DNA of 64,000 bases from contig JAPPFE010000016.1 in NCBI GenBank assembly GCA_028823955.1, forward strand, positions 12,497-76,496, read 5' to 3'. The notes below the pieces were generated by a model. It was given only the letters and a program-made list of their open reading frames with translations, had not been told where the DNA came from and did not search any database. This document shows positions 1-64,000 of the stretch, piece after piece. How positions within the stretch are numbered: the first letter of the stretch is position 1; every line of letters begins with the position of its first letter. A program made the translations under genes and the position numbers. This DNA is from Candidatus Dadabacteria bacterium. Lineage in GTDB: Bacteria > Desulfobacterota_D > UBA1144 > Nemesobacterales > Nemesobacteraceae.

Positions 1-1265
1 TCGCGCTTGAGGAGGAAGGGGTGAAGATAATAGGAACTTCCCCCGAGAGCATAGATCTTGCCGAGGACAGAGACAGGTTCAGAAAGCTCGTTTCGGATCT
101 GGGACTCCTCCAGCCCAAAAGCGATACCGCGAGAAGCGAGGGGGAAGCCATTGGCATAGCCCGCGAGATAGGGTATCCGGTCATGGTCCGCCCGTCTTAT
201 GTTCTGGGCGGTCGTGCCATGGAGACAGTTTACGACGAGGAATCTCTTCGAACTTACATACGGGAAGCCGCGAGCGTTTCGCCGAACCACCCGATATTGA
301 TAGACAAGTTCCTGAAGGACGCGAAGGAAGTCGACGTGGACGCTGTTTGCGACGGGGAAACCGTTGTTGTGGGCGGGGTGCTCGAGCACATCGAGGAAGC
401 GGGGGTTCATTCCGGAGACAGCGCGGCGATTCTGCCCCCGTTTTCGATGGAACCTGAAGTTGTCGAGGAAATAAAATCCCAGACGAAAAAACTTGCGCTT
501 TCTCTGGATGTAAAAGGGCTTGTTAACATCCAATTTGCCGTAAAGGACGGAGAGGTTTACATAATTGAGGTAAACCCCAGAGCAAGCCGCACCGTTCCCT
601 TCGTGAGCAAGGCCATAGGGGTTCAGTTAGCTAAAATAGGGACCAAAGTGATGACTGGAAAATCTCTTGAGGAACTCGGCTACACGGAGGAAATCGTCCC
701 GAAGCACTACTGCGTAAAGGAATCGGTCTTTCCTTTCGTCAAGTTCCCGGAAGTTGATACGATTCTGGGGCCGGAAATGAAATCCACCGGCGAGGTCATG
801 GGAATTGCTCCCGACCTTGACCAAGCCTTTGCCAAATCCCAGATTGCGGCTGGCAACAGTCTTCCCTCAAGCGGAGTGGCCTTCATAAGCGTAAAAGACG
901 AGGACAAGTCAGACAAGATGCTTGATATAGCCCAGAGGCTGAGCGATACCGGTTTTGATATAATGGCTACCGGGGGCACATCTGAATTTCTCAATAAAAA
1001 TGGTATATTTTCCCGAACGGTGAACAAGGTTAAGCAGGGCCGCCCCCACATAGTCGATCACCTTAAAAACGGTGAGGTGCAGTTGGTTATAAATACCACT
1101 TTCGGGAAAAAGGAGATCGCGCAGTCATATTCGATAAGAAGGACCGCGCTTGTAAACAATGTTCCTTACTTTACCACTCTCGCCGGTGCGGTCGCCGGGG
1201 TCAGTGCTATCGAGGCCTTGGTGAGAATCGGTCTCGACGTAAAGGCTCTGCAGAGCTACTATTAA
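1..1265 (+). CDS. carB: Carbamoyl-phosphate synthase large subunit, C-terminal part. The gene starts upstream of the window.
   Basis: Translation has the ATP-grasp motifs and MGS-like C-terminal domain typical of CarB (IGYPVMVRPSYVLGGRAM, IIEVNPRASRTVPFVSKA). The ORF is open to the window edge. Confidence 0.9.
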   Translation, partial: ALEEEGVKIIGTSPESIDLAEDRDRFRKLVSDLGLLQPKSDTARSEGEAIGIAREIGYPVMVRPSYVLGGRAMETVYDEESLRTYIREAASVSPNHPILIDKFLKDAKEVDVDAVCDGETVVVGGVLEHIEEAGVHSGDSAAILPPFSMEPEVVEEIKSQTKKLALSLDVKGLVNIQFAVKDGEVYIIEVNPRASRTVPFVSKAIGVQLAKIGTKVMTGKSLEELGYTEEIVPKHYCVKESVFPFVKFPEVDTILGPEMKSTGEVMGIAPDLDQAFAKSQIAAGNSLPSSGVAFISVKDEDKSDKMLDIAQRLSDTGFDIMATGGTSEFLNKNGIFSRTVNKVKQGRPHIVDHLKNGEVQLVINTTFGKKEIAQSYSIRRTALVNNVPYFTTLAGAVAGVSAIEALVRIGLDVKALQSYY

Positions 1266-1303
1266 CCCGGTTGGGGTATGATTGAGGCGAGGAGGAGATA
1301 TTA

Positions 1304-1780
1304 ATGAGTGTCCAAAGAGTTCTAATTACCCCTGATGGCTGGAGAAAGCTTCGGGACGAACTGCATAGATTAAAAACCGTCGAAAGACAGGAAGTAATCA
1401 AGCTTATAGAATATGCAAGATCCCTCGGAGACCTCTCCGAAAACGCCGAGTACGAGACTGCCAAGCAGAGACAGTCGTTCATAGAGGGAAGGATACAGGA
1501 AATAGAAGACCGCCTTGGCCGTGCGGAAGTAATTGACCCTGAGAAAATCACCGCCCGGGACAGGGTGGTTTTCGGTCTTACGGTTACGGTGGAGGATATT
1601 GATTCCGGAGACATAAAAAAGTACAAGCTTGTGGGAGAGGATGAATCCGAGCCCGAAAATGGCTTTATATCGGTTACCTCTCCGGTTGGCAGCGCGCTTA
1701 TCGGAAAGAGAGTCGATGACGAGATACAGGTCAGAGCTCCCGGAGGAATTAAGGAATTTCTGGTTATTAATATAGAATAA
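1304..1780 (+). CDS. greA: Transcription elongation factor GreA
   Basis: 158 aa. N-terminal coiled-coil and C-terminal FKBP-like domain match GreA (ITPDGWRKLRDEL, YARSLGDLSENAEYETAK). Good RBS (GGAGGAG). Confidence 0.9.
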   Translation: MSVQRVLITPDGWRKLRDELHRLKTVERQEVIKLIEYARSLGDLSENAEYETAKQRQSFIEGRIQEIEDRLGRAEVIDPEKITARDRVVFGLTVTVEDIDSGDIKKYKLVGEDESEPENGFISVTSPVGSALIGKRVDDEIQVRAPGGIKEFLVINIE

Positions 1781-1789
1781 TCTTTTGGT

Positions 1790-2371
1790 ATGGGCAGGCC
1801 GGTTGACAATCTCAAGAGATTCATACTGTTTTCAATTATCTTCCATGTTCTTATATCTTTTGCTTGGGGGAAGATTGTCGTGCAGAGAAGCGTTCCTGTA
1901 TACGGCGATCACATAGAAGTGTCCCTGAGACATTTTGAATTCAAAAAACCCGAACCCGCAAAAAAAATCGTAAGAAAGAAAAAGGTTGTTAAGAAGAAAA
2001 AAGAGAAAGTCGTAAAGGAAGTGAAAAAACGGGATGACTCCATAGCGCTTAAAAAGGAAGCAAAGCCCGCCCCGGAGGAGCAGCCCGAAGAGAGTTATGC
2101 TACCGCGAGACCATCTTACGGTTTTACCCCCAGACCTGGTTATCCCGCGGTTGCCATAAGACGTGGTTACGAGGGCAGCGTGTTGCTTAATGTGCGTGTG
2201 CTTCCAAATGGGGAACCCGAGGAAGTAACCATCTCCAAATCCTCCGGTCACAAGGTTCTTGATAATGCCGCTTTGAAGGCTGTAAAGAAGTGGAGATTCG
2301 TCCCGGCGCAAAGGGGCTTCAAAGCGGTTTCAAGCTGGGTCAAGGTTCCGATAGAGTTTCGCCTGGAATGA
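1790..2371 (+). CDS. TonB-family protein: N-terminal TM segment, Lys-rich linker, C-terminal TonB domain
   Basis: 193 aa. Hydrophobic N-terminus, a KKKVVKKKKEK linker, and a C-terminal segment resembling TonB_C (GYPAVAIRRGYEGSVLLNVRVLPNGEPEEV). Confidence 0.6.
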   Translation: MGRPVDNLKRFILFSIIFHVLISFAWGKIVVQRSVPVYGDHIEVSLRHFEFKKPEPAKKIVRKKKVVKKKKEKVVKEVKKRDDSIALKKEAKPAPEEQPEESYATARPSYGFTPRPGYPAVAIRRGYEGSVLLNVRVLPNGEPEEVTISKSSGHKVLDNAALKAVKKWRFVPAQRGFKAVSSWVKVPIEFRLE

Positions 2372-2393
2372 TGCTTGACCATCTGCCGGGGAT

Positions 2394-2924
2394 TTGCGGG
2401 ATTTTCTTTCAGGGTCGGGATTTCTTGTTTTTTTCATGAGAAATTATCTAAGTGTGTTCGCTATATCTTTTCTGGTGGTATTGCTTGACCAGCTGACCAA
2501 GTGGCTCGTCAAGGCCCACGTACCATTTCTATCGAGGATAAACGTGTTTTCATGGTTCGATATAACGCATTTGCGAAATCCTGGAATCGCGTTTGGCATG
2601 TTAAGGAACATGTCTGAAGATATAAGGCTTTACTTTTACATAGTTGTTTTCGTTTTGGTGCTGATTGCGATTTTTTTCTTTCTTCGCAGCCTTGAAGAGG
2701 AGAAGAGAGTTTTTCGATATGGGCTCGCTTTTGTGCTGGGGGGGGCTATTGGAAACTCAATAGACAGGTTTGCCTACGGATACGTGACCGATTTTATTGC
2801 AGTTTACTGGCCGGGGAACCCGGACCTGCTCTGGCCTCCTTTTAACGTAGCTGACTCTGCGATCACGGTCGGGGCGATTTCGATCCTGATTTCCGGAGTC
2901 CTGGGGCGGGGCAAGGAGAATTAA
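2394..2924 (+). CDS. lspA: Lipoprotein signal peptidase (signal peptidase II)
   Basis: 176 aa multi-TM protein with LspA motifs (NPGIAFGM, GGAIGNSIDR, FNVADSAI). The true start may be the internal Met at about 2436. Confidence 0.85.
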   Translation: MRDFLSGSGFLVFFMRNYLSVFAISFLVVLLDQLTKWLVKAHVPFLSRINVFSWFDITHLRNPGIAFGMLRNMSEDIRLYFYIVVFVLVLIAIFFFLRSLEEEKRVFRYGLAFVLGGAIGNSIDRFAYGYVTDFIAVYWPGNPDLLWPPFNVADSAITVGAISILISGVLGRGKEN

Positions 2925-3557
2925 ATGTTTAGCGGTATAGTTGAAGACATTGGAGCGCTCCAGGCGCTTGAGAAAAAGGACAAGGGCGTTCTTTTAAGAA
3001 TCGGGGTTCGGAAGATCGATGCCGGGGAACTGGAGTTGGGAGAAAGCGTGGCCGTAAACGGCGTATGTCTTACTGTAGTTTCTGCGGGAGACGGTAGTTT
3101 TTCCGTTGATGCGTCCCACGAAACGCTTTCCAGGACAAACCTCTCCGGCCTCCGGACGGGGAGCGGAGTGAATCTCGAGAGATCTCTTCGGGTCGGAGAC
3201 AGGATGGGTGGACATATCGTCACGGGCCACGTGGACGGAGTCGGTGTCGTTCAGTCCATTACTCCGGTAGGAGAATCCAAGGTTTTTTCTTTTTCAATTC
3301 CCGCATCGCTTGCGAAATATGTGGTCGAAAAAGGATCAATCGCTGTTGACGGTGTAAGTCTCACCGTCAACTCGGTAAAAGACACTGAGTTTTCGGTAAA
3401 CATAATTCCCTACACGCTTCGGGAAACGACTTTTTCCGAATTTCGCCGTGGCAGGGAAGTCAATATAGAGTGCGACATAATAGGCAAGTACGTTGAGAAA
3501 ATGCTCTCCGGCACAAACCCCCCTGCCGAGGGTTCTCCCGTCGGAAGAAAATTGTAG
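2925..3557 (+). CDS. ribE: Riboflavin synthase alpha subunit
   Basis: 210 aa. MFSGIVEDIG N-terminus, two lumazine-binding repeats, GERVNLE-like and GHIVTGHVDG motifs. Starts directly after the lspA stop. Confidence 0.85.
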   Translation: MFSGIVEDIGALQALEKKDKGVLLRIGVRKIDAGELELGESVAVNGVCLTVVSAGDGSFSVDASHETLSRTNLSGLRTGSGVNLERSLRVGDRMGGHIVTGHVDGVGVVQSITPVGESKVFSFSIPASLAKYVVEKGSIAVDGVSLTVNSVKDTEFSVNIIPYTLRETTFSEFRRGREVNIECDIIGKYVEKMLSGTNPPAEGSPVGRKL

Positions 3558-3563
3558 GTTGAT

Positions 3564-4076
3564 TTGAGCGAGAAACGACATATTTTTCTTACGGGGTTTA
3601 TGGGAGCGGGCAAAACAAGCGTCGGCAGGAAGCTTTCCGGAAAACTGCGAATGGATTTCTACGATCTTGACAGTGAAGTGGAACGGGCCGAAGGTCTTTC
3701 AGTATCCGAGATATTTGAAGCGGAGGGAGAGGAGGGCTTCAGGCAGAAGGAAACAGAGATACTCGTCGCCCTTTCGCAGAAAACACCCCCGGCAGTGATC
3801 TCAACGGGGGGAGGTGCGGTCCTGCGACAGCAGAATCGTGAAATAATGGAGGCCTCGGGTGAGGTTTTCTATCTGCGGGCGGATATCGATACCCTTTGGA
3901 ACAGGGTGATGAGCAAGAAGGGAAGGCCCCTTCTTGACGTCAAAGACCCTAGGGCTGAGTTTCATGAGCTTTTCATGAAAAGAAAGGATATTTACGAACT
4001 CTCGCCGCATGTTGTTCTTACGGATGATATGAGTGTCTCAGAAGTTGCTGATAAAGTAATTGGGATGCTCAAATGA
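3564..4076 (+). CDS. aroK: Shikimate kinase
   Basis: 170 aa. P-loop GFMGAGKTSVG and overall AroK/AroL architecture. Apparent TTG start. Confidence 0.8.
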   Translation: MSEKRHIFLTGFMGAGKTSVGRKLSGKLRMDFYDLDSEVERAEGLSVSEIFEAEGEEGFRQKETEILVALSQKTPPAVISTGGGAVLRQQNREIMEASGEVFYLRADIDTLWNRVMSKKGRPLLDVKDPRAEFHELFMKRKDIYELSPHVVLTDDMSVSEVADKVIGMLK

Positions 4077-5542
4077 AGCTGGAGGCTTTAACTATGAAGA
4101 GAACTGTTTTCCTGTTTTTTGCTGCCTGTTTTTTGCTTGTGGGTTCCCTTTCGTGCGCTAAAGTGGAGGAAGACGAAGAAAGCTCTGGGTCCCTGTCGCG
4201 GGAAAATGTCCCGGAACTTCTTTCTTCTTCAGGTTCTTCTGTAAAATTTCCCTCCCTTGCGGGTCTTGTCGAGAAACAGAAGCATTCTGTTGTGAACATA
4301 AGCACCACGAGTGTCGTAAAGCGGGGAAAGGTGCTTCCTGATTTCGGCGAGGGGGATCCTTTCGAGGAGTTTTTCAAGAGATTTTTTCCGAATGACCGGG
4401 AACGGGAGTTCAGGAAAAAGGGCCTGGGCTCCGGGTTCATAGTCAGCAAAGACGGCTACATAGTTACCAACAACCATGTGATCAGCAGGGCAGAAGATAT
4501 ACAGGTCGTTCTCTATGACGGGTCGAGGTATACGGCCGAGATTGTGGGACAGGACACCAAAACGGACCTTGCGGTTCTGAAGATAAAACCTGAAAAAAAA
4601 CTGAAGCCCGTTGTTTTCGGAGATTCGGACAAGCTTAGAATCGGCGACTGGGTTATGGCGATTGGAAATCCCTTCGGACTCGGCTACACCGTGACGGTCG
4701 GAATAGTGAGCGCGAAGGGAAGGTCTCTGGGTCTCGGGGCCTACGATGATTTCATTCAGACCGATGCGTCCCTCAACCCAGGAAACAGCGGAGGTCCGCT
4801 TTTTAACCTGGGAGGGGAGGTGGTTGGTGTTAACACCGCAATAGCAGCCAGAGGCCAGGGAATAGGGTTTTCTATCCCAACCAACATGGCCAAGGGGGTC
4901 ATATCCCAGCTCATGGAAAAAGGCAAGGTGGTCAGGGGGTGGCTGGGAGTCGTTATTCAGCCTATAACGCAGGAGATAGCCGAGAGCATAGGACATGAGA
5001 GTACCGATGGGGCTCTTATATCCGATATAAGCCCGGGAAGCCCTGCGGAGAAAGCGGGTCTGCGGAGGGGAGACGTGGTAGTGAAATTTGACGGAGAACC
5101 CATAAAGGAGTTTACGTCTTTATCCAAACTCGTGGGAATGAAAGCTCCCGGCACTTCCTCTAAAATCACGGTTCTCCGCGACGGGAAGCGCGAGGAGATT
5201 TCCGTTGTTCTCGGCAAGATGCCGGATGAAGAGACTCCTGCAGAGTCCCAGCGGGACGAAGATATTGAATTAAGTGACATTACCCCGGATATCGCCGCAC
5301 GGTTCGGCGTTGAGGATAAAGCCGGGGTGCTGGTTACGAACGTAAGCCGTGGCAGCTCAGCCTGGGAGGCGGGATTTCGTCCCGGAGACGTGATACTGGA
5401 GGTTAACAAGAACCCCGTGGCGAACCTCGGGGACTACAACAAGATCATAAACGGCCTGAAACCCGGAAAGCAGTATCTCTTTCTGGTAAAGAAACGTAAA
5501 AACACGATGTACATCGGCTACGCCCCTAAAAACAAAGAGTAG
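4073..5542 (+). CDS. htrA: Periplasmic serine endoprotease DegP/HtrA with two PDZ domains
   Basis: Signal peptide, then a trypsin-like catalytic triad region (TNNHV, TDLAVLKI, GNSGGPLFN), then two PDZ-like segments. The start is probably the second Met at 4094. Confidence 0.85.
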   Translation: MKLEALTMKRTVFLFFAACFLLVGSLSCAKVEEDEESSGSLSRENVPELLSSSGSSVKFPSLAGLVEKQKHSVVNISTTSVVKRGKVLPDFGEGDPFEEFFKRFFPNDREREFRKKGLGSGFIVSKDGYIVTNNHVISRAEDIQVVLYDGSRYTAEIVGQDTKTDLAVLKIKPEKKLKPVVFGDSDKLRIGDWVMAIGNPFGLGYTVTVGIVSAKGRSLGLGAYDDFIQTDASLNPGNSGGPLFNLGGEVVGVNTAIAARGQGIGFSIPTNMAKGVISQLMEKGKVVRGWLGVVIQPITQEIAESIGHESTDGALISDISPGSPAEKAGLRRGDVVVKFDGEPIKEFTSLSKLVGMKAPGTSSKITVLRDGKREEISVVLGKMPDEETPAESQRDEDIELSDITPDIAARFGVEDKAGVLVTNVSRGSSAWEAGFRPGDVILEVNKNPVANLGDYNKIINGLKPGKQYLFLVKKRKNTMYIGYAPKNKE

Positions 5543-5559
5543 CGGGCAACTATCGGTGA

Positions 5560-5991
5560 TTATTCTCCAGGGATGATTTTCCTTCGGAATTCCTCCGGCA
5601 TCCGCACGGTTTTTCTCTCTTTGTAGTTAAAAAATACGAGAGAGGTCTTGACCTTGGCGATCTCCTTGCCGTTTTTTTCGTTCACCAGTGCGTAAATAAG
5701 TTCAAGAAAATTGTTGCCATACTCGCCGATGCCGATGCTTATTTTCATTACGTCCCCGTAAAACGCTTCCGAACTGTAAGTGATCCCTACGTCTCCCATT
5801 ATAATTCCCACTCCCTCTATATCGGCTTCAGTGTAGCCGTGTGCCGCGAGGAATCTTACGCGGGCCTCGTGCGCGAGGGTTAACACGGAGTCGTGTCCAA
5901 GATGAGAACCGTAATTTATGTCGTCTATTCTTATCGGAATTTGCGTTGAAAAGACGAATCTGCTCGGTAGATCTATTTTTATTCTTGCCAT
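5560..5991 (-). CDS. Acyl-CoA thioesterase, 4HBT/YbgC-like hotdog fold
   Basis: 143 aa. Size and sequence pattern fit the YbgC/FcoT thioesterase family. The call is from pattern only. Confidence 0.6.
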   Translation of the reverse strand: MARIKIDLPSRFVFSTQIPIRIDDINYGSHLGHDSVLTLAHEARVRFLAAHGYTEADIEGVGIIMGDVGITYSSEAFYGDVMKISIGIGEYGNNFLELIYALVNEKNGKEIAKVKTSLVFFNYKERKTVRMPEEFRRKIIPGE

Positions 5992-6123
5992 TTTCGCGGG
6001 TTCTCTTCCTGAATATATCTGTATTTTCGGGGCTATAAAAGAATTGTTTGCTTTTTACTTTTCAGGGGTTATAGTCATGCCTCAATAATTGTTCCAATAA
6101 ATTTTTCTAGGAGGCGGAATTAG

Positions 6124-6345
6124 ATGGAAGAAAGGACAGAAAAGGAGCATGTAAGTAACCACGTTGATATTGAGTCCAAAAGGTTTTTCTTTGACGTCAA
6201 GGAGAACCACAAGGGTCAGTACCTTAGGATTACCGAACTAAGCGGCGGCCGCTCAAGCATAGTCGTTCCCTTTGAAGGAATAGAGCAGTTCAGAGACAAG
6301 CTGGTCGAAACGATAAAACAATCCCTCGAGTTAGTTGGAAGCTAG
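6124..6345 (+). CDS. Small PUR-alpha-like (DUF3276-type) nucleic-acid-binding protein
   Basis: 73 aa with a strong RBS (AGGAGG, 7 nt, ATG). KRFFFDVKENHKGQYLRITE is characteristic of bacterial PUR repeat proteins. Confidence 0.5.
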   Translation: MEERTEKEHVSNHVDIESKRFFFDVKENHKGQYLRITELSGGRSSIVVPFEGIEQFRDKLVETIKQSLELVGS

Positions 6346-6398
6346 AGAAATCCCCAGGATTTAATTCCTCCCCATCTTGGCACAAGCTTTAAGATCAT

Positions 6399-7682
6399 CT
6401 ACATGATCGCTTCTGCTTTTACCACTCTGAGTTTTATAAGATTCGGGTCAGGAAGCTTGCTTATAAATCCGACCTGAACATTCCTGAGCCACATCACCTG
6501 TTTCGGAGCCAAGACTTTTTTTATCTTGAAGCGGTTTGATCCGAAAGGGGTGTTTGAGGATTTGAAAAACTCTATTTCAAGCTCTATTTTCTCGTAAGCA
6601 ATGTCGCTTATGTTCTCAATGACTAGCTTGCTGAGCGTCGCGGTTGCCCCGGGGATTCCGCTTCCCCATTCAAACTCCCTTATTACTATATCGTGTTTAG
6701 GGAAAGCTTCTCTGGGCTGTTCTTGGTAAAATTCCGTGTTCCTGTCTGCGGCCGAACCGGTAGAGCCGACCGAACTGGTCGGAGGAGGAACGCTTTCGGT
6801 TCCGCTTTCGTAAGCGCTTTCGGATTCATCCGAGGATGGTGCTTGTTGGCGCGGTTCGGCTTTTTTCTCCCCGTCTTTTTTTCTTAGTATGCTGACGGAA
6901 CTGATTTTTTTCTTTATCCTCTCTCCCAGGCTTCCCCCGCCGGAAAGGATGTAATTGAGTTCCTTTGTCGTTATCACCTCGGCACCGGAGACGGCAATAG
7001 ATCTTTCAACAGCGTTCGGACTCGAGAAACCGACGTTTATCCCCGTAAAAGTTCTTTCCTCCCCGGCCGGAAGTACGTTGTGTATAGTCACCGAGGACAG
7101 GTGAGTGCTGCCCGGTCCGGTTCTGCCCTCTTTCTCCGTTAAAAGCAGTTTGATATTCTTAAAGTGGGTTTTTCCTGTGTTCTCAAGGGTGATTTCCGTT
7201 ATGAAACCCTCCGTTCCGAAGCTCGCACCCTCAAGCTCCCAGTTCTTTACGAAAACCACGTTCTTGGCACTTGCAGACGAAGAACTTTCCGACACCTCGG
7301 CGCCAGTCACCATCGCCTCGGAGTCTTCAAGATCCGAGTTCATGAAACCCATATCCAAGTTGGAGAAGGTTTTTCGGCTTCCTGCGGGCAGCTCCTCGTG
7401 TATCTTTCCGCGAAGCGAGCCCAGGAGCTTGCCGGTTCTTGTAAACAGATCAATCCTGATTTTGATGTTCTTGTAGTTGGTTCTACTGGAGTTTGCGACG
7501 GTTATTTCTGAAAGCGTTGCCATACGCCCCACTCCGTAGGATTTCCACGAGTAGTCCGTTACGGTTAGATCTTCCCGGGGATTTGGCTGCTGCGCATAAG
7601 CGACCTCTGCTTGCAGACAGAGAATAAGCGGAAAAAGCAGAAGGGCAAGCGTGATTGTCGCGGCGTGAATTATGCTTTTCAT
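6399..7682 (-). CDS. Secreted protein of unknown function with three tandem repeats of about 95 aa and a Ser/Glu-rich linker
   Basis: Signal peptide (MKSIIHAATITLALLLFPLILCLQAEVAYA). Three internally similar domains (EITVANSS..NIKIRIDLF, EITLENTG..NIKLLLTEK, LVIENISD..KIELEIEFF), each ending in GAEV-like or KAEA-like motifs. Confidence 0.6.
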   Translation of the reverse strand: MKSIIHAATITLALLLFPLILCLQAEVAYAQQPNPREDLTVTDYSWKSYGVGRMATLSEITVANSSRTNYKNIKIRIDLFTRTGKLLGSLRGKIHEELPAGSRKTFSNLDMGFMNSDLEDSEAMVTGAEVSESSSSASAKNVVFVKNWELEGASFGTEGFITEITLENTGKTHFKNIKLLLTEKEGRTGPGSTHLSSVTIHNVLPAGEERTFTGINVGFSSPNAVERSIAVSGAEVITTKELNYILSGGGSLGERIKKKISSVSILRKKDGEKKAEPRQQAPSSDESESAYESGTESVPPPTSSVGSTGSAADRNTEFYQEQPREAFPKHDIVIREFEWGSGIPGATATLSKLVIENISDIAYEKIELEIEFFKSSNTPFGSNRFKIKKVLAPKQVMWLRNVQVGFISKLPDPNLIKLRVVKAEAIM

Positions 7683-7864
7683 CAGGTCTTAAAAAATATT
7701 TATAGTAATATACCGAAGAGTTTTTGTTATGGAAGTTCCGGAGGAGGGCTTTTTTTCTTGAGATATCTTTCAAAAAAGTTATAAATCTAGAACGGCCGGT
7801 TGGCAGCTAAGGATTTTCTCGGCGCGCGATCCTTCGCAACTCATAGAAACAGCGGGTTTTTTCA

Positions 7865-8203
7865 ATGGCAATTTACATATTACTCAGCAGACTTACCCCC
7901 GAGGGCAGAAAAACCGTTAAGGAGCGGCCCGGGAGAATAAAGGAAGTCGACAAGGAGCTTGAGGACATAGGAGTCAGGGTTCTTGAGCAGTATGCGACCC
8001 TGGGTAGGTACGATTTTGTGAACATAGTGGAGGCACCCGATAATGAGACCATAGGGAAGGTATCGGTTGACCTCTGCTCAAGGGGAACGGTCGAGCTGGT
8101 AACTCTTCCGGCGGTCTCGGTCGAATCTCTGGTTAAATCGCTTAATAAGGCAAGAGCGGAGAAGACGCCTCCAACGCCATCCGGGGAAGATAAAGATGTT
8201 TAA
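7865..8203 (+). CDS. GYD-domain protein
   Basis: 112 aa. MAIYILLSRLTPEG...GRYDFVNIVEAPDNET matches the GYD family, including the GRYD motif. Confidence 0.6.
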   Translation: MAIYILLSRLTPEGRKTVKERPGRIKEVDKELEDIGVRVLEQYATLGRYDFVNIVEAPDNETIGKVSVDLCSRGTVELVTLPAVSVESLVKSLNKARAEKTPPTPSGEDKDV

Positions 8204-8354
8204 AAAGTATTTCGGCGTAGTGGAAGAACAGTCGCGGGACGTTTTCGGGACGCACCCGAAGAAAACCCTCTCGGCTTTTTCCTTCTTCTCGGTTGCCGCG
8301 GTCATTTTGCCTCTGACCATACTCATCCTGTTTATTCTGCTTAAGCTTTTCTAA
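8196..8354 (+). CDS. Small predicted membrane protein (52 aa) overlapping the end of the GYD gene
   Basis: Read by hand: MFKKYFGVVEEQSRDVFGTHPKKTLSAFSFFSVAAVILPLTILILFILLKLF. ATG at 8196 overlaps the GYD stop at 8201-8203. It has one C-terminal TM helix and is not in the ORF track because it is under 60 aa. Confidence 0.3.
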   Translation: MFKKYFGVVEEQSRDVFGTHPKKTLSAFSFFSVAAVILPLTILILFILLKLF

Positions 8355-8361
8355 GGTATTA

Positions 8362-10164
8362 ATGGCAAGAATCAGAACACTTCCGGATGTACTTGTCTCT
8401 AAGATAGCCGCCGGAGAAATAGTCGAAAGACCAGCTTCCGTAGTAAAAGAGCTTGTTGAAAACTCAATTGACGCCGGGGCAACCAGAATATTCATACACC
8501 TTGAAGCCGGGGGCAAGCGGCTAGTAAGGGTGGTTGATAACGGCCACGGGATGTCCCGTGACGATGCCCTCATGAGCATTGAACGTCACGCCACGAGCAA
8601 GATAAGGGACATTGACGATCTTTTCTCGATAGGAACTCTCGGTTTTCGCGGCGAGGCCCTTCCGAGCATAGCCAGCGTTTCAAGGTTCAGAATGATAACT
8701 GCCGCCGAGGGGTCAGGATCCGGTACCGAAATCTACATTGAAGGCGGAGTCGTAAGGAAGATAAAGGAAACTGCGTCTCCCGTGGGTTCGTCCGTTGAGG
8801 TTAAGAACCTGTTTTTCAACACTCCGCCGCGGCTTAAGTTTCTCAAAAGGCCGGAGACCGAGCTCGGCAGGACTCTTGAAGTTATCCAGCGCGAGGCCCT
8901 TTCACGCCCCGGGGTATCTTTTGAGGTCTCCTCGGATGGAAGAACCATCCATCGCTACGGCGCAAGCGAGTCCTTTGCGCAGCGCGCAGCGCAGATAATT
9001 CCCGGCACGCCGCTTTACCCTGTGGACTTTGAAGACGAGACGCTGGCCCTGCGGGGCTTCCTAGGAAGTCCTCTGGATCCACGCTCCTCTATGCGCAGGC
9101 TCTTTACTTACGTAAATGCAAGACCCGTAAGGGACCGTTTTATAAACAGGATTATAATGGAGTGCTACGGAAGGATGGTTGAAAAGGGGAAATACCCCCA
9201 AGGGGCGGTCTTTATTGAAAGGGATCCCGCCTTGGTGGACGTGAACGTACATCCTACCAAAAGCGAGGTGATGTTCGAGAGCCAGTACGAAGTTGGCCAG
9301 AGCATTCGCCGCGCGATAGGCGGCATGCTTGCCGATGCCCCTTGGATGAAGGCCTACAGGGAAAGAACCCAGAAGGCCCTTGAAGATTTCTACGAGAAGC
9401 AAAAGGATCCCGGATTTTCCGAGAACAAGGGGCACTCCACCACAGGGTCTTCGCTAAAAGCAGCTTCCGCCCAGGTCGCTCACAATCCTGAGTTGGGGTC
9501 TCCACGCCCTCACAACGGCGCTTCCTCTATACCTGAGAAATCTCCGGAGGCGACAGGAGAGGGTATGTTCTCCGGTGGCTTTTATTCAAACCTCAGGTTT
9601 CTCGGACAGGTAGGAAAACTTTATCTCGTATGCGAGGATCCGGAAGGCATCATTCTTATTGACCAGCATGCGGCCCATGAGCGGGTTAACTTCGAGAGAA
9701 TAAAAAAATCCTATCTCGAAGAAGCTTTTTCCTGCTCCCAGAAACTTCTCATCCCCGAAGTCGTCGAACTTACGGTCCGGGAAATCAGTACGGCGCAGCA
9801 GTTTGCAGAAGAAATGGAGAAGCTCGGCTTTGATTTTGAAGTTTTCGGAGAAAACGCGGTGAGAGTGAAATCCGTCCCGGGGTTTTTAAGAGACTCCGAT
9901 TACGTCCGGGTTTTTGGCGACCTGTTTGATGAGCTTGATGGTCTGGGCGGTCCCAAGAGCTTGGAGGAGCATCTTGATGCTGTGTGTGCGACCATGGCGT
10001 GCCACAGTTCGATAACCGCAAACCGAACCCTCTCGGAGCAGGAAGCGCGGACTCTTTTTGCCGATATGGACGCTTCCGAGAATCCGCACGCCTGCCCTCA
10101 CGGCCGGCCGGTAGCGACCCGGATATCGTACAATATGCTTGAAAAGATGTTTAAGAGAACCTGA
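8362..10164 (+). CDS. mutL: DNA mismatch repair protein MutL
   Basis: 600 aa. GHKL N-terminus (KELVENSIDAGAT, DNGHGM, GFRGEAL) and the MutL C-terminal dimerisation domain. Confidence 0.9.
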   Translation: MARIRTLPDVLVSKIAAGEIVERPASVVKELVENSIDAGATRIFIHLEAGGKRLVRVVDNGHGMSRDDALMSIERHATSKIRDIDDLFSIGTLGFRGEALPSIASVSRFRMITAAEGSGSGTEIYIEGGVVRKIKETASPVGSSVEVKNLFFNTPPRLKFLKRPETELGRTLEVIQREALSRPGVSFEVSSDGRTIHRYGASESFAQRAAQIIPGTPLYPVDFEDETLALRGFLGSPLDPRSSMRRLFTYVNARPVRDRFINRIIMECYGRMVEKGKYPQGAVFIERDPALVDVNVHPTKSEVMFESQYEVGQSIRRAIGGMLADAPWMKAYRERTQKALEDFYEKQKDPGFSENKGHSTTGSSLKAASAQVAHNPELGSPRPHNGASSIPEKSPEATGEGMFSGGFYSNLRFLGQVGKLYLVCEDPEGIILIDQHAAHERVNFERIKKSYLEEAFSCSQKLLIPEVVELTVREISTAQQFAEEMEKLGFDFEVFGENAVRVKSVPGFLRDSDYVRVFGDLFDELDGLGGPKSLEEHLDAVCATMACHSSITANRTLSEQEARTLFADMDASENPHACPHGRPVATRISYNMLEKMFKRT

Positions 10165-10252
10165 TTCTTAAGGTTGATGCATTGTGATGGCAAGCGAGAA
10201 TTTCCGAGAAAAATTGCTTTTTGCGAATTCGTAAAGGAGGATCAAATCCGAA

Positions 10253-10822
10253 ATGGCTGTTGTCGACACGAGTGGTTTTCACAAGGGTATGAAGATTGAG
10301 ACCGAAGGGGCGATCTGGGAGATAGTCGAGTACAAGCATTCAAAGATGGCGCAGAGAAGCCCGATAGTTACGGCGAGACTTAAGAATATCGCCACGGGAG
10401 CCGTACGGGAAATGAAATTCCGCGCGGGAGACACGTTTAACGTTCCCGATATCCAGAAAAGAACCATGCAGTATCTCTACAGGGACGATGAGATGTTTTA
10501 CTTTATGGATTCCGAGACTTTCGACCAGTTTCCTTTCAGGGCGGATGCAATAGGGGATACGACGAAGTTTCTCAAGGAACAGCAGGAGGTCACGGTGCAA
10601 ATGCATGAAGGAGAACTCATAGGAGTGGAACTTCCCACGGCCGTTGTCTTCGAGGTTACCCACACGGAACCTGGAGTGAAGGGAGATACGGTTTCAAGTA
10701 CCACGAAACCGGCGACCATAGAAACCGGAGCAGTGGTGGCCGTTCCTCTTTTTATCAATATCGGGGACATGATAAAAGTCGATACGAGAAACGGGAACTA
10801 TCTCGAAAGGGCGAAATCCTGA
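10253..10822 (+). CDS. efp: Elongation factor P
   Basis: 189 aa. KGMKIE...YKHSKMAQRSPIVTARLKN is the EF-P KOW/OB pattern. Confidence 0.9.
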   Translation: MAVVDTSGFHKGMKIETEGAIWEIVEYKHSKMAQRSPIVTARLKNIATGAVREMKFRAGDTFNVPDIQKRTMQYLYRDDEMFYFMDSETFDQFPFRADAIGDTTKFLKEQQEVTVQMHEGELIGVELPTAVVFEVTHTEPGVKGDTVSSTTKPATIETGAVVAVPLFINIGDMIKVDTRNGNYLERAKS

Positions 10823-10849
10823 GCGAAGGCTGCCTATGTTAACTGCGAC

Positions 10850-12151
10850 CTATTTTCCGAAAGGGTCCTCAATTTCCGGATGCCAGAGCTTGAAGTGTTC
10901 TTTGTGCAGGTCGTGGTATGAATCTTTCTCGAAATACTTATCGTAGAATTCAAGATCAAGGTGGTGGGCCTGAAATACCAGCCGTACGAACATCGGGTCC
11001 AGGAAAGCCGGGAATCTCCCGTAGTTCTCATAAACGTAGGTGCAGAAATCCTTCACTATCTGTATTCTGACTTCGGAAGGATGGTATTCGTCACGCAGGA
11101 TCGACGCGGGATCTCTGTAGGGAAACGGATTATCCTCCTTCCAAAACTGACCCCTTACTTCCAGGAACTTGTCGACGGCTTCGCTCATGTCCTCCACGTA
11201 GGGAGGGCAGAGAGATTCGAAAACTCCGTCCCTCCCTACGGGATAAGGCGGGTTTGTGCTCCTGATGCTTTCCTCCGGCTGGACGAACCGGAATCCGAGC
11301 CCTTTGTGGGAAGGGTCTACCCCGAGCGCGTAATGGGGAAGCAGTCCGGTGAAAGTCCAGCCCCCGAGACCCAGGGCCTGCAACGCTAGGTTCATGTTCT
11401 GGCTTATAAAGGCCTGCTCCACATTAAGCGTGGTCAGTACCCTTAATTCTAGGTCGAACAAAGAAAGCCTGACATCGTTTCTTATGTAGCCTTTCTCTAT
11501 CCACTTATCAAGACCGCACGATCTTCCCCCGTTGAGTTCGTCAATAATGTTGAATCCGTACTTGGCCCCGAAGTATATGAACAGAAGTACCATGTACTCG
11601 ACGGTGGTGTTGGTTACCGGGACAAAGAAGGTCGTTCCCGGCTTGTTTGTATTCCATGCGTTAAAGTCGAAAAGGCCAGGTTCTCCCTTAGGAAGATCGG
11701 CTCTTTGGTTCTCAAGGGTAATTCTGCTCGCCCTGAAAAGTTCAACTATTTTTTCAAGCTGTTTTTCCCTGTCAAGCGACATGAAGATGGATGTGTCGGG
11801 GGGTATGAGGTCAAAAAGCCGCACCATGTAAACGCCTTCGTCGTTTGTGTAGAAAAGTTCGGTCGAATGAGAGTTGCAGGAGCACGGCCAGCTTCTGCCG
11901 GTCCACTGGAAAAGCCACGATATGCCGGTTCTCGGAAGATCCCCCAGGGAAAGGCCCGTGGTTCCCGTGCCCGCCCAGATCAAAAAAGCCTCTTCAAGTT
12001 CGGAGAGAGGGACCGGATCGTGAGCGGAACTGTAAGCCAGATTTCCCTCGGGAATTTCCATCCCGAGGCCGAAGCGACGCGATCTTCTTGAGAATATGGA
12101 ATCCAGAAGACTGAAGTTTATGGCTCGTTCAAAGCCTTGCGGGATTTTCAT
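10850..12151 (-). CDS. Nitroreductase-superfamily protein (SagB-type dehydrogenase-like), 433 aa
   Basis: N-terminal LDSIFSRRSRRFG and internal NMNLALQALGLGGWT resemble nitroreductase-fold signatures. The rest is unrecognised. Confidence 0.4.
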   Translation of the reverse strand: MKIPQGFERAINFSLLDSIFSRRSRRFGLGMEIPEGNLAYSSAHDPVPLSELEEAFLIWAGTGTTGLSLGDLPRTGISWLFQWTGRSWPCSCNSHSTELFYTNDEGVYMVRLFDLIPPDTSIFMSLDREKQLEKIVELFRASRITLENQRADLPKGEPGLFDFNAWNTNKPGTTFFVPVTNTTVEYMVLLFIYFGAKYGFNIIDELNGGRSCGLDKWIEKGYIRNDVRLSLFDLELRVLTTLNVEQAFISQNMNLALQALGLGGWTFTGLLPHYALGVDPSHKGLGFRFVQPEESIRSTNPPYPVGRDGVFESLCPPYVEDMSEAVDKFLEVRGQFWKEDNPFPYRDPASILRDEYHPSEVRIQIVKDFCTYVYENYGRFPAFLDPMFVRLVFQAHHLDLEFYDKYFEKDSYHDLHKEHFKLWHPEIEDPFGK

Positions 12152-12197
12152 TTTTCCGCTCTTTTAGGCGGCCTTGCGAAAAACGGCCCGTTTCCGG

Positions 12198-12647
12198 TCA
12201 GTTGTTAAGGGTTTTGCACTCCTCGCAGATTCCGCTGAAAAGCACCGAGTATCCAAGAATCTTGTAATTGTCTATTTGCGGGTCAAGTTCCGAGTAAGCC
12301 ATGGAATCGTCGTAGATGTCCTCTATCTTTTTGCATTTTACACATACGACATGGTGGTGAGGTTCCATGTTGGCGTCGTATCTTGCGGCGTGATAAAGGG
12401 TGTTAACTACTGATATGAGTCCCATTCTCTCGAATGTCTCAAGCGTTCTGTACACGGTGGTAAGGGATATGTTCGGATAGTAGTCCTTTATGTTCTTGTA
12501 GATCATCTCGGTGCTCGGGTGCTGCATGCTTCCCGCGAGCTCCCTGTATATCGCTATTCTCTGAGGAGTTACCTTAAGCCCCAGTTCTTTGCTTCTTTTT
12601 ATGAATTGCGATATCTTGTTTTCGGTTCTGAACTCCGAATTCTTCAT
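12198..12647 (-). CDS. fur: Fur-family metalloregulator (Fur/Zur/PerR)
   Basis: 149 aa. Winged-helix N-terminus, HHHVVCVKC and CEEC metal-binding motifs. Confidence 0.8.
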   Translation of the reverse strand: MKNSEFRTENKISQFIKRSKELGLKVTPQRIAIYRELAGSMQHPSTEMIYKNIKDYYPNISLTTVYRTLETFERMGLISVVNTLYHAARYDANMEPHHHVVCVKCKKIEDIYDDSMAYSELDPQIDNYKILGYSVLFSGICEECKTLNN

Positions 12648-12724
12648 AATCTGCCCCTTTAGGGGGATTAAAACAGACCAGTCTCAGTGTACCTTAAAAG
12701 TTTTTAAGTCTCAAACCGCGCGCC

Positions 12725-13336
12725 ATGGAGAAAACTGTGATTGAGTTTATGAGAAAAAACAGGGTCGTGGCCGTTATCAGGTCCGCCAGTTATGAAAAAT
12801 CTCTTGAATTCGCAAGGGGATGCGTTGACGGCGGGATAAGAATCATAGAAGTCATATCAATCTCTTCAGGTTCTGAAAGACTTCTTCGGGAATTTGCTTC
12901 GCAGGACGGAATATGCGTCGGGGCGGGTACGGTTCTTGACCGTGATTCCGCCGAACGGATGTCTGATTGCGGGGCCCGTTTCATAGTTTCTCCGCACACC
13001 GATCCCGAGATAATCGAGCATTGCCGCAAAAACGGCATTACGGCGATCTCCGGAGCTTTTACATCCTCTGAGATGGTTAACGCCCGCAGCATCGGAGCGG
13101 ATTTCGTAAAGATATTCCCCGCTTCGAGTTTCGGTCCGGATTACGTGAAAGCCATAAAGGAGCCTCTCGGATTTATGGATATCATGGTCACCGGAGGAAT
13201 TACCGTGGATAACATTCAGAGTTATTTCTCGGCGGGAGCCGCGCTTGCCGGGGTGTCTACCGCGCTTTTGGGCGGAGGAGACGACTATCAGTCCATAAAA
13301 CAAAGAGCCGAGGAGTTCTCCCGGTTCTCCACGTGA
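12725..13336 (+). CDS. eda: KDPG / 4-hydroxy-2-oxoglutarate aldolase
   Basis: 203 aa. VVAVIRSASYE...GIRIIEVI...GAGTVLD...FVKIFPA matches the Eda TIM-barrel family. Confidence 0.7.
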   Translation: MEKTVIEFMRKNRVVAVIRSASYEKSLEFARGCVDGGIRIIEVISISSGSERLLREFASQDGICVGAGTVLDRDSAERMSDCGARFIVSPHTDPEIIEHCRKNGITAISGAFTSSEMVNARSIGADFVKIFPASSFGPDYVKAIKEPLGFMDIMVTGGITVDNIQSYFSAGAALAGVSTALLGGGDDYQSIKQRAEEFSRFST

Positions 13337-13710
13337 AAATGGATACAAAGCCGCAGGCAAGGGAGTTTTATCTTGATTCAATAGACGAGGTGTTTGCCGA
13401 GATTTTTTTTCTTTTCGGCGGTGGCTTTGACGTCCGGATGGAAATTGCCTCAGAAACTTCTCTTGTAAGCGCTTCTTTTTCCCCCAAGACTACGGCGGTT
13501 GATCGAGAAGGAGCGGTTGACTTTGAGCTTTGCGCCTTTGAGTGTTCGGGAGTTTCTGCGGAGAATTTAGAGGAGTATCTCGGGGCCCCGGTGCATACAA
13601 GCAGTGCGCTTGAATTTTTTGACTATGTTTTCTCCCAGAGATCGAAAGTTGTCTGCGACGTGGATTTTGCGGGAAACAGCTGGGTGATGGTTCTTGACTG
13701 CTCCCGTTGA
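13333..13710 (+). CDS. Hypothetical acidic protein (125 aa)
   Basis: Open frame overlapping the eda stop. No recognisable motifs. A weak resemblance to the CheX-like fold is unsupported. Confidence 0.3.
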   Translation: MKMDTKPQAREFYLDSIDEVFAEIFFLFGGGFDVRMEIASETSLVSASFSPKTTAVDREGAVDFELCAFECSGVSAENLEEYLGAPVHTSSALEFFDYVFSQRSKVVCDVDFAGNSWVMVLDCSR

Positions 13711-13795
13711 AAATGCCTGTGGCTATGTTCTTTTCAGACGTGCCGATCCAAGGTTGCGGCCGGGCTTAATTCGGCGCGGATAACCGACACGTGGT

Positions 13796-14218
13796 TCAGA
13801 GAACTGCGTTTTCAAGGGATTGGATAAACTGAATCCCGCGGATGTTCTTTTTGGTGAGGCGATTATCGTTTGTAATGAACAGGTCTGCCCGTGCAACAGA
13901 CGCGCACGCGAGCTGTATGGCGTCTGGAGCCTGAATTGAACGGTCCTGGCGGATTTCAGCAAACTTGAGGGTGGCAGGGGAATCAAACGGCAGTACTGTC
14001 GCAGCCGCGGAAATCGCAAGTTCATAAAACTGTGCAAGCTTGTCATTGCCCATTTTCTTGGGTTTGATGAGGATCTCGCCCAGCGTGAGTACCGAGGTAA
14101 GCAGTTTATCTTCGCGTTCAATCATCCGTTGGCGCAATGCCACAACTCGCTCGCTCCGCTCGCTTTTGTCTTCAAAGAGATATATGAAGAGATTTGTATC
14201 CCAGAAAATTCTGCTCAT
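13796..14218 (-). CDS. vapC: PIN-domain toxin, VapC family
   Basis: MSRIFWDTNLFIYLFED... with the conserved acidic residues of PIN nucleases. Its ATG overlaps the upstream gene's stop in an ATGA, which I checked on the sequence at 14215-14218. Confidence 0.75.
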   Translation of the reverse strand: MSRIFWDTNLFIYLFEDKSERSERVVALRQRMIEREDKLLTSVLTLGEILIKPKKMGNDKLAQFYELAISAAATVLPFDSPATLKFAEIRQDRSIQAPDAIQLACASVARADLFITNDNRLTKKNIRGIQFIQSLENAVL

Positions 14219-14724
14219 TGCCATCCCGCACGAAGTTGACTGACGTAGGAGTCCGCGTCTTCTTGGGCCCATATCTCTTTTCCCATGCCACGTAGTGAAA
14301 GTATCGGGTCAACCTCCTCGGTATTGGCGCCTCCTGTATAATCATGATTATACCAGTCGAGCAACTCGTGATACTTCTTTGGAATGTCCTTCTCATTCGG
14401 GGCATTTTTTCCGGTACGAAGATGGTGGTACGGGTCGCCGGGCTTGAACAGGCGACGGCGCCCCTTGGATGTTTCGGTCAGCATTCTGTATCTTCCCGGA
14501 TTGGGGGGCCTGTTGGCTACGCAGTGGAGGTAGGCATGAATCTGCACTCCTGGTCTTATTGGCTCCGGGCCAGCGATTTTCTCGATTTCTGCCTGACAAA
14601 CTATTTCCCTGACAGCAAAGTCTCCTCGGTCGGGGTTTTTTATATGAAGCAGTGCTGTTGCTATCCATACCTCATCAGCGACGAGAACTTTTACCATATT
14701 GCCTCTCCTTATCTTTGTATACAA
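14215..14724 (-). CDS. Putative cognate antitoxin-like protein, atypically large (about 160-169 aa)
   Basis: Directly upstream of vapC and overlapping it by 4 nt. Its C-terminal tail (DPILSLRGMGKEIWAQEDADSYVSQLRAGW) resembles toxin-binding tails of VapB-type antitoxins. The N-terminal roughly 130 aa is unrecognised. Confidence 0.4.
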   Translation of the reverse strand: MYTKIRRGNMVKVLVADEVWIATALLHIKNPDRGDFAVREIVCQAEIEKIAGPEPIRPGVQIHAYLHCVANRPPNPGRYRMLTETSKGRRRLFKPGDPYHHLRTGKNAPNEKDIPKKYHELLDWYNHDYTGGANTEEVDPILSLRGMGKEIWAQEDADSYVSQLRAGWQ

Positions 14725-14789
14725 AGTAAATTTGGCACATTATGATTACAATGTCAATTTGGAGAGGGAAGACGATTTCTATTTATTCC

Positions 14790-15200
14790 CGAGGTAGACA
14801 CCGGCACAGCCGCGGCCCTTTGCCAACGGAACGAGCCCGAAATTCGCGACAGGCCCTCGGGTATGGAATCTGCGGGTTATATCGAACATGGCGGTAAGGG
14901 ACGAGGACCCTGCTGGTGTATCCACCCGGAACTGTACAATCGGCTGAAGGTGGTCAAGGTGAAGTGCGCCGACGCATTGACTGGGAAGCCGCCAAAACCC
15001 GAGTGCTGGGCATTCTGATGGAGCGCGCCCGTCGGAGTGAGCCGGGCTTGAGCAATAAAGAGATTCGGCAGATCACCCGCTTTGACCGCAACCAGGTGCA
15101 CCGGTTAATGACCGAGTTACAGCAGAAGAACCCTGACCTTAACCCTCCCGGACGAGGCAGATGCGCGCGACATGAGTTCAAAAAATGCTCACGTTAATGC
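14790..15200 (+). pseudogene. Degenerate, frameshifted remnants of a winged-helix DNA-binding domain gene (RecG-like/AlbA_2-type C-terminal wHTH)
   Basis: Two frames carry wHTH-like pieces that each end in a GKGRG / GRGRCARHEF-like motif (IEHGGKGRGPCW, and LSNKEIRQITRFDRNQVHRLMTELQQ...NPPGRGRCARHEF). There is no intact upstream domain and local GC is higher. Confidence 0.3.
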
Positions 15201-15244
15201 TGACCGGCGTTGCTGTTTAGGTTCGGAATTCCTGAAGCCTGGAT

Positions 15245-16363
15245 TTAGAATCTCTCCAGAATTTCGTAGTAGGTGTTTCTCTGCGCGGGATTGAACCCGG
15301 CGCTTCTTATCATGTGTACCAGTTCATCCACGGTCGAGCGGATTTTGTTCTCCGCGCATCCCAGAACGTTTTCATCGTAAAGAGTTCCGCCGAGGTCGCT
15401 CGCGCCGTAGTGCATGGACATCGAACCCATTTTCTTTCCCTGGGTGAACCACGAACCCTGAACATGCTTGAAGTTGTCAAGGAATATCCTGCATACCGAG
15501 AGAACCCTGAGGTATCTCTCCCCGCCGACCTCGTCTTTTATTCTTTTTTCAAGCAGGGTGTTTTTCGGCTTGAACGTCCAGGGGATAAACGCCAGAAAAT
15601 TCCCGGTTTCGTCCTGAAGTTCCCTTATTCTCAGCAGGTGCTCGACTATGTCCTCGTCCCGCTCAAGGTGGCCGAACATCATGGTCGCGGTCGTCTTAAA
15701 GCCCACGAGGTGGGCTTCCCTGGTGATTTTCATCCAGGTGTCGGCATCTATCTTGAGAGGGCTTATCGCTCTTCTTGTCCTGTTCGTCAGCACCTCTGCT
15801 CCGCCTCCCGGTATTGTTCTCAGTCCCGCGTCCCAGAGGCTTTGCAGCACGTGTCTTGTGTCGAGGTTCTCATACTTGGCAATTGCGGCTATCTCCGGGG
15901 CGGAGAAGGCATGGAGATGAAGTTCCGGTATCTCTTTTGTGACCCTTTCTACTATATCTATATAGTAATCAAGCTTGAGTTCCGGGTTGTGTCCGCCCTG
16001 CAGAAGAACTGTAGTGGCGCCGTTGTGGTAGGAGGCGCGCATTATTTCGATTACCTTGTCGACGCTCAGGGTGTAGGCGTCGTAGGCGCCCGGCGGTCTC
16101 CAGAAGGCGCAGAAAAGACACTCGGTGTCGCAGACATTCGTATAGTTGGGGTTTGTATCCGCCACGAAGGTCACTATGTTTTCTGGATTAAACCTTTTTC
16201 TTACGATATCGGCTAGGGAACCGAGCTGGAGCAGGTCGGCCTTTTCGAGAAGCAGGGCGGCTTCATCGGTCGATATCCGCTTACCTTCAAAAACCTTCGC
16301 GTAGATGTTTTTGAGCGAACTCATAGAGAAAATTAATAAAGCTAATAGCGTGGACAAAGTCAA
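15245..16363 (-). CDS. Radical-SAM enzyme of the futalosine menaquinone pathway (MqnC/MqnE family)
   Basis: CDTECLFCAF (Cx3Cx2C) with a preceding NPNYTNVC motif. The length and TIM-barrel pattern fit MqnC/MqnE/CofH relatives. The start may be the internal Met at about 16324. Confidence 0.7.
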   Translation of the reverse strand: MTLSTLLALLIFSMSSLKNIYAKVFEGKRISTDEAALLLEKADLLQLGSLADIVRKRFNPENIVTFVADTNPNYTNVCDTECLFCAFWRPPGAYDAYTLSVDKVIEIMRASYHNGATTVLLQGGHNPELKLDYYIDIVERVTKEIPELHLHAFSAPEIAAIAKYENLDTRHVLQSLWDAGLRTIPGGGAEVLTNRTRRAISPLKIDADTWMKITREAHLVGFKTTATMMFGHLERDEDIVEHLLRIRELQDETGNFLAFIPWTFKPKNTLLEKRIKDEVGGERYLRVLSVCRIFLDNFKHVQGSWFTQGKKMGSMSMHYGASDLGGTLYDENVLGCAENKIRSTVDELVHMIRSAGFNPAQRNTYYEILERF

Positions 16364-16536
16364 TTCCGCAAGAGGTCTTTGTCTTCGAAATGGGTAGTGT
16401 TTTCTCCACTGTGTATTTTAAATCCATTTTTGTTATTCTGTTTGAGAGGGTTCTGCCCAGTGGTATCTGGCGCTTTTCCCTTCCGAGACTGGTACACACC
16501 CGGTTTCGGAACCGAGGATTGGTATTTGTTCCAGGT

Positions 16537-18289
16537 GAGTGGTTTGAGAAAATTTCCTAAAAAAAAGCTTTTTCTTCTATCTTTTCTCTTTCTTTGTCTT
16601 TCCTGCAGCGGCGTGGGACTCTTTGTCGGCCCCGACAGGGGTCTTGAGAGTGTAGACCGGGAGAATGCGTATTATCATTTTACGCTTTCGGCGTTTTACT
16701 TGGAACAAGGGGACCTGAAACATGCGCTCCAAAGCCTTGAAGAGGCGGAACGGATCGATCCCAAGTCTTCTGAAATAAAATACCGTCTCGCTCTGATTTA
16801 CACGGTTCTTAATATGCGCGAGAAGGCCGTTGCCAAGTTCACCCAGTCCATCGTTCTTGATCCGTCAAACTCTCCGGCTTACAGGGATATTGCCCGCATC
16901 TATCTCGCGTCCCCTGACGAAGCCATGAAGAAAAGGGGCAAGAAATTCCTGCTCAAGGCAGCTGAGATCGATTCCGGGGACAAGGAAACCTATCTGCTTC
17001 TTTGCGCGACTGAACTGTATTCCGGAGATCTTGAGAAGGCGCAGAAGTACGCCGAAAAGAGCCTTTCAATAAGCCCTAAAGATGTTACGGGTTACTTCTA
17101 CCTTGGAAGCATCGCTTCCAGAAGAAACGATCTGGACACCGCGGTAAAGCACTACAAGAGGGCCCTTGAAATTCAACGGACATACTACCCCGCTTTTGCC
17201 GGGCTCGTTGAAACCCTTGAGAAAGCGAAAAGAATCGAAGAGGCGATAGAGCAATACGAGTCGGCGATCAGGAAATTTGCTCCTTATCGCGATCTCTTTA
17301 TTTCTTACGGGAACATGCTTTACCGCCACCGCAGGTTCGAAGAGGCCATAAAGCAGTACCACAACGCGGAGGCCGCGGACCCGGAGAATCCCGAGATCAG
17401 CTTCAGAATCGGTCTTCTGTATCTTGAAAACGGCAGTTACGAGGAAGCTATCGGAGAACTAAAACAGGTTTTCGAACGTCTGCCTGCACATCTTGGGGCA
17501 AAATACTACTCTGCCGTCGCTCACACCAAGCTCGGGCAGTATTCCCAGTCAAGGATGCTTCTCGATTCCATACCCCAAAGCTCCGATTTCCACATAGACG
17601 CAGTCGTCCATGGAGCATACATACATGAACTTGAGGGCTCAGCACAGAAAGCGATCAATATACTGAGAGAGCTTCATGAGAAGGATCCGTACAATCCCAA
17701 GGCCGTGAATTCTCTGGGTGAAATCTACGGAAGGCAGGGGAGACAGGAGGATTCGATCTCTTTATACGGCAGGTATCTTGAAAAGTACCCCGATGACGAA
17801 TCCGTTCTGTATTCGCTCGGCATTTCGTATTACTACAGCGATCGCATACCGGAAGCGCTTTCGGTAATGGAGGATATAGTCAGCAGGAATCCGCGGAGTT
17901 TCGATGCGATGAATTTCATCGGGTACACATATGCCGAGCGGGGAGAAAAACTTGATTACGCCGAGGAACTCATTGTCAAGGCTCTTGAGCTTGCTCCCGG
18001 GCGGGCTTACATAATCGACAGCCTGGGGTGGGTTTACTATCAGAAGGGCGATTTCACCAGAGCCCTCGAGTATCTGCTTCGCGCCTCGGAAATCCCTCCT
18101 CCCGATGCGGCCATTCTGGATCACGTGGGCGATGTGTATGAGAAACTCGGCAAAAGAGAACTCGCGGTGGAGAATTACACGAAAGCCCTTGAACTCCTGG
18201 ATTCCAAGAAACTGGTTACGGTTGAAGACAGGAAAATCCGCGCGAGGCTTCAAGAAAAGCTAAAGGAATTCAGGCGCGATGAGGCATAG
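16537..18289 (+). CDS. TPR-repeat lipoprotein
   Basis: Lipobox LSCSG after a hydrophobic leader, followed by many TPR-like repeats (AYYHFTLSAFYLEQGDLKHALQ..., ...AYIIDSLGWVYYQKGD...). The start is probably GTG or TTG near 16537-16546, not the track's 16379. Confidence 0.7.
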
Positions 18290-19031
18290 CTGGGTTTTTA
18301 TTCCGTTCGTTTTTCTCCTTTTTTCCTGCGCCGGCAAACTCCTGCTCTTTACTGCCGAACATCCGGATCTTTCCGCCATATTGGCAAAGGCGAAACGCAC
18401 TCAGATGGGCTTTACTTCGATAAAAGCTAGGGCTAGGGTGTCAATAAAGTCCCCACAGGGGAAAATTGTTTTCGATCAGGTAGCCACCGTCGTCCGTCCG
18501 GAGTTTCTGAGAGTTTCGGTTTTCGCTCCTTTCGGCGAGATGCTCGCGAGGGTGGTTTCCGATGGAGAAAGCGTGAGAATGAAGACCAACTGGGAAGAGT
18601 TGATCTTTGAGAATCCGGAGGATTTCAGACTTTCCTACCTTTATCCGGGACTCCCGCCCCAGCTCGGAGTTGAGGACATAGTAAACTTTCTGCTGGGGGG
18701 ATCCCCATTTGCCATTCCCCAGAAAAGTTACTCTGTGCGGACTGGGGAGAAGGAGGGGGAGATAGTTTTCGTGTTTTCGGGAAGCACGCCTCTTCAGGTT
18801 ACGGTCGATTTCCCGAGAAACTTCATAACCAGAGTAGAGGGTACGCTTTCTGACGGAGAGAAGGCTAAGATTGAGTTCTCGCTGCTCAAACGGATTGACT
18901 CGGACACCTATTTCCCGAGAAACCTGCTTTTTGAGACCGCCGATTACAGTCTCAACGTGAATTATGACGAGAATTTACGGGTAAACTCAAAGACGGATAT
19001 TTCTTTTTTCCGGTCCGCACAGGAACCCTGA
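18279..19031 (+). CDS. Lipoprotein of unknown function (LolB/DUF4292-like size and lipobox)
   Basis: 250 aa. Signal peptide with lipobox LLFSCAG. Overlaps the end of the TPR gene by 11 nt. Confidence 0.45.
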   Translation: MRHSWVFIPFVFLLFSCAGKLLLFTAEHPDLSAILAKAKRTQMGFTSIKARARVSIKSPQGKIVFDQVATVVRPEFLRVSVFAPFGEMLARVVSDGESVRMKTNWEELIFENPEDFRLSYLYPGLPPQLGVEDIVNFLLGGSPFAIPQKSYSVRTGEKEGEIVFVFSGSTPLQVTVDFPRNFITRVEGTLSDGEKAKIEFSLLKRIDSDTYFPRNLLFETADYSLNVNYDENLRVNSKTDISFFRSAQEP

Positions 19032-19032
19032 T

Positions 19033-19326
19033 TTGTCGCAGAAACCGCTTGTAAGAAACTTCGTAATAAGGAACCGTTTGGGTCTTCACGCCAGAGCGGC
19101 CGCGGTTCTGGTCGCCCTGACCAGCAGATTCAGTTCCAGTATAATGATAAGGAAAGACAGTTTCGAGATAGACGGAAAAAGCATACTGGGTGTTTTGTCC
19201 CTTGCGGCCATTTATGGCACTGAAGTTGCCGTTACGATAGAGGGGGAAGACTCGGAGCTTGCGATGGAGGAAGTCTCCCGTCTGATTGAAAGCGGCTTCG
19301 GAGAAGGAATCGATCCGGAAAACTGA
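19033..19326 (+). CDS. ptsH: HPr-family phosphocarrier protein
   Basis: 97 aa. GLHARAA with the active-site His and KSILGVLSL, typical of HPr. TTG start. Confidence 0.7.
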   Translation: MSQKPLVRNFVIRNRLGLHARAAAVLVALTSRFSSSIMIRKDSFEIDGKSILGVLSLAAIYGTEVAVTIEGEDSELAMEEVSRLIESGFGEGIDPEN

Positions 19327-19390
19327 GCTTGGGATATTTTGCAAACGGGATAAACTGAATCGGTTTTTAAGGGAAAACACTGTTACGACC

Positions 19391-20683
19391 ATGAAGATTA
19401 TAAGGATAAATTCGAGAAATCTGGAAAGAAGGTCAAGAGAAATAGAGAAATCGGCCTCACATTTCGATCCGGAGCTTGTTTCGCAGACGGAAAAGATTGT
19501 AGAGGACGTCAGAGAGCAGGGAGACTCGGCGCTTTTTCGCTACGCGAAGAAATTTGACGGACCTTACGTAACTGCGAAAAACGTAAAGGTCACCGATCGC
19601 GAATTCAAAGAGGCTAAAGCAGCCGTCGCACCGGGTATTGCAAGGGACCTTAGGAAGGCCGCTTCACGGATTCGCTCCTACCAGAAGAAGAAGCTTCCGA
19701 AGGCCGGAGCCTACAAGGATGCGCTCGGAAACGAACTTGGCTGGCTGATAAGACCAATTGAGAAGGTGGGAGTGTATGTTCCGGGAGGCAAGGCTTCGTA
19801 CCCTTCAACCGTGCTCATGACCGCCATACCGGCGCGGGTTGCCGGGGCAATCGAGATAAGCGTTGTCACACCATGTTCCGGGAAACGGGTGAATCCCGAG
19901 ATTCTTCTGGCGTGCGAAATTGCCGGGGTGAGCAACGTCTACAAAATAGGCGGGGCCCACGCCATAGCGGCAATGGCCTTTGGAACCAGGAGCATACCGA
20001 AAGTGGACAAGGTAGTAGGTCCGGGGAACATCTATGTTACGATAGCCAAGAAGCTGGTTTATGGTTTCTGCGACATTGACATGCTGGCAGGGCCGACCGA
20101 GGTTCTGATTATAGCCGACGGTTCGTGTCCGCCGGGATGGGTAGCTGCAGACCTGCTTGCCCAGGCCGAGCATGACGAAATGTCAATCCCGATTCTCGCG
20201 ACCACCAGCTACGATTACGCCAAAGAGGTGAAAAAGGAAGTGCTCTCGCAGCTAAGGGGGCTTGACAGAGAGGAAATCGCGGGCGCCGCGGTCTCAAGCA
20301 ACGGAAGAATCTACGTAACCGAGAACATGGAGCAGGCAGTGGCGCTTTCAAACGCGGTTGCTCCCGAGCACCTTGAACTTTGCGTGCGTTCCCCCAAGTC
20401 TCTTCTAAAAGGCATAAAACATGCGGGAGCAATATTTCTGGGATCTCTCTCGACCGAGCCTTTCGGCGATTACGTCTCGGGTCCGAGTCACGTTCTTCCG
20501 ACGGGAGGCGCGGCGAGGTTTTCCTCTCCTCTTAGCGTTTATGATTTCCTGAGAATGCCGAGCACCATATCGATGTCGAAAAAAGGCTTTTCGTCTCTCG
20601 GCGCGACCGTTATGAATCTTGCCCACGCCGAGGGGCTTTCAGGTCATGCGTTTTCGGTAAAAAGACGGATTGAGGATTCCTGA
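19391..20683 (+). CDS. hisD: Histidinol dehydrogenase
   Basis: The HisD family pattern runs through the whole ORF (AIDMLAGPTEVLIIADG, AQAEHDE, HLEL, GDYVSGPSHVLPT). I chose the internal ATG at 19391 (MKIIRINS) over the track start at 19286. Confidence 0.9.
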   Translation: MKIIRINSRNLERRSREIEKSASHFDPELVSQTEKIVEDVREQGDSALFRYAKKFDGPYVTAKNVKVTDREFKEAKAAVAPGIARDLRKAASRIRSYQKKKLPKAGAYKDALGNELGWLIRPIEKVGVYVPGGKASYPSTVLMTAIPARVAGAIEISVVTPCSGKRVNPEILLACEIAGVSNVYKIGGAHAIAAMAFGTRSIPKVDKVVGPGNIYVTIAKKLVYGFCDIDMLAGPTEVLIIADGSCPPGWVAADLLAQAEHDEMSIPILATTSYDYAKEVKKEVLSQLRGLDREEIAGAAVSSNGRIYVTENMEQAVALSNAVAPEHLELCVRSPKSLLKGIKHAGAIFLGSLSTEPFGDYVSGPSHVLPTGGAARFSSPLSVYDFLRMPSTISMSKKGFSSLGATVMNLAHAEGLSGHAFSVKRRIEDS

Positions 20684-20720
20684 GTAATGTTCACGCTACT
20701 GTTTAGAACGGGAGACTCCG

Positions 20721-21794
20721 GTGTCTGACATAGATTCAATTAGAAGCAGGATTTCTAAGAACGTAAGGCCAATATCTGCTTACTCGGTGCCGAGGATTGA
20801 TTGCTCGGTGAAGCTTGATGGAAACGAAAGTCCTTACGATCTTGAGGAAGAAGAGAAGCTTGCGCTTTCCGAACGGCTGGCGAAGCTTCCGGTAAATCGT
20901 TATCCGGACCCCGAGGCTCTGGAGGTAAGAACTTCTCTTTCCCGAGCTGTAGGCTTCCCTGTGGATGGGATATTGCTTGGCAACGGCTCAGACGAGATCA
21001 TACAGATGATCGTCGAGGTGCTTGGGGGGAAAAGCGGCCGCGTGCTCGTGCCGTCCCCGACCTTCTCAATGTACAGGATCACGTCGCTTATTCTGGGAAA
21101 ACAAGTGACGGAGGTTCAGCTTGATGAGAATTTTGACATAGATCTCGAACAGACCCTGGAGGCGATTCGCGCGCAGGACCCTGACATCGTTTTTCTCGCG
21201 ACTCCGAACAATCCAACCGGGAATTCTTTTTCGGAAGAAAAAGTGCTCGAGATCCTGGAGGCAAGCGGGGGCGCGGTGGTTGTTGACGAGGCCTACTGCG
21301 ATTTTTCGAAAAAAAGCTATGTTCCCCATATAGATAAATATGAAAACCTGCTGGTACTGAGAACAATGTCCAAGATAGGGTTTGCGGGGGCGAGACTTGG
21401 AATATTCTTTGCACGACCGCAGATCGCAGACGAAGTGAACAAGGCGCGTCTTCCCTATAACATAAATTCTTTTAGTCAGGATGTGATGTCTTTTGCTCTT
21501 GAAAACCCCGAGGTTATTGAACGGAAGATAAGCCTTATATTGAGCGAGAGAGAAAGAGTTCGTGCGTCGCTTGAGCGGATTGAGGGGATTCATGCTTATC
21601 CAACGGACGCGAATTTTTTCCTGGTACGGGTTTCGGACGCGGATTTTCTTTTCGAAGAGCTTGTAAAAAACGATATTCTGGTCCGTCGCTTCAAGGGAGA
21701 GGGACGCCTTGCAGACTGCCTCAGGATCACGGTTGGAACTAGAGAGGAAAACGATCAGCTTATCCAAGCCCTAGTCAGCGTATTTTCTTCCTAA
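20721..21794 (+). CDS. hisC: Histidinol-phosphate aminotransferase
   Basis: 357 aa class-II aminotransferase. PLP lysine context TMSKIGFAGARLG. GTG start. Confidence 0.85.
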   Translation: MSDIDSIRSRISKNVRPISAYSVPRIDCSVKLDGNESPYDLEEEEKLALSERLAKLPVNRYPDPEALEVRTSLSRAVGFPVDGILLGNGSDEIIQMIVEVLGGKSGRVLVPSPTFSMYRITSLILGKQVTEVQLDENFDIDLEQTLEAIRAQDPDIVFLATPNNPTGNSFSEEKVLEILEASGGAVVVDEAYCDFSKKSYVPHIDKYENLLVLRTMSKIGFAGARLGIFFARPQIADEVNKARLPYNINSFSQDVMSFALENPEVIERKISLILSERERVRASLERIEGIHAYPTDANFFLVRVSDADFLFEELVKNDILVRRFKGEGRLADCLRITVGTREENDQLIQALVSVFSS

Positions 21795-23354
21795 GTAGCT
21801 TTTCACTACGAAAAGAATTGTCGCCGCAAGGGCTATCCATGCGAAGATGTCTCCTACCCTCGAGTAGAGAGTTTCAAGCGAATCGATCAGAACCACCTCT
21901 CCCTCCAGATTTTCCGTAGTGAATATCCCCGTGCGGGCCTCTATCTTTCCTGTAGGAGATACGATCGCGCTTACGCCGCTGTTTGTTGATCTTACTAGGT
22001 AACGGCGCGTTTCAACTGCCCTTGGAATTGAGAGGAGCAGGTGCTGGTAGGGAGCGATACTCCTTCCGAACCAAGCGTCGTTTGTGAGGTTAACGAGCAG
22101 GTTGGCTCCCATTTTCACGTAGTCACTCGAAATCTTCGCCACTATGTCCTCATAGCATATAAGGGGTCCTATTCTCATGTTCTTTTCCGGAACCTCAAGC
22201 ACTCTGAGGCCTTCTCCCGGGGTGAGATCTCCCATCATGGGGAAGACTCTTTTGAGGAATTTAAGCTCCTCGTTTATCAAAGGGAAATATTCGCCCAGAA
22301 GAAAAAGCCGGGTCTTGCTGTAGTGGCCGAGGATATCACTCTGAGGATCGACTAAGAAGGTCGTGTTGTATTTTTTGTGGTCCTCTTCATCCCAGCCGTC
22401 CTCAAGCAGGATGGGATCCTGGGTAAAGGAAAGTCCTCCGATGAGGAAGTGCGCTGGGTGCCCTGCAGGCACTATGTCTGTTTGATCTTCAATTCTGTAT
22501 GACGATTTGTCTTTGGGAAACCAGTACTGAACCGATGTCTCCGGCCAGATCACGAGGTCTGCCCCCGAAAGTCTTCGTGACATCTCCCTGTGTTTTTCCG
22601 TTATGACCGGTTCATTGTCGAGGTTTTTCTCCGCGTAATCAAAATTCGCCTGAACCATCCCGATTTTCACCCGGGGCTCTGTCTTAAGGAAAGTCTCGAT
22701 TTCGTTTATCCTGAAGGATCCGTAGCCGAGCACGGTTGCGATTATGGCGATCGAGATCGCGGGTGCGGCAAGCGCAGGTTTTCTTCCACGTCGCAGGTCG
22801 TCAACGAGGTAGAAAACCGATACGTTTGCAAAAAACATCAGGAATCCCAGAAAGTTCACCCCGAGGGTGTCAACCACCTGTATTACCTTCGGGTAGTAGC
22901 CTTGGGAGACTCCTATTCCGTAGGGAAAGAGAACCGGGAAGAAAAACTCTGCGACCACCCAGGCAAAAGAGATCATGAGCGCGTTTGCGACACTTTTTCT
23001 CCGGCAGAGTCCGAATCTCGATATATACCAAGTGAAAATTCCGAACTGAAGCGATGAGTACACACAGAACAGAAACACGGCCGCCATGCTTGGGAGCAAG
23101 GGGATTTCACCGAACCTGTTAAGAGTCCCGACGAGCCAGTAAAGCGAGACGAGGTTCATGGATGTCCCGGATATCATGCCCAGTCGAAGTGACTGCGAAG
23201 CGCTTTTCCCCTGAAGCGCCAGAAGCATTGGGACAAAGCATGCCCAGCCCAGTACGCCGAGAGTGCTTGAAAAAAGGGATGCGGAAAAAAGCACCCCGGA
23301 TCCTGCGGCCAGGATTTCGTTTCCGGTCGGTCTGGTTATCCGGATCGTTTTCAT
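21771..23354 (-). CDS. lnt: Apolipoprotein N-acyltransferase
   Basis: Multi-TM N-terminus plus a C-terminal carbon-nitrogen hydrolase domain, which is the Lnt architecture. I chose the Met at 23354, which avoids overlapping lgt. Confidence 0.85.
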   Translation of the reverse strand: MKTIRITRPTGNEILAAGSGVLFSASLFSSTLGVLGWACFVPMLLALQGKSASQSLRLGMISGTSMNLVSLYWLVGTLNRFGEIPLLPSMAAVFLFCVYSSLQFGIFTWYISRFGLCRRKSVANALMISFAWVVAEFFFPVLFPYGIGVSQGYYPKVIQVVDTLGVNFLGFLMFFANVSVFYLVDDLRRGRKPALAAPAISIAIIATVLGYGSFRINEIETFLKTEPRVKIGMVQANFDYAEKNLDNEPVITEKHREMSRRLSGADLVIWPETSVQYWFPKDKSSYRIEDQTDIVPAGHPAHFLIGGLSFTQDPILLEDGWDEEDHKKYNTTFLVDPQSDILGHYSKTRLFLLGEYFPLINEELKFLKRVFPMMGDLTPGEGLRVLEVPEKNMRIGPLICYEDIVAKISSDYVKMGANLLVNLTNDAWFGRSIAPYQHLLLSIPRAVETRRYLVRSTNSGVSAIVSPTGKIEARTGIFTTENLEGEVVLIDSLETLYSRVGDIFAWIALAATILFVVKSYLGRKYAD

Positions 23355-23376
23355 GCGTAGCGGAGAAACTGCGGGT

Positions 23377-24135
23377 TCAAGACGCTTCCTTGTGTCTGCG
23401 TAAAGATATGTATTTGAGCGCTCCGACAAGGATCAGTGCAAGTGCCATTACCTGCGCTACCGAAAGGCCGGATATCGGGCTTTCAGTGGTGTTTCTTATG
23501 AATTCGATAAAGAACCTTTCAAGACCCGCGAGTCCCAGATATATGCTGGCGAGCCAGCCGACAGGCCTGTCCTTCTTCCTTATCTTCCACAGCACTAAGA
23601 ACACAAGCGACATTATGATCGTTTCATAGATCTGAGTCGGATGAACCGCCTCAAGTGTCGGGGGGGAACCCTTTGGAAACGGCATCGCCCAAGGGAGTGT
23701 GGAGGCGATCCCGTAATCGTCTCCAACTAGAAGACAGCCGACCCTTCCAGTCGCGTAAGCTATTGCGAGAGCCGGGGCGGTGGCGTCAAGAACTCTCCAG
23801 AAACTTTCTTTATGCTTTTTTGTTAGTACGAAAAAGGCGAAGAGAGCCAGAAAAAATCCTCCGTAGAAGGTAAGTCCTCCCCTTAGAAGAAGATAGTGCA
23901 TGGGGTAGGAGATAAGGTCGCTTAGGGGAACGTTCTCGATCAGGAAAAGGAGCTTGGCCCCGAGTATGCCTCCAACAAGGCAGGCAAGAAAACCCTGTTC
24001 ATGGAGTCGCCTGGACATCCCTTTTCTTTCAAATTCCATCCCGGAAACCCAGAAAGCGACAAGAAAAGAGACAGCGACCATCGCCCCGAAGGATGTAATA
24101 TGAAAATCGCCTATTCTGAGAAGTTCAGGGAACAT
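23377..24135 (-). CDS. lgt: Prolipoprotein diacylglyceryl transferase
   Basis: 252 aa polytopic protein with Lgt motifs (HITSFGAMVAVSF, YGGFFLALF, GRVGCLLVGDDYG). Confidence 0.9.
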   Translation of the reverse strand: MFPELLRIGDFHITSFGAMVAVSFLVAFWVSGMEFERKGMSRRLHEQGFLACLVGGILGAKLLFLIENVPLSDLISYPMHYLLLRGGLTFYGGFFLALFAFFVLTKKHKESFWRVLDATAPALAIAYATGRVGCLLVGDDYGIASTLPWAMPFPKGSPPTLEAVHPTQIYETIIMSLVFLVLWKIRKKDRPVGWLASIYLGLAGLERFFIEFIRNTTESPISGLSVAQVMALALILVGALKYISLRRHKEAS

Positions 24136-24264
24136 TTATTTCTTCTCTTCTCCGGATTCAAGTTCTTTTTCCGCTTCGGAGTTTGACCTTACGAGAAGAA
24201 ATATGGACAGAAAAAGTGCTATGCAGAGGGTTATCTGAATCAGCAAGTTGGTTTTCATTTCCAT
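24136..24264 (-). CDS. Small predicted membrane protein (42 aa) translationally coupled to lgt
   Basis: Read by hand on the minus strand: MEMKTNLLIQITLCIALFLSIFLLVRSNSEAEKELESGEEKK. AGGAGG RBS upstream. Its TAA stop is immediately followed by the lgt ATG. Confidence 0.35.
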   Translation of the reverse strand: MEMKTNLLIQITLCIALFLSIFLLVRSNSEAEKELESGEEKK

Positions 24265-24379
24265 GTTAAGGGACTTCCTCCTGGCTGGGCGATGACAATT
24301 TTAACGAACAGTTAAGGAAAATAAAAGTGTCGTTGCGTGCTTGAATAACCCCCGCAAGCCGGTAAATTAGTCGGCTAAT

Positions 24380-24976
24380 ATGCTTCAGTCACCGGTACTG
24401 GTTTTGAACAGGTTTTTCGTCCCTGTCTCGGTAACGAGCTTGAAAAGGGCCTTTATCCTTCTTTACGGTGGTGCTGCAAAGGCTGTAAACAGGGAGTATG
24501 AGACCTTTGACTTCGATTCGTGGAAGGATATCCGTTCGGTCGACGCCGACGACTGCGTAAGGACCGTTACCAGCGTTATAAAAGCTCCCCGGGTGATAAT
24601 TCTCGTTAGGTATGAGGGGTATCACAGAAAGCAGCCTAAGTTCAACAGGATAAACATTTTCAGGAGGGACGCGGACACATGCCAGTACTGCGCAAAGGCT
24701 TTTCGGAAAAGAGATCTTACCCTTGACCATGTGATTCCGCGGTCAATGGGCGGAAGAAGTACTTGGGACAACATAGTGTGCTGTTGTGTTAAGTGCAACA
24801 GGAAAAAGGGAGGAAAGACTCCCGAGCAGGCGAACATGAGACTGCTCACCAAACCTGTGAAGCCCGCTGCCAGTATTTTTTCCAACCTCCATTTTAAAAC
24901 CGTGAGATATGAGGAGTGGGAGCCTTTTCTGAATTTTGTGGATATGTCTTACTGGAACGTCGAACTGACTGACTGA
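24380..24976 (+). CDS. HNH endonuclease family protein
   Basis: CQYC...DHVIPRSMGG...WDNIV..C..CN is a classic HNH module with flanking Cys pairs. Confidence 0.7.
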   Translation: MLQSPVLVLNRFFVPVSVTSLKRAFILLYGGAAKAVNREYETFDFDSWKDIRSVDADDCVRTVTSVIKAPRVIILVRYEGYHRKQPKFNRINIFRRDADTCQYCAKAFRKRDLTLDHVIPRSMGGRSTWDNIVCCCVKCNRKKGGKTPEQANMRLLTKPVKPAASIFSNLHFKTVRYEEWEPFLNFVDMSYWNVELTD

Positions 24977-25050
24977 AGTTTTGTCTCAGGAAATGTCTTT
25001 GCCGCGAGATCATTGTCCATTCGCGGCCTCAGGATCTGGAAAGAAAAAAG

Positions 25051-26316
25051 ATGAGATCAGCGCTTGCGGTTTTCTTTACGCTCTTGTTTATTCCCTGCTT
25101 GGCGACCGCGCAGATACAGCTTCCCCCGGTTGCTTCTCCGATAAAAAAAATACCGATCGCCGTCGCGGTGCTTAAAGCCAAGGGGGATTTAAGCGTATAC
25201 GGGAAGAATTTCACTGATGTCCTGAAGAACGATCTTACCAACGCGGCCCTTTTTGATGTCCGCCAGGTGAACATACTGTTTTCATCCTCTTTTGAGGATA
25301 TAGATTTCGAATATTTAGATGCTCAGAAAACCAGGTATCTGGTGAGCGGAAATTTTGATATTTCGCCTCGGGAGGTCTCTTACGATCTCATAGTTTATGA
25401 TGTGCCCAGCAGGCAGGAGCGCATGAGAAGGAGATACGTGACGTCTCCGCGCCACATAAGGAATGTGGTGCACAAGTTTGCGGGTGAGCTTATGAGAGAG
25501 CTTACCGGCCTCGACGGCTTTTTTGACTCAGAGATAGTGTTTGTCAGGAGGGACGGTCATGGAAGTGATCTCTTTATCATGGATTACGACGGGCACAACG
25601 CAAAAAGGCTTACCAATCACGGATCTTCGGTTCTCTCTCCTGACTGTTCGCCTGACGGAAGCCAAGTGGTCTTCACTTCCGACAGAAGCTGGGACCATGA
25701 CGTCTACTTGCTGAATTTCAAGGCCACCCGCCTCCCCGCTGAGGGCAACAGAATAACCCGGGGCATTCACCTCGACAATTCTCCGAGCTGGTCTCCAGAC
25801 GGCAGCCGTGTGGCGTTTAGCCGTAACGGGGACATATACATAGCCTCGTCCTCAGGGGAAATACTTAAGCGACTTACTAAGTCTCCCGCCATAGATATCT
25901 CCCCGACTTGGTCTCCCGACAGCAGAAAAATTGCCTTTGTGTCGGATCGGGCGGGAGCACCGAACATATACGTGGTAAGCTCCGATGGGGGTCGAGCGGT
26001 AAGAATCACCTCGGAGGGTTACAATACCGACCCGGTCTGGTCTCCAAGCCACTTAGTTAACCGTATAGCGTTTGTGAAAGTGAAAAAATCCGAGGCCGAC
26101 ATCTACTCCGTAGGACCTGACGGCCGGGGCCAGCAGAGGCTTACCTCTTCGGGAAGAAACGAGCATCCCTCGTGGTCTCCCGATGGTCACTACATCTCTT
26201 TCTCTTCAAAGAGGCTGGGGAAAAGGCAGGTATACATCATGTACTTAAACGGTGAGAACAAGCTTCCGCTTTCCCGGGGCAAAAATGATTCGTTCTCCAC
26301 TTGGTGCGTGAAGTAG
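25051..26316 (+). CDS. tolB: Tol-Pal system beta-propeller protein TolB
   Basis: Signal peptide, TolB N-terminal domain, and repeated SPDGS/SWSPDG beta-propeller blades. Confidence 0.8.
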   Translation: MRSALAVFFTLLFIPCLATAQIQLPPVASPIKKIPIAVAVLKAKGDLSVYGKNFTDVLKNDLTNAALFDVRQVNILFSSSFEDIDFEYLDAQKTRYLVSGNFDISPREVSYDLIVYDVPSRQERMRRRYVTSPRHIRNVVHKFAGELMRELTGLDGFFDSEIVFVRRDGHGSDLFIMDYDGHNAKRLTNHGSSVLSPDCSPDGSQVVFTSDRSWDHDVYLLNFKATRLPAEGNRITRGIHLDNSPSWSPDGSRVAFSRNGDIYIASSSGEILKRLTKSPAIDISPTWSPDSRKIAFVSDRAGAPNIYVVSSDGGRAVRITSEGYNTDPVWSPSHLVNRIAFVKVKKSEADIYSVGPDGRGQQRLTSSGRNEHPSWSPDGHYISFSSKRLGKRQVYIMYLNGENKLPLSRGKNDSFSTWCVK

Positions 26317-26882
26317 CGGATGGGGAGGCTTTGCTCTTGAGACTTTTTATCGCGGCCTTTCTTCCCGAGGAAACAAAAGATGTGCTTTTTCGCTACGTCC
26401 AGTCGCTTAGGAGTTTTCTTCGAGGGGTAAGGTGGGAGCCGAGGGAGAAACTTCACGTCACGCTCAGGTTTCTTGGAGATGTTGATGAATCGTGCCTTGA
26501 GGATATATCAGCCGATGTAGGTTCCGCGGTTTGCGGTTCGGGGAGTGTTGAGTCTGGATTTGACGATTTTTACCTGTTTCCGGGCTCGAGAAATCCTAGA
26601 GTGTTGGCCTTGGGTCTTGTGAAAAACGAGCAGTTCCAGTCTCTTTTTGACAAAGTGCAGAGTGCGGTCCTGCAGAACGGGTTTGAGATGGAGAAAAGAA
26701 AATTCATCCCGCACGTGACTCTGGGTAGGATCAGAGGGGGTTTCGAGGGAATCAGGAGGATTCCTCGACCGGACAAAACGGAGTTCTCCATTACAAGAGT
26801 CGGGCTTGTTCAAAGTGAGCTTGGACCCCGGGGATCCCGCTACACCAGCCTCAGGATATGGAATCTTCAGAGTGACATTTGA
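26301..26882 (+). CDS. thpR: RNA 2',3'-cyclic phosphodiesterase (2H family, ThpR/LigT)
   Basis: Two H-x-T-x motifs (HVTLRFLG, HVTLGRI). The true start is probably TTG near 26337 (RLFIAAFLP). Confidence 0.7.
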   Translation: MVREVADGEALLLRLFIAAFLPEETKDVLFRYVQSLRSFLRGVRWEPREKLHVTLRFLGDVDESCLEDISADVGSAVCGSGSVESGFDDFYLFPGSRNPRVLALGLVKNEQFQSLFDKVQSAVLQNGFEMEKRKFIPHVTLGRIRGGFEGIRRIPRPDKTEFSITRVGLVQSELGPRGSRYTSLRIWNLQSDI

Positions 26883-26936
26883 CAAAAGAATTTTCTAACA
26901 GGCAAAATAGTGCTTCCATAAAGTGCGGAGGATGTT

Positions 26937-27251
26937 ATGCACGCTGTTATAAAGACCGGTGGAAAACAATATATAGTCAAACCGGGTGACGTTATTGATA
27001 TAGAAAAAATCTCCGGCGAACCCGGCGAAGAGGTGAACTTTGAGAAAGTTCTGCTTGTGTCCGCTGACGGAGAGGACGTTAAGGTGGGTAGCCCTGTTGT
27101 TGAAAATGCCAGGGTTGAGGGTAGAATAGTAAAGCAGAAAAAGGGCGAGAAGATAGTAGTCTTCAAGTTCAAAAGAAGGAAAGGGTACAGGAAAAAGGCG
27201 GGCCATCGCCAGAACCTGACCAGCGTCGAGATTACGAGCATAAGCGCCTGA
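26937..27251 (+). CDS. rplU: 50S ribosomal protein L21
   Basis: [18 protein letters not shown]...[17 protein letters not shown]. Confidence 0.9.
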
Positions 27252-27270
27252 TTCGCGGAGGCGAGTAAGC

Positions 27271-27525
27271 ATGTCAACCAAAAAAGGTGGCGGAAGTTCC
27301 AAAAACGGAAGGGATTCCATAGGCAGAAGGCTTGGCGTAAAGAAATTCGGAGGCCAGCCGGTTGTCAAGGGGAACATAATAGTAAGGCAGCGTGGTACCA
27401 GCATTAAGCCTGGTCTGAACGTGGGGCTTGGAAAGGATTACACGATATTCGCAATGTCTGACGGGGTTGTGAAATTTCAAAAATCCGGAAAGGGCAGAAC
27501 AAAGGTTTCCGTAGTTCCTGTCTGA
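27271..27525 (+). CDS. rpmA: 50S ribosomal protein L27
   Basis: [30 protein letters not shown]. Confidence 0.9.
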
Positions 27526-27627
27526 GCGGTTTCCCGTAAAACTAGTTTTTTATTTTTCTCCTATTATAATTACTGAATACTTTTACCGGCATGTTGTCCT
27601 TCTGGATAAGTTAGACGGAAATTTACC

Positions 27628-29046
27628 TTGAGTGCTTTGAAAAACCGGAAAAAATCTTTCAATCTAGTTCCATTCTTTCCCGTATTTATTTTCTGTTTTT
27701 TGCTCTCGTTCCTAGCGGTTTTTGCGTTCCAGTATTTTTATTTCCCGGAGAGGTACGCCGACCTCATAGTTGAGGAGATGGAAGAAGTGTTCAGCGAGGA
27801 GGTTTTTTTCGCCGACCGCGCAAGAAGCATTCTTGATACGAGAAACAATGTCGGGTACGTAAGGCTGCTTGATCATAACGGGGTGCTTGAGAAGAGTTTC
27901 GGTTTTCAGGACGACAAGGGTTTTGAGAAGCTCACCCTCAAGGGACCTGAGGGAAAGACTGTCCTTTTGGGTCTGAGAAGTTCTGTTGGGAAAAGCTTCC
28001 ACCTTGACGCTTTGCTCTGGAGCCTCATTTTCGCTTCCCTGATGGCAGTTGTTTTTACTTCCCTGATACGTTTTATAAGTGATCGGGCATTCCGGTTCAT
28101 GGGGGAATTCTCTGAAGCTGTAGGTTCTGTTGCCAGCGGAGATTACTCAGTCCGCTTAGATGGACGGTCTTCGCTCATTGCGGGGGCAGGGGTTCAGTGG
28201 CTTTGCCGTGAATTCAACGAAATGGTCTCTTCGCTTGAAAGCGGGTCGGCCGACCGGGACGACACGGAGGATTTGGAAGATGCGGACTTTGACCGTTCAG
28301 ATGAACTGCCGACGGATTTCCGGCCGAAGATAGTCTTAAGAGAGGAGCAATCTTCTGATGTTTCTGCATTTGAGGCTCCCCAAGATTCGTTTGATGAGGG
28401 GCTGGTGGAAATCGTGCATGTTGAAGAAGAGGATGCCGAACCTAAACAAGAGGCTCCCTCCGCCGTTACCGAGGTTGCGGATTCCGAGGGGAAGAAGGTA
28501 GATATCAGCATACTCGTCGTAAAGATCGCGGATTTTGAAACCCTGATTGAAGATGTTTCGCCATCCAGCGTCAACTCTCTTACGGCCGATTACAGAAAGA
28601 CCGTTTCAACCACTGTAGGCTCCTTCGGAGGAACCGTGGAGGCCATACTTCGCGATGAGGTGGTGGCTTTTTTCACCAGCCCCGATCCCGGACCCGTTGC
28701 AAAGCTCAATTGCGTGTGCTGCGCGGTTGAGATGATGCAGCTTTTCGCCGGGGTGGTCGATGGTCAGAAAATCTCTACCCGGTCGGATATAAAGCTTAAG
28801 ATGGGCATTTCCTCGGCTGATTTGCCGGTGTCAGATGAATCGGACGTTTTCGCGCTTGCGAAACCCTTTGTGGACGAGGCCAAGGCTCTTTGCGATGGAG
28901 CGAGGGCTTGGAGCGTGTTTGTTACGACCGGTTTCCGCGAGGGCGCAAGCGATTATCTCGAAGTGAGACGTGAAAAGGTCGATGGGAACCTCTGTTACGC
29001 CGTTACCGGGGTTGAGGAAGAAGCATTGCAGCGGGCCGGAAGATAG
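27628..29046 (+). CDS. Membrane-anchored HAMP domain protein with a C-terminal class III nucleotidyl cyclase-like domain that may be degenerate
   Basis: Two TM segments. A HAMP-like segment (AFRFMGEFSEAVGSVASGDYSVRLDG...). An acidic linker. A cyclase-homology-like region (ISILVVKIADFETL...RDEVVAFF...KLKMGISSADL), some of whose canonical catalytic residues look substituted. Confidence 0.5.
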   Translation: MSALKNRKKSFNLVPFFPVFIFCFLLSFLAVFAFQYFYFPERYADLIVEEMEEVFSEEVFFADRARSILDTRNNVGYVRLLDHNGVLEKSFGFQDDKGFEKLTLKGPEGKTVLLGLRSSVGKSFHLDALLWSLIFASLMAVVFTSLIRFISDRAFRFMGEFSEAVGSVASGDYSVRLDGRSSLIAGAGVQWLCREFNEMVSSLESGSADRDDTEDLEDADFDRSDELPTDFRPKIVLREEQSSDVSAFEAPQDSFDEGLVEIVHVEEEDAEPKQEAPSAVTEVADSEGKKVDISILVVKIADFETLIEDVSPSSVNSLTADYRKTVSTTVGSFGGTVEAILRDEVVAFFTSPDPGPVAKLNCVCCAVEMMQLFAGVVDGQKISTRSDIKLKMGISSADLPVSDESDVFALAKPFVDEAKALCDGARAWSVFVTTGFREGASDYLEVRREKVDGNLCYAVTGVEEEALQRAGR

Positions 29047-29180
29047 ATCTCTCTCCTTACTTTGCTCTGCTCTTTTAATTCAGTTTTCTACCATTCCTGT
29101 TATATTTTCTCATCCGGGCTGGAAACCGGCTTCTTAGCCAATAACGGTTCACCGTACTGTATGTCTGGGATTTTTGTCAG

Positions 29181-31808
29181 ATGAAAGGATACGAGGTTAG
29201 AAGAGAATTTATCGAGTATTTCTCCGAAAGGGGACACGAACCGGTGCGCAGTTCCATTCTTATACCGGAGAACGATCCTACCCTCCTTTTTACCAACGCC
29301 GGGATGGTTCAGTTCAAAAATGTTTTCACTGGGAATGAGACCAGGGATTTCAAAAGAGCGGTTTCTTCCCAGAAGTGTCTCAGAGCCGGGGGAAAGCACA
29401 ACGATCTTGACAATGTCGGATATACGGCGAGACATCACACTTTTTTTGAAATGCTTGGGAATTTCTCCTTTGGGGACTACTTCAAGGAAGGAGCCATCAG
29501 TTACGGGTGGGATCTTATTACCAATGTTTACGGACTTCCCATGGAAAAGCTCTGGGTCACAGTTTATCAAGACGACGACGAGGCTTTTGAGATCTGGAAC
29601 AAAAATATCGGTGTTGCCAGGAAAAGAATCGTGAGGATGGGGGAGAAAGACAATTTCTGGTCAATGGGGGATACGGGCCCGTGCGGTCCGTGTTCCGAGA
29701 TACTGATAGACCAGGGGGAATCGCTTGGCTGCGGGAAAGCGGGGTGCGCCGTCGGATGCGAGTGCGATCGTTACCTTGAGCTCTGGAATCTTGTGTTCAT
29801 GCAGTTTGAGAGAAATCAAAAGGGAGAGATGACACCTCTTCCTCGTCCCAGCATCGACACGGGGCTTGGGCTTGAAAGACTTACAGCGGTTCTTCAGGGA
29901 GTGCGGAGCAACTATGAGACCGACCTTCTAAGAGGAATAATAAGCAGGATAGAGGAGCTTTCCGGAAGAGATTATTCCACCGACCGCTCGACCGAGGTTG
30001 CGATGAGGGTTATAGCGGACCATTCAAGAGCGCTTGCCTTTCTCATCTCGGACGGAGTATTCCCGTCAAATGAAGGCAGGGGATACGTTCTTAGGAGAAT
30101 ACTCAGGAGAGCTGTTCGCCACTCCAAGTTTCTGGGAATAGACGAACCCTTTATTTACAGGGTCCTGCCCGCGGTTGAGGGAATCATGGCGGATGCCTAC
30201 CCTGAGATCAGGGAAAAGGGGGATTTTGTATCCCAGGTTGTAAAAAGCGAGGAGGAGAGATTCCTCGAGACGGTGGACAGAGGACTTGAACTTCTTAACC
30301 AGGAAATCGCAAAGCTCGGGAAAAAGAAGAAGCTCCCCGGCAAGGTGGTTTTCAGTCTCTACGATACATACGGGTTCCCGGTTGACCTAACCGAAGACAT
30401 AACCAGAACCGAGGGTATAGATATTGACCTCCAAGGCTTTGAGAAGGAAATGGAGCGACAGAGAACCAAGTCAAGAAAAGCCCGCGGCGGCGGAGAGACC
30501 GACCTTACATCTGTTCTGCTTGAGCTCGCCGGAGAGATGACAACAGAATTTGTTGGCTACAAGACCCTCTCTTCCGAAGGCGCGGTTACTGGAATAATAA
30601 GTCAGGGAGAGATTTCCGACACAGCCTGGGAAGGTCAGGAAGCCCAGATAATTACCGATATCACTCCTTTTTACGGGGAATCGGGCGGACAGACCGGGGA
30701 CAGGGGTGAAATTGCCGGGCCGGGATTCCATGCGAAAGTCCTCGATACCAAAAAGCTCACCCCCACGTTTTTCATTCACAATGTTGTTATCGAGAAGGGA
30801 AATGCGCAGGTCGGCGACCAGGTGCACATGGAGGTCGACCCCGTGTTCAGACAGGGGGTTATGGCTCACCATACCTCAACACATGTGCTTCACGCCGTTT
30901 TAAAGGAAGTCCTCGGCAATCACGTCAACCAGGCAGGATCGTTCGTCGGGCCCGACAGGCTCAGGTTTGATTTCAGCCACTATTCCTCGATCGAGAAACA
31001 GCAGCTCGATTCCATAGAACAGATCATCAACGAGAGGATAAGGCGTGACGACAAGGTCGTGACAAAAGAAGACGTTTCATACGACGAGGCCATAAAGGAC
31101 GGTGCCACCGCTATATTCGAAGAGAAATACGGCGACAGGGTGAGGGTGGTGATGATAGGGGACTACAGCAAGGAGCTTTGCGGCGGTACCCATGTTGGGG
31201 CCTCGGGTGAGATAGGAATGGTGAAGATAGTGTCCGAGAGCGCTTCCTCCGCGGGAGTAAGGAGGATCGAGGCCGTAAGCGGGGAGGCCGCATGGAATTA
31301 CATGAAAGGGCAGGAAAATATTCTTAATGAATTCTCTTCCGCCCTTAACGCTCCCCGCTCTGAACTTCTTTCCAGACTTGCCGGAGTGGTTGATGAAAAT
31401 GCCCGGCTCCAGGCTGAGATCGAATCTTTCAGGGCGAAGACTCTTGTAGAAACGGCCGCCGGGCTGATTGACAAGGTTGAGGATGTTGGGGGAGTCAATC
31501 TCCTTGGGGTCAAAGTTTCTGTTTCGGGACCTGCAGAACTGCGTTCTCTTTGGGATTACCTGAAGGGGAAAATGGATAGCGGAATCGCTGTGCTTGTCGC
31601 TGAGAAGGAAGGCCGGGTTTTTATTCTTGCGGGTATCACCAGGGATATTGTCGGTCGTTATCACGCTGGAAATATCATAAAGGAGCTTGCCGGGATTGTC
31701 GGCGGAAAAGGGGGCGGGGGCGCCGAGATGGCACAGGCGGGCGGAAATATGCCTGGAAATATACCAAAGATGCTTGACCACTTGAGAAATCTCATATGCG
31801 AGGGGTGA
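29181..31808 (+). CDS. alaS: Alanine--tRNA ligase
   Basis: 875 aa class II aaRS. HTFFEMLGNFSFGDYFK, the editing-domain HxxxH/CGGTH motifs, and a C-terminal DHHA1 domain. Confidence 0.95.
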   Translation: MKGYEVRREFIEYFSERGHEPVRSSILIPENDPTLLFTNAGMVQFKNVFTGNETRDFKRAVSSQKCLRAGGKHNDLDNVGYTARHHTFFEMLGNFSFGDYFKEGAISYGWDLITNVYGLPMEKLWVTVYQDDDEAFEIWNKNIGVARKRIVRMGEKDNFWSMGDTGPCGPCSEILIDQGESLGCGKAGCAVGCECDRYLELWNLVFMQFERNQKGEMTPLPRPSIDTGLGLERLTAVLQGVRSNYETDLLRGIISRIEELSGRDYSTDRSTEVAMRVIADHSRALAFLISDGVFPSNEGRGYVLRRILRRAVRHSKFLGIDEPFIYRVLPAVEGIMADAYPEIREKGDFVSQVVKSEEERFLETVDRGLELLNQEIAKLGKKKKLPGKVVFSLYDTYGFPVDLTEDITRTEGIDIDLQGFEKEMERQRTKSRKARGGGETDLTSVLLELAGEMTTEFVGYKTLSSEGAVTGIISQGEISDTAWEGQEAQIITDITPFYGESGGQTGDRGEIAGPGFHAKVLDTKKLTPTFFIHNVVIEKGNAQVGDQVHMEVDPVFRQGVMAHHTSTHVLHAVLKEVLGNHVNQAGSFVGPDRLRFDFSHYSSIEKQQLDSIEQIINERIRRDDKVVTKEDVSYDEAIKDGATAIFEEKYGDRVRVVMIGDYSKELCGGTHVGASGEIGMVKIVSESASSAGVRRIEAVSGEAAWNYMKGQENILNEFSSALNAPRSELLSRLAGVVDENARLQAEIESFRAKTLVETAAGLIDKVEDVGGVNLLGVKVSVSGPAELRSLWDYLKGKMDSGIAVLVAEKEGRVFILAGITRDIVGRYHAGNIIKELAGIVGGKGGGGAEMAQAGGNMPGNIPKMLDHLRNLICEG

Positions 31809-31835
31809 CTAATTATTTTTTCTTTAAGTCCTGTT

Positions 31836-32633
31836 TTGATGGAAGCCTGTAGAGCAAAGCTCTTCCCTGCTGGTTTAGCAGTTTTTCTGTTGCTTTCTTT
31901 GATCATTCCAAATGCCGGTTTTGCAGGTGAAGGGCCGGATAATCCCCCGCAGAACGAAACAGAGTTTATACGCTTCGACAAATACGCCGGGGTCTTTATC
32001 GGTCCCGGTTCTATGAAGAACCGGATAACAGATGTTGATGGCTTTGCTGACAAGGGTAATTCCGGTTCGGTTTCAAAATATGACGATACGGGTTTTGTCG
32101 GCGGCGTTATTGTAGGGAGAAAATTCGATGTTGGTGGCTTGACCCTGAGAATGGAGCTTGACGGTACGTTGACCAACGTGTCGGCATCAACCAACAAGCT
32201 CGATCCTGAAAATTTGGATGAAACTGCCGGATCGGAATTTTCGTGGATTGTTTCTGCGCGCGGGGGAGTTGAGCAGGCGGTTGGTTGCGTAACAGTCTTT
32301 GTGACCATCGGGCTGGCTTTTGCCGACATCAGCAACTCGGTAACCGATATTGATCCCAGCGATTCGGGCTCCGTGATGGATCCCGACGATTCTTTCGGCA
32401 AGGATTCAACGGAAGTGGGCTGGGTGGTTGGAGCCGGCGCGGAAGCCGCGTTGTCCGACGCCTGGGCTTTGAGGCTTGAAGGCTTGCATATGGATTTTGG
32501 AGAGAGCACTCATCTAGTTAACCGCTCCGCAGATAACCGCTGCTGTGGACCCAAGACTCCCAGAAGGGCCGTATCCTACGAAGTTGAAAACAGACTTTCC
32601 ACTGCCCGCTTGGCAATAATTCGCCGGTTCTGA
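31836..32633 (+). CDS. Outer-membrane beta-barrel protein (OmpA-like / OMP_b-brl family), probably C-terminally disrupted
   Basis: Signal peptide and alternating beta-strand pattern up to ...ALRLEGLHMDFGE. The last roughly 40 codons are not barrel-like. The expected C-terminus sits on the opposite strand at 32964-33179. Confidence 0.5.
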   Translation: MMEACRAKLFPAGLAVFLLLSLIIPNAGFAGEGPDNPPQNETEFIRFDKYAGVFIGPGSMKNRITDVDGFADKGNSGSVSKYDDTGFVGGVIVGRKFDVGGLTLRMELDGTLTNVSASTNKLDPENLDETAGSEFSWIVSARGGVEQAVGCVTVFVTIGLAFADISNSVTDIDPSDSGSVMDPDDSFGKDSTEVGWVVGAGAEAALSDAWALRLEGLHMDFGESTHLVNRSADNRCCGPKTPRRAVSYEVENRLSTARLAIIRRF

Positions 32634-32817
32634 GTTCAACAAATCCATCAGGCCGCCTTGTGAGTTCCAAGCAGCCTTCGGAGAGTTGCTCTTTGCGATG
32701 TTCAGGCTATCCGGGCAAAGAAAGTTCATTCCTGCCGAGAGAATTCATAGAAGGGGATGATGTGTTGTATTTTAAGACCCTAGAAAAGGTGGTTGCAAGA
32801 ATGACTCGGATTTTTCT

Positions 32818-32945
32818 CTGAAGCGGAATCGAGGGTCCCCTACGAATTCACGGTGACTGGCCCTATGCCTTCACTTTTACATGAAGTCACCGCCATGTCC
32901 CACAAACCATAAGGGACCTCGATCCGCTAGATTCTCTTCCGCTTC
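32818..32945. repeat. Roughly 130-bp palindromic (hairpin-forming) element in a degenerate intergenic region
   Basis: The left arm GAAGCGGAATCGAGGGTCCCCT pairs with the right arm AGGGACCTCGATCCGC...TTCCGCTTC. An inner inverted repeat CACGGTGACT/AGTCACCGCCATG is also present. Confidence 0.4.
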
Positions 32946-32963
32946 ACTTTGAGAAAACGGAAA

Positions 32964-33179
32964 TCAGAATGCATATTTCATTACCAGACTGACTCCGAAT
33001 GCGCTTAAGCCGTCAGTCTCAATTGTATACTCAACTGTGTTCGTTCCTGGGCCATTATTGAGGGCGTGACCGCGCAACTGGCCCCATACATCTCCGCCGC
33101 TGAACTTGGCGTACTGGACCCAGCGTCCCTTGACTCCGATTGAAGTACTATCGGTCAGCATATAATCCACTCCGACCAC
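32964..33179 (-). pseudogene. Detached C-terminal fragment of an OMP beta-barrel gene (last strands ending ...GVSLVMKYAF)
   Basis: 71 codons with a canonical C-terminal aromatic ending (KYAF). A TAA stop sits 3 codons upstream of its first codon, so no 5' part is present on this strand. Confidence 0.45.
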
Positions 33180-33372
33180 CGCCTGTTAACCGAACACCGT
33201 ATCTATGTAGGAATAGAAAGCCACACACCCTATTAAAGACCATATTATAATTCGGGCTCTAATTCAATTAAAATTTGCAATTATGATTGAAAATGAAAGG
33301 TTCATAAATAGCTAGGAATTTCAGTGGGTTATAGGTAAGAACCCTCTCGGACTTATGCTTATCCCGAGAATT

Positions 33373-34260
33373 CTATACGTGAAAATGCTCTTTCTGGAAT
33401 TCCTTCCTGATCTTGTTAAGAGCGTTTTTTTCTATCTGTCTTACACGTTCTCTTGAGATGCCGAATTTGCGGGAAAGTTTTTCAAGAGTTTCGGGAGAAT
33501 CGGTGAGAACTCGTCTTTCAATAATGTATCTTTCCCTGTCTTTCAGGTTCGCCAAGGCTTCTTTTATCTTCTTGGCCACAAGCGGGCGGGTCTGGGAGTC
33601 TTCGAGGAACTGCTCCTGGTCAAAGGTGTCCCCCAGCATGTCAACGTAAGTACGTTCCGTGCTGCCTTCTATGTTTGCGTCAAGAGACAGGTCTTTTCCG
33701 GACATTATCCGGTCCATCTCGATTACCTGGCTGTCCGGCACGTCGAGTTCCCTGGCTATCTCGGAGTAAATATCTTCCCCCATCTCGGCTCCCGTGGCTT
33801 CGATTTTGTTTTTCGTTGACCTGAGTTTGTAGAAGAGTTTTCTTTGCGACTGGTTCGTCCCGACTTTTACCAGGCTCCAGCTTCTCATTATGTGGTTCTG
33901 TATGTAAGCCCTTATCCACCAGACCGCGTATGAGATGAGCCTGTATCCCTTTGTAGGGTCAAAGCCTCTTACGGCCTTCATGAGTCCTATGTTGCCTTCC
34001 TGGATAAGATCCAGGGTGTTTACGTTGTAGTTTTTGTATTCGTTCGCGATACGCACGACGAACTTCAGGTTTGATACAATCAGTTTTCTGGCGGCCTCAA
34101 GATCACCGGTTTCCCTGTGCCTCATCGCGAGTTCGTACTCCTCTTCCCTGCTCAAAACAGGGTAGTCCCTGATCTGCGCCAGATAGCTTTGCAGGGAGTT
34201 TGAAAGCGCGGGAAGAGATGAACTCAGTTCTTCCGGTCTCTTTTCTTTTTTTCCGGCCAT
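33373..34260 (-). CDS. rpoH: RNA polymerase sigma-32 (heat-shock sigma factor)
   Basis: Sigma-70 regions 2 and 4, plus the RpoH box (QRKLFYKLR). 295 aa. Confidence 0.8.
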   Translation of the reverse strand: MAGKKEKRPEELSSSLPALSNSLQSYLAQIRDYPVLSREEEYELAMRHRETGDLEAARKLIVSNLKFVVRIANEYKNYNVNTLDLIQEGNIGLMKAVRGFDPTKGYRLISYAVWWIRAYIQNHIMRSWSLVKVGTNQSQRKLFYKLRSTKNKIEATGAEMGEDIYSEIARELDVPDSQVIEMDRIMSGKDLSLDANIEGSTERTYVDMLGDTFDQEQFLEDSQTRPLVAKKIKEALANLKDRERYIIERRVLTDSPETLEKLSRKFGISRERVRQIEKNALNKIRKEFQKEHFHV

Positions 34261-34345
34261 TTTTGCTTCGGTATTAGATTTGTTGACTGTTTTTCTTATC
34301 TATATAAAATTAACTACTCCTTGGCTTTTTTCTATTTTCTACAGT

Positions 34346-34421
34346 TCCGGCGTAGCTCAGTTGGCAGAGCAGATGACTGTTAATCATCGGGTCGCAGGTT
34401 CGAGCCCTGCCGCCGGAGCCA
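34346..34421 (+). tRNA. tRNA-Asn (anticodon GTT)
   Basis: Hand-folded cloverleaf. Acceptor stem TCCGGCG/CGCCGGA. D-arm GCTC-AGTTGGCA-GAGC. Anticodon stem GATGA/TCATC with loop CTGTTAA. T-arm GCAGG-TTCGAGC-CCTGC. Discriminator G and encoded CCA. Confidence 0.85.
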
Positions 34422-34519
34422 CAATTAAATTGCAACTGCCTTATATCATTAAATCTTCTGAAATACAAAGAATTTCGGTATCACTATTAATACCACATTA
34501 GATAAAACTAAAAAAAAGA

Positions 34520-35212
34520 TTGATGGAAATAAGTGAGGAATTTTTCAGTTTTGTTTCAGCTCTTCTTGTACTGTATGTGGGAAATCACCTGTTGGATGAG
34601 GAGCGTCGAAACCGGAGAATTAGAGCTCTTTACCAAGCACTTTACGAAGAACTCAAAGAGATTCGAAATGCATATAATGAAGAGGTGGGAGTTTTTTGGA
34701 AGGCACTTGAAGAGGAAGGAGAAGTAAAAGTCTTTCCGGTCAACTTATCACTTACTCAAGATTATCTTGCCGTCTATCATTCAAATGCGAATCTTATCGG
34801 TGAGATCCCGAGCTCAAAACTGCGACGTAAAATAGTAAAAACATATACATCGTTAAAAGTTCTTATTGACTATTACAAACAAAATAACGGATTGCTGGAT
34901 CAGCTTGAAAAGGAAAAGAAGGAATTAGTAAACCAACCTGTGTTAGAGGCTCTTATTGATTATTACAAACAGGATAACAAAATACTGTATGAGCATGAAA
35001 AAAGAGAGTCGACAAAAAAAACCGTTGAATATGATCCAACTGTGCTAGACTTCACAAAACGTCTACAAGAACGTCATCACCGTTTTGAGAGATCTTTGAA
35101 AAAACTCATCAAAACGTTAAAAAAAGAATTGTCTAAATTTAACTACGAAAACCCTGTCCGAACAATCTCCATTCTTCGATCATCAAGCCTGACAACGCTG
35201 CAGCTTTTGTGA
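34520..35212 (+). CDS. AT-rich hypothetical protein with an N-terminal TM helix, coiled-coil and an internal direct repeat
   Basis: 230 aa and clearly lower GC than its surroundings. The peptide repeat LIDYYKQNNGLLDQLEKEKKEL / LIDYYKQDNKILYEHEKRE. It is the first gene after the tRNA. Confidence 0.45.
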   Translation: MMEISEEFFSFVSALLVLYVGNHLLDEERRNRRIRALYQALYEELKEIRNAYNEEVGVFWKALEEEGEVKVFPVNLSLTQDYLAVYHSNANLIGEIPSSKLRRKIVKTYTSLKVLIDYYKQNNGLLDQLEKEKKELVNQPVLEALIDYYKQDNKILYEHEKRESTKKTVEYDPTVLDFTKRLQERHHRFERSLKKLIKTLKKELSKFNYENPVRTISILRSSSLTTLQLL

Positions 35213-35713
35213 TGTCCATACCGCCCCCGACCATGCTTTGAAACGCCCACGGCACTTCGGATGTTTTGGCCGATGTGGCCACACAGGCGTGCTTTTCCAC
35301 ACAAATTGGTGTCATATCCCAAACCAACCTTGAAAAGCGTCATAGTGGGCGACTGAGGCCGCATATACGGGGAGTTTTTTGCCTTCAACGATCCTGACCC
35401 GCCTGCCCGCCATTGAGTGTCTGGGGGGGCATCCGAGCGGATCGAGCCTATACAAACGCGTTCTCGTGCCGGTATGTATCTCAAGGCATACTATACCGGC
35501 GTGGTTGTATTTCGGTGCCCCAAAGCACCTGGAGCGGAGATTCCTTCCAAGCGGAATCTGGCCAGAGTAACCCATTGAGGTTATAACTCTCTTCACCAAT
35601 TTGGCAGAAAGAAGTTGCTTCATTTTGCCTTTGACGGCCTGTTAATGTACATTATAATCTGTTTTCATTGGTTTTCATAGACATTCGACCGACAACTGGC
35701 GAAGAGGATTGAA

Positions 35714-35929
35714 ATGACTGCTGAAGAACGATGGGTCGGCGTCGATGATGTGGCTGCGCATCTCGATGTCAACAAGGATTCCATTTATCGTTGGATAAAC
35801 AACAAGGGTCTTCCCGCGCATAAGGTTGGCCGTCTCTTTCGTTTCAAACTGTCTGAAATCGATGACTGGATTCGTGCCGGTGGCGCGGGTGAAACAGCTT
35901 CCAACAGCCCGGGCCGCGATGGTGATTAA
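35714..35929 (+). CDS. Excisionase-family helix-turn-helix DNA-binding protein (HTH_17 / AlpA-like)
   Basis: 71 aa. WVGVDDVAAHLDVNKDSIYRWINNKGLPAHKVGRLFRFKLSEIDDWI is the canonical excisionase-family HTH. Confidence 0.7.
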   Translation: MTAEERWVGVDDVAAHLDVNKDSIYRWINNKGLPAHKVGRLFRFKLSEIDDWIRAGGAGETASNSPGRDGD

Positions 35930-35940
35930 GGAAACAAGAA

Positions 35941-38679
35941 ATGGCACTGAAGAAGTCTCAACTTTACAGCTCGCTCTGGTTCAGCTGTGACGAACTGCGC
36001 GGCGGCATGGACGCCAGCCAGTACAAGGACTATGTCCTGTTCATGCTGTTCATCAAGTACGTCTCCGACAAGTACGCCGACTCGGACGACTTTGCTCCGC
36101 CGGTGACCATCCCAGAGGGCGCGAGCTTCACCGATATGGTCAAGCTCAAGGGCAAGAGTGACATCGGCGACAAGATCAACACGCAGATCATCCGGCCGCT
36201 GATCGATAACAACTCCCGCTTGGCCCACAGCGACTTCCCCGACTTCAACGATCCAGACAAGCTCGGTGAAGGCAAGGCGATGGTGGATCGCCTGACGAAT
36301 CTGATCAGCATCTTCCAGAGGCCGGAATTGGATTTCTCGAAGAACCGGGCCGACCACGACGACATTCTTGGCGACGCCTATGAGTACCTGATGCGGCACT
36401 TCGCTACCGAGAGCGGCAAGAGTAAGGGCCAGTTCTACACGCCGTCGGAGGTCAGCCGCGTCATTGCTCAGGTCATCGGCATCTCACCCGATACCGCTGT
36501 CGCATCGACCACTGCCTACGACCCGACCTGTGGATCGGGATCGCTGCTGCTCAAGGTCGCCGCCCAAGCGGGCAAACACATCACGCTCGAAGGGCAGGAA
36601 AAGGATCAGACAACAGCAGGCCTTGCCCGCATGAACATGATCCTGCACGACTTCCCGACGGCCAACGTCCTGCAGGGCAATACGCTCGCCAGCCCCAAGT
36701 TCAAGGACGGCGAACAGCTCCGCACCTACGACTACGTGGTGGCCAATCCACCATTCTCTGACAAGACCTGGAGCAACGGCATCACGCCCAGCGCCGATCC
36801 CTATCAGCGTTTCGCTTGGGGCTCACCGCCCGGCAAACAGGGCGACTACGCCTACCTGTTGCACATCATCCGCTCGATGAAGAGTAACGGCAAAGCCGCC
36901 TGCATCTTGCCGCACGGCGTTCTGTTCCGAGGCAATGCCGAGGCCGTGATCCGCAAGAAGCTCGTGCGGTCCGGGTATCTCAAGGGCATCATCGGGCTGC
37001 CCGCCAACCTGTTCTACGGCACAGGCATCCCGGCCTGCATCCTCGTGCTCGACAAGGAGAACGCCAACGCCCGCAAGGGCATTTTCATGGTCGATGCCTC
37101 CAAAGGTTTCATCAAGGACGGTTCGAAGAACCGCCTCCGCGAGCAGGACATCCACCGAATCGTCGACACGTTCAATCGTCAGGCGGATACGCCGCGCTAC
37201 GCCCGGATGGTTCCGTTCGAGGAAATCGACGACCCGAGGAATGATTACAACCTCAACCTGCCTCGTTACATTGACAGCACCGAACCGGAGAACATCCAGG
37301 ACATCGACGGCCACCTGCGGGGTGGCATTCCGGAGCGGGACATTGACGATCTGGATATCTACTGGAAGGTGATTCCCGGCGTGCGCGAAGTGCTGTTCGA
37401 GGATGCCGTGCGCCCCGGCTACTGCCAGTTGCGACTGCCTATCACTGAAGTCAAGGCTGCGATTCTCAAACACGACGAGTTCGACGCATTCAAAGCCACT
37501 GTGACCGACATCTTCGACAAGTGGCGATCCGCAAACGTGAAGCGACTCAAGGGGTTTGATCAGGAAGGTAAGCCCAAGGAACTGATCGCAACCATTGCGG
37601 AAGATCTTCTCGCCGCATTCAAGACCGCACCGCTGCTGAATTCCTATGACATGTACCAGCACCTGATGGATTACTGGGCCGCGACGATGCAGGACGATTG
37701 CTACCTCATCGCCGCCGACGGTTGGACGGCGGAAACCCACCGAGTGCTGGAGGAGGTCAAGAGTGGCAAGAAGAAAGGTGAGATGAAGGACAAGGGCTGG
37801 GCATGCGATCTGATTCCCAAGCCCTACATCGTCGCCCGGTATTTCGCTAAAGAGCAGGTCGAGCTGGATGCCCTCCAGGCAGAACTCGACGACGCCAGCG
37901 CCAGTCTCACCGAACTGGCCGAGGAGCACGGCGGCGACGAGGGCGCACTGAAGGATGTGTCAACCAAGGGCGACGCCCAGAAGGCGTACAACCAGGCGCT
38001 TGTCGCCGTGTGGAACGAGGAAGACAAGGTGGCGTGCGACAAGTACAACACCCTAATCAACGGGACCGAAGAGTATGCGGTCGAGCTTCGCAATCTCACC
38101 GACCATCACCACATCTCGATCTTGAAGAACAGCAAGGGCAACCTGACGCTCAAGGCTATCAGGGACCGCCTGGCATCGACGGGCGACAAGATCGAGCAGA
38201 AGACGCTCATCAAGTACCTCGATGTCGACAAACAGCAGAAGGCCAAGACGAAGGAGGCCGCCGAACTGCTGACCGAAGTTGGGATGCGTTATCGCGAGCG
38301 ACTGAACGCCGACCCGCTGCCCGAGGAACTCGCGGACCTGCAAGTCACCGTCTGTTATCTGGATCTACTCGACAAACAGAGCGTCCTCAAAAGCAAGGTC
38401 AAAGATGCCGACACCGTCCTCAATCAGCTCGTCTATGACAAGTACCCCACGCTCAGCGTCAAGGAGATCAAAACGCTGGTAGTCGACGACAAGTGGCTGT
38501 CCGCCTTGGCAGCTGCTGTGCAGGGCGAACTGAACCGGGTGTCGCAGACGCTCACCGGCCGCATCCGCCAGCTAGCAGAGCGCTACGAGACGCCGCTGTC
38601 GCAGCTCACTGATCTCGTGACCGACCTATCCACCCGTGTGGACAAACACTTGGCAAGAATGAGGGCGGTATGGAACTGA
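35941..38679 (+). CDS. hsdM: Type I restriction-modification system methyltransferase subunit, long form with a C-terminal coiled-coil extension of about 430 aa
   Basis: HsdM N-terminal domain, a SAM-binding region (DPTCGSGSLLL), and the catalytic NPPF (VVANPPFSDKTW). 912 aa. Confidence 0.9.
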   Translation: MALKKSQLYSSLWFSCDELRGGMDASQYKDYVLFMLFIKYVSDKYADSDDFAPPVTIPEGASFTDMVKLKGKSDIGDKINTQIIRPLIDNNSRLAHSDFPDFNDPDKLGEGKAMVDRLTNLISIFQRPELDFSKNRADHDDILGDAYEYLMRHFATESGKSKGQFYTPSEVSRVIAQVIGISPDTAVASTTAYDPTCGSGSLLLKVAAQAGKHITLEGQEKDQTTAGLARMNMILHDFPTANVLQGNTLASPKFKDGEQLRTYDYVVANPPFSDKTWSNGITPSADPYQRFAWGSPPGKQGDYAYLLHIIRSMKSNGKAACILPHGVLFRGNAEAVIRKKLVRSGYLKGIIGLPANLFYGTGIPACILVLDKENANARKGIFMVDASKGFIKDGSKNRLREQDIHRIVDTFNRQADTPRYARMVPFEEIDDPRNDYNLNLPRYIDSTEPENIQDIDGHLRGGIPERDIDDLDIYWKVIPGVREVLFEDAVRPGYCQLRLPITEVKAAILKHDEFDAFKATVTDIFDKWRSANVKRLKGFDQEGKPKELIATIAEDLLAAFKTAPLLNSYDMYQHLMDYWAATMQDDCYLIAADGWTAETHRVLEEVKSGKKKGEMKDKGWACDLIPKPYIVARYFAKEQVELDALQAELDDASASLTELAEEHGGDEGALKDVSTKGDAQKAYNQALVAVWNEEDKVACDKYNTLINGTEEYAVELRNLTDHHHISILKNSKGNLTLKAIRDRLASTGDKIEQKTLIKYLDVDKQQKAKTKEAAELLTEVGMRYRERLNADPLPEELADLQVTVCYLDLLDKQSVLKSKVKDADTVLNQLVYDKYPTLSVKEIKTLVVDDKWLSALAAAVQGELNRVSQTLTGRIRQLAERYETPLSQLTDLVTDLSTRVDKHLARMRAVWN

Positions 38680-40520
38680 AGCCGGGATACAAACAGACGG
38701 AAGTCAGTCCTATTCCTGCAGACTTACATGCCGTTATAACTAACCCACAACGATTCAATAAAGATTGGGAGATAAAGCGGTTGGGGGATTTTGCCGACTG
38801 TGTGGCAGGTGGAACACCGAGCACGCTCAATAAAGAATATTGGGGTGGATCTATTAGATGGATGAGTTCCAGTGAATTAAACAACAAGATTATTCAGGAT
38901 GTTGAGAAGCGTATAACAGAGCGAGGTTTACGGGAATCGAATACCAAAATCATTCCGCCTAGATGTGTTTTAATAGGTTTGGCAGGTCAAGGAAAGACAA
39001 GGGGGACTGTGGCTATTAACTTGGTTGAGATTTGTACGAATCAGTCAATTGCAGCAATTTACCCCAATGAATCTTTTGTTCCAGAGTACCTCTATTATAA
39101 CCTTGATGCCCGCTACCACGAGTTACGTGGAATGTCTGCAGGAGATGGGGGTCGTGGAGGATTGAATCTTCAAATTATTCGATCTATCTTTGTGCCTTTT
39201 CCAGATATTACTGAACAATATGCAATTGCCAAAGTATTGTCGGATGTAGACGGATTACTCGCGGCCTTAGAGGTGCTGATAGTCAAAAAACGCGCCATCA
39301 AACGAGCCGCGATGCACCAACTTCTCACTGGTAGGATGCGCTTGCGGGAGTTTAACGGGGAATGGAGGACAAAGAAGCTCAGAGACTTACTTGCTTATCA
39401 GCGACCAGATAACTACATAGTGCAATCAACTGAAGATGCAAAGCATGGAGAAATCCCCGTATTAACAGCCAATAAGTCGTTTGTCTTACATTATACGGAT
39501 GAGGAGTTTGGTGTCTGTTCTGATGTTCCAGTCATTGTTTTCGACGATTTTACTACGGATTGTAAGTACGTAACATTTCCTTTCAAGGTGAAGTCGTCGG
39601 CAATAAAGCTCCTTCATGCTAACCATGACCGAATTAGTCTCAGGTATGTATACGAGCGCATGAAATTGGTTCATTTCCCGTTGGTTACTCACAAACGCTA
39701 CTATATCTCGGAGTATCAAAACATTGAGTTTTTTGTTCCTAGTTATGATGAACAAGTAGCAATTGTTTCTGTATTATCCGATATGGATGCTGAGATTGCA
39801 GCCCTCGAGCAACGTCGCGCCAAAATCGCCGACCTCAAGAAGGCGATGATGCAGGAACTGCTGACTGGCAAGACGCGGCTGGTTGAGCCTCAGGCGTTGG
39901 ATGAGCAGACCGATGCCGCGTTGGGCAACGCCAAAGGACACAACTGGGCGATCAACGAGGCAGTCGTGATCGCCACGCTGGTCAAGCACTTCGGAGGGGA
40001 GGACTACCCCTTAGGCCGCAAGCGGTACACGAAGCTTTCCTACCTGTTGCACCGCCATGTGGAACGGGAAGCCGATGGCTATCTCAAAAAGGCGGCTGGT
40101 CCCTACAACCCGCAAACCAAGTACGGTGGCCCGGAAAAGATCGCCAAGCAGAACGGCTACATCACGCAGCACAAAGGCTTGAAGGGACACAGCGGATTCA
40201 TCGCCGCAGACAACATCGCCCAGGCCGAAGGCTACTTCGAGAAGTGGTACGGCCCAGAAGTCATCCAGTGGCTGGAGCAGTTCCGCTACAAGAAGAACGA
40301 CGACTTGGAGTTGCTGGCCACCGTGGACATGGCAGCGTTGGAACTGCGAGCATCCGGAAAGAGCGTGACTGTCGCTGCCGTGAAGGACGTTATCACCAGC
40401 CATCCGGAGTGGGAGGCGAAGTTGGATCGCACCGCGTTCTCCGACGCGAACATCGCCGAAGCAATCAAACAGAGCGACGCCCTGCTGGGGGCTGAAATTG
40501 CCGGAGGTTCCCATGCCTGA
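38670..40520 (+). CDS. hsdS: Type I R-M specificity subunit with two TRDs, fused to an uncharacterised C-terminal domain of about 210 aa
   Basis: Two target-recognition-domain-like halves separated by conserved helices ([26 protein letters not shown]; [26 protein letters not shown]). The TRDs are low-GC. The ORF then continues about 210 aa in GC-rich sequence with no HsdS similarity. Its start overlaps the hsdM stop. Confidence 0.75.
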
Positions 40521-43500
40521 AAGAGCCCGACCCGAACGGCTAACCCAGAACCGCGTGGTAGCCCTGTTCACCGACAAGACCCGCTCCGACTGGCTGGAGT
40601 ATCGCTATCTCGGTGACTGGCATCAGCGTGAGAATAACCGGCCCATTGAGGCGGAACTGCTGCGAGCAAACCTCCATGAGCGTGGTTATACGGATGCGCA
40701 CATCTCAGCCGCGTTGCAAAAGCTGGAAACCGCTGCCGATACAACCGGCGTGACACTCTACCAGGCCAACTTACGCACCTACAACCTGCTACGCTACCCG
40801 GTGAAGGTGCAGGTCGCCGTCGGACGGTCGCACGAGGATGTGCATCTAATCGACTGGGAGCACCCGGAAAAGAACGACTTTGCTCTGGCCGAAGAAGTGA
40901 CCCTCAAGGGTGGCTACGAGCGCAGGCCGGACTTGGTGCTCTACGTCAACGGCATTGCGGTGGCTGTGATTGAGCTGAAACGCAGTTCGGTAGAAGTGGC
41001 CGACGGGGTGCGCCAAATCATCACGAATCAGGAAGAGATATTCAACAAGAACTTCTTTTCCGCCGTGCAATTGGTCTTCGCGGGCAACGATTCGCAGGGA
41101 CTGCGCTACGGGACCACCGGCACGCCGGAGAAGTTTTTTGTCCAGTGGAAGGATGAGGACGGCGGCACGGCGATGGAGCCGGGAACGCTCCTGGACAGGC
41201 CGCTGGCCCAGATGTGCCGAAAGGATCGCTTGCTCGATTTGATGCGGAACTTCATCATCTTCGACGCGGGCCAGAAGAAAGTGCCTCGGTCGCACCAGTA
41301 CTTCGGCCTCAAGGCCGCGCAGGAACGAATCGGCAAACGCGAGGGTGGCGTGATCTGGCACACTCAGGGCAGTGGCAAGAGCATTCTCATGGTGCTGCTG
41401 GCTAAGTGGCTGATGGAATACGACCCCGACGCTCGCATTCTGGTGGTTACCGACCGTGACGAACTGGATAAGCAGATCGTGGGCGTCATGCGTAACGCCG
41501 GGGTTATCGTCGAAGACGCCCCCTCACCGCGCATTACCTCGCGGGCGCAGTTCGTCGAGAAACTGGGCGCGACCACGCCTCGCTTGCTGTGTGCGCTGAT
41601 CCACAAATTTGACACGGCCGACCTCAGGGGCGATCCGCCGCCGATTCACGGGCGCTTCTACGTGTTCGTGGATGAGTGCCACCGCACCCAAGGCGGCGAC
41701 ATGAACCGGCAGATGAAGCGATGGATGGAGGATGCCATCTTCATCGGCTTCACCGGCACGCCGCTACTCCGCAAGGACAAGAAGACCACACGCGAAGTCT
41801 TCGGCACTTACATTCACACCTATAAGTTCCACGAGGCCGTGGCGGACAAGGTGGTGCTAGACCTCAAGTACGAAGCGCGTGATGTCCCCCAGCGGCTGAC
41901 CTCGCCGCAGGCCATCGATGCCTGGTTCAACCGGAGGACGCAGAACCTGAACAACTTCCAGAAGGCGGTGCTACGCAAGCGATGGGCAACGATGGAAGAG
42001 TTGATGAGCGCGGGTGAACGCAAACAACGCATCATCGCCAATATCATTGAAGACTTCACCCTCAAGCCGCGTCTCAATAATGATCGTGGTACAGCCATCC
42101 TAGTCGCGGCGTCGATCTACGACGCGTGCCACTACTTCCGGCTATTCCAGAATACGTCGTTTGGTCAGTATTGCGGGATCATCACCTCGTATGAACCGAA
42201 GCATAATGCCATCTCGCGTGAGCCCGCCAACAGTGACGAGCGGTATAAGTTCGATACATACACGCAGCATGTGCTATCCGACGGCCAGACGACCAAGCAC
42301 TACGAGGACGAGATGAAACGCCGGTTCATAGAGGAACCGGCCAACTGCAAGCTGCTGATCGTGGTCAGCAAGCTCCTGACCGGCTTCGATGCCCCGTCCT
42401 GCACGTACATCTACCTCGACAACGAACTGCACGACCACAACCTGTTTCAGGCGATCTGTCGGACAAACCGGCTAGATGGGGACGACAAGAACTACGGATA
42501 CATCGTGGACTTCAAGGAATTGTTCTGCGACGTGCAGGAAGCCATCGCCGTCTACAGTTCGGACGAGCTGGACATCGATGCCAACGGTAGCGATGGCAAT
42601 GTGATTGTGAAGAACTGGCTCGAAGAGGGCAAGAAGAAGCTTGATGCCGCCCGCGAGGCATTGAAGTATCTGTGTGAGCCTGTGGCTCAGCCCAGGGAGA
42701 TGGAGCAGTATCTCCACTACTTTTGTGGCGACGCCAGCGATCCGAACGCCCTCAGCGAGACCGAGGTCCCTCGTATCTCGTTCTACAAGGCTGTCGTGAC
42801 CTTCGTAAGGGCCTTTGCTGCTATTTCGCAGGACCTTTCGGACGCTGGTTACACCAATGCCGAGATTGCGGTGCTCAACAACGAATTCGAATTTTTCAGC
42901 GATACCCGAGCCGCCATCAAGAAGCACTCCGGTGAGGAACTGGACATCAAACCGTACGAAGCGGACATGCGCCACCTCATCAATACCTACATCCAGGCTG
43001 ACCCGGCCGATCAGTTGGGATCGGTGGACAACTATTCCCTGGTTGAGTTGATTATCGAGACGGGTATCCATGACGCCATTGCCAAGAAGCTCAACGAGAA
43101 GGGCAAACTCTCGAAGAACGCTGTGGCAGAGGGCATCATCAACAACGTCCGCAAGACGATCATCCGCGATCAGCTCACCGACCCGAAATTCTACGAGGAA
43201 ATGTCGAAGTTGTTGGACGACCTCATCGAAATGAAGCGGAACATTACCGAGTCGTATGAAGACTTCCTGCAGAAGGCCGAGGCACTTGTGCTCCGCATGA
43301 CTGGCAAGTCAACGAAGGGAACGCACCCCACGGTGTTGAACGGCCATCCGGAAGCAGTCCGGCTGTTTAACAATCTCGCGAGCATTCCGGCAGACACGTT
43401 TCAATGTCCCACTGACGAAGACGAGAAGGCAGAGCTCGCGTTGGACATCAACCGTGCAATGCGCGAGGAGGCACCGGCGGGATGGAAGGGAGACGACACG

Positions 43501-43605
43501 CGAGAAAAGCAGGTGCTTAACGCCCTGTTCCCCTTGATGGATCGCGACCGCAAGGCGACAGAGGCGCTGTTTGAGATTATCAAGAATCAATCGGGGTACG
43601 CATGA
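40513..43605 (+). CDS. hsdR: Type I restriction enzyme endonuclease/helicase subunit
   Basis: N-terminal nuclease domain, SF2 helicase motifs (HTQGSGKS Walker A, DECHR), and the HsdR C-terminal domain. Its start overlaps the hsdS stop. Confidence 0.9.
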
Positions 43606-44318
43606 GCGAAGTAATCGAACTTGGCGACATATCGATCACGGTGACGCGGAAAGAGATCAAGAACGTGCATCTTTCCGTCCACCCGCCCAGTGGCCGGGTC
43701 ACCATGTCCGCCCCGAAAGAGACGCGTCTGGAGGTTGCTCGCGCCTATGCCATCTCAAAGATAAGTTGGATTCGCGAGCAGCAAGAGAAGCTTCGGAAGC
43801 AGGCACGGGAAACGCCGCGTGAGTTCGTGGAGAGAGAAAGCCACTACCTGTGGGGCCGTCGATACTTGATGACGGTAATTGAGCAGGATTCGAAGCCCTG
43901 GGTCGCTCTTGATCCCAAGCGCATCACCATGAGCGTTCGCCCGGGCAGCGACCAAGCCAAAAGAGCGAGCATCATCCATGAATGGCATAAATCGCTGCTG
44001 CATGAATTCATTCCTCCGCTAATCGCCAGGTGGGAGCCGAAGTTAGGCGTTCACGTCGTAGCCTACTTCCTCCAGCGCATGAAGACCAAGTGGGGAAGCT
44101 GCAACCACAATGCGGGGCACATCAGATTGAATACGGAGCTGGTCAAAAAGCCCAAGGACTTGGTCGAATATGTCGTGGTGCATGAGATGGTCCATCTTAT
44201 AGAACCAACACACAGCGATAGGTTCATTTCGATCCTTACCGATCACTACCCATCATGGCGCGAATCCAGAGCAGAACTGAACGAATTGCCGCTGGCTGCT
44301 GAGGAGTGGAGAGAATGA
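43602..44318 (+). CDS. DUF45/YgjP-like zinc metallopeptidase (M48-type HExxH), a frequent accessory of type I R-M loci
   Basis: [18 protein letters not shown]...[20 protein letters not shown] is the WGSC...HExxH signature of DUF45. ATGA overlap with the hsdR stop. Confidence 0.75.
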
Positions 44319-45409
44319 GCGTTCTGGATGCTGTGATTGCGGTCCTTCAAGAAGCAGGTAAACCGCTTCACGCCAAGGAGATTACTAAGCGCATTCTCTC
44401 GAAAAACCTCTGGAAGACCTCCGGCAAGACCCCTGCTGCGACAGTCAGTGCCAGGCTTTACGCCGATCTCAAGAAAAACGGCGACACGTCCCCTTTCATC
44501 CTTCATGCACCTCAAAAGTTTGGTCTTAGGACGTCTAAGGCAGTTGATAAGTCGGATGTGGAAGCACAAACGAAAACAACAACTGCAACAACCGTCAAGG
44601 GCCACAGGAAGACCTATTCCTTTACCGATTCGGCTGAAAAAGTCCTCGAGAAGTTCGGCGATAAGCGGCCCATGCATTACCGCGCCATCACCAACAAAGC
44701 TCTGGAAATTGGATGGTTGTTGACCGAGGGAAAGACACCGGAAGCGTCGATGTACGCGCAAATCTTGACGGAAATTAAACGCTTTAACCGCCGTGGGAAG
44801 CAGCCTCGATTCGTTCAACATGGTAAGGGGTATGTTGGCCTTTCAAAATGGATGGGTCGGGGGCTCGCATTTGAGATCGAACAGCACAACAAAAAGGTGC
44901 GCCAGGCGCTGCATAAACGTTTGCTTGAAACGGAGTGGGATGCCTTTGAGGAATTGATTGCGCGTCTCTTGGCAGAAATGGGTTTTGAGGAAATCGAGGT
45001 TACCAGTCGCAGTAAGGATGGCGGCATCGATGTTCGGGGAACCTTGGTTGTCGGTGATGTCATTCGGACGAGAATGGCTATTCAAGTAAAGAAATGGAAG
45101 CGCAACGTACAGGCTCCGGTTGTCCAACAGGTCCGAGGGAGTCTCGGCACCCACGAGCAGGGGCTCATCATCACAACCAGTGATTTCAGTGCAGGCGCAC
45201 GCAGGGAATCCGCCAGACCGGATGCCACGCCCGTCGGGCTAATGAGTGGTGAGCAACTGGTTTTACTGCTCATCGAAAACGGCATTGGGGTTTCACGACG
45301 AAGTCATGACTTATTTGAACTCGAGGATATATCCAGTGCAGAGGTCGGCACCAGTGCTGGTGCACCCAGTAATCAATTGAATGATAAAGGACAAGAACAG
45401 CAGGAATAG
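44315..45409 (+). CDS. mrr: Mrr-like restriction endonuclease with an N-terminal HARE-HTH/winged-helix domain
   Basis: N-terminal wHTH (LDAVIAVLQEAGKPLHAKEI). A C-terminal Mrr_cat-like PD-(D/E)xK domain (GGIDVRG...IQVKKW). ATGA overlap with the DUF45 stop. Confidence 0.7.
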   Translation: MSVLDAVIAVLQEAGKPLHAKEITKRILSKNLWKTSGKTPAATVSARLYADLKKNGDTSPFILHAPQKFGLRTSKAVDKSDVEAQTKTTTATTVKGHRKTYSFTDSAEKVLEKFGDKRPMHYRAITNKALEIGWLLTEGKTPEASMYAQILTEIKRFNRRGKQPRFVQHGKGYVGLSKWMGRGLAFEIEQHNKKVRQALHKRLLETEWDAFEELIARLLAEMGFEEIEVTSRSKDGGIDVRGTLVVGDVIRTRMAIQVKKWKRNVQAPVVQQVRGSLGTHEQGLIITTSDFSAGARRESARPDATPVGLMSGEQLVLLLIENGIGVSRRSHDLFELEDISSAEVGTSAGAPSNQLNDKGQEQQE

Positions 45410-45412
45410 GAG

Positions 45413-48400
45413 ATGGCGGACCGGTCGGACACAAACAGAACGCGGGCATCCATGGCTCACCTTTTAGGTGAGGCATCGAGGAACCTTGCGCGTTTTCTGG
45501 AAAAGGTACTGCCAGGCCTTTTTGACAATTGGTGGGACGAGGCTGTCGTCAACATTCTTTCATTTCAGCAGCGGCGTCGGGTCAAAGAATGCGATATCAA
45601 TTCCTTGGCATCTTTGGATCTCGCTGCGCTGCTTCGTGTGCTTGATCAGAACTGGTATCAGATATCAACGAAACTGGAGTTGACGTCAGAGGCACGCCAC
45701 TTTGTTAAAGAGATGCAGACAGTTCGAAACAGATGGGCGCATGCGGGCAGTGAGGGATTCCCCGTAGACGACGTATACCGGGACCTGGATACGTTACAGC
45801 GCTTCGCTGTTGTCGTTGAGGCTAATGAAAGCCTGCTCGACGAAGTGCGCGAGACAAAGGCGTCCTTGCTTTCCAAGGACCGTCTTGGCCCTGATCAAGA
45901 TGATGCTGTTGTGGAAAGTCCATCTCTGGAGGCACCGGGGTCTGATACGGAATTTACGCCCGGTCAGATCGTTCATCTCAAATCAAATCCAGCCATGCGT
46001 GGTGCCGTCGTTTCCTCAATGCTAGGCAAACCGGAGAACCGATTCCTAGTGTTCATGGACGGCGAAACGCATACCTACTATGCATCACAGCTAAAAGCGG
46101 AAGACCAACCGGAGGACGAATCGCGGTTCTTGCCCTGCGATGAATTCCATTCATACCTCACCGCTTTGCAGATTCGATATCCAGGACTTTCAACGCTTTA
46201 TTCTTTGAATGCCGCCCGTGTGGATTTCATCCCATATCAATTCCGCCCCGTCTTGAGATTCATCCGATCAGATCGTCCCCGATTACTGGTTGCTGACGGT
46301 GTTGGCGTCGGCAAGACCATTGAGGCTGGTTTGATTCTCCGAGAGCTGCAGGCCAGGCGCGACATACGATCCATCTTAATCATTTGTCCCCGACCGCTTG
46401 TTACCGAACGCAAATGGCAAATTGAGATGAAGCGGTTTGAGGAGCGTTTTGTTCATCTGGATGGCCCAACACTGAGGTACTGCATCAACGAAATGGATCT
46501 GGAAGGGTTTTGGCCAGAGCAGCACCAACGAATTATCATCCCATATTCCCTGTTCGATGAAGCGCTTTTATATGGTTCGGACGGCAGGCGAAAACGCAAA
46601 AAAGGCCTGCTGGACTTGGATCCGCCCCCTCGGTTTGATTTGGTCATCGTAGACGAAGCTCATCATATACGGAACCAGGATACGTTCAGTCACAAGGCGG
46701 TGCGATTTTTCTGTGACCATGCGGAAGCCGTGATCTTTCTGACCGCGACTCCCATTCAACTCGACAATCATGACCTGTTCGTCTTGCTGAACACCCTTCG
46801 CCCCGACCTGATTCTCGATCAAGAGAGCTTCGAGCACATGTCAGAGCCGAATCCGTTCATTAATCAAGCGGTAGCCTTGGCCCGTGCCCAAGAGCCGGAA
46901 TGGGCCATCAAAGCCAAGGAGGCTCTGGACAACGCGGCGGGAACGTCTTGGGGGCAGTCAATTCTCAGGCACAATCCAGAGTTCAATCGTATAAATGCAT
47001 GGCTCGCCGACGGCAAAATCGGTTCGGAAGAGCGCGTGCAGCTGATAACCGCTCTCGAGGCTCTGCATACGTTTTCAGGGATAATCAACCGAACGCGCCG
47101 CCGCGATATTGGAGAGTTTACGGTACGCAAGCCCGAAACCGTCGTTGTTGAATTTACTTCGAATCAGAAAGATCTGCATGACGAGTTGCTTCAGGTGCAG
47201 GCAGAGATATTCAGCAGGCTTCACGGGGATGTCAATGTCAAGTTCATGATGACAACCATTCGCAGGCAGGCGGCCAGTTGTCCTTTTGGACTTGTACCCT
47301 TCCTCGAGGAAATACTGAGCCGCCACCTTGATGAATTGTCATGGGAAGAAGCGGACAACACCGAGTTTGTCCCCAAAAGCGACGCTGTTGACAGCATTGA
47401 ATCACGTATCCAGGCAATCCTTGGAAAGGCTCGTGACCTCGATCCATACGATCCGAAACTGGACGCTCTCCGCAATATCATCCGGGACAAGCAAAAGCTA
47501 CCCAATAACAAGGTGATGCTTTTCAGCAGCTTCCGTCACACGCTTCACTATCTCTATGAACATCTCAAGGCGGATGGATTTAGGGTTGGACTTGTTCACG
47601 GCGGAACACCTGATGAGGACCGGGTCGGGCTTCGGAATCGCTTTGAATTGCCGCCAAATCAGGATGACGGCCTCGACATTTTATTGTTTTCAGAGATTGG
47701 CTGCGAAGGTCTGGACTACCAGTTCTGTGATTGCATCGTCAATTACGACCTGCCATGGAACCCCATGCGGGTGGAACAGAGGATTGGCCGCATAGATCGG
47801 AATGGACAGAAGAGCGAGAGTGTCGCCATTTTCAATTTGATCACGCCGGGCACCGTCGATGCGGATATCTACGAGCGGTGCTTGGTGCGGATTGGTGTGT
47901 TCAACAGCGCCCTCGGTGGCAGCGAGGAGATACTCGGGGAGATCACCAAGGAGATTCGCAGCATCGCGGAAAATTTCTCCTTGAACGAAACAGAACGCGG
48001 AGAGCAGCTTCAACAACTGGCGGACAACAAAATCAGGCTGATACAGGAACAGGACGAACTTGAACAGAAACAACTCGAACTGTTCGGCATCCGTCTGCCC
48101 CAAGATCAGATGAAGCGGGAAATCGAGCAAGCATCGAGCTACTGGCTGTCTCCTGTATCGATACGAAGGCTTATTACGATTTACCTTCAGCGCACTTGTG
48201 GCAGGGATCAGGAATTCATACTTGGCGAAAAAGCGCTTAAAACGTTGCGTCTGTCCCAAGAAGCCAGAAACAATCTGTTGCGAGATTTCCGGAGTATCCC
48301 ACGTCAGAACACGACCGTTTATCGCGAATGGGAAAACTGGCTCAAAGGGGGGGACCCGCATCTCCTTATTACATTCGACTCCGAGTGCGCTTCGCAACAC

Positions 48401-49012
48401 CCCGAAGCGGTCTTCATAATGCCCTTTCATCCTTTTGTAAAACAGGCGGCCGCGACCTTCGATACAAAAAGGCGGGTCATGACGGTTTTGCAGTACAAAA
48501 GCAATAAAGTCCCCAAAGGCAGCTATGAATTCGCGGTCTATCAGTGGCAGTTCCACGGCGTTAGGGAGGACTTGGTTCTACAGCCGGTTGCTTCGAATGA
48601 TGTTGTAACCAAGCACATCTCCAGTCTTCTTGAGGGGGCAGAAAGCATAACAACGGAAAGAGTCGATACCCCAGATCCGGATACATGGAACGGTCTGGAT
48701 GCTCAGCATCATAAGATGTGGTCTGAGGCGCGCATCCGGCATCAGCGTAGAACCCAGGAGCTGGCGGAGTACCGGAGGGAAAGTCTTACAACAAGCCACA
48801 GAGCACGAATTGCTCTCTTGGAGGAACAACTCGAGCAGGCAACAAATGAAAGAATCCAGAAGATGCGACGTTCTCAGATAGCCGCGGCGGAGGCCGACTA
48901 TGCGCGACGCATTCAGGAGTTGGATATAGCGATGGAGAGAGCTGAGGTAACCGCCGGGCCCGTAGCTTATGGTGTCATTCAAGTCGATGAGGGCTCGACC
49001 AATGCCGAGTGA
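45413..49012 (+). CDS. 1199-aa fusion: N-terminal Swt1-like HEPN domain plus SNF2-family (SF2) helicase/ATPase plus a C-terminal domain of unknown function with coiled-coil
   Basis: HEPN R-x4-H motif in VRNRWAHAG. SNF2_N Walker A (ADGVGVGKT) and DEAH box (DEAHHIRN...LTATPIQ). Helicase_C motifs (LLFSEIGCEGLDYQ, QRIGRIDRNGQ). Starts 3 nt after the mrr stop. Confidence 0.75.
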   Translation: MADRSDTNRTRASMAHLLGEASRNLARFLEKVLPGLFDNWWDEAVVNILSFQQRRRVKECDINSLASLDLAALLRVLDQNWYQISTKLELTSEARHFVKEMQTVRNRWAHAGSEGFPVDDVYRDLDTLQRFAVVVEANESLLDEVRETKASLLSKDRLGPDQDDAVVESPSLEAPGSDTEFTPGQIVHLKSNPAMRGAVVSSMLGKPENRFLVFMDGETHTYYASQLKAEDQPEDESRFLPCDEFHSYLTALQIRYPGLSTLYSLNAARVDFIPYQFRPVLRFIRSDRPRLLVADGVGVGKTIEAGLILRELQARRDIRSILIICPRPLVTERKWQIEMKRFEERFVHLDGPTLRYCINEMDLEGFWPEQHQRIIIPYSLFDEALLYGSDGRRKRKKGLLDLDPPPRFDLVIVDEAHHIRNQDTFSHKAVRFFCDHAEAVIFLTATPIQLDNHDLFVLLNTLRPDLILDQESFEHMSEPNPFINQAVALARAQEPEWAIKAKEALDNAAGTSWGQSILRHNPEFNRINAWLADGKIGSEERVQLITALEALHTFSGIINRTRRRDIGEFTVRKPETVVVEFTSNQKDLHDELLQVQAEIFSRLHGDVNVKFMMTTIRRQAASCPFGLVPFLEEILSRHLDELSWEEADNTEFVPKSDAVDSIESRIQAILGKARDLDPYDPKLDALRNIIRDKQKLPNNKVMLFSSFRHTLHYLYEHLKADGFRVGLVHGGTPDEDRVGLRNRFELPPNQDDGLDILLFSEIGCEGLDYQFCDCIVNYDLPWNPMRVEQRIGRIDRNGQKSESVAIFNLITPGTVDADIYERCLVRIGVFNSALGGSEEILGEITKEIRSIAENFSLNETERGEQLQQLADNKIRLIQEQDELEQKQLELFGIRLPQDQMKREIEQASSYWLSPVSIRRLITIYLQRTCGRDQEFILGEKALKTLRLSQEARNNLLRDFRSIPRQNTTVYREWENWLKGGDPHLLITFDSECASQHPEAVFIMPFHPFVKQAAATFDTKRRVMTVLQYKSNKVPKGSYEFAVYQWQFHGVREDLVLQPVASNDVVTKHISSLLEGAESITTERVDTPDPDTWNGLDAQHHKMWSEARIRHQRRTQELAEYRRESLTTSHRARIALLEEQLEQATNERIQKMRRSQIAAAEADYARRIQELDIAMERAEVTAGPVAYGVIQVDEGSTNAE

Positions 49013-52004
49013 TTATGATCAAATCAGAGCGGACAATATCCGGGAATACGGTGAGGGAACCCGCCATCTATCTCTTCTTGAGCGTTTATATACGGACCGG
49101 ACGCATTTTATTTTCGAGCTGTTGCAGAACGCTGAAGACGCTGGGGCGACAAGAATTCTGTTTGAGCTTTCCGAAGAAATGCTTGAAGTCAAGCATGATG
49201 GCCGCCCCTTTAACGAGCTCGATGTGAGGGGTGTTTGTGGGGTCGGAGAAGGCGAAAAAGCTGAAGACCTGACACAAATCGGAAAATTTGGGATTGGATT
49301 TAAGTCGGTTTATGCCTACACATCCTCTCCCGAGGTTCATTCTGGGGACGAGCATTTTCGCATTGAGCATTATGTGCGTCCCTGTCCCGCTGATCCCAAA
49401 GAAGCCGGTGACTCTTGGACCACTCTTTTCTGCTTCTCGTTTGATGTACCGACGATGGAGGCTGAAACGGCTTTCAGTGAAATCGCTGCCCGGCTGCGCA
49501 ACCTGAGTGCTAGGACCCTTCTGTTTCTTCGAAGAATCAAGGAAATCGAATACAAGCTTCCCGACGAATCAAGTGGTGTATATCTGCGTGAAGAAATGCC
49601 CCGCGGTCCTGCCAGACAAGTGACCGTGATCGGGCAAAATAACGGTGAAGATGAGGATGAGAACTGGCTTGTCTTTGAGAAGCCGGTTTCCATCCCAAAT
49701 AGCGACTACCCGGTGAAGGTTGAAGTGGCCTTTAAGCTCGAGACGGACACGAAAGAAAAGACCGAGTGGATAACTCGTATCAAGGATGCACCCTTAGTGG
49801 TGTATTTCCCAACAGAAAAGCCAACTCGCTTTGGATTTCTCATTCAGGGCCCGTACAGAACTACACCGTCCCGAGACAATATTCCCAAGGATGACGATTG
49901 GAATACAAACCTTGTTGAGGAGACGGCCAGCCTGCTCGTGGATGCGTTGATAAATCTAAGAACAATGGGGTTGCTGACAGTATCTTTACTCGAATCAATG
50001 CCTATCCGAATGGATGATTTTCCTAAAGGAAGCATGTTTTTTCCCATAACCGAATCTGTCCGCGCTGCCTTTCTTGAACATGAATTGCTGCCTGCGGACG
50101 ACGGAACTTTCGCGAACGCAAAAGACGCCAAGCTCGCCCGTGGTGGGGATTTGAGGAAGCTCCTTGGCCAGGAGCAACTCCGCTCCCTATTTCAATCCGG
50201 CGGTCAGGTTAAATGGTTGGTTGGGACAATCACTCGGGACCGAAAGCCGGACTTGCGAACGTATCTGATGAGTGAGCTTGGTGTGGAGGAGATCACGCCC
50301 GATGGATTTGCCCGAAAGCTCTCAGGGACATTTTTGAAAGTTCAACCAGATGACTGGATGACTTTAATGTACGGGTATGTTGGTGATGAAAAAGCTCTCT
50401 GGCAGACGGGAAGCGGATACTGGAATCCTCCAGGCCCGTTACGTTCTAGACCGATTATTCGTCTTCAAGATGGTTCACAAGTTATACCGTTCCGGGAGGA
50501 TGGATCTCCAAATGCATACTTGTCGGATGGCAATCACACTGAGACTTCCCTGCCAGTCGTAAAGGCAGATCTCTGCCGGCACAAGGAGACCCAACAGTTT
50601 TTAAGGGCCCTGGGTATCCCCGAGTTGGATCTCGTGGAAGAAGTCATTGAAAAGGTCCTGCCAAAATATGCAAGCGACGATTCAGTAGTTGCTATTGAAG
50701 AGCACCAACGCGATATCATTGTAATTGAAAAGGCTTACGGCACGGATTCCCAAGAAAAGAAGAGTCGCCTCCGTGATCGGCTATGTGAAACGCCTTTCGT
50801 GCGTGCAGAGAGTCAAGATGTCGAAGAGCCTATGTACCGGAAGCCGTGCGAGCTTTATTTCGGAAGCAATGAACTGCGATTGTATTTTTCTGGAAACAAC
50901 GCGATTGGATTCGTCAACACTGAATACCCTGAATCCGTTAGATCGCTGTTTGAGGATTTTGGGGTAGTGGATTCTGTACGGGTTTCCCGGAAGGGACAAA
51001 ACGGGCAAGGGCATGTTGTTCTTAAAGATCATCATGGTTGGCATGAAAGGGGTCTTGATGGTTTTGATCCAGACATTTTTGTTGAGGGGTTAGAAATCGC
51101 GTTGGCTTCACCAACGCTGGAGAAAAGTCAATTCATCTGGAATAACATTGCTGTTCGACATTTTTCATGCATTCGTGGTGTGGTCGAGTCGTGTCCGCGA
51201 CAAACTTATGAGGGCAGCACCGAGGAAGATCGAATATCAGAATTTGGACGTTTGCTTATAGAAAATACTTGGCTGCCGTTTTCAGATGGAAGCCTGAAGA
51301 AACCGGGGGAACTCACACTCGATGATCTTCCCGACTCCTTCATAAGAGACGAAAAGCTGGCCCAGCAACTCGGGATGAAGCTGGATCTTATTGCTAAACT
51401 CGCGGAAGAAACAGGCGTAACTGCTGAGGATATCGAACTGCTTAAACTTCATCCGACAGAGTTCCAGCAATGGAAAGCGGCAATATCAGCCGCTAAGGAA
51501 AAACCGGCATTCCCCGAGAGGGCTTCTTCGGACCCGGAGCGCAGACGAGAGAAACTTACTGAGCAACTTGGCGACTCTCCCACCAAGAAATACGAGCAAC
51601 GGGACAGAAGTGTTCGGACAACAAGAAGTGCAATTGATCCGGTTCTGTGGCTCAGGAATCAATACAAGAATGATGCTGGACAGATGATATGCCAGATATG
51701 CAAAGAGGAGATGCCTTTTAGGAAGCGTGATGGGGAATACTATTTCGAAGCTGTTGAGGCTCTTACCAAAGATCATTTCACAATAGAACATGAAGCACAA
51801 TTCTTGGCTTTGTGTCCTTTGTGCTCAGCAATGTACAAAGAATTCATTAAGCCTGATGAAGAGGCTATGGTGGAATTGAAACACGTAATAAGGAACACGG
51901 ATGAGTGCGAAGTTCCTCTGCGTCTCGGGGGACTGAATACAAGCATTCGATTTGTCGAAGCCCACTTTCAGGATATCAGGACCATACTTGAGGAGCAGGA
52001 ATGA
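49002..52004 (+). CDS. 1011-aa protein: N-terminal sacsin/Hsp90-like GHKL ATPase, large middle region, and a C-terminal Cys4 HNH/zinc-ribbon-like module
   Basis: Bergerat-fold motifs ELLQNAEDAGAT (N box), HDGRPF (G1) and GKFGIGFKSVY (G2). C-terminal CQIC...H..IEHE...CPLC. Its start overlaps the upstream gene's stop (ATGCCGAGTGA). Confidence 0.7.
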   Translation: MPSDYDQIRADNIREYGEGTRHLSLLERLYTDRTHFIFELLQNAEDAGATRILFELSEEMLEVKHDGRPFNELDVRGVCGVGEGEKAEDLTQIGKFGIGFKSVYAYTSSPEVHSGDEHFRIEHYVRPCPADPKEAGDSWTTLFCFSFDVPTMEAETAFSEIAARLRNLSARTLLFLRRIKEIEYKLPDESSGVYLREEMPRGPARQVTVIGQNNGEDEDENWLVFEKPVSIPNSDYPVKVEVAFKLETDTKEKTEWITRIKDAPLVVYFPTEKPTRFGFLIQGPYRTTPSRDNIPKDDDWNTNLVEETASLLVDALINLRTMGLLTVSLLESMPIRMDDFPKGSMFFPITESVRAAFLEHELLPADDGTFANAKDAKLARGGDLRKLLGQEQLRSLFQSGGQVKWLVGTITRDRKPDLRTYLMSELGVEEITPDGFARKLSGTFLKVQPDDWMTLMYGYVGDEKALWQTGSGYWNPPGPLRSRPIIRLQDGSQVIPFREDGSPNAYLSDGNHTETSLPVVKADLCRHKETQQFLRALGIPELDLVEEVIEKVLPKYASDDSVVAIEEHQRDIIVIEKAYGTDSQEKKSRLRDRLCETPFVRAESQDVEEPMYRKPCELYFGSNELRLYFSGNNAIGFVNTEYPESVRSLFEDFGVVDSVRVSRKGQNGQGHVVLKDHHGWHERGLDGFDPDIFVEGLEIALASPTLEKSQFIWNNIAVRHFSCIRGVVESCPRQTYEGSTEEDRISEFGRLLIENTWLPFSDGSLKKPGELTLDDLPDSFIRDEKLAQQLGMKLDLIAKLAEETGVTAEDIELLKLHPTEFQQWKAAISAAKEKPAFPERASSDPERRREKLTEQLGDSPTKKYEQRDRSVRTTRSAIDPVLWLRNQYKNDAGQMICQICKEEMPFRKRDGEYYFEAVEALTKDHFTIEHEAQFLALCPLCSAMYKEFIKPDEEAMVELKHVIRNTDECEVPLRLGGLNTSIRFVEAHFQDIRTILEEQE

Positions 52005-52293
52005 GATCGAAAGTAAGTCACAGAAAGCATTTATTGGGCGTGTGCGGTAACAATTCCACAACGTGGGCTTCATTAAGGGCAAGGCAGTGGTTCTGACAGG
52101 GACGTCTTCACAGCAGGGCGAGTCATGATGTTTGCAAAGAGACACATCTCGATTCGCGTTCCATGGCATGACACAGGATGGGACGGTTGCGTTTGTGCTA
52201 ATCCCCTCCTCAACGGGTCATGTCTCAAACTCAAGCGGATTGGGCAAGAGAGGGATGACGCGGTTGAAGAAGCGGTCGTTGGCCGTTCCTTCC

Positions 52294-53487
52294 CTAAAAA
52301 TCTATTTCATGCAGTTTATGCCAAGGCACGATATCCCCGTCCGTCCGTTGCTGAAGTTGTTTTCCTCCATAGGCTATGACTATATTGCACGGACGGGATA
52401 ATTCGGTTAGGTGCTGGCGGACGCGTCGTACACCGCTGAACAGCCTCGAAGATACTGTTGCCGTGGACTTGGCGTCGACAAGCGTAATGCGGGACGGATC
52501 CTCGATGATAATATCTACCTCGGCTCCATTACGGTCGCGGTAAAATGAGAGACCCCCGGTCTTGCCACTGTTGCTTCGGTGTTTTGTTATCTCCGAGACT
52601 ACCCAGGTTTCGAAAATCGGGCCGCGAAGCGGATGAGAGTTTAACTGTTCGGGTGTCCGGATACCCAGGAGCCAACAGACTAGCCCTGTGTCGTAGAAAT
52701 GCAGCTTCGGCATCTTTACGAGTCTCTTGCGCAGGTTCGAGTGAAAAGTCGGAAGGCGGAAAACGATAAAGCTCGTCTCAAGTATGTTAATCCAGGATTT
52801 CGCACTCGGCTGCGATATGCCGCAGTCATCAGCCAGTGAGGAATAGTTGAGCAACTGCGCCGTACGCCCGGCACACAGTTGGACAAACCGTTGGAATGTA
52901 GCTATATCAGCTACGTTGCTTACTGTTCGCACATCGCGTTCCACGTAAGTGGTGACATAAGAGCGAAACCAGTCGGACGGATCAAGATCAAGATCGAATA
53001 TACGTGGGTATCCGCCGGCAAAAAGGGTCTCCTCAAGACTCGGGGGATGTCTGTCGAATCGCGTAATCTCGTTGCGCGCGAGAGGAAACAGGTTATATAC
53101 TGCTGTCCTCCCGGCTAAAGACTGGCTGACCGATTTGAGTAGAGAAAAGTTCTGTGACCCCGTAAGTATCCAGCGCCCCGGCGCAGGATCTTCGTCGATT
53201 ATGCCCTGCAGGTAGGAGAGAAGATCAGGCGCACGCTGCACCTCGTCGATTACGCAGCCTTTTGGAAATTGAGCCAGAAACCCTCTGGGATCCTCAGTTG
53301 CGAAAGCCCGTATGTCCGGAGCCTCAAGGCTTGCGTACGGATGGTGAGCGAACAAGGCCCTGCATAATGTTGTCTTACCGCTTTGCCGGGGTCCCGTAAG
53401 CGTGATGGAGGGAAACTTCCGCGCTGCTTCGATAAGCCTTGGTGCTAGGTTGCGATTGATCATAACCAGTCGCAGTCTAACTGACAA
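52294..53487 (-). CDS. AAA-superfamily ATPase with a C-terminal DUF4143 domain
   Basis: Walker A GPRQSGKTT and Walker B VIDEVQ, with the AAA_14 + DUF4143 architecture. GC-rich like the island. Confidence 0.7.
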   Translation of the reverse strand: MSVRLRLVMINRNLAPRLIEAARKFPSITLTGPRQSGKTTLCRALFAHHPYASLEAPDIRAFATEDPRGFLAQFPKGCVIDEVQRAPDLLSYLQGIIDEDPAPGRWILTGSQNFSLLKSVSQSLAGRTAVYNLFPLARNEITRFDRHPPSLEETLFAGGYPRIFDLDLDPSDWFRSYVTTYVERDVRTVSNVADIATFQRFVQLCAGRTAQLLNYSSLADDCGISQPSAKSWINILETSFIVFRLPTFHSNLRKRLVKMPKLHFYDTGLVCWLLGIRTPEQLNSHPLRGPIFETWVVSEITKHRSNSGKTGGLSFYRDRNGAEVDIIIEDPSRITLVDAKSTATVSSRLFSGVRRVRQHLTELSRPCNIVIAYGGKQLQQRTDGDIVPWHKLHEIDF

Positions 53488-53488
53488 T

Positions 53489-53525
53489 CTAGGCTATTTC
53501 AAATTCTTTTTTTGAAATAGCCTAG
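53489..53525. promoter_or_regulatory. Perfect 15-bp inverted repeat with a 7-nt T-rich loop (CTAGGCTATTTCAAA-ttctttt-TTTGAAATAGCCTAG). It is either an operator or a bidirectional terminator hairpin.
   Basis: I verified base by base that the two arms are exact reverse complements. It lies between the start of the DUF4143 ATPase gene and the end of the small gene at 53545-53892. Confidence 0.35.
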
Positions 53526-53544
53526 ATCCTGCTTCGGGAGTTCT

Positions 53545-53892
53545 CTAGATCAGATAGTAAATCAACATGAAGAGGTACCGCATGTTCGGGCTTGACTTGT
53601 GAGTCTCGAGCCTTGCCGAGAGATCCCCTATGCCGCCGAAGAATGAGTCATTATAGACTTCTGCTACTCTTTTAAACTCATCGAACTTGATAAGCGGCGG
53701 TTCGCGAACGGCAAGCGGCCGCACGTTTTTCTCGGCGGAAGTTATCCTGATTCCGTCACCTTCTGTAGTGGCCAAGAACCATCGCTGGGAGTCTTCGAGC
53801 ATAAGCTCTATTCCGCCTTCGGTTTTCTGTCTAAGAATTTCCCACTCTTCTTCCTTGGATTCGCTGAAAGGTATTTTTCTGTCTGCAAGCAT
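53545..53892 (-). CDS. Hypothetical protein (115 aa)
   Basis: Open frame only, with no motifs recognised. It contains the candidate degenerate att repeat. Confidence 0.25.
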   Translation of the reverse strand: MLADRKIPFSESKEEEWEILRQKTEGGIELMLEDSQRWFLATTEGDGIRITSAEKNVRPLAVREPPLIKFDEFKRVAEVYNDSFFGGIGDLSARLETHKSSPNMRYLFMLIYYLI

Positions 53893-53960
53893 TTTTTCTC
53901 TCCGACAAGATTATTTTTAAGGTTCTATTCTACCCCATGTCGAAAAAATATATAATCCGG

Positions 53961-56707
53961 CTAACCGAGAAGCGGTCTCAGGTGCTCTCCGGTATAAGAG
54001 TTTTCTACCGAAGCGACCTGTTCCGGAGTACCGGAGGCCACTATGCGTCCCCCGTTATCTCCTCCCTCAGGTCCGAGGTCAACTACATAATCCGCGCATT
54101 TTATCATCTCAAGGTTGTGCTCTATGACTATTACGCTGTTGCCGGCGTCGACAAGCCTGTTAAGAACGTCGAGGAGTTTTCCTATGTCGTCGATGTGAAG
54201 TCCGACCGTGGGTTCGTCAAGGATGTAGAGGATGTTGTTTTTTTCTTTTTTTGAGAGTTCCCGGGCTATCTTTATCCTCTGGGCCTCTCCTCCCGACAGT
54301 GTTGTTGCGGGCTGTCCGAGCCTCAGATAACCGCATCCGACATCCTTTAGAACCTTGAGCTTTCTGGTAACGGCCAGGTTTCCCGAGAAAAACCCCATGG
54401 CCTGATCGACGGTGAGGTTAAGTATGTCGTCTATGTTTTTCCCCTTGTACCTGTAGGCCAGTACATCTTTTCCAAACCTTTTTCCTCCGCATTCCTCGCA
54501 CGTCACCATGACGTCGGCGAGAAAGTGCATCTCGACCCTGTGACTTCCCTCACCCATACATTTCTCGCAGCGGCCTCCCCTCACGTTGAAGGAAAAATGC
54601 GACGGGGTAAGTTTGCGAAGTTTCGCTTGGTAGTGCCCGGCGAGGATTTTGCGTATGTCGTCGTAAACCTTTATGTAAGTGACGGGATTTGATCTCGAGG
54701 TTCTTCCTATGCTCGCCTGATCAAGAATTATCACGTCGTCTATATGCTCTGTGCCTTCTATACGTTCGTGTTTTCCGACCCTTTCGGCTTTCCTCCTGAA
54801 TTTTCTTAGGAGAGCGTTATGCAGGATGTCGTTTACAAGCGAGCTTTTCCCCGAACCCGAGACCCCGGTTACGCACGAGAGGGTTCCAAGGGGAAAACGG
54901 ACGTTTATGTTCTTGAGGTTATTTTCGCTCGCGCCGATTACGTTTATTGAATTGCCGGTGGTTTTTCTGCGGGAACCGGGAACTTCTATTTTCTTTTCGT
55001 TTGCGAGGTATTTTTTCGTGGTCGAGTTCTTCGCCGAACGCAGGAAACTCTTCAGGGTCCCCTGATACACGACCTCTCCCCCCCCGTCTCCCGCCCGGGG
55101 ACCGAGTTCCACTATGTAGTCTGCGGACTTTACAGTGTCAAGATCGTGTTCTATAAGTATGATGGTGTTGTTTCTTCCCCGGAGTTCTCTTATCAGCGAA
55201 TTGAGCCGGTTCATGTCTCTTGCGTGCAGACCGATCGAGGGCTCGTCCAGAATATACAGGGTCTCGGTAAGCCGCGAACTCATCTGGCAGGCAAGGTTTA
55301 TCCTCTGCGCTTCTCCGCCCGAGAGGGTACGGGTGAGCCTTGAGAGGGTCAGGTAATCAAGCCCCACGTGGATAAGAAAATCCAGCCGTGAATTTATTTC
55401 CTTTATTATGTCGGAGGCGATCTCCAGTTCATAAGCGGACAGGGTCAAGCGGTCAAACCAGGACCTCAGATCCTTTACGGACATCTCGGAGAGATGGAAT
55501 ATGCTTTCCTCTTCTATTCGCACGTTGAGGGCTTTTTCCTTGAGCCTGCTTCCCCCGCAGTCCTCGCAGGTAAACGCGGAGCGGTATCTCGAGAGAAAAA
55601 CCCTTATGTGGGTTTTGTAATTTTTCCGCTCAAGCCTTTTGAAATACCCTTTCACGCCGTAGTAGTACTCGTCTCCGTTTAACACGAGATCTTTTTCCCT
55701 TGCCGAAAGTTCCGAGAAGGGCTTTTCCGTATCTATTCCCGCGTCCTCGGCGAAGGCGAGCAGCTTTCTCATCTGTTTTCTGTAGGAAGTTTTCGTGAAG
55801 GGATCTATTGCCCCTTCGGCGAGACTGAGAGCGGGGTCCGGAACAAGGAGTTCGGGATCGATTTCAAGGTTTCTTCCGAATCCGCTGCATCGTTCGCAAG
55901 CCCCGTAGGGACTGTTGAAGGAAAACGTGTTCGGGGTAGGTTTTTCAAACCCAATATCGCAGAGATCACAGCGAAGTTCTCTTGAGAAACGCAGGCTCTG
56001 CCCTGAAACGATGTGTACAAGCGCCCGGCTGCTCTCGGAAAAAGCGGCCTCGAGCGCTTCTGTAATCCTCGATTTCGACCGTTCTCCTATAACGGTTCTC
56101 GCGGTGACTACCTGGGTCTTTGCGTCCGGATCCTCCAAGCTTTTTTCCATATCCCGGGTCTTTCCGTTCCGGTAGGTGCGTGAGTAGCCTTTTTTCATAT
56201 ATTGTGAAAGATCCGCTCCCTCTTCGGTCTCAAAGCAGATGACGGCTCTTTCCCCTGGGAATTTTTCGAGTAGCAGCCGAGTTAGGGACTGTGGAGAGTG
56301 TTCCATCACTTCCTCTCCGCATTCTGGGCAGCGGGTTTTTCCGATTTTCGCGAACAGAAGTCTCGTGTAGTCATATATTTCGGTTGTGGTGCCTACTGTG
56401 GAACGGGAATTTATGACGTTGTTTCGGCTTTCGATGGCTATCGGGGTTGGAAGACCTTCTATGTCGTCCATCGCGGGGCGCTCGACTTTCTCTATAAACT
56501 GTCTTGCGTAGGTTGAAAGGCAGTCGATATACCTCCTGAGCCCTTCCTTGTAAACGGTGTCAAGCACGAGGGATGACTTGCCCGAACCGCTAAGACCGGT
56601 CACCACCGTGAACCTGTTTTGAGGGATCAGGACATCTATGTTTTTCAGGTTGTTTTCCCTAGCGCCTTTTATCTCTATGTATCCGTTTCGTTTAGCGGTC
56701 TTCGACA
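53961..56707 (-). CDS. uvrA: Excinuclease ABC subunit A
   Basis: Two ABC ATPase modules (GLSGSGKSSL, GVSGSGKSSL), the LSGGEAQR signatures, and zinc-finger Cys clusters. The start is probably the internal Met near 56707 (MSKTAKRNGYIEIKGAREN), not the track start. Confidence 0.9.
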
Positions 56708-56972
56708 TGCGGTTTCCCCGCCCCGGCTTATCCGCCCCCAAGGGATTTCCCCTTCCCCCGAGCGGCATTTGTAACGAAATTGAGGTTTGCCGGGGCATTC
56801 GGTATTCTTTTCCTTGGGAAAGATGAATATCCCGTGGTTTCTCACTTTAACTTTACACAATTATCATGCAGTTTTTTTCCGAGATGCGGCATTATTGCGT
56901 GGGCGTTGCGCAGGACAGCGCTTGGTGCTGGAGAGCCGTTTTCACAATACTTTTTCGTTTCGAGGCGAGTAG

Positions 56973-58223
56973 ATGAGTCATCTAAAGACGGTTGATGAGC
57001 GGATAGCGGAAGTTATCCGCATGGAAACACAGCGCCAGGAATGGAAACTCGAGATGATAGCGTCTGAGAACTACGTTAGCGACGCCGTCATGGAGGCCAT
57101 GGGGTCTGTGCTTACTAACAAATATGCCGAAGGTCTCCCAGGAAGGCGTTATTACGGAGGTTGTGAATTCGTTGACGTGGCCGAGGACCTGGCGCGAGAG
57201 AGGGCCCTTGAGCTTTTCGGTGCTGACGCCGTTAATGTGCAACCGCACTCGGGAGCCCAGGCGAACATGGCCGTGTTCTTCGCCGCGCTTAAGCCTGGAG
57301 AGACTGTCTTGGGCATGAGGCTTGACCACGGAGGACATCTTACCCACGGACACCCCGTTAATTTTTCGGGACGGCTCTACAACGTTGTTGCCTACGGGGT
57401 TTCAAAAGAAACGGGAACAATCGATTACGATGAGGTGAGGGAGCTTGCCCTGGAACACTCCCCGGGACTCATAATCGCCGGCTGGAGCGCTTACCCGAGG
57501 GACGTGGACTACGCGAAATTCAGAAGTATAGCGGATGAGTGCGGGGCGCTTTTGCTGGCGGACATAGCGCATCCGGCGGGACTTGTGGTCGCCGGACTTC
57601 ACTCGGATCCCGTGCCCCACTGCGATTTCGTGACGACTACCACCCATAAAACCCTTCGGGGACCGCGAGGTGGCATGGTAATGATGAAGGAAGAGCACGC
57701 AAAGACCGTGAACAGCAGGGTTTTTCCCGGAACCCAGGGCGGTCCGCTTATGCACGTCATAGCGGCCAAGGCCGTTGCGTTCAAGGAGGCTCTTACGCCC
57801 GAGTTCTTAGAGTACCAGCGCCAGATAGTGAAAAACGCACAACGTCTCGGGGAAAATCTCCTAAACGCGGGTCTTAAGCTCGTCTCGGGCGGAACCGATA
57901 ACCATCTGGTGCTTGTCGATCTCACGGAGACGGAGTTTACCGGGCAGGTTGTTGAACAGACGCTTGAGAAGGCGGGCATAACGGTTAATAAAAACACTAT
58001 TCCCTTCGATCCCCGTCCTCCCATGGTCACAAGCGGCGTAAGGATCGGAACTCCCGCGATTACCACAAGAGGGATGAAGGAACCGGAAATCGACGCGATA
58101 TCGGGCTTCATAATGGAAGCTTTTAACAATCATGAGGATGAAAAGGTTCTCGGCAGAATAAAGGAAGACGTGAAGGAACTGTGCCTGCGTTTTCCCGTTT
58201 ACGGTCACAGACTCGGCGGATAA
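56973..58223 (+). CDS. glyA: Serine hydroxymethyltransferase
   Basis: SHMT motifs and a PLP-lysine region ([15 protein letters not shown]). 416 aa. Confidence 0.9.
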
Positions 58224-58227
58224 AAGA

Positions 58228-58686
58228 ATGAAGTGCCCTTTCTGCAAATCTGATGACACCAGAGTAGTTGATTCAAGAGAAGGAAAAGACGGTTTCTCCG
58301 TCAGAAGACGCAGGGAGTGCAATGACTGCCAAGAGAGATTTACCACCTACGAGAGAATACACCACGCCGAGGTGATGGTGGTGAAAAAGGACGGTCGCAG
58401 GGAAGAGTTTGACCGCAACAAGATAATAGCCGGAATGCGCAAGGCGTGCGAGAAAAGGCCGGTAAGCACTGAGGTTATAGAGGATTTTGTTTCCGGTCTC
58501 GAAAAGGAGCTTCTCGAGAGGGGAGAGCGGGAGATATCAAGCGAAGAGATAGGGAAAAAGCTGATAGACAAGCTTTATGATATCGATCAGGTCGCGTACG
58601 TAAGGTTCGCTTCGGTCTACAGGTCGTTTAAGGACGTAAACGAGTTTCTCGACGAGGTAACGGGTCTCCTTAAGGAGAAGAAATAG
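58228..58686 (+). CDS. nrdR: Transcriptional repressor NrdR
   Basis: MKCPFCKSDDTRVVDSR...C..C zinc ribbon plus an ATP-cone. 152 aa. Confidence 0.9.
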   Translation: MKCPFCKSDDTRVVDSREGKDGFSVRRRRECNDCQERFTTYERIHHAEVMVVKKDGRREEFDRNKIIAGMRKACEKRPVSTEVIEDFVSGLEKELLERGEREISSEEIGKKLIDKLYDIDQVAYVRFASVYRSFKDVNEFLDEVTGLLKEKK

Positions 58687-58691
58687 ACCGC

Positions 58692-59474
58692 ATGCTGGTT
58701 GATTCCCACGCCCATCTGCTCAGCATTGAAGACCCTGTGGGCGCCGTGTCAAAAGCCGCGGCCGAGGGAGTTGGGAAGATCATATCCATCGGGACGGGGA
58801 TTGAGTCCTCGCTTGCCACCATAGAGCTTTCGAGGAAATACAGGGGAGTTTACGTGTCGGTTGGAATCCACCCGCACTCCGCTTCCAGTTTCAATGAAGA
58901 GGTGATGCGGGAGTTTGAGGGGATGGCCGAAGACCCCAAGGTAGTGGCGATTGGAGAAACCGGGCTTGATTATCACTACATGAATTCCCCCAGGGAAGAT
59001 CAGATAAGGTCGTTTGAGGCGCATATGGAGCTCGCAAAGAGACGCAATCTACCATTCGTGGTTCACGTAAGAGATGCTGAGGAAGAACTGCTTTCAATGC
59101 TCCGGGAGGCTGATCTCGGTCCGATGCCCGGAGTTATCCACTGTTTTTCAGGGGATTACGAAACGGCGAAAAAGTATCTTGATCTCGGTTTTTTCATCTC
59201 CTTCTCAGGCATAGTGACTTTCAAGAGGGCCGAGGAGGTAAGGGACGCGGCGGCCAGAATTCCCATCGAGAGGCTTCTTTACGAGACGGATTCTCCTTAC
59301 TTGGCGCCGGTGCCCCAGAGGGGAAAACCGAATGAGCCGTGCAATGTAGTTCACGTGGCTAGGCTTATTTCGAAGCTCAGGGGGCTGTCTCTTGAGGAAT
59401 TTACTCAGATTGTTTTTGAGAACGTGACGGAGCTTTTCCCAAAAGTATCGAAGGACAAAGACGGTCTTATCTAG
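58692..59474 (+). CDS. tatD: TatD-family metal-dependent DNase/hydrolase
   Basis: DSHAHL N-terminus, GETGLDY, and histidine motifs of the TatD TIM-barrel family. Confidence 0.8.
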   Translation: MLVDSHAHLLSIEDPVGAVSKAAAEGVGKIISIGTGIESSLATIELSRKYRGVYVSVGIHPHSASSFNEEVMREFEGMAEDPKVVAIGETGLDYHYMNSPREDQIRSFEAHMELAKRRNLPFVVHVRDAEEELLSMLREADLGPMPGVIHCFSGDYETAKKYLDLGFFISFSGIVTFKRAEEVRDAAARIPIERLLYETDSPYLAPVPQRGKPNEPCNVVHVARLISKLRGLSLEEFTQIVFENVTELFPKVSKDKDGLI

Positions 59475-59500
59475 CTGAAGAAAAATCAAGAGGTGTTTTC

Positions 59501-60451
59501 GTGAGCGGGAAATCAAAAATAGCTGTAACGATGGGAGATCCGAACGGGATAGGCCCAGAGGTCTGCATAAGGGCTTTTTACGACGGTTTCTTCGAGGATA
59601 TATACGATATCGTGTTTGTCGGAAGCGAGCCGGTGCTCCAGAAGGCTAACTATAAGTTCGGAAAGAGCGGTCCCCTGTCGATTATAGACCCCACCGATTT
59701 TTCCTTGGGGGATGTTGAGGCGGGCGTGAGGTCTGAAAAAGCGGGGAGGGCATCTGTTGTGTGCATAGAAAAGGCCGTGGCCATGGCCCTTGCAGGAGAA
59801 GTTGACGCCATAGTTACGGCTCCCATAAGCAAGAGATCCATACACATGGCCGGGTCTACTTACCCGGGACACACGGAAATGCTTATGGATCTTACAGGTT
59901 CTGAAAACGTGGTAATGCTTTTTGAAGGAACGAGGTTCCGCGTCGCACCCGTGACGATACATGTTCCCCTTCGCGAAGTTCCGGACATGATTACGGAAGA
60001 AAGCGTTTATGTGACCGTCTCCATATCCGCCCGAGAGCTGAAAAGAAGATTCGGAGTCGAAGATCCCAAGATAGTTGTCTGCGGGTTAAACCCGCACGCC
60101 GGAGAGTCGGGATCTTTCGGAAACGAGGAGCAGGAGCATATCATTCCGGCTCTTGAGAGAGCGAGAGCCGAAGGAATATCTGTCGAGGGGCCGCTGCCCG
60201 CGGACACTCTTTTCTACGACGCTCTTCGCGGCAAGTGGGACCTTGTGGTCGCCATGTACCACGACCAAGGCTTCGTGCCCTTCAAGATGCTTTCTTTCGA
60301 TACCGGGGTGAACGTAACTCTGGGATTACCTATACTGCGAACCTCTCCTGACCACGGAACCGCTTTTGACATAGCGTGGAAGGGCGCTGCGCGCCCCGAA
60401 AGCATGATTCAGGCGATAAAAGTAGCCATGGAGATATGCGACGTAAGGTAA
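59501..60451 (+). CDS. pdxA: 4-hydroxythreonine-4-phosphate dehydrogenase
   Basis: KIAVTMGDPNGIGPEV, NPHAGE and MYHDQG motifs of the PdxA family. Confidence 0.85.
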   Translation: MSGKSKIAVTMGDPNGIGPEVCIRAFYDGFFEDIYDIVFVGSEPVLQKANYKFGKSGPLSIIDPTDFSLGDVEAGVRSEKAGRASVVCIEKAVAMALAGEVDAIVTAPISKRSIHMAGSTYPGHTEMLMDLTGSENVVMLFEGTRFRVAPVTIHVPLREVPDMITEESVYVTVSISARELKRRFGVEDPKIVVCGLNPHAGESGSFGNEEQEHIIPALERARAEGISVEGPLPADTLFYDALRGKWDLVVAMYHDQGFVPFKMLSFDTGVNVTLGLPILRTSPDHGTAFDIAWKGAARPESMIQAIKVAMEICDVR

Positions 60452-60477
60452 TAAAGCGCATTAGCGGGTTTCAGAGG

Positions 60478-60502
60478 ACAGAAAATATAGGCTTCTGTTT
60501 TC
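60478..60502 (+). terminator. Weak candidate intrinsic terminator between convergent pdxA and S41 peptidase genes
   Basis: ACAGAA-aatataggc-TTCTGT followed by TTTC. The stem is short, so confidence is low. Confidence 0.25.
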
Positions 60503-60510
60503 ATCGGGGA

Positions 60511-62127
60511 TCAGTTCGATGACGGTATCCCGGGTCCGACTATCTTGCCTGAAAATCCATGAGGTCTGGAAATGGCTTCACCAGACGATGGCTCCGCTGA
60601 TGAAACTCTTGTTCTGCTGCCTTCTTCCTCGGCAGGAGGACAAGCACCGCTGCCCCGATAGGCAAGAGCTGTTTTGAGAAGAATCTCTTCAGGGTCACCG
60701 AGCTGGTGGTTGAAGTCTTCTGCAACTTGGCAGTGGGGAGTAAAACCATCTTCGAAATCTGCCTCGCCCTTGGCATTTACCCCCCTGAAGTTAATGGAAT
60801 GGTAAACATTGCCGCAGTTCTCAGCTGGAGAGAAACCGTAGGGTTTGCCGCAGGTAGCCGACCCGATTCGGATTACTTCTATGTCAATACCGAGCAAACT
60901 GTTTATGACTGACTCGCTTGCTGAGCAGGTTTGGGGGCTTGTAAGAACAAACAGGCGCGGCAAGCCGAGACTGGGAACCCTTAAGCCTGTGTCGCCAATT
61001 ATGTCCTCCTCCGCAAATTCAAAGGTGAATTCCCAGCTTTGCGATGGGATTTTGCCGTTTGTCTCAAACTCTTCGAAAACAAGCCCCTCTTTATCAGCTC
61101 CGGCGACCATAGACGATAATATTTGTGCTACATAGACAAGTCCGCCGCGGTTATAGCGAAGATCAACGATCAAGTCGTTAATGCCTGCGTTTTTCAGATG
61201 GTTGCCCGCTTCTACGATAGCTGCCGCGGCAGGCGCGTTGTGAGCGTTAAACAGCATGTAACCTATGCGGTCTCCACTGGGAGTGGCAAGGATTTTCACG
61301 TTCTGAACTGGATGAGAAGTTATTGCCATGGAAGTCATGGTTACCGTGCGAGGAGTCTGTGACCCGAGGTCCAAGACAGTGAACGTGTGGCTCTCCCCCA
61401 CTGTGTTTGGAAACAGGCCGTCGTTTAATACGTCCAAATTATCAGAATCCAGCATCGCTTCGCCGTCAACCTCGAGAATCCGCGCGCCGCGGGAAAGATT
61501 AACTCCGGGAGCAGTAGCCGGCGAACCGGGTTCTGTGTAGGCGATCCTTACGTCTCGCGGCGGGGAGGCTCGCAGAAGCACAAATTCGGCGCCGTATCCT
61601 ATATCAATGCTTTGTCTGTTCGCCAGGAATTGCACGGTGGGTACGGTGAAATGGAATTTATCCTTGGGAGATCCGGAAGCAGTTGTTTCAAAAGTCTTCA
61701 TCAAGTCAAAATAGACGGGAGTGCTGCAGCAGGAAGGATCCTGATCTTTGATTTCATCGTACCAGAGATAGGTTTCGTGACTCCAGGACCGAAGCCAGTT
61801 GTTTTCATCTGCGTAGATACCTTGAGAAGAGATACTTCTATAATAAGCTTTGCTGAGGTCGGCGCAGGTATCTACGAAGATATCACTGGGAAAAAACACC
61901 GGTTCTTCTGCCGGGGCTGTTTCATAAGTATCGCCGCAACCGAGAAAAACCGACACTCCGAGCAGCGCCAGGCATATCGCGAGCAAATGTCTCGAAGTGG
62001 ATCTGTATGGGGAAAGGCGTTTTTTTCCTTTGTGCACTGCAGTTCTCCTCTGATTAAATGCCAAGGTGGATTTAGCTAGACGTACATTATCGCAGGATGA
62101 CCTTAATTTATCAAGGCACGTGCGCAA
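60511..62127 (-). CDS. S41-family peptidase (C-terminal processing/tricorn-core like) lipoprotein, paralogue 1
   Basis: Lipobox FLGCG. DLRYNRGG and TCSASE (Ser nucleophile context) are typical of S41. The start is uncertain and may be a non-ATG inside the track ORF. Confidence 0.7.
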   Translation of the reverse strand: MRTCLDKLRSSCDNVRLAKSTLAFNQRRTAVHKGKKRLSPYRSTSRHLLAICLALLGVSVFLGCGDTYETAPAEEPVFFPSDIFVDTCADLSKAYYRSISSQGIYADENNWLRSWSHETYLWYDEIKDQDPSCCSTPVYFDLMKTFETTASGSPKDKFHFTVPTVQFLANRQSIDIGYGAEFVLLRASPPRDVRIAYTEPGSPATAPGVNLSRGARILEVDGEAMLDSDNLDVLNDGLFPNTVGESHTFTVLDLGSQTPRTVTMTSMAITSHPVQNVKILATPSGDRIGYMLFNAHNAPAAAAIVEAGNHLKNAGINDLIVDLRYNRGGLVYVAQILSSMVAGADKEGLVFEEFETNGKIPSQSWEFTFEFAEEDIIGDTGLRVPSLGLPRLFVLTSPQTCSASESVINSLLGIDIEVIRIGSATCGKPYGFSPAENCGNVYHSINFRGVNAKGEADFEDGFTPHCQVAEDFNHQLGDPEEILLKTALAYRGSGACPPAEEEGSRTRVSSAEPSSGEAISRPHGFSGKIVGPGIPSSN

Positions 62128-62201
62128 CGTTAAAAAGTTATGGCGTGCACTACCGCAGGTTGCGGTACGGAAAAAATATAAGATCGGGTTTGCTCAAAAG
62201 C

Positions 62202-63854
62202 TTACCAATCGAGAATCAAACCGGGCAAACTGGAATATGGCGAGGGAACAGGATCGATTGACAATGATTCTTCCTGGGAGCTTTTCGGCGCGGCATCTCG
62301 GACTTGAGCTGCACTTGATGAAGGACACGCGTCGTCAGCCTGATAAGCAAGGGCTGTTTTAAGAAGGCCTTCCTCCGGGTCGCCGAGCTGGTGGTCATAA
62401 TCATTATCCGCAACGGAACAGGTAGGCGAGAAACCGTCATCATAATCGGCAACTCCTTTGTCATTAACTATCCTTAGCTGAATAGTGGAATAAGTCGTGC
62501 CGCAATTGTCTGTTGAAACAAAACCGTGGTACTTGCCGCATGTGGTCGAACCAACCAGTATTACCTCTATGTCGATGCCGCGCAGACTGTTGATGATCAG
62601 TTCGCTTGCCGAACAGGTGCTGGAACTGGTCAGAACGAACAGGCGCGGAAGATCAAGATACGGCAGTCGATACACAGTACCGTTCTCATCTTTGAACGCG
62701 CCGGCAAAGGGAGCGGATCTTTTGTCTGTTTTGTTGTTATATTCAATTGTTGCGAAGTTTTTCCCATTGCCCGCGGACCCGGCTATTATTGATGTTATAA
62801 TCTGCGCAATGTAGATGAATCCGCCATTATTATAGCGAAGATCAAGCACTAGATCGTCGATGCCTCTTCCTCTCCTAAACGTGTTGCCGGCGCTTATTAG
62901 CGGTTGCGCCGCCGGGTCATTGTGAGCGTTAAACAGCATGTAACCTACGCGGTTTCCTTCGGAGGTGGTTATGACTTTTACGTTCTGCACCGGATGCACT
63001 GTTATCTCTCCTGCGGTCATTGTCACGGAGCGCTCCTGGGAAAATGAACCGGGATCTTTAACAGTGAATGTGTGCGTGTCACCAACAGATGGATTCAAGG
63101 CGGCGTTTATCTTGTCTACCTCGTCTTCGTCGGTGGAATTTACGATATCAATGCCGTCAACGCCGAGGATCTGTGTGCCGCGCACAAGATTGACGCTGGC
63201 CGCGGTCGCGGGCGAGCCGGGTTCGGTGTAAGCTACCACCACATTTCGCGGAGGCGAGCGTTGCAGAATTTTGAGTCTGACGCCATATCCAGCCATAATG
63301 CCCTCATTGGAAAGTTGCCGGTATTCTCTGGTGGGCTGTGAGAAATGGAACCTGTCCTTTGGCTTTCCGGAAGATGTCGTCTCTTTTGTCTTCATTAGCT
63401 CAAAGTACTCCTCCGTAGTGCAGCAGGCCGGGTCCATATCCTCGATTTCATCGTACCACAGATAAGTTTCGTGACTCCAGGACCGAAGCCAGTTGTTTTC
63501 ATCCACGTATGTGCCTTGTTTGGCATCTGCGCTGAAGGCTTTGCTCAGATCCGCGCAGTATTGATGAAAATTGTCGCTGGGACAGAACATACCTTCTTGC
63601 CATGGTTCATCGCTTGTGCCGCAGGTCAGCGGTGGTGGTGATGATGGTGGAGGTGACGGAGGTGGAGACGGTTCAGTTGGTTCCGGCGGTGCTGTTTCGG
63701 CCGATTCTGGCAACGAGGTTTCTCCTGAACCTGCTGAAGATGAACTCTCGCCACCGCAGCCCGTAGAACCGAGTACCGCAATTAGTGTTAGGAATACCCA
63801 AAGGCATCGCGATGTTAATTCACCTGTAAAGCAGCCGCTTTTTCCTTTGCTCAA
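62202..63854 (-). CDS. S41-family peptidase lipoprotein, paralogue 2, with a Pro-rich N-terminal linker
   Basis: Lipobox LGSTGCGG, a PPEPTEPSPPPSPPPSSPPP linker, then DLRYNNGG and TCSASE. It is co-linear with the downstream paralogue over its full length. Confidence 0.7.
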   Translation of the reverse strand: MSKGKSGCFTGELTSRCLWVFLTLIAVLGSTGCGGESSSSAGSGETSLPESAETAPPEPTEPSPPPSPPPSSPPPLTCGTSDEPWQEGMFCPSDNFHQYCADLSKAFSADAKQGTYVDENNWLRSWSHETYLWYDEIEDMDPACCTTEEYFELMKTKETTSSGKPKDRFHFSQPTREYRQLSNEGIMAGYGVRLKILQRSPPRNVVVAYTEPGSPATAASVNLVRGTQILGVDGIDIVNSTDEDEVDKINAALNPSVGDTHTFTVKDPGSFSQERSVTMTAGEITVHPVQNVKVITTSEGNRVGYMLFNAHNDPAAQPLISAGNTFRRGRGIDDLVLDLRYNNGGFIYIAQIITSIIAGSAGNGKNFATIEYNNKTDKRSAPFAGAFKDENGTVYRLPYLDLPRLFVLTSSSTCSASELIINSLRGIDIEVILVGSTTCGKYHGFVSTDNCGTTYSTIQLRIVNDKGVADYDDGFSPTCSVADNDYDHQLGDPEEGLLKTALAYQADDACPSSSAAQVRDAAPKSSQEESLSIDPVPSPYSSLPGLILDW

Positions 63855-64000
63855 GATACCCCTTCTCCGTGCTAGCCTAAATCATAAAAACTACTCAATG
63901 CGAGTGGTCTATCAAGCTTAACAACTACCTCGTAATGGCAGTTGCGACTGGATGGTGCAGCGTACAGAGGTGCTTGATTTTTCTAAGTTCTCGCGAATTT

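Follow-up and report, generated by a model that had tools for sequence, protein, structure and literature searches.

Organization of the Locus

The window analysed here, a stretch of 64,000 nt, carries a co-directional array of hsdM, hsdS, hsdR and the genes for a YgjP-like peptidase, an Mrr-type restriction endonuclease and two large proteins, designated gene A and gene B. From hsdM to gene B, neighbouring genes overlap or are separated by gaps of at most 3 nt; 3 nt lie between the Mrr-type gene and gene A, which gene B overlaps by 11 nt. The following features were assigned:

44306–45409, + strand: possible accessory gene, two HARE-HTH domains and an Mrr-type restriction endonuclease (Pfam, PADLOC PDC-S02)
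45413–49012, + strand: gene A, HEPN(Swt1-like)-SNF2 helicase, 1199 amino acids (ORF; Pfam HEPN_Swt1, SNF2-rel_dom and Helicase_C)
45479–45817, + strand: HEPN_Swt1 domain, residues 23–135 (Pfam; AF2 model)
45725–45742, + strand: putative active-site motif R105-N-R-W-A-H110, an Rx4H whose R is followed by a polar residue (conservation, AF2 position)
45818–45952, + strand: variable linker, residues ~136–180 (low identity, low pLDDT)
45953–46192, + strand: small pre-helicase domain, residues ~181–260, common to DrmD-type helicases (start of the DrmD model)
46193–47806, + strand: SNF2 ATPase core (Pfam, motif conservation)
47807–49012, + strand: conserved helicase C-terminal region, residues ~799–1199 (reach of the DrmD model)
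49002–52004, + strand: gene B, predicted sacsin/Hsp90-type GHKL ATPase, 1000 amino acids (Pfam, NCBIfam, PDB, Foldseek)
49080–49424, + strand: Bergerat ATP-binding fold of gene B with ExxxNxxD, DG and GxFGxGF boxes (invariant residues)
51690–51824, + strand: CxxC...CxxC element of the gene B C-terminus, C897, C900, C938 and C941 (cysteine conservation)

The family HMM gave no second match elsewhere in the window, and a direct repeat of the 3' end of tRNA-Asn, as the border of an island, was not found.

The HEPN Domain of Gene A

Residues 23 to 135 of gene A match the Pfam family HEPN_Swt1 (PF18731) at 66.2 bits (E 3.9e-18), where the gathering threshold is 27.5, and the match spans model positions 8 to 114 of 115. 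Together with the Pfam matches of the SNF2 helicase, this bears out the original prediction, which had placed a Swt1-like HEPN domain at the N-terminus of a SNF2 helicase. The same family is matched by all 108 of 108 relatives with 31–61% identity, and other HEPN families give only weak secondary matches. The prediction was built on the R-x4-H spacing of VRNRWAHAG about 100 residues into the protein, which could be confirmed: the sequence corresponds to residues 104 to 112 (nt 45722–45748, inside the region 45690–45780 that had been assigned to the motif), with R105 and H110 as the spaced pair. The bare Rx4H motif is uninformative, since it occurs four times in the gene A protein compared to a mean of 2.8 after residue shuffling; the evidence comes from the profile match and from conservation. 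Of 120 close homologues (72–100% identity), 119 keep RNxW[AS]H, and in the 108 divergent sequences (31–61% identity) conservation reaches 90% or more at each of R105, N106, W108 and H110, so that the two points on which the prediction had been made to depend, a HEPN-family match and conservation of R and H, both hold. At the genome loci of the subfamily, the motif is intact in at least 73 of 80; dead-motif variants occur, one of which is kept with an intact cassette.

The AF2 model of residues 1–180 (pLDDT 92.4) is all-helical, with helices at 4–36, 40–59 (in two segments), 70–88 (inserted), 92–109 and 118–134. The Rx4H motif is located at the C-terminal end of helix 3 (92–109), at the start of the loop leading to helix 118–134, which is the position described for HEPN domains (PMC3710099), and the helix layout, compared at the level of secondary structure, agrees with this description. 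Fold searches of the model against solved structures gave no significant match, nor did PDB sequence searches using residues 1–181 or the family profile, and PADLOC, run on the HEPN domain alone, returned just a stray match to a CARF-HEPN model (E 0.03). Judged from its sequence, the N-terminus of gene A is a Swt1-like HEPN domain, which looks catalytically competent and is a predicted RNase. Each gene A chain contains one HEPN domain; in two relatives the HEPN query found two matches, which Pfam confirms as a tandem pair in one of them. The same subfamily is also found at the N-terminus of STAND-WD40, HerA-like, FGE-sulfatase, vWA and pentapeptide proteins, and this spread over varied proteins is suggestive of swappable effector modules, which behave in this way.

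The SNF2 Helicase of Gene A

The HEPN and SNF2 architecture is common to all of the best 120 gene A homologues. Both parts are connected by the variable linker, whose mean identity among the homologues is 0.38 compared to 0.76 for the HEPN domain, and the AF2 pLDDT is 63–80 across residues ~151–180. Pfam places SNF2-rel_dom at residues 291–477 and Helicase_C at 682–798. SNF2 motifs I, II, III, V and VI are intact, namely Walker A GVGKT (298–302), DEAH (414–417), TATP (444–447), GCEGLD (763–768) and QRIGRIDR (789–796), and each residue is kept in 114 to 120 of the 120 homologues. The best PADLOC match is the DrmD model PDLC02623 (E 3.4e-113), which covers residues 181–1059 only; BrxH (E 2.6e-53) and HmaA (E 3e-40) are matched as well. 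For BrxHII and BR helicases, an N-terminal Tudor domain has been described (PMC12839542). Residues 801–1199 of gene A gave neither a Pfam domain nor a nuclease match. By these matches, the part of gene A behind the HEPN domain is a SNF2 ATPase, intact in its motifs and of DrmD/BrxHII/HmaA type.

The Sacsin-Type Partner Gene B

Gene B matches Pfam SACS (E 1.2e-18) and the NCBIfam sacsin N-terminal ATP-binding domain (93 bits, cutoff 50), and among PDB sequences it matches sacsin only (5v44–5v47; SR1 with E 1e-8). Foldseek searches with the AF2 model (pLDDT 84.7) retrieved Hsp90 (1.8e-8), sacsin, MutL/MLH1 and the topoisomerase II ATPase. The PADLOC model TmtA is matched with an E-value of 4.7e-70 over about 750 residues (model positions 33–808 of 1302), which reaches far past the ATP-binding fold. 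Across 64 homologues with 53–76% identity, E39, N43, D46, G67, G94, F96, G97, G99 and F100 of the ATP-binding fold are invariant, and the cysteines C897, C900, C938 and C941 are invariant or nearly so. The zinc-finger Pfam families match the C-terminus only weakly; the CxxC...CxxC element is probably a zinc ribbon. A nuclease domain was not found by Pfam, and the final ~500 positions of the TmtA model are absent. These profile and fold matches identify the gene B product as a sacsin/Hsp90-type GHKL ATPase related to TmtA of the Tiamat system.

Distribution and Genomic Neighbourhood

At 56 of the 57 genome loci that could be tested, the gene A homologue is directly followed, mostly with an overlap, by a gene B homologue, and the pair is also present in all four of the metagenome contexts, the flanks of which differ. 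The linkage of A and B is the sole invariant one. The HEPN-SNF2 architecture had originally been called unusual, a view that does not stand: it accounts for 75 of the 80 genome loci of the HEPN subfamily, and a scan using a 16-sequence alignment as query detected the fusion in at least 345 of 185,579 species-representative genomes (~0.2%) from many phyla. It is thus not rare, nor is it new, as it was catalogued in 2013 (PMC3710099). The gene A family is scattered over phyla at 55–90% identity, which indicates horizontal transfer, and several cassette copies at genome loci are frameshifted or truncated. Around 26 loci, 104 flanking ORFs were surveyed, among which restriction-modification (R-M) genes, Mrr, AbiEii-type ATPases, integrases and transposases were enriched. 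The A-B pair moves between unrelated contexts, which are often defence islands.

In the manner of PrrC and RloC, the cassette could guard the neighbouring type I R-M system, staying latent on the R-M complex until a phage disables restriction and the HEPN RNase is released. The tightly packed array from hsdM to gene B would fit such a role, as would the type I R-M systems adjoining the pair at locus L005 and at several genome loci, and HEPN proteins embedded in R-M neighbourhoods have been interpreted as PrrC/RloC analogues (Anantharaman et al. 2013). However, at loci L004 and L035 the pair resides among housekeeping genes with no R-M gene nearby, HsdR-type domains were found in only 3–4 of the 104 flanking ORFs, and no linkage other than that of A and B is invariant. 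As the pair is also found where R-M genes are missing, it is unlikely to depend on the type I system upstream, and we regard the guard role as improbable. A function outside immunity, in which a RapA-like SNF2 protein acting on RNA polymerase or R-loops would cooperate with an RNase and a chaperone-like ATPase in transcription and RNA quality control as a housekeeping or stress module, appears more improbable still. Sacsin and Hsp90 are chaperones, one locus lies among housekeeping genes, and the helicase core matches RapA (E 6.9e-51), albeit below threshold (173 bits, cutoff 576); the sparse and scattered distribution with its signs of horizontal transfer, the degraded copies, the defence and mobile-element genes in the neighbourhood and the nearest profile matches, which are the defence proteins DrmD, BrxH, HmaA and TmtA, all speak against it.

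Some cassettes are accompanied by further genes. At 6 of the 60 genome loci, a homologue of the Mrr-type gene adjoins the cassette, as a SF1-helicase gene does at 9; the Mrr-type gene is therefore a recurrent but optional neighbour. Versions on rhizobial plasmids lack the HEPN domain, their alignment to gene A beginning at residue ~180, but keep the helicase and its partner and have gained a gene for a RecB-like PD-(D/E)XK nuclease-helicase. A 184-amino-acid protein encoded upstream of the HEPN-less rhizobial helicase was considered as a detached HEPN domain and rejected (no Pfam match, hhalign probability 0.8%); the same applies to the ~210-amino-acid C-terminal extension of HsdS, which has neither an Rx4-6H motif nor a Pfam match. 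Alternatively, the HEPN domain could be mainly non-catalytic, serving in RNA binding, sensing or dimerisation as proposed for eukaryotic Swt1, and the effector would act on DNA through the SNF2 motor, a GHKL clamp and facultative DNases, such as the Mrr-type gene upstream of gene A or the SF1-helicase and RecB-like genes that lie downstream at other loci. The HEPN domain of Swt1 itself is considered inactive, dead-motif variants exist, DNase genes adjoin some cassettes, and the validated relatives HmaA and Tiamat use DNases. However, roughly 75–85% of the cassettes have no adjacent DNase, the census of 2013 scores the fusion as active, and the retention of R105, N106 and H110 in about 90% or more of the sequences across 31–100% identity is hard to explain without catalysis. 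A non-catalytic HEPN domain is thus rather unlikely.

Comparison with Known Systems

The census of HEPN domains lists the fusion as 'SWI2/SNF2-ATPase (WQE_15321), active' (Anantharaman et al. 2013, Biol Direct 8:15; PMC3710099). By its description, this type is alike in domain family, kind of fusion and active Rx4-6H motif, and it is placed among R-M-like helicase fusions; the entry consists of a table line and one sentence and gives no partner gene, distribution or mechanism. A description of a gene B-type partner for a HEPN-SNF2 helicase was not found in the literature.

The Hma and Type-1 BREX-related (BR) systems resemble the cassette in that a helicase from its broad SNF2 clade is accompanied by a further ATPase and a HEPN domain of Swt1 type. 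HmaA, a SNF2-DUF3883 nuclease, has been validated against phage T4, HmaB is a methylase and HmaC a DUF499 ATPase, and the HEPN domain on the DUF499 ATPase of BR systems has been interpreted as a backup suicide RNase (PMC12839542). In Hma, however, the HEPN domain is located at the N-terminus of the AAA+ ATPase HmaC and not on the helicase, and the second ATPase is a STAND/ORC-like DUF499 protein instead of a GHKL protein. Assignment to Hma or Type-1 BR was rejected, as a DUF499 ATPase, a DUF1156 methylase and a helicase-borne DUF3883/PD-(D/E)XK nuclease were all undetected in the cluster. MORC/paraMORC operons, which reside in mobile gene neighbourhoods of R-M-like character, bring a GHKL gene together with genes for a nuclease and a SNF2 helicase (Iyer, Abhiman & Aravind 2008, Biol Direct 3:8). 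The juxtaposition of GHKL and SNF2 genes is shared by the cassette (56/57 testable loci, with the GHKL fold assigned by Foldseek); however, the sequence matches of gene B in Pfam, NCBIfam and the PDB are to sacsin, which excludes it from MORC/paraMORC, and the operon nuclease is an HNH or EcoRII-like DNase in place of the HEPN RNase predicted on the helicase here.

Tiamat (TmtA) is a single-gene anti-phage system with a C-terminal PD-(D/E)XK nuclease (preprint 10.1101/2024.10.26.620412). Gene B resembles TmtA over the N-terminal ~750 residues but was not assigned to Tiamat, as the last ~500 model positions are absent, the protein has a zinc-ribbon-like end, and its pairing with the HEPN-SNF2 helicase is obligatory. 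Likewise, DrmD of DISARM is the best PADLOC match of the gene A helicase core, but the DrmD model has no HEPN domain, and gene A reaches only 307.6 bits in the NCBIfam equivalog, which has a cutoff of 610. Among the nine cluster proteins scanned, DrmA, DrmB, DrmC and the DISARM methylase were not identified. A DrmA model also matches the helicase core of gene A below the best match, reflecting shared SF2 helicase domains. Genes A and B should therefore carry neither the DISARM nor the Tiamat name. PADLOC v2 tags genes of the large HEPN-SNF2 family only as DrmD-like and TmtA-like and not as a system.

A Possible Mechanism

The two-gene cassette looks like an uncharacterised phage-defence system. 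With moderate confidence, we propose a mobile cassette of defence-island type, whose DNA-dependent ATPases would keep a HEPN RNase under control; the identities of the domains, the conservation of their residues and the pairing and mobility of both genes are shown by the data, whereas the role in defence, the RNase activity, the DNA trigger and the gating by dimerisation are what we infer. HEPN RNases are metal-independent endoribonucleases, in which two domains of a dimer build one composite active site. As each helicase chain carries one HEPN domain, the RNase would be latent and stay off until two protomers meet. Recognition of the invader may be a joint task of SNF2 motor and GHKL ATPase on DNA, and the protomers could be paired as the GHKL partner dimerises at its N-termini, driven by ATP, or, alternatively, as motors meet on foreign DNA. 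The assembled HEPN pair would then cleave tRNA, rRNA or mRNA, and the resulting stop of translation might lead to abortive infection or growth arrest. Operons combining GHKL, SNF2 and nuclease genes provide a precedent (PMC2292703), as do the validated SNF2-nuclease of Hma and the HEPN domain on the Hma DUF499 ATPase with its interpretation as a suicide effector. The original prediction had suggested a sensor-effector design, which is reasonable by analogy and agrees with how the field reads HEPN domains fused to NTPases (PMC3710099; PMC12839542). It had missed that gene A is one half of a conserved cassette with a sacsin-type GHKL ATPase, and since a second ATPase is present, any gating model must include gene B.

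As a defence system, the cassette would add a case of two different DNA-associated ATPases controlling an RNase. Nucleases would seem to be swapped around a constant core of helicase and GHKL ATPase: HEPN here, the RecB-like protein on rhizobial plasmids and PD-(D/E)XK in cis in Tiamat. A parallel may also be drawn to eukaryotes, where sacsin is the protein mutated in ARSACS ataxia. Like the cassette, sacsin (SACS) unites sacsin-type GHKL modules with a HEPN domain; however, both are part of one polypeptide, the HEPN domain is of the HEPN-T/PF05168 family and not Swt1-like, and a SNF2 helicase is missing. The likeness would be one of shared components. It is a tentative and somewhat doubtful extension that the pair forms an undescribed, widespread two-gene anti-phage system, in which dimerisation of the GHKL clamp assembles the HEPN RNase on invader DNA, and that eukaryotic sacsin represents the same partnership in one chain. 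If true, it would provide a bacterial model for control of a HEPN domain by the sacsin ATPase, and the cassette makes the link between sacsin-type ATPase modules and HEPN domains, which is poorly understood, tractable in bacteria.

Domain architecture of the HEPN-SNF2 helicase

Gene A of the cassette encodes an SNF2 helicase with the following assigned domains:

45413..49012, + strand: gene A, ORF of 1199 amino acids
Residues 23-135: HEPN_Swt1 (PF18731), model positions 8-114 of 115, Pfam E 3.9e-18, 66.2 bits versus a gathering cutoff of 27.5
Residues 291-477: SNF2-rel_dom (Pfam)
Residues 682-798: Helicase_C (Pfam)

The original prediction was built on the peptide VRNRWAHAG, which was correctly placed about 100 residues into the protein (residues 104-112, nt 45722-45748). 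The Rx4H spacing by itself is uninformative, since four such strings are found in gene A versus a mean of 2.8 in residue shuffles. [quoted passage not shown] A homologue search of 5.8 billion proteins yielded relatives in the thousands, and all of the best 120 hits (72-100% identity) have the HEPN_Swt1, SNF2 and Helicase_C architecture; the few with organism labels belong to several phyla, including Thermodesulfobacteriota, Sedimentisphaerales, Thermotogaceae and Bacteroidota. RNxW[AS]H is kept in 119 of these 120 homologues, the sole exception being the protein P0120, which reads QNRWTY. The mean identity of the HEPN region (0.76) is on par with that of the rest of gene A, the linker of residues 136-180 is variable (0.38), and next to no variation is seen across the 120 homologues in the Walker A motif GVGKT (298-302), the DEAH box (414-417) or motifs III, V and VI. 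Using residues 1-180 as query, an exhaustive HMMER search retrieved 1023 clusters (50% identity level) at E≤1e-3. When 108 cluster sequences with 31-61% identity were aligned, conservation was 90% or more at each of R105, N106, W108 and H110; R or H is lost in about ten of the 150 best HEPN representatives. Lack of a HEPN-family hit or of R/H conservation had been named as grounds for abandoning the prediction; neither applies, given the PF18731 match and because R105 and H110 are conserved among close and divergent homologues.

The confident AlphaFold2 model of residues 1-180 is all-helical (pLDDT 92.4, pTM 0.83). The C-terminus of helix 92-109 carries the motif and leads into an eight-residue loop that is followed by helix 118-134, and short additional helices (70-88) separate the second long helix from the third; at secondary-structure level this agrees with the description of HEPN in PMC3710099. 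A Foldseek search of the PDB with this model returned nothing at E<1, with the HEPN toxin HepT appearing only at E≈2.6, and neither a BFVD search with the model nor PDB sequence and profile searches with the domain gave a match. In a loose-threshold scan of 108 relatives, weak secondary hits to the RiboL-PSP, Apea, Abi_2, DUF4145 and DUF4559 HEPN families were obtained, which is consistent with superfamily membership. The predicted HEPN fold is supported by profile and topology rather than by structure superposition.

A two-gene cassette with a sacsin-type ATPase

Gene A is one half of a two-gene cassette, the second half of which overlaps the helicase stop by 11 nt:

49002-52004, + strand: gene B, 1000 amino acids

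Gene B is a GHKL ATPase of the sacsin type because it matches Pfam SACS, the NCBIfam sacsin N-terminal ATP-binding domain and, at sequence level, the solved sacsin SR1 domain, its Bergerat-fold residues are invariant, and its AlphaFold model (pLDDT 84.7) retrieves full-length Hsp90 (1.8e-8), sacsin SR1, MutL/MLH1 and the topoisomerase II ATPase in Foldseek. The C-terminus carries an invariant CxxC…CxxC element. Three loci (L022, L067, L085) encode a partner of around 1500 amino acids, in which an insertion of around 800 amino acids splits the conserved N- and C-terminal parts and SACS is the sole domain detected by Pfam; L085 has an additional standard-size partner copy upstream of the helicase.

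In four of four homologous helicases from different metagenome contexts, the partner lies immediately downstream, and the flanks are wholly unlike: type I R-M; an MmeI/Mza-like island; plain housekeeping genes; and type I R-M with Fic and AAA_15. When one genome per species was scanned, the HEPN subfamily was detected in at least 345 genomes; of the 80 loci fetched, 75 have a HEPN ORF that runs on into the helicase core. The fusion had been regarded as unusual, which is contradicted by these numbers and by the 2013 HEPN census; the latter lists "SWI2/SNF2-ATPase (WQE_15321), active" under Swt1-like HEPN, so that the architecture was already known, and describes independent HEPN fusions to SWI2/SNF2, EcoEI-like and SF-I helicases of R-M systems (Anantharaman et al. 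2013, Biol Direct 8:15). The partner could be looked for in 57 loci, where the helicase is complete and 600 nt or more of sequence follows it; in 56 of them the partner comes directly after the helicase, usually with an overlap. Only three of 2.9 million viral contigs carry the HEPN subfamily. The helicase is split across frames or truncated in L031, L039, L066, L070, L072, L015, L068, L079 and L081, where either the cassette is decaying or the MAG was misassembled; what is left in L079 is the remnant of a deletion.

No obligatory third gene emerged when 104 ORFs flanking 26 loci were catalogued; R-M subunits, Mrr nucleases, AbiEii-type ATPases, integrases and transposases are enriched. A housekeeping role of the cassette is unlikely in view of its patchy distribution (roughly 0.2%), its mobile-element neighbours and the existence of decayed copies. 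Two optional genes recur beside the cassette. The first abuts it upstream in six of 60 genome loci (L010, L021, L029, L039, L043, L046) and likewise in the window, and may be a facultative third component:

44306-45409, + strand: two HARE-HTH domains and an Mrr nuclease, PADLOC candidate PDC-S02, ending 3 nt before the helicase

The second, a gene of around 1180-1260 codons located directly downstream in nine of 60 genome loci and two metagenome loci (L003, L005, L011, L013, L019-L021, L029, L034, L043, L044), is absent from the window; its product has an N-terminal half without assignment and an SF1 helicase C-terminal half, and it is split in some loci.

Probable exchange of nuclease modules

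Close relatives of the HEPN domain (39-63% identity) head STAND-WD40, HerA-like ATPase, FGE-sulfatase, vWA and pentapeptide-repeat proteins, the FGE-sulfatase relative bearing a tandem HEPN (P0126, P0127, P0188, P0204, P0214 and P0269). Such a distribution is what a swappable effector domain would show. Conversely, a helicase core with 48% identity from residue ~180 occurs without HEPN on rhizobial plasmids, where it keeps its SACS partner. The conjugative Ensifer adhaerens plasmid pCTYH.Ch1_3 (NZ_CP118613.1; L006) carries such a cassette in this order:

Unassigned protein of 184 amino acids
Helicase core
SACS partner
TM0106-family RecB-like PD-(D/E)XK nuclease-helicase

A similar HEPN-less helicase match is found on two Rhizobium plasmids. 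Tiamat is described as a single-gene system with a PD-(D/E)XK nuclease (preprint 10.1101/2024.10.26.620412), and its PADLOC profile TmtA covers around 750 residues of gene B (E 4.7e-70), the last ~500 model positions being absent. Assignment to Tiamat was rejected, as gene B has a partner gene and lacks a nuclease domain. These arrangements are most simply summarised as a constant ATPase core combined with interchangeable nucleases.

Proposed mode of action and relation to known systems

A defence-type cassette is the reading with the best support: the SNF2 motor and the GHKL ATPase would recognise DNA, and the HEPN domain would act as RNase effector. HEPN RNase active sites are formed across a dimer, and GHKL ATPases dimerise upon ATP binding. 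Since each helicase chain has one HEPN and the site is dimer-built, the RNase might be switched on by induced pairing of two helicases; the gating by ATPase or translocation state proposed originally is a plausible hypothesis. The main caution against HEPN as RNase effector comes from P0120, in which both catalytic residues are replaced. Its sequence is identical in at least six contigs (L090-L092 come from three samples), and helicase and partner are intact with no other nuclease in view. This variant and the optional DNase genes beside the cassette keep alive the alternative of a sensing or structural role for HEPN and an effector that acts on DNA.

In Hma and Type-1 BREX-related systems, the helicase is an SNF2-nuclease validated against T4, and the DUF499 ATPase often bears a HEPN of Swt1 type, which was read as a backup suicide effector (PMC12839542); in the cassette the parts are arranged differently, HEPN residing on the helicase and a methylase being absent. 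Operons of GHKL, SWI2/SNF2 and DNase genes were described for prokaryotic MORC in 2008 (PMC2292703), whose GHKL ATPase is of the MORC rather than the sacsin type. DISARM was rejected, as NCBIfam DrmD scored 307.6 versus a cutoff of 610 and DrmA, DrmB and DrmC were not identified in any of the nine scanned cluster proteins. In a full-text literature search of incomplete coverage, sacsin in combination with SNF2, helicase, restriction-modification or anti-phage yielded no description of this gene pair, which amounts to absence of evidence only. This analysis newly contributes a conserved partner, the sacsin-type ATPase, together with evidence that nucleases are swapped.

Genomic surroundings in the window

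The cassette closes a tightly packed, co-directional array of around 16 kb (35941-52004) comprising hsdM, hsdS, hsdR, a YgjP-like peptidase, Mrr, HEPN-SNF2 and the SACS gene. Further features are:

34346-34421, + strand: tRNA-Asn(GTT), just upstream of the array
35941-38679, + strand: HsdM, unusually long (912 amino acids)
38670-40520, + strand: type I specificity subunit, 616 amino acids
52294-53487, - strand: AAA_14 and DUF4143 ATPase, PADLOC candidate PDC-S01 (E 2.3e-110)
53961-56798, - strand: UvrA-like ABC ATPase, 945 amino acids, also matching the MADS 'mad3' model

The organisation of all seven genes, type I R-M included, as one tight array makes a PrrC-like coupling of the cassette to the adjoining R-M system possible in this genome; such a coupling cannot be general, as the gene pair also occurs without R-M. 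The array looks like a tRNA-associated genomic island; a search for an att-like direct repeat of the tRNA-Asn 3' end gave none. GC content is 0.55-0.59 at 36-44 kb versus around 0.50 elsewhere. HsdM is covered over its full length by one PADLOC type I methylase model, although the C-terminal extension of the protein, around 460 amino acids, has no Pfam domains. The Methylase_S and PADLOC models of the specificity subunit stop near residue 405, and the remaining ~210 amino acids (~39855-40520) have neither a Pfam hit nor an Rx4-6H motif. The UvrA-like ATPase, being followed by serine hydroxymethyltransferase (SHMT) and NrdR-type genes, is probably the UvrA of normal housekeeping. NCBI annotates the identical gene B product as that of a Candidatus Dadabacteria MAG. 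Among the nearest relatives are MAGs of Poriferihabitaceae and Poribacteria, which are sponge-associated lineages, and a Bacteroidota MAG that shares the YgjP-Mrr-cassette block, its HEPN being 89% identical. This points to recent transfer of the larger block between phyla.
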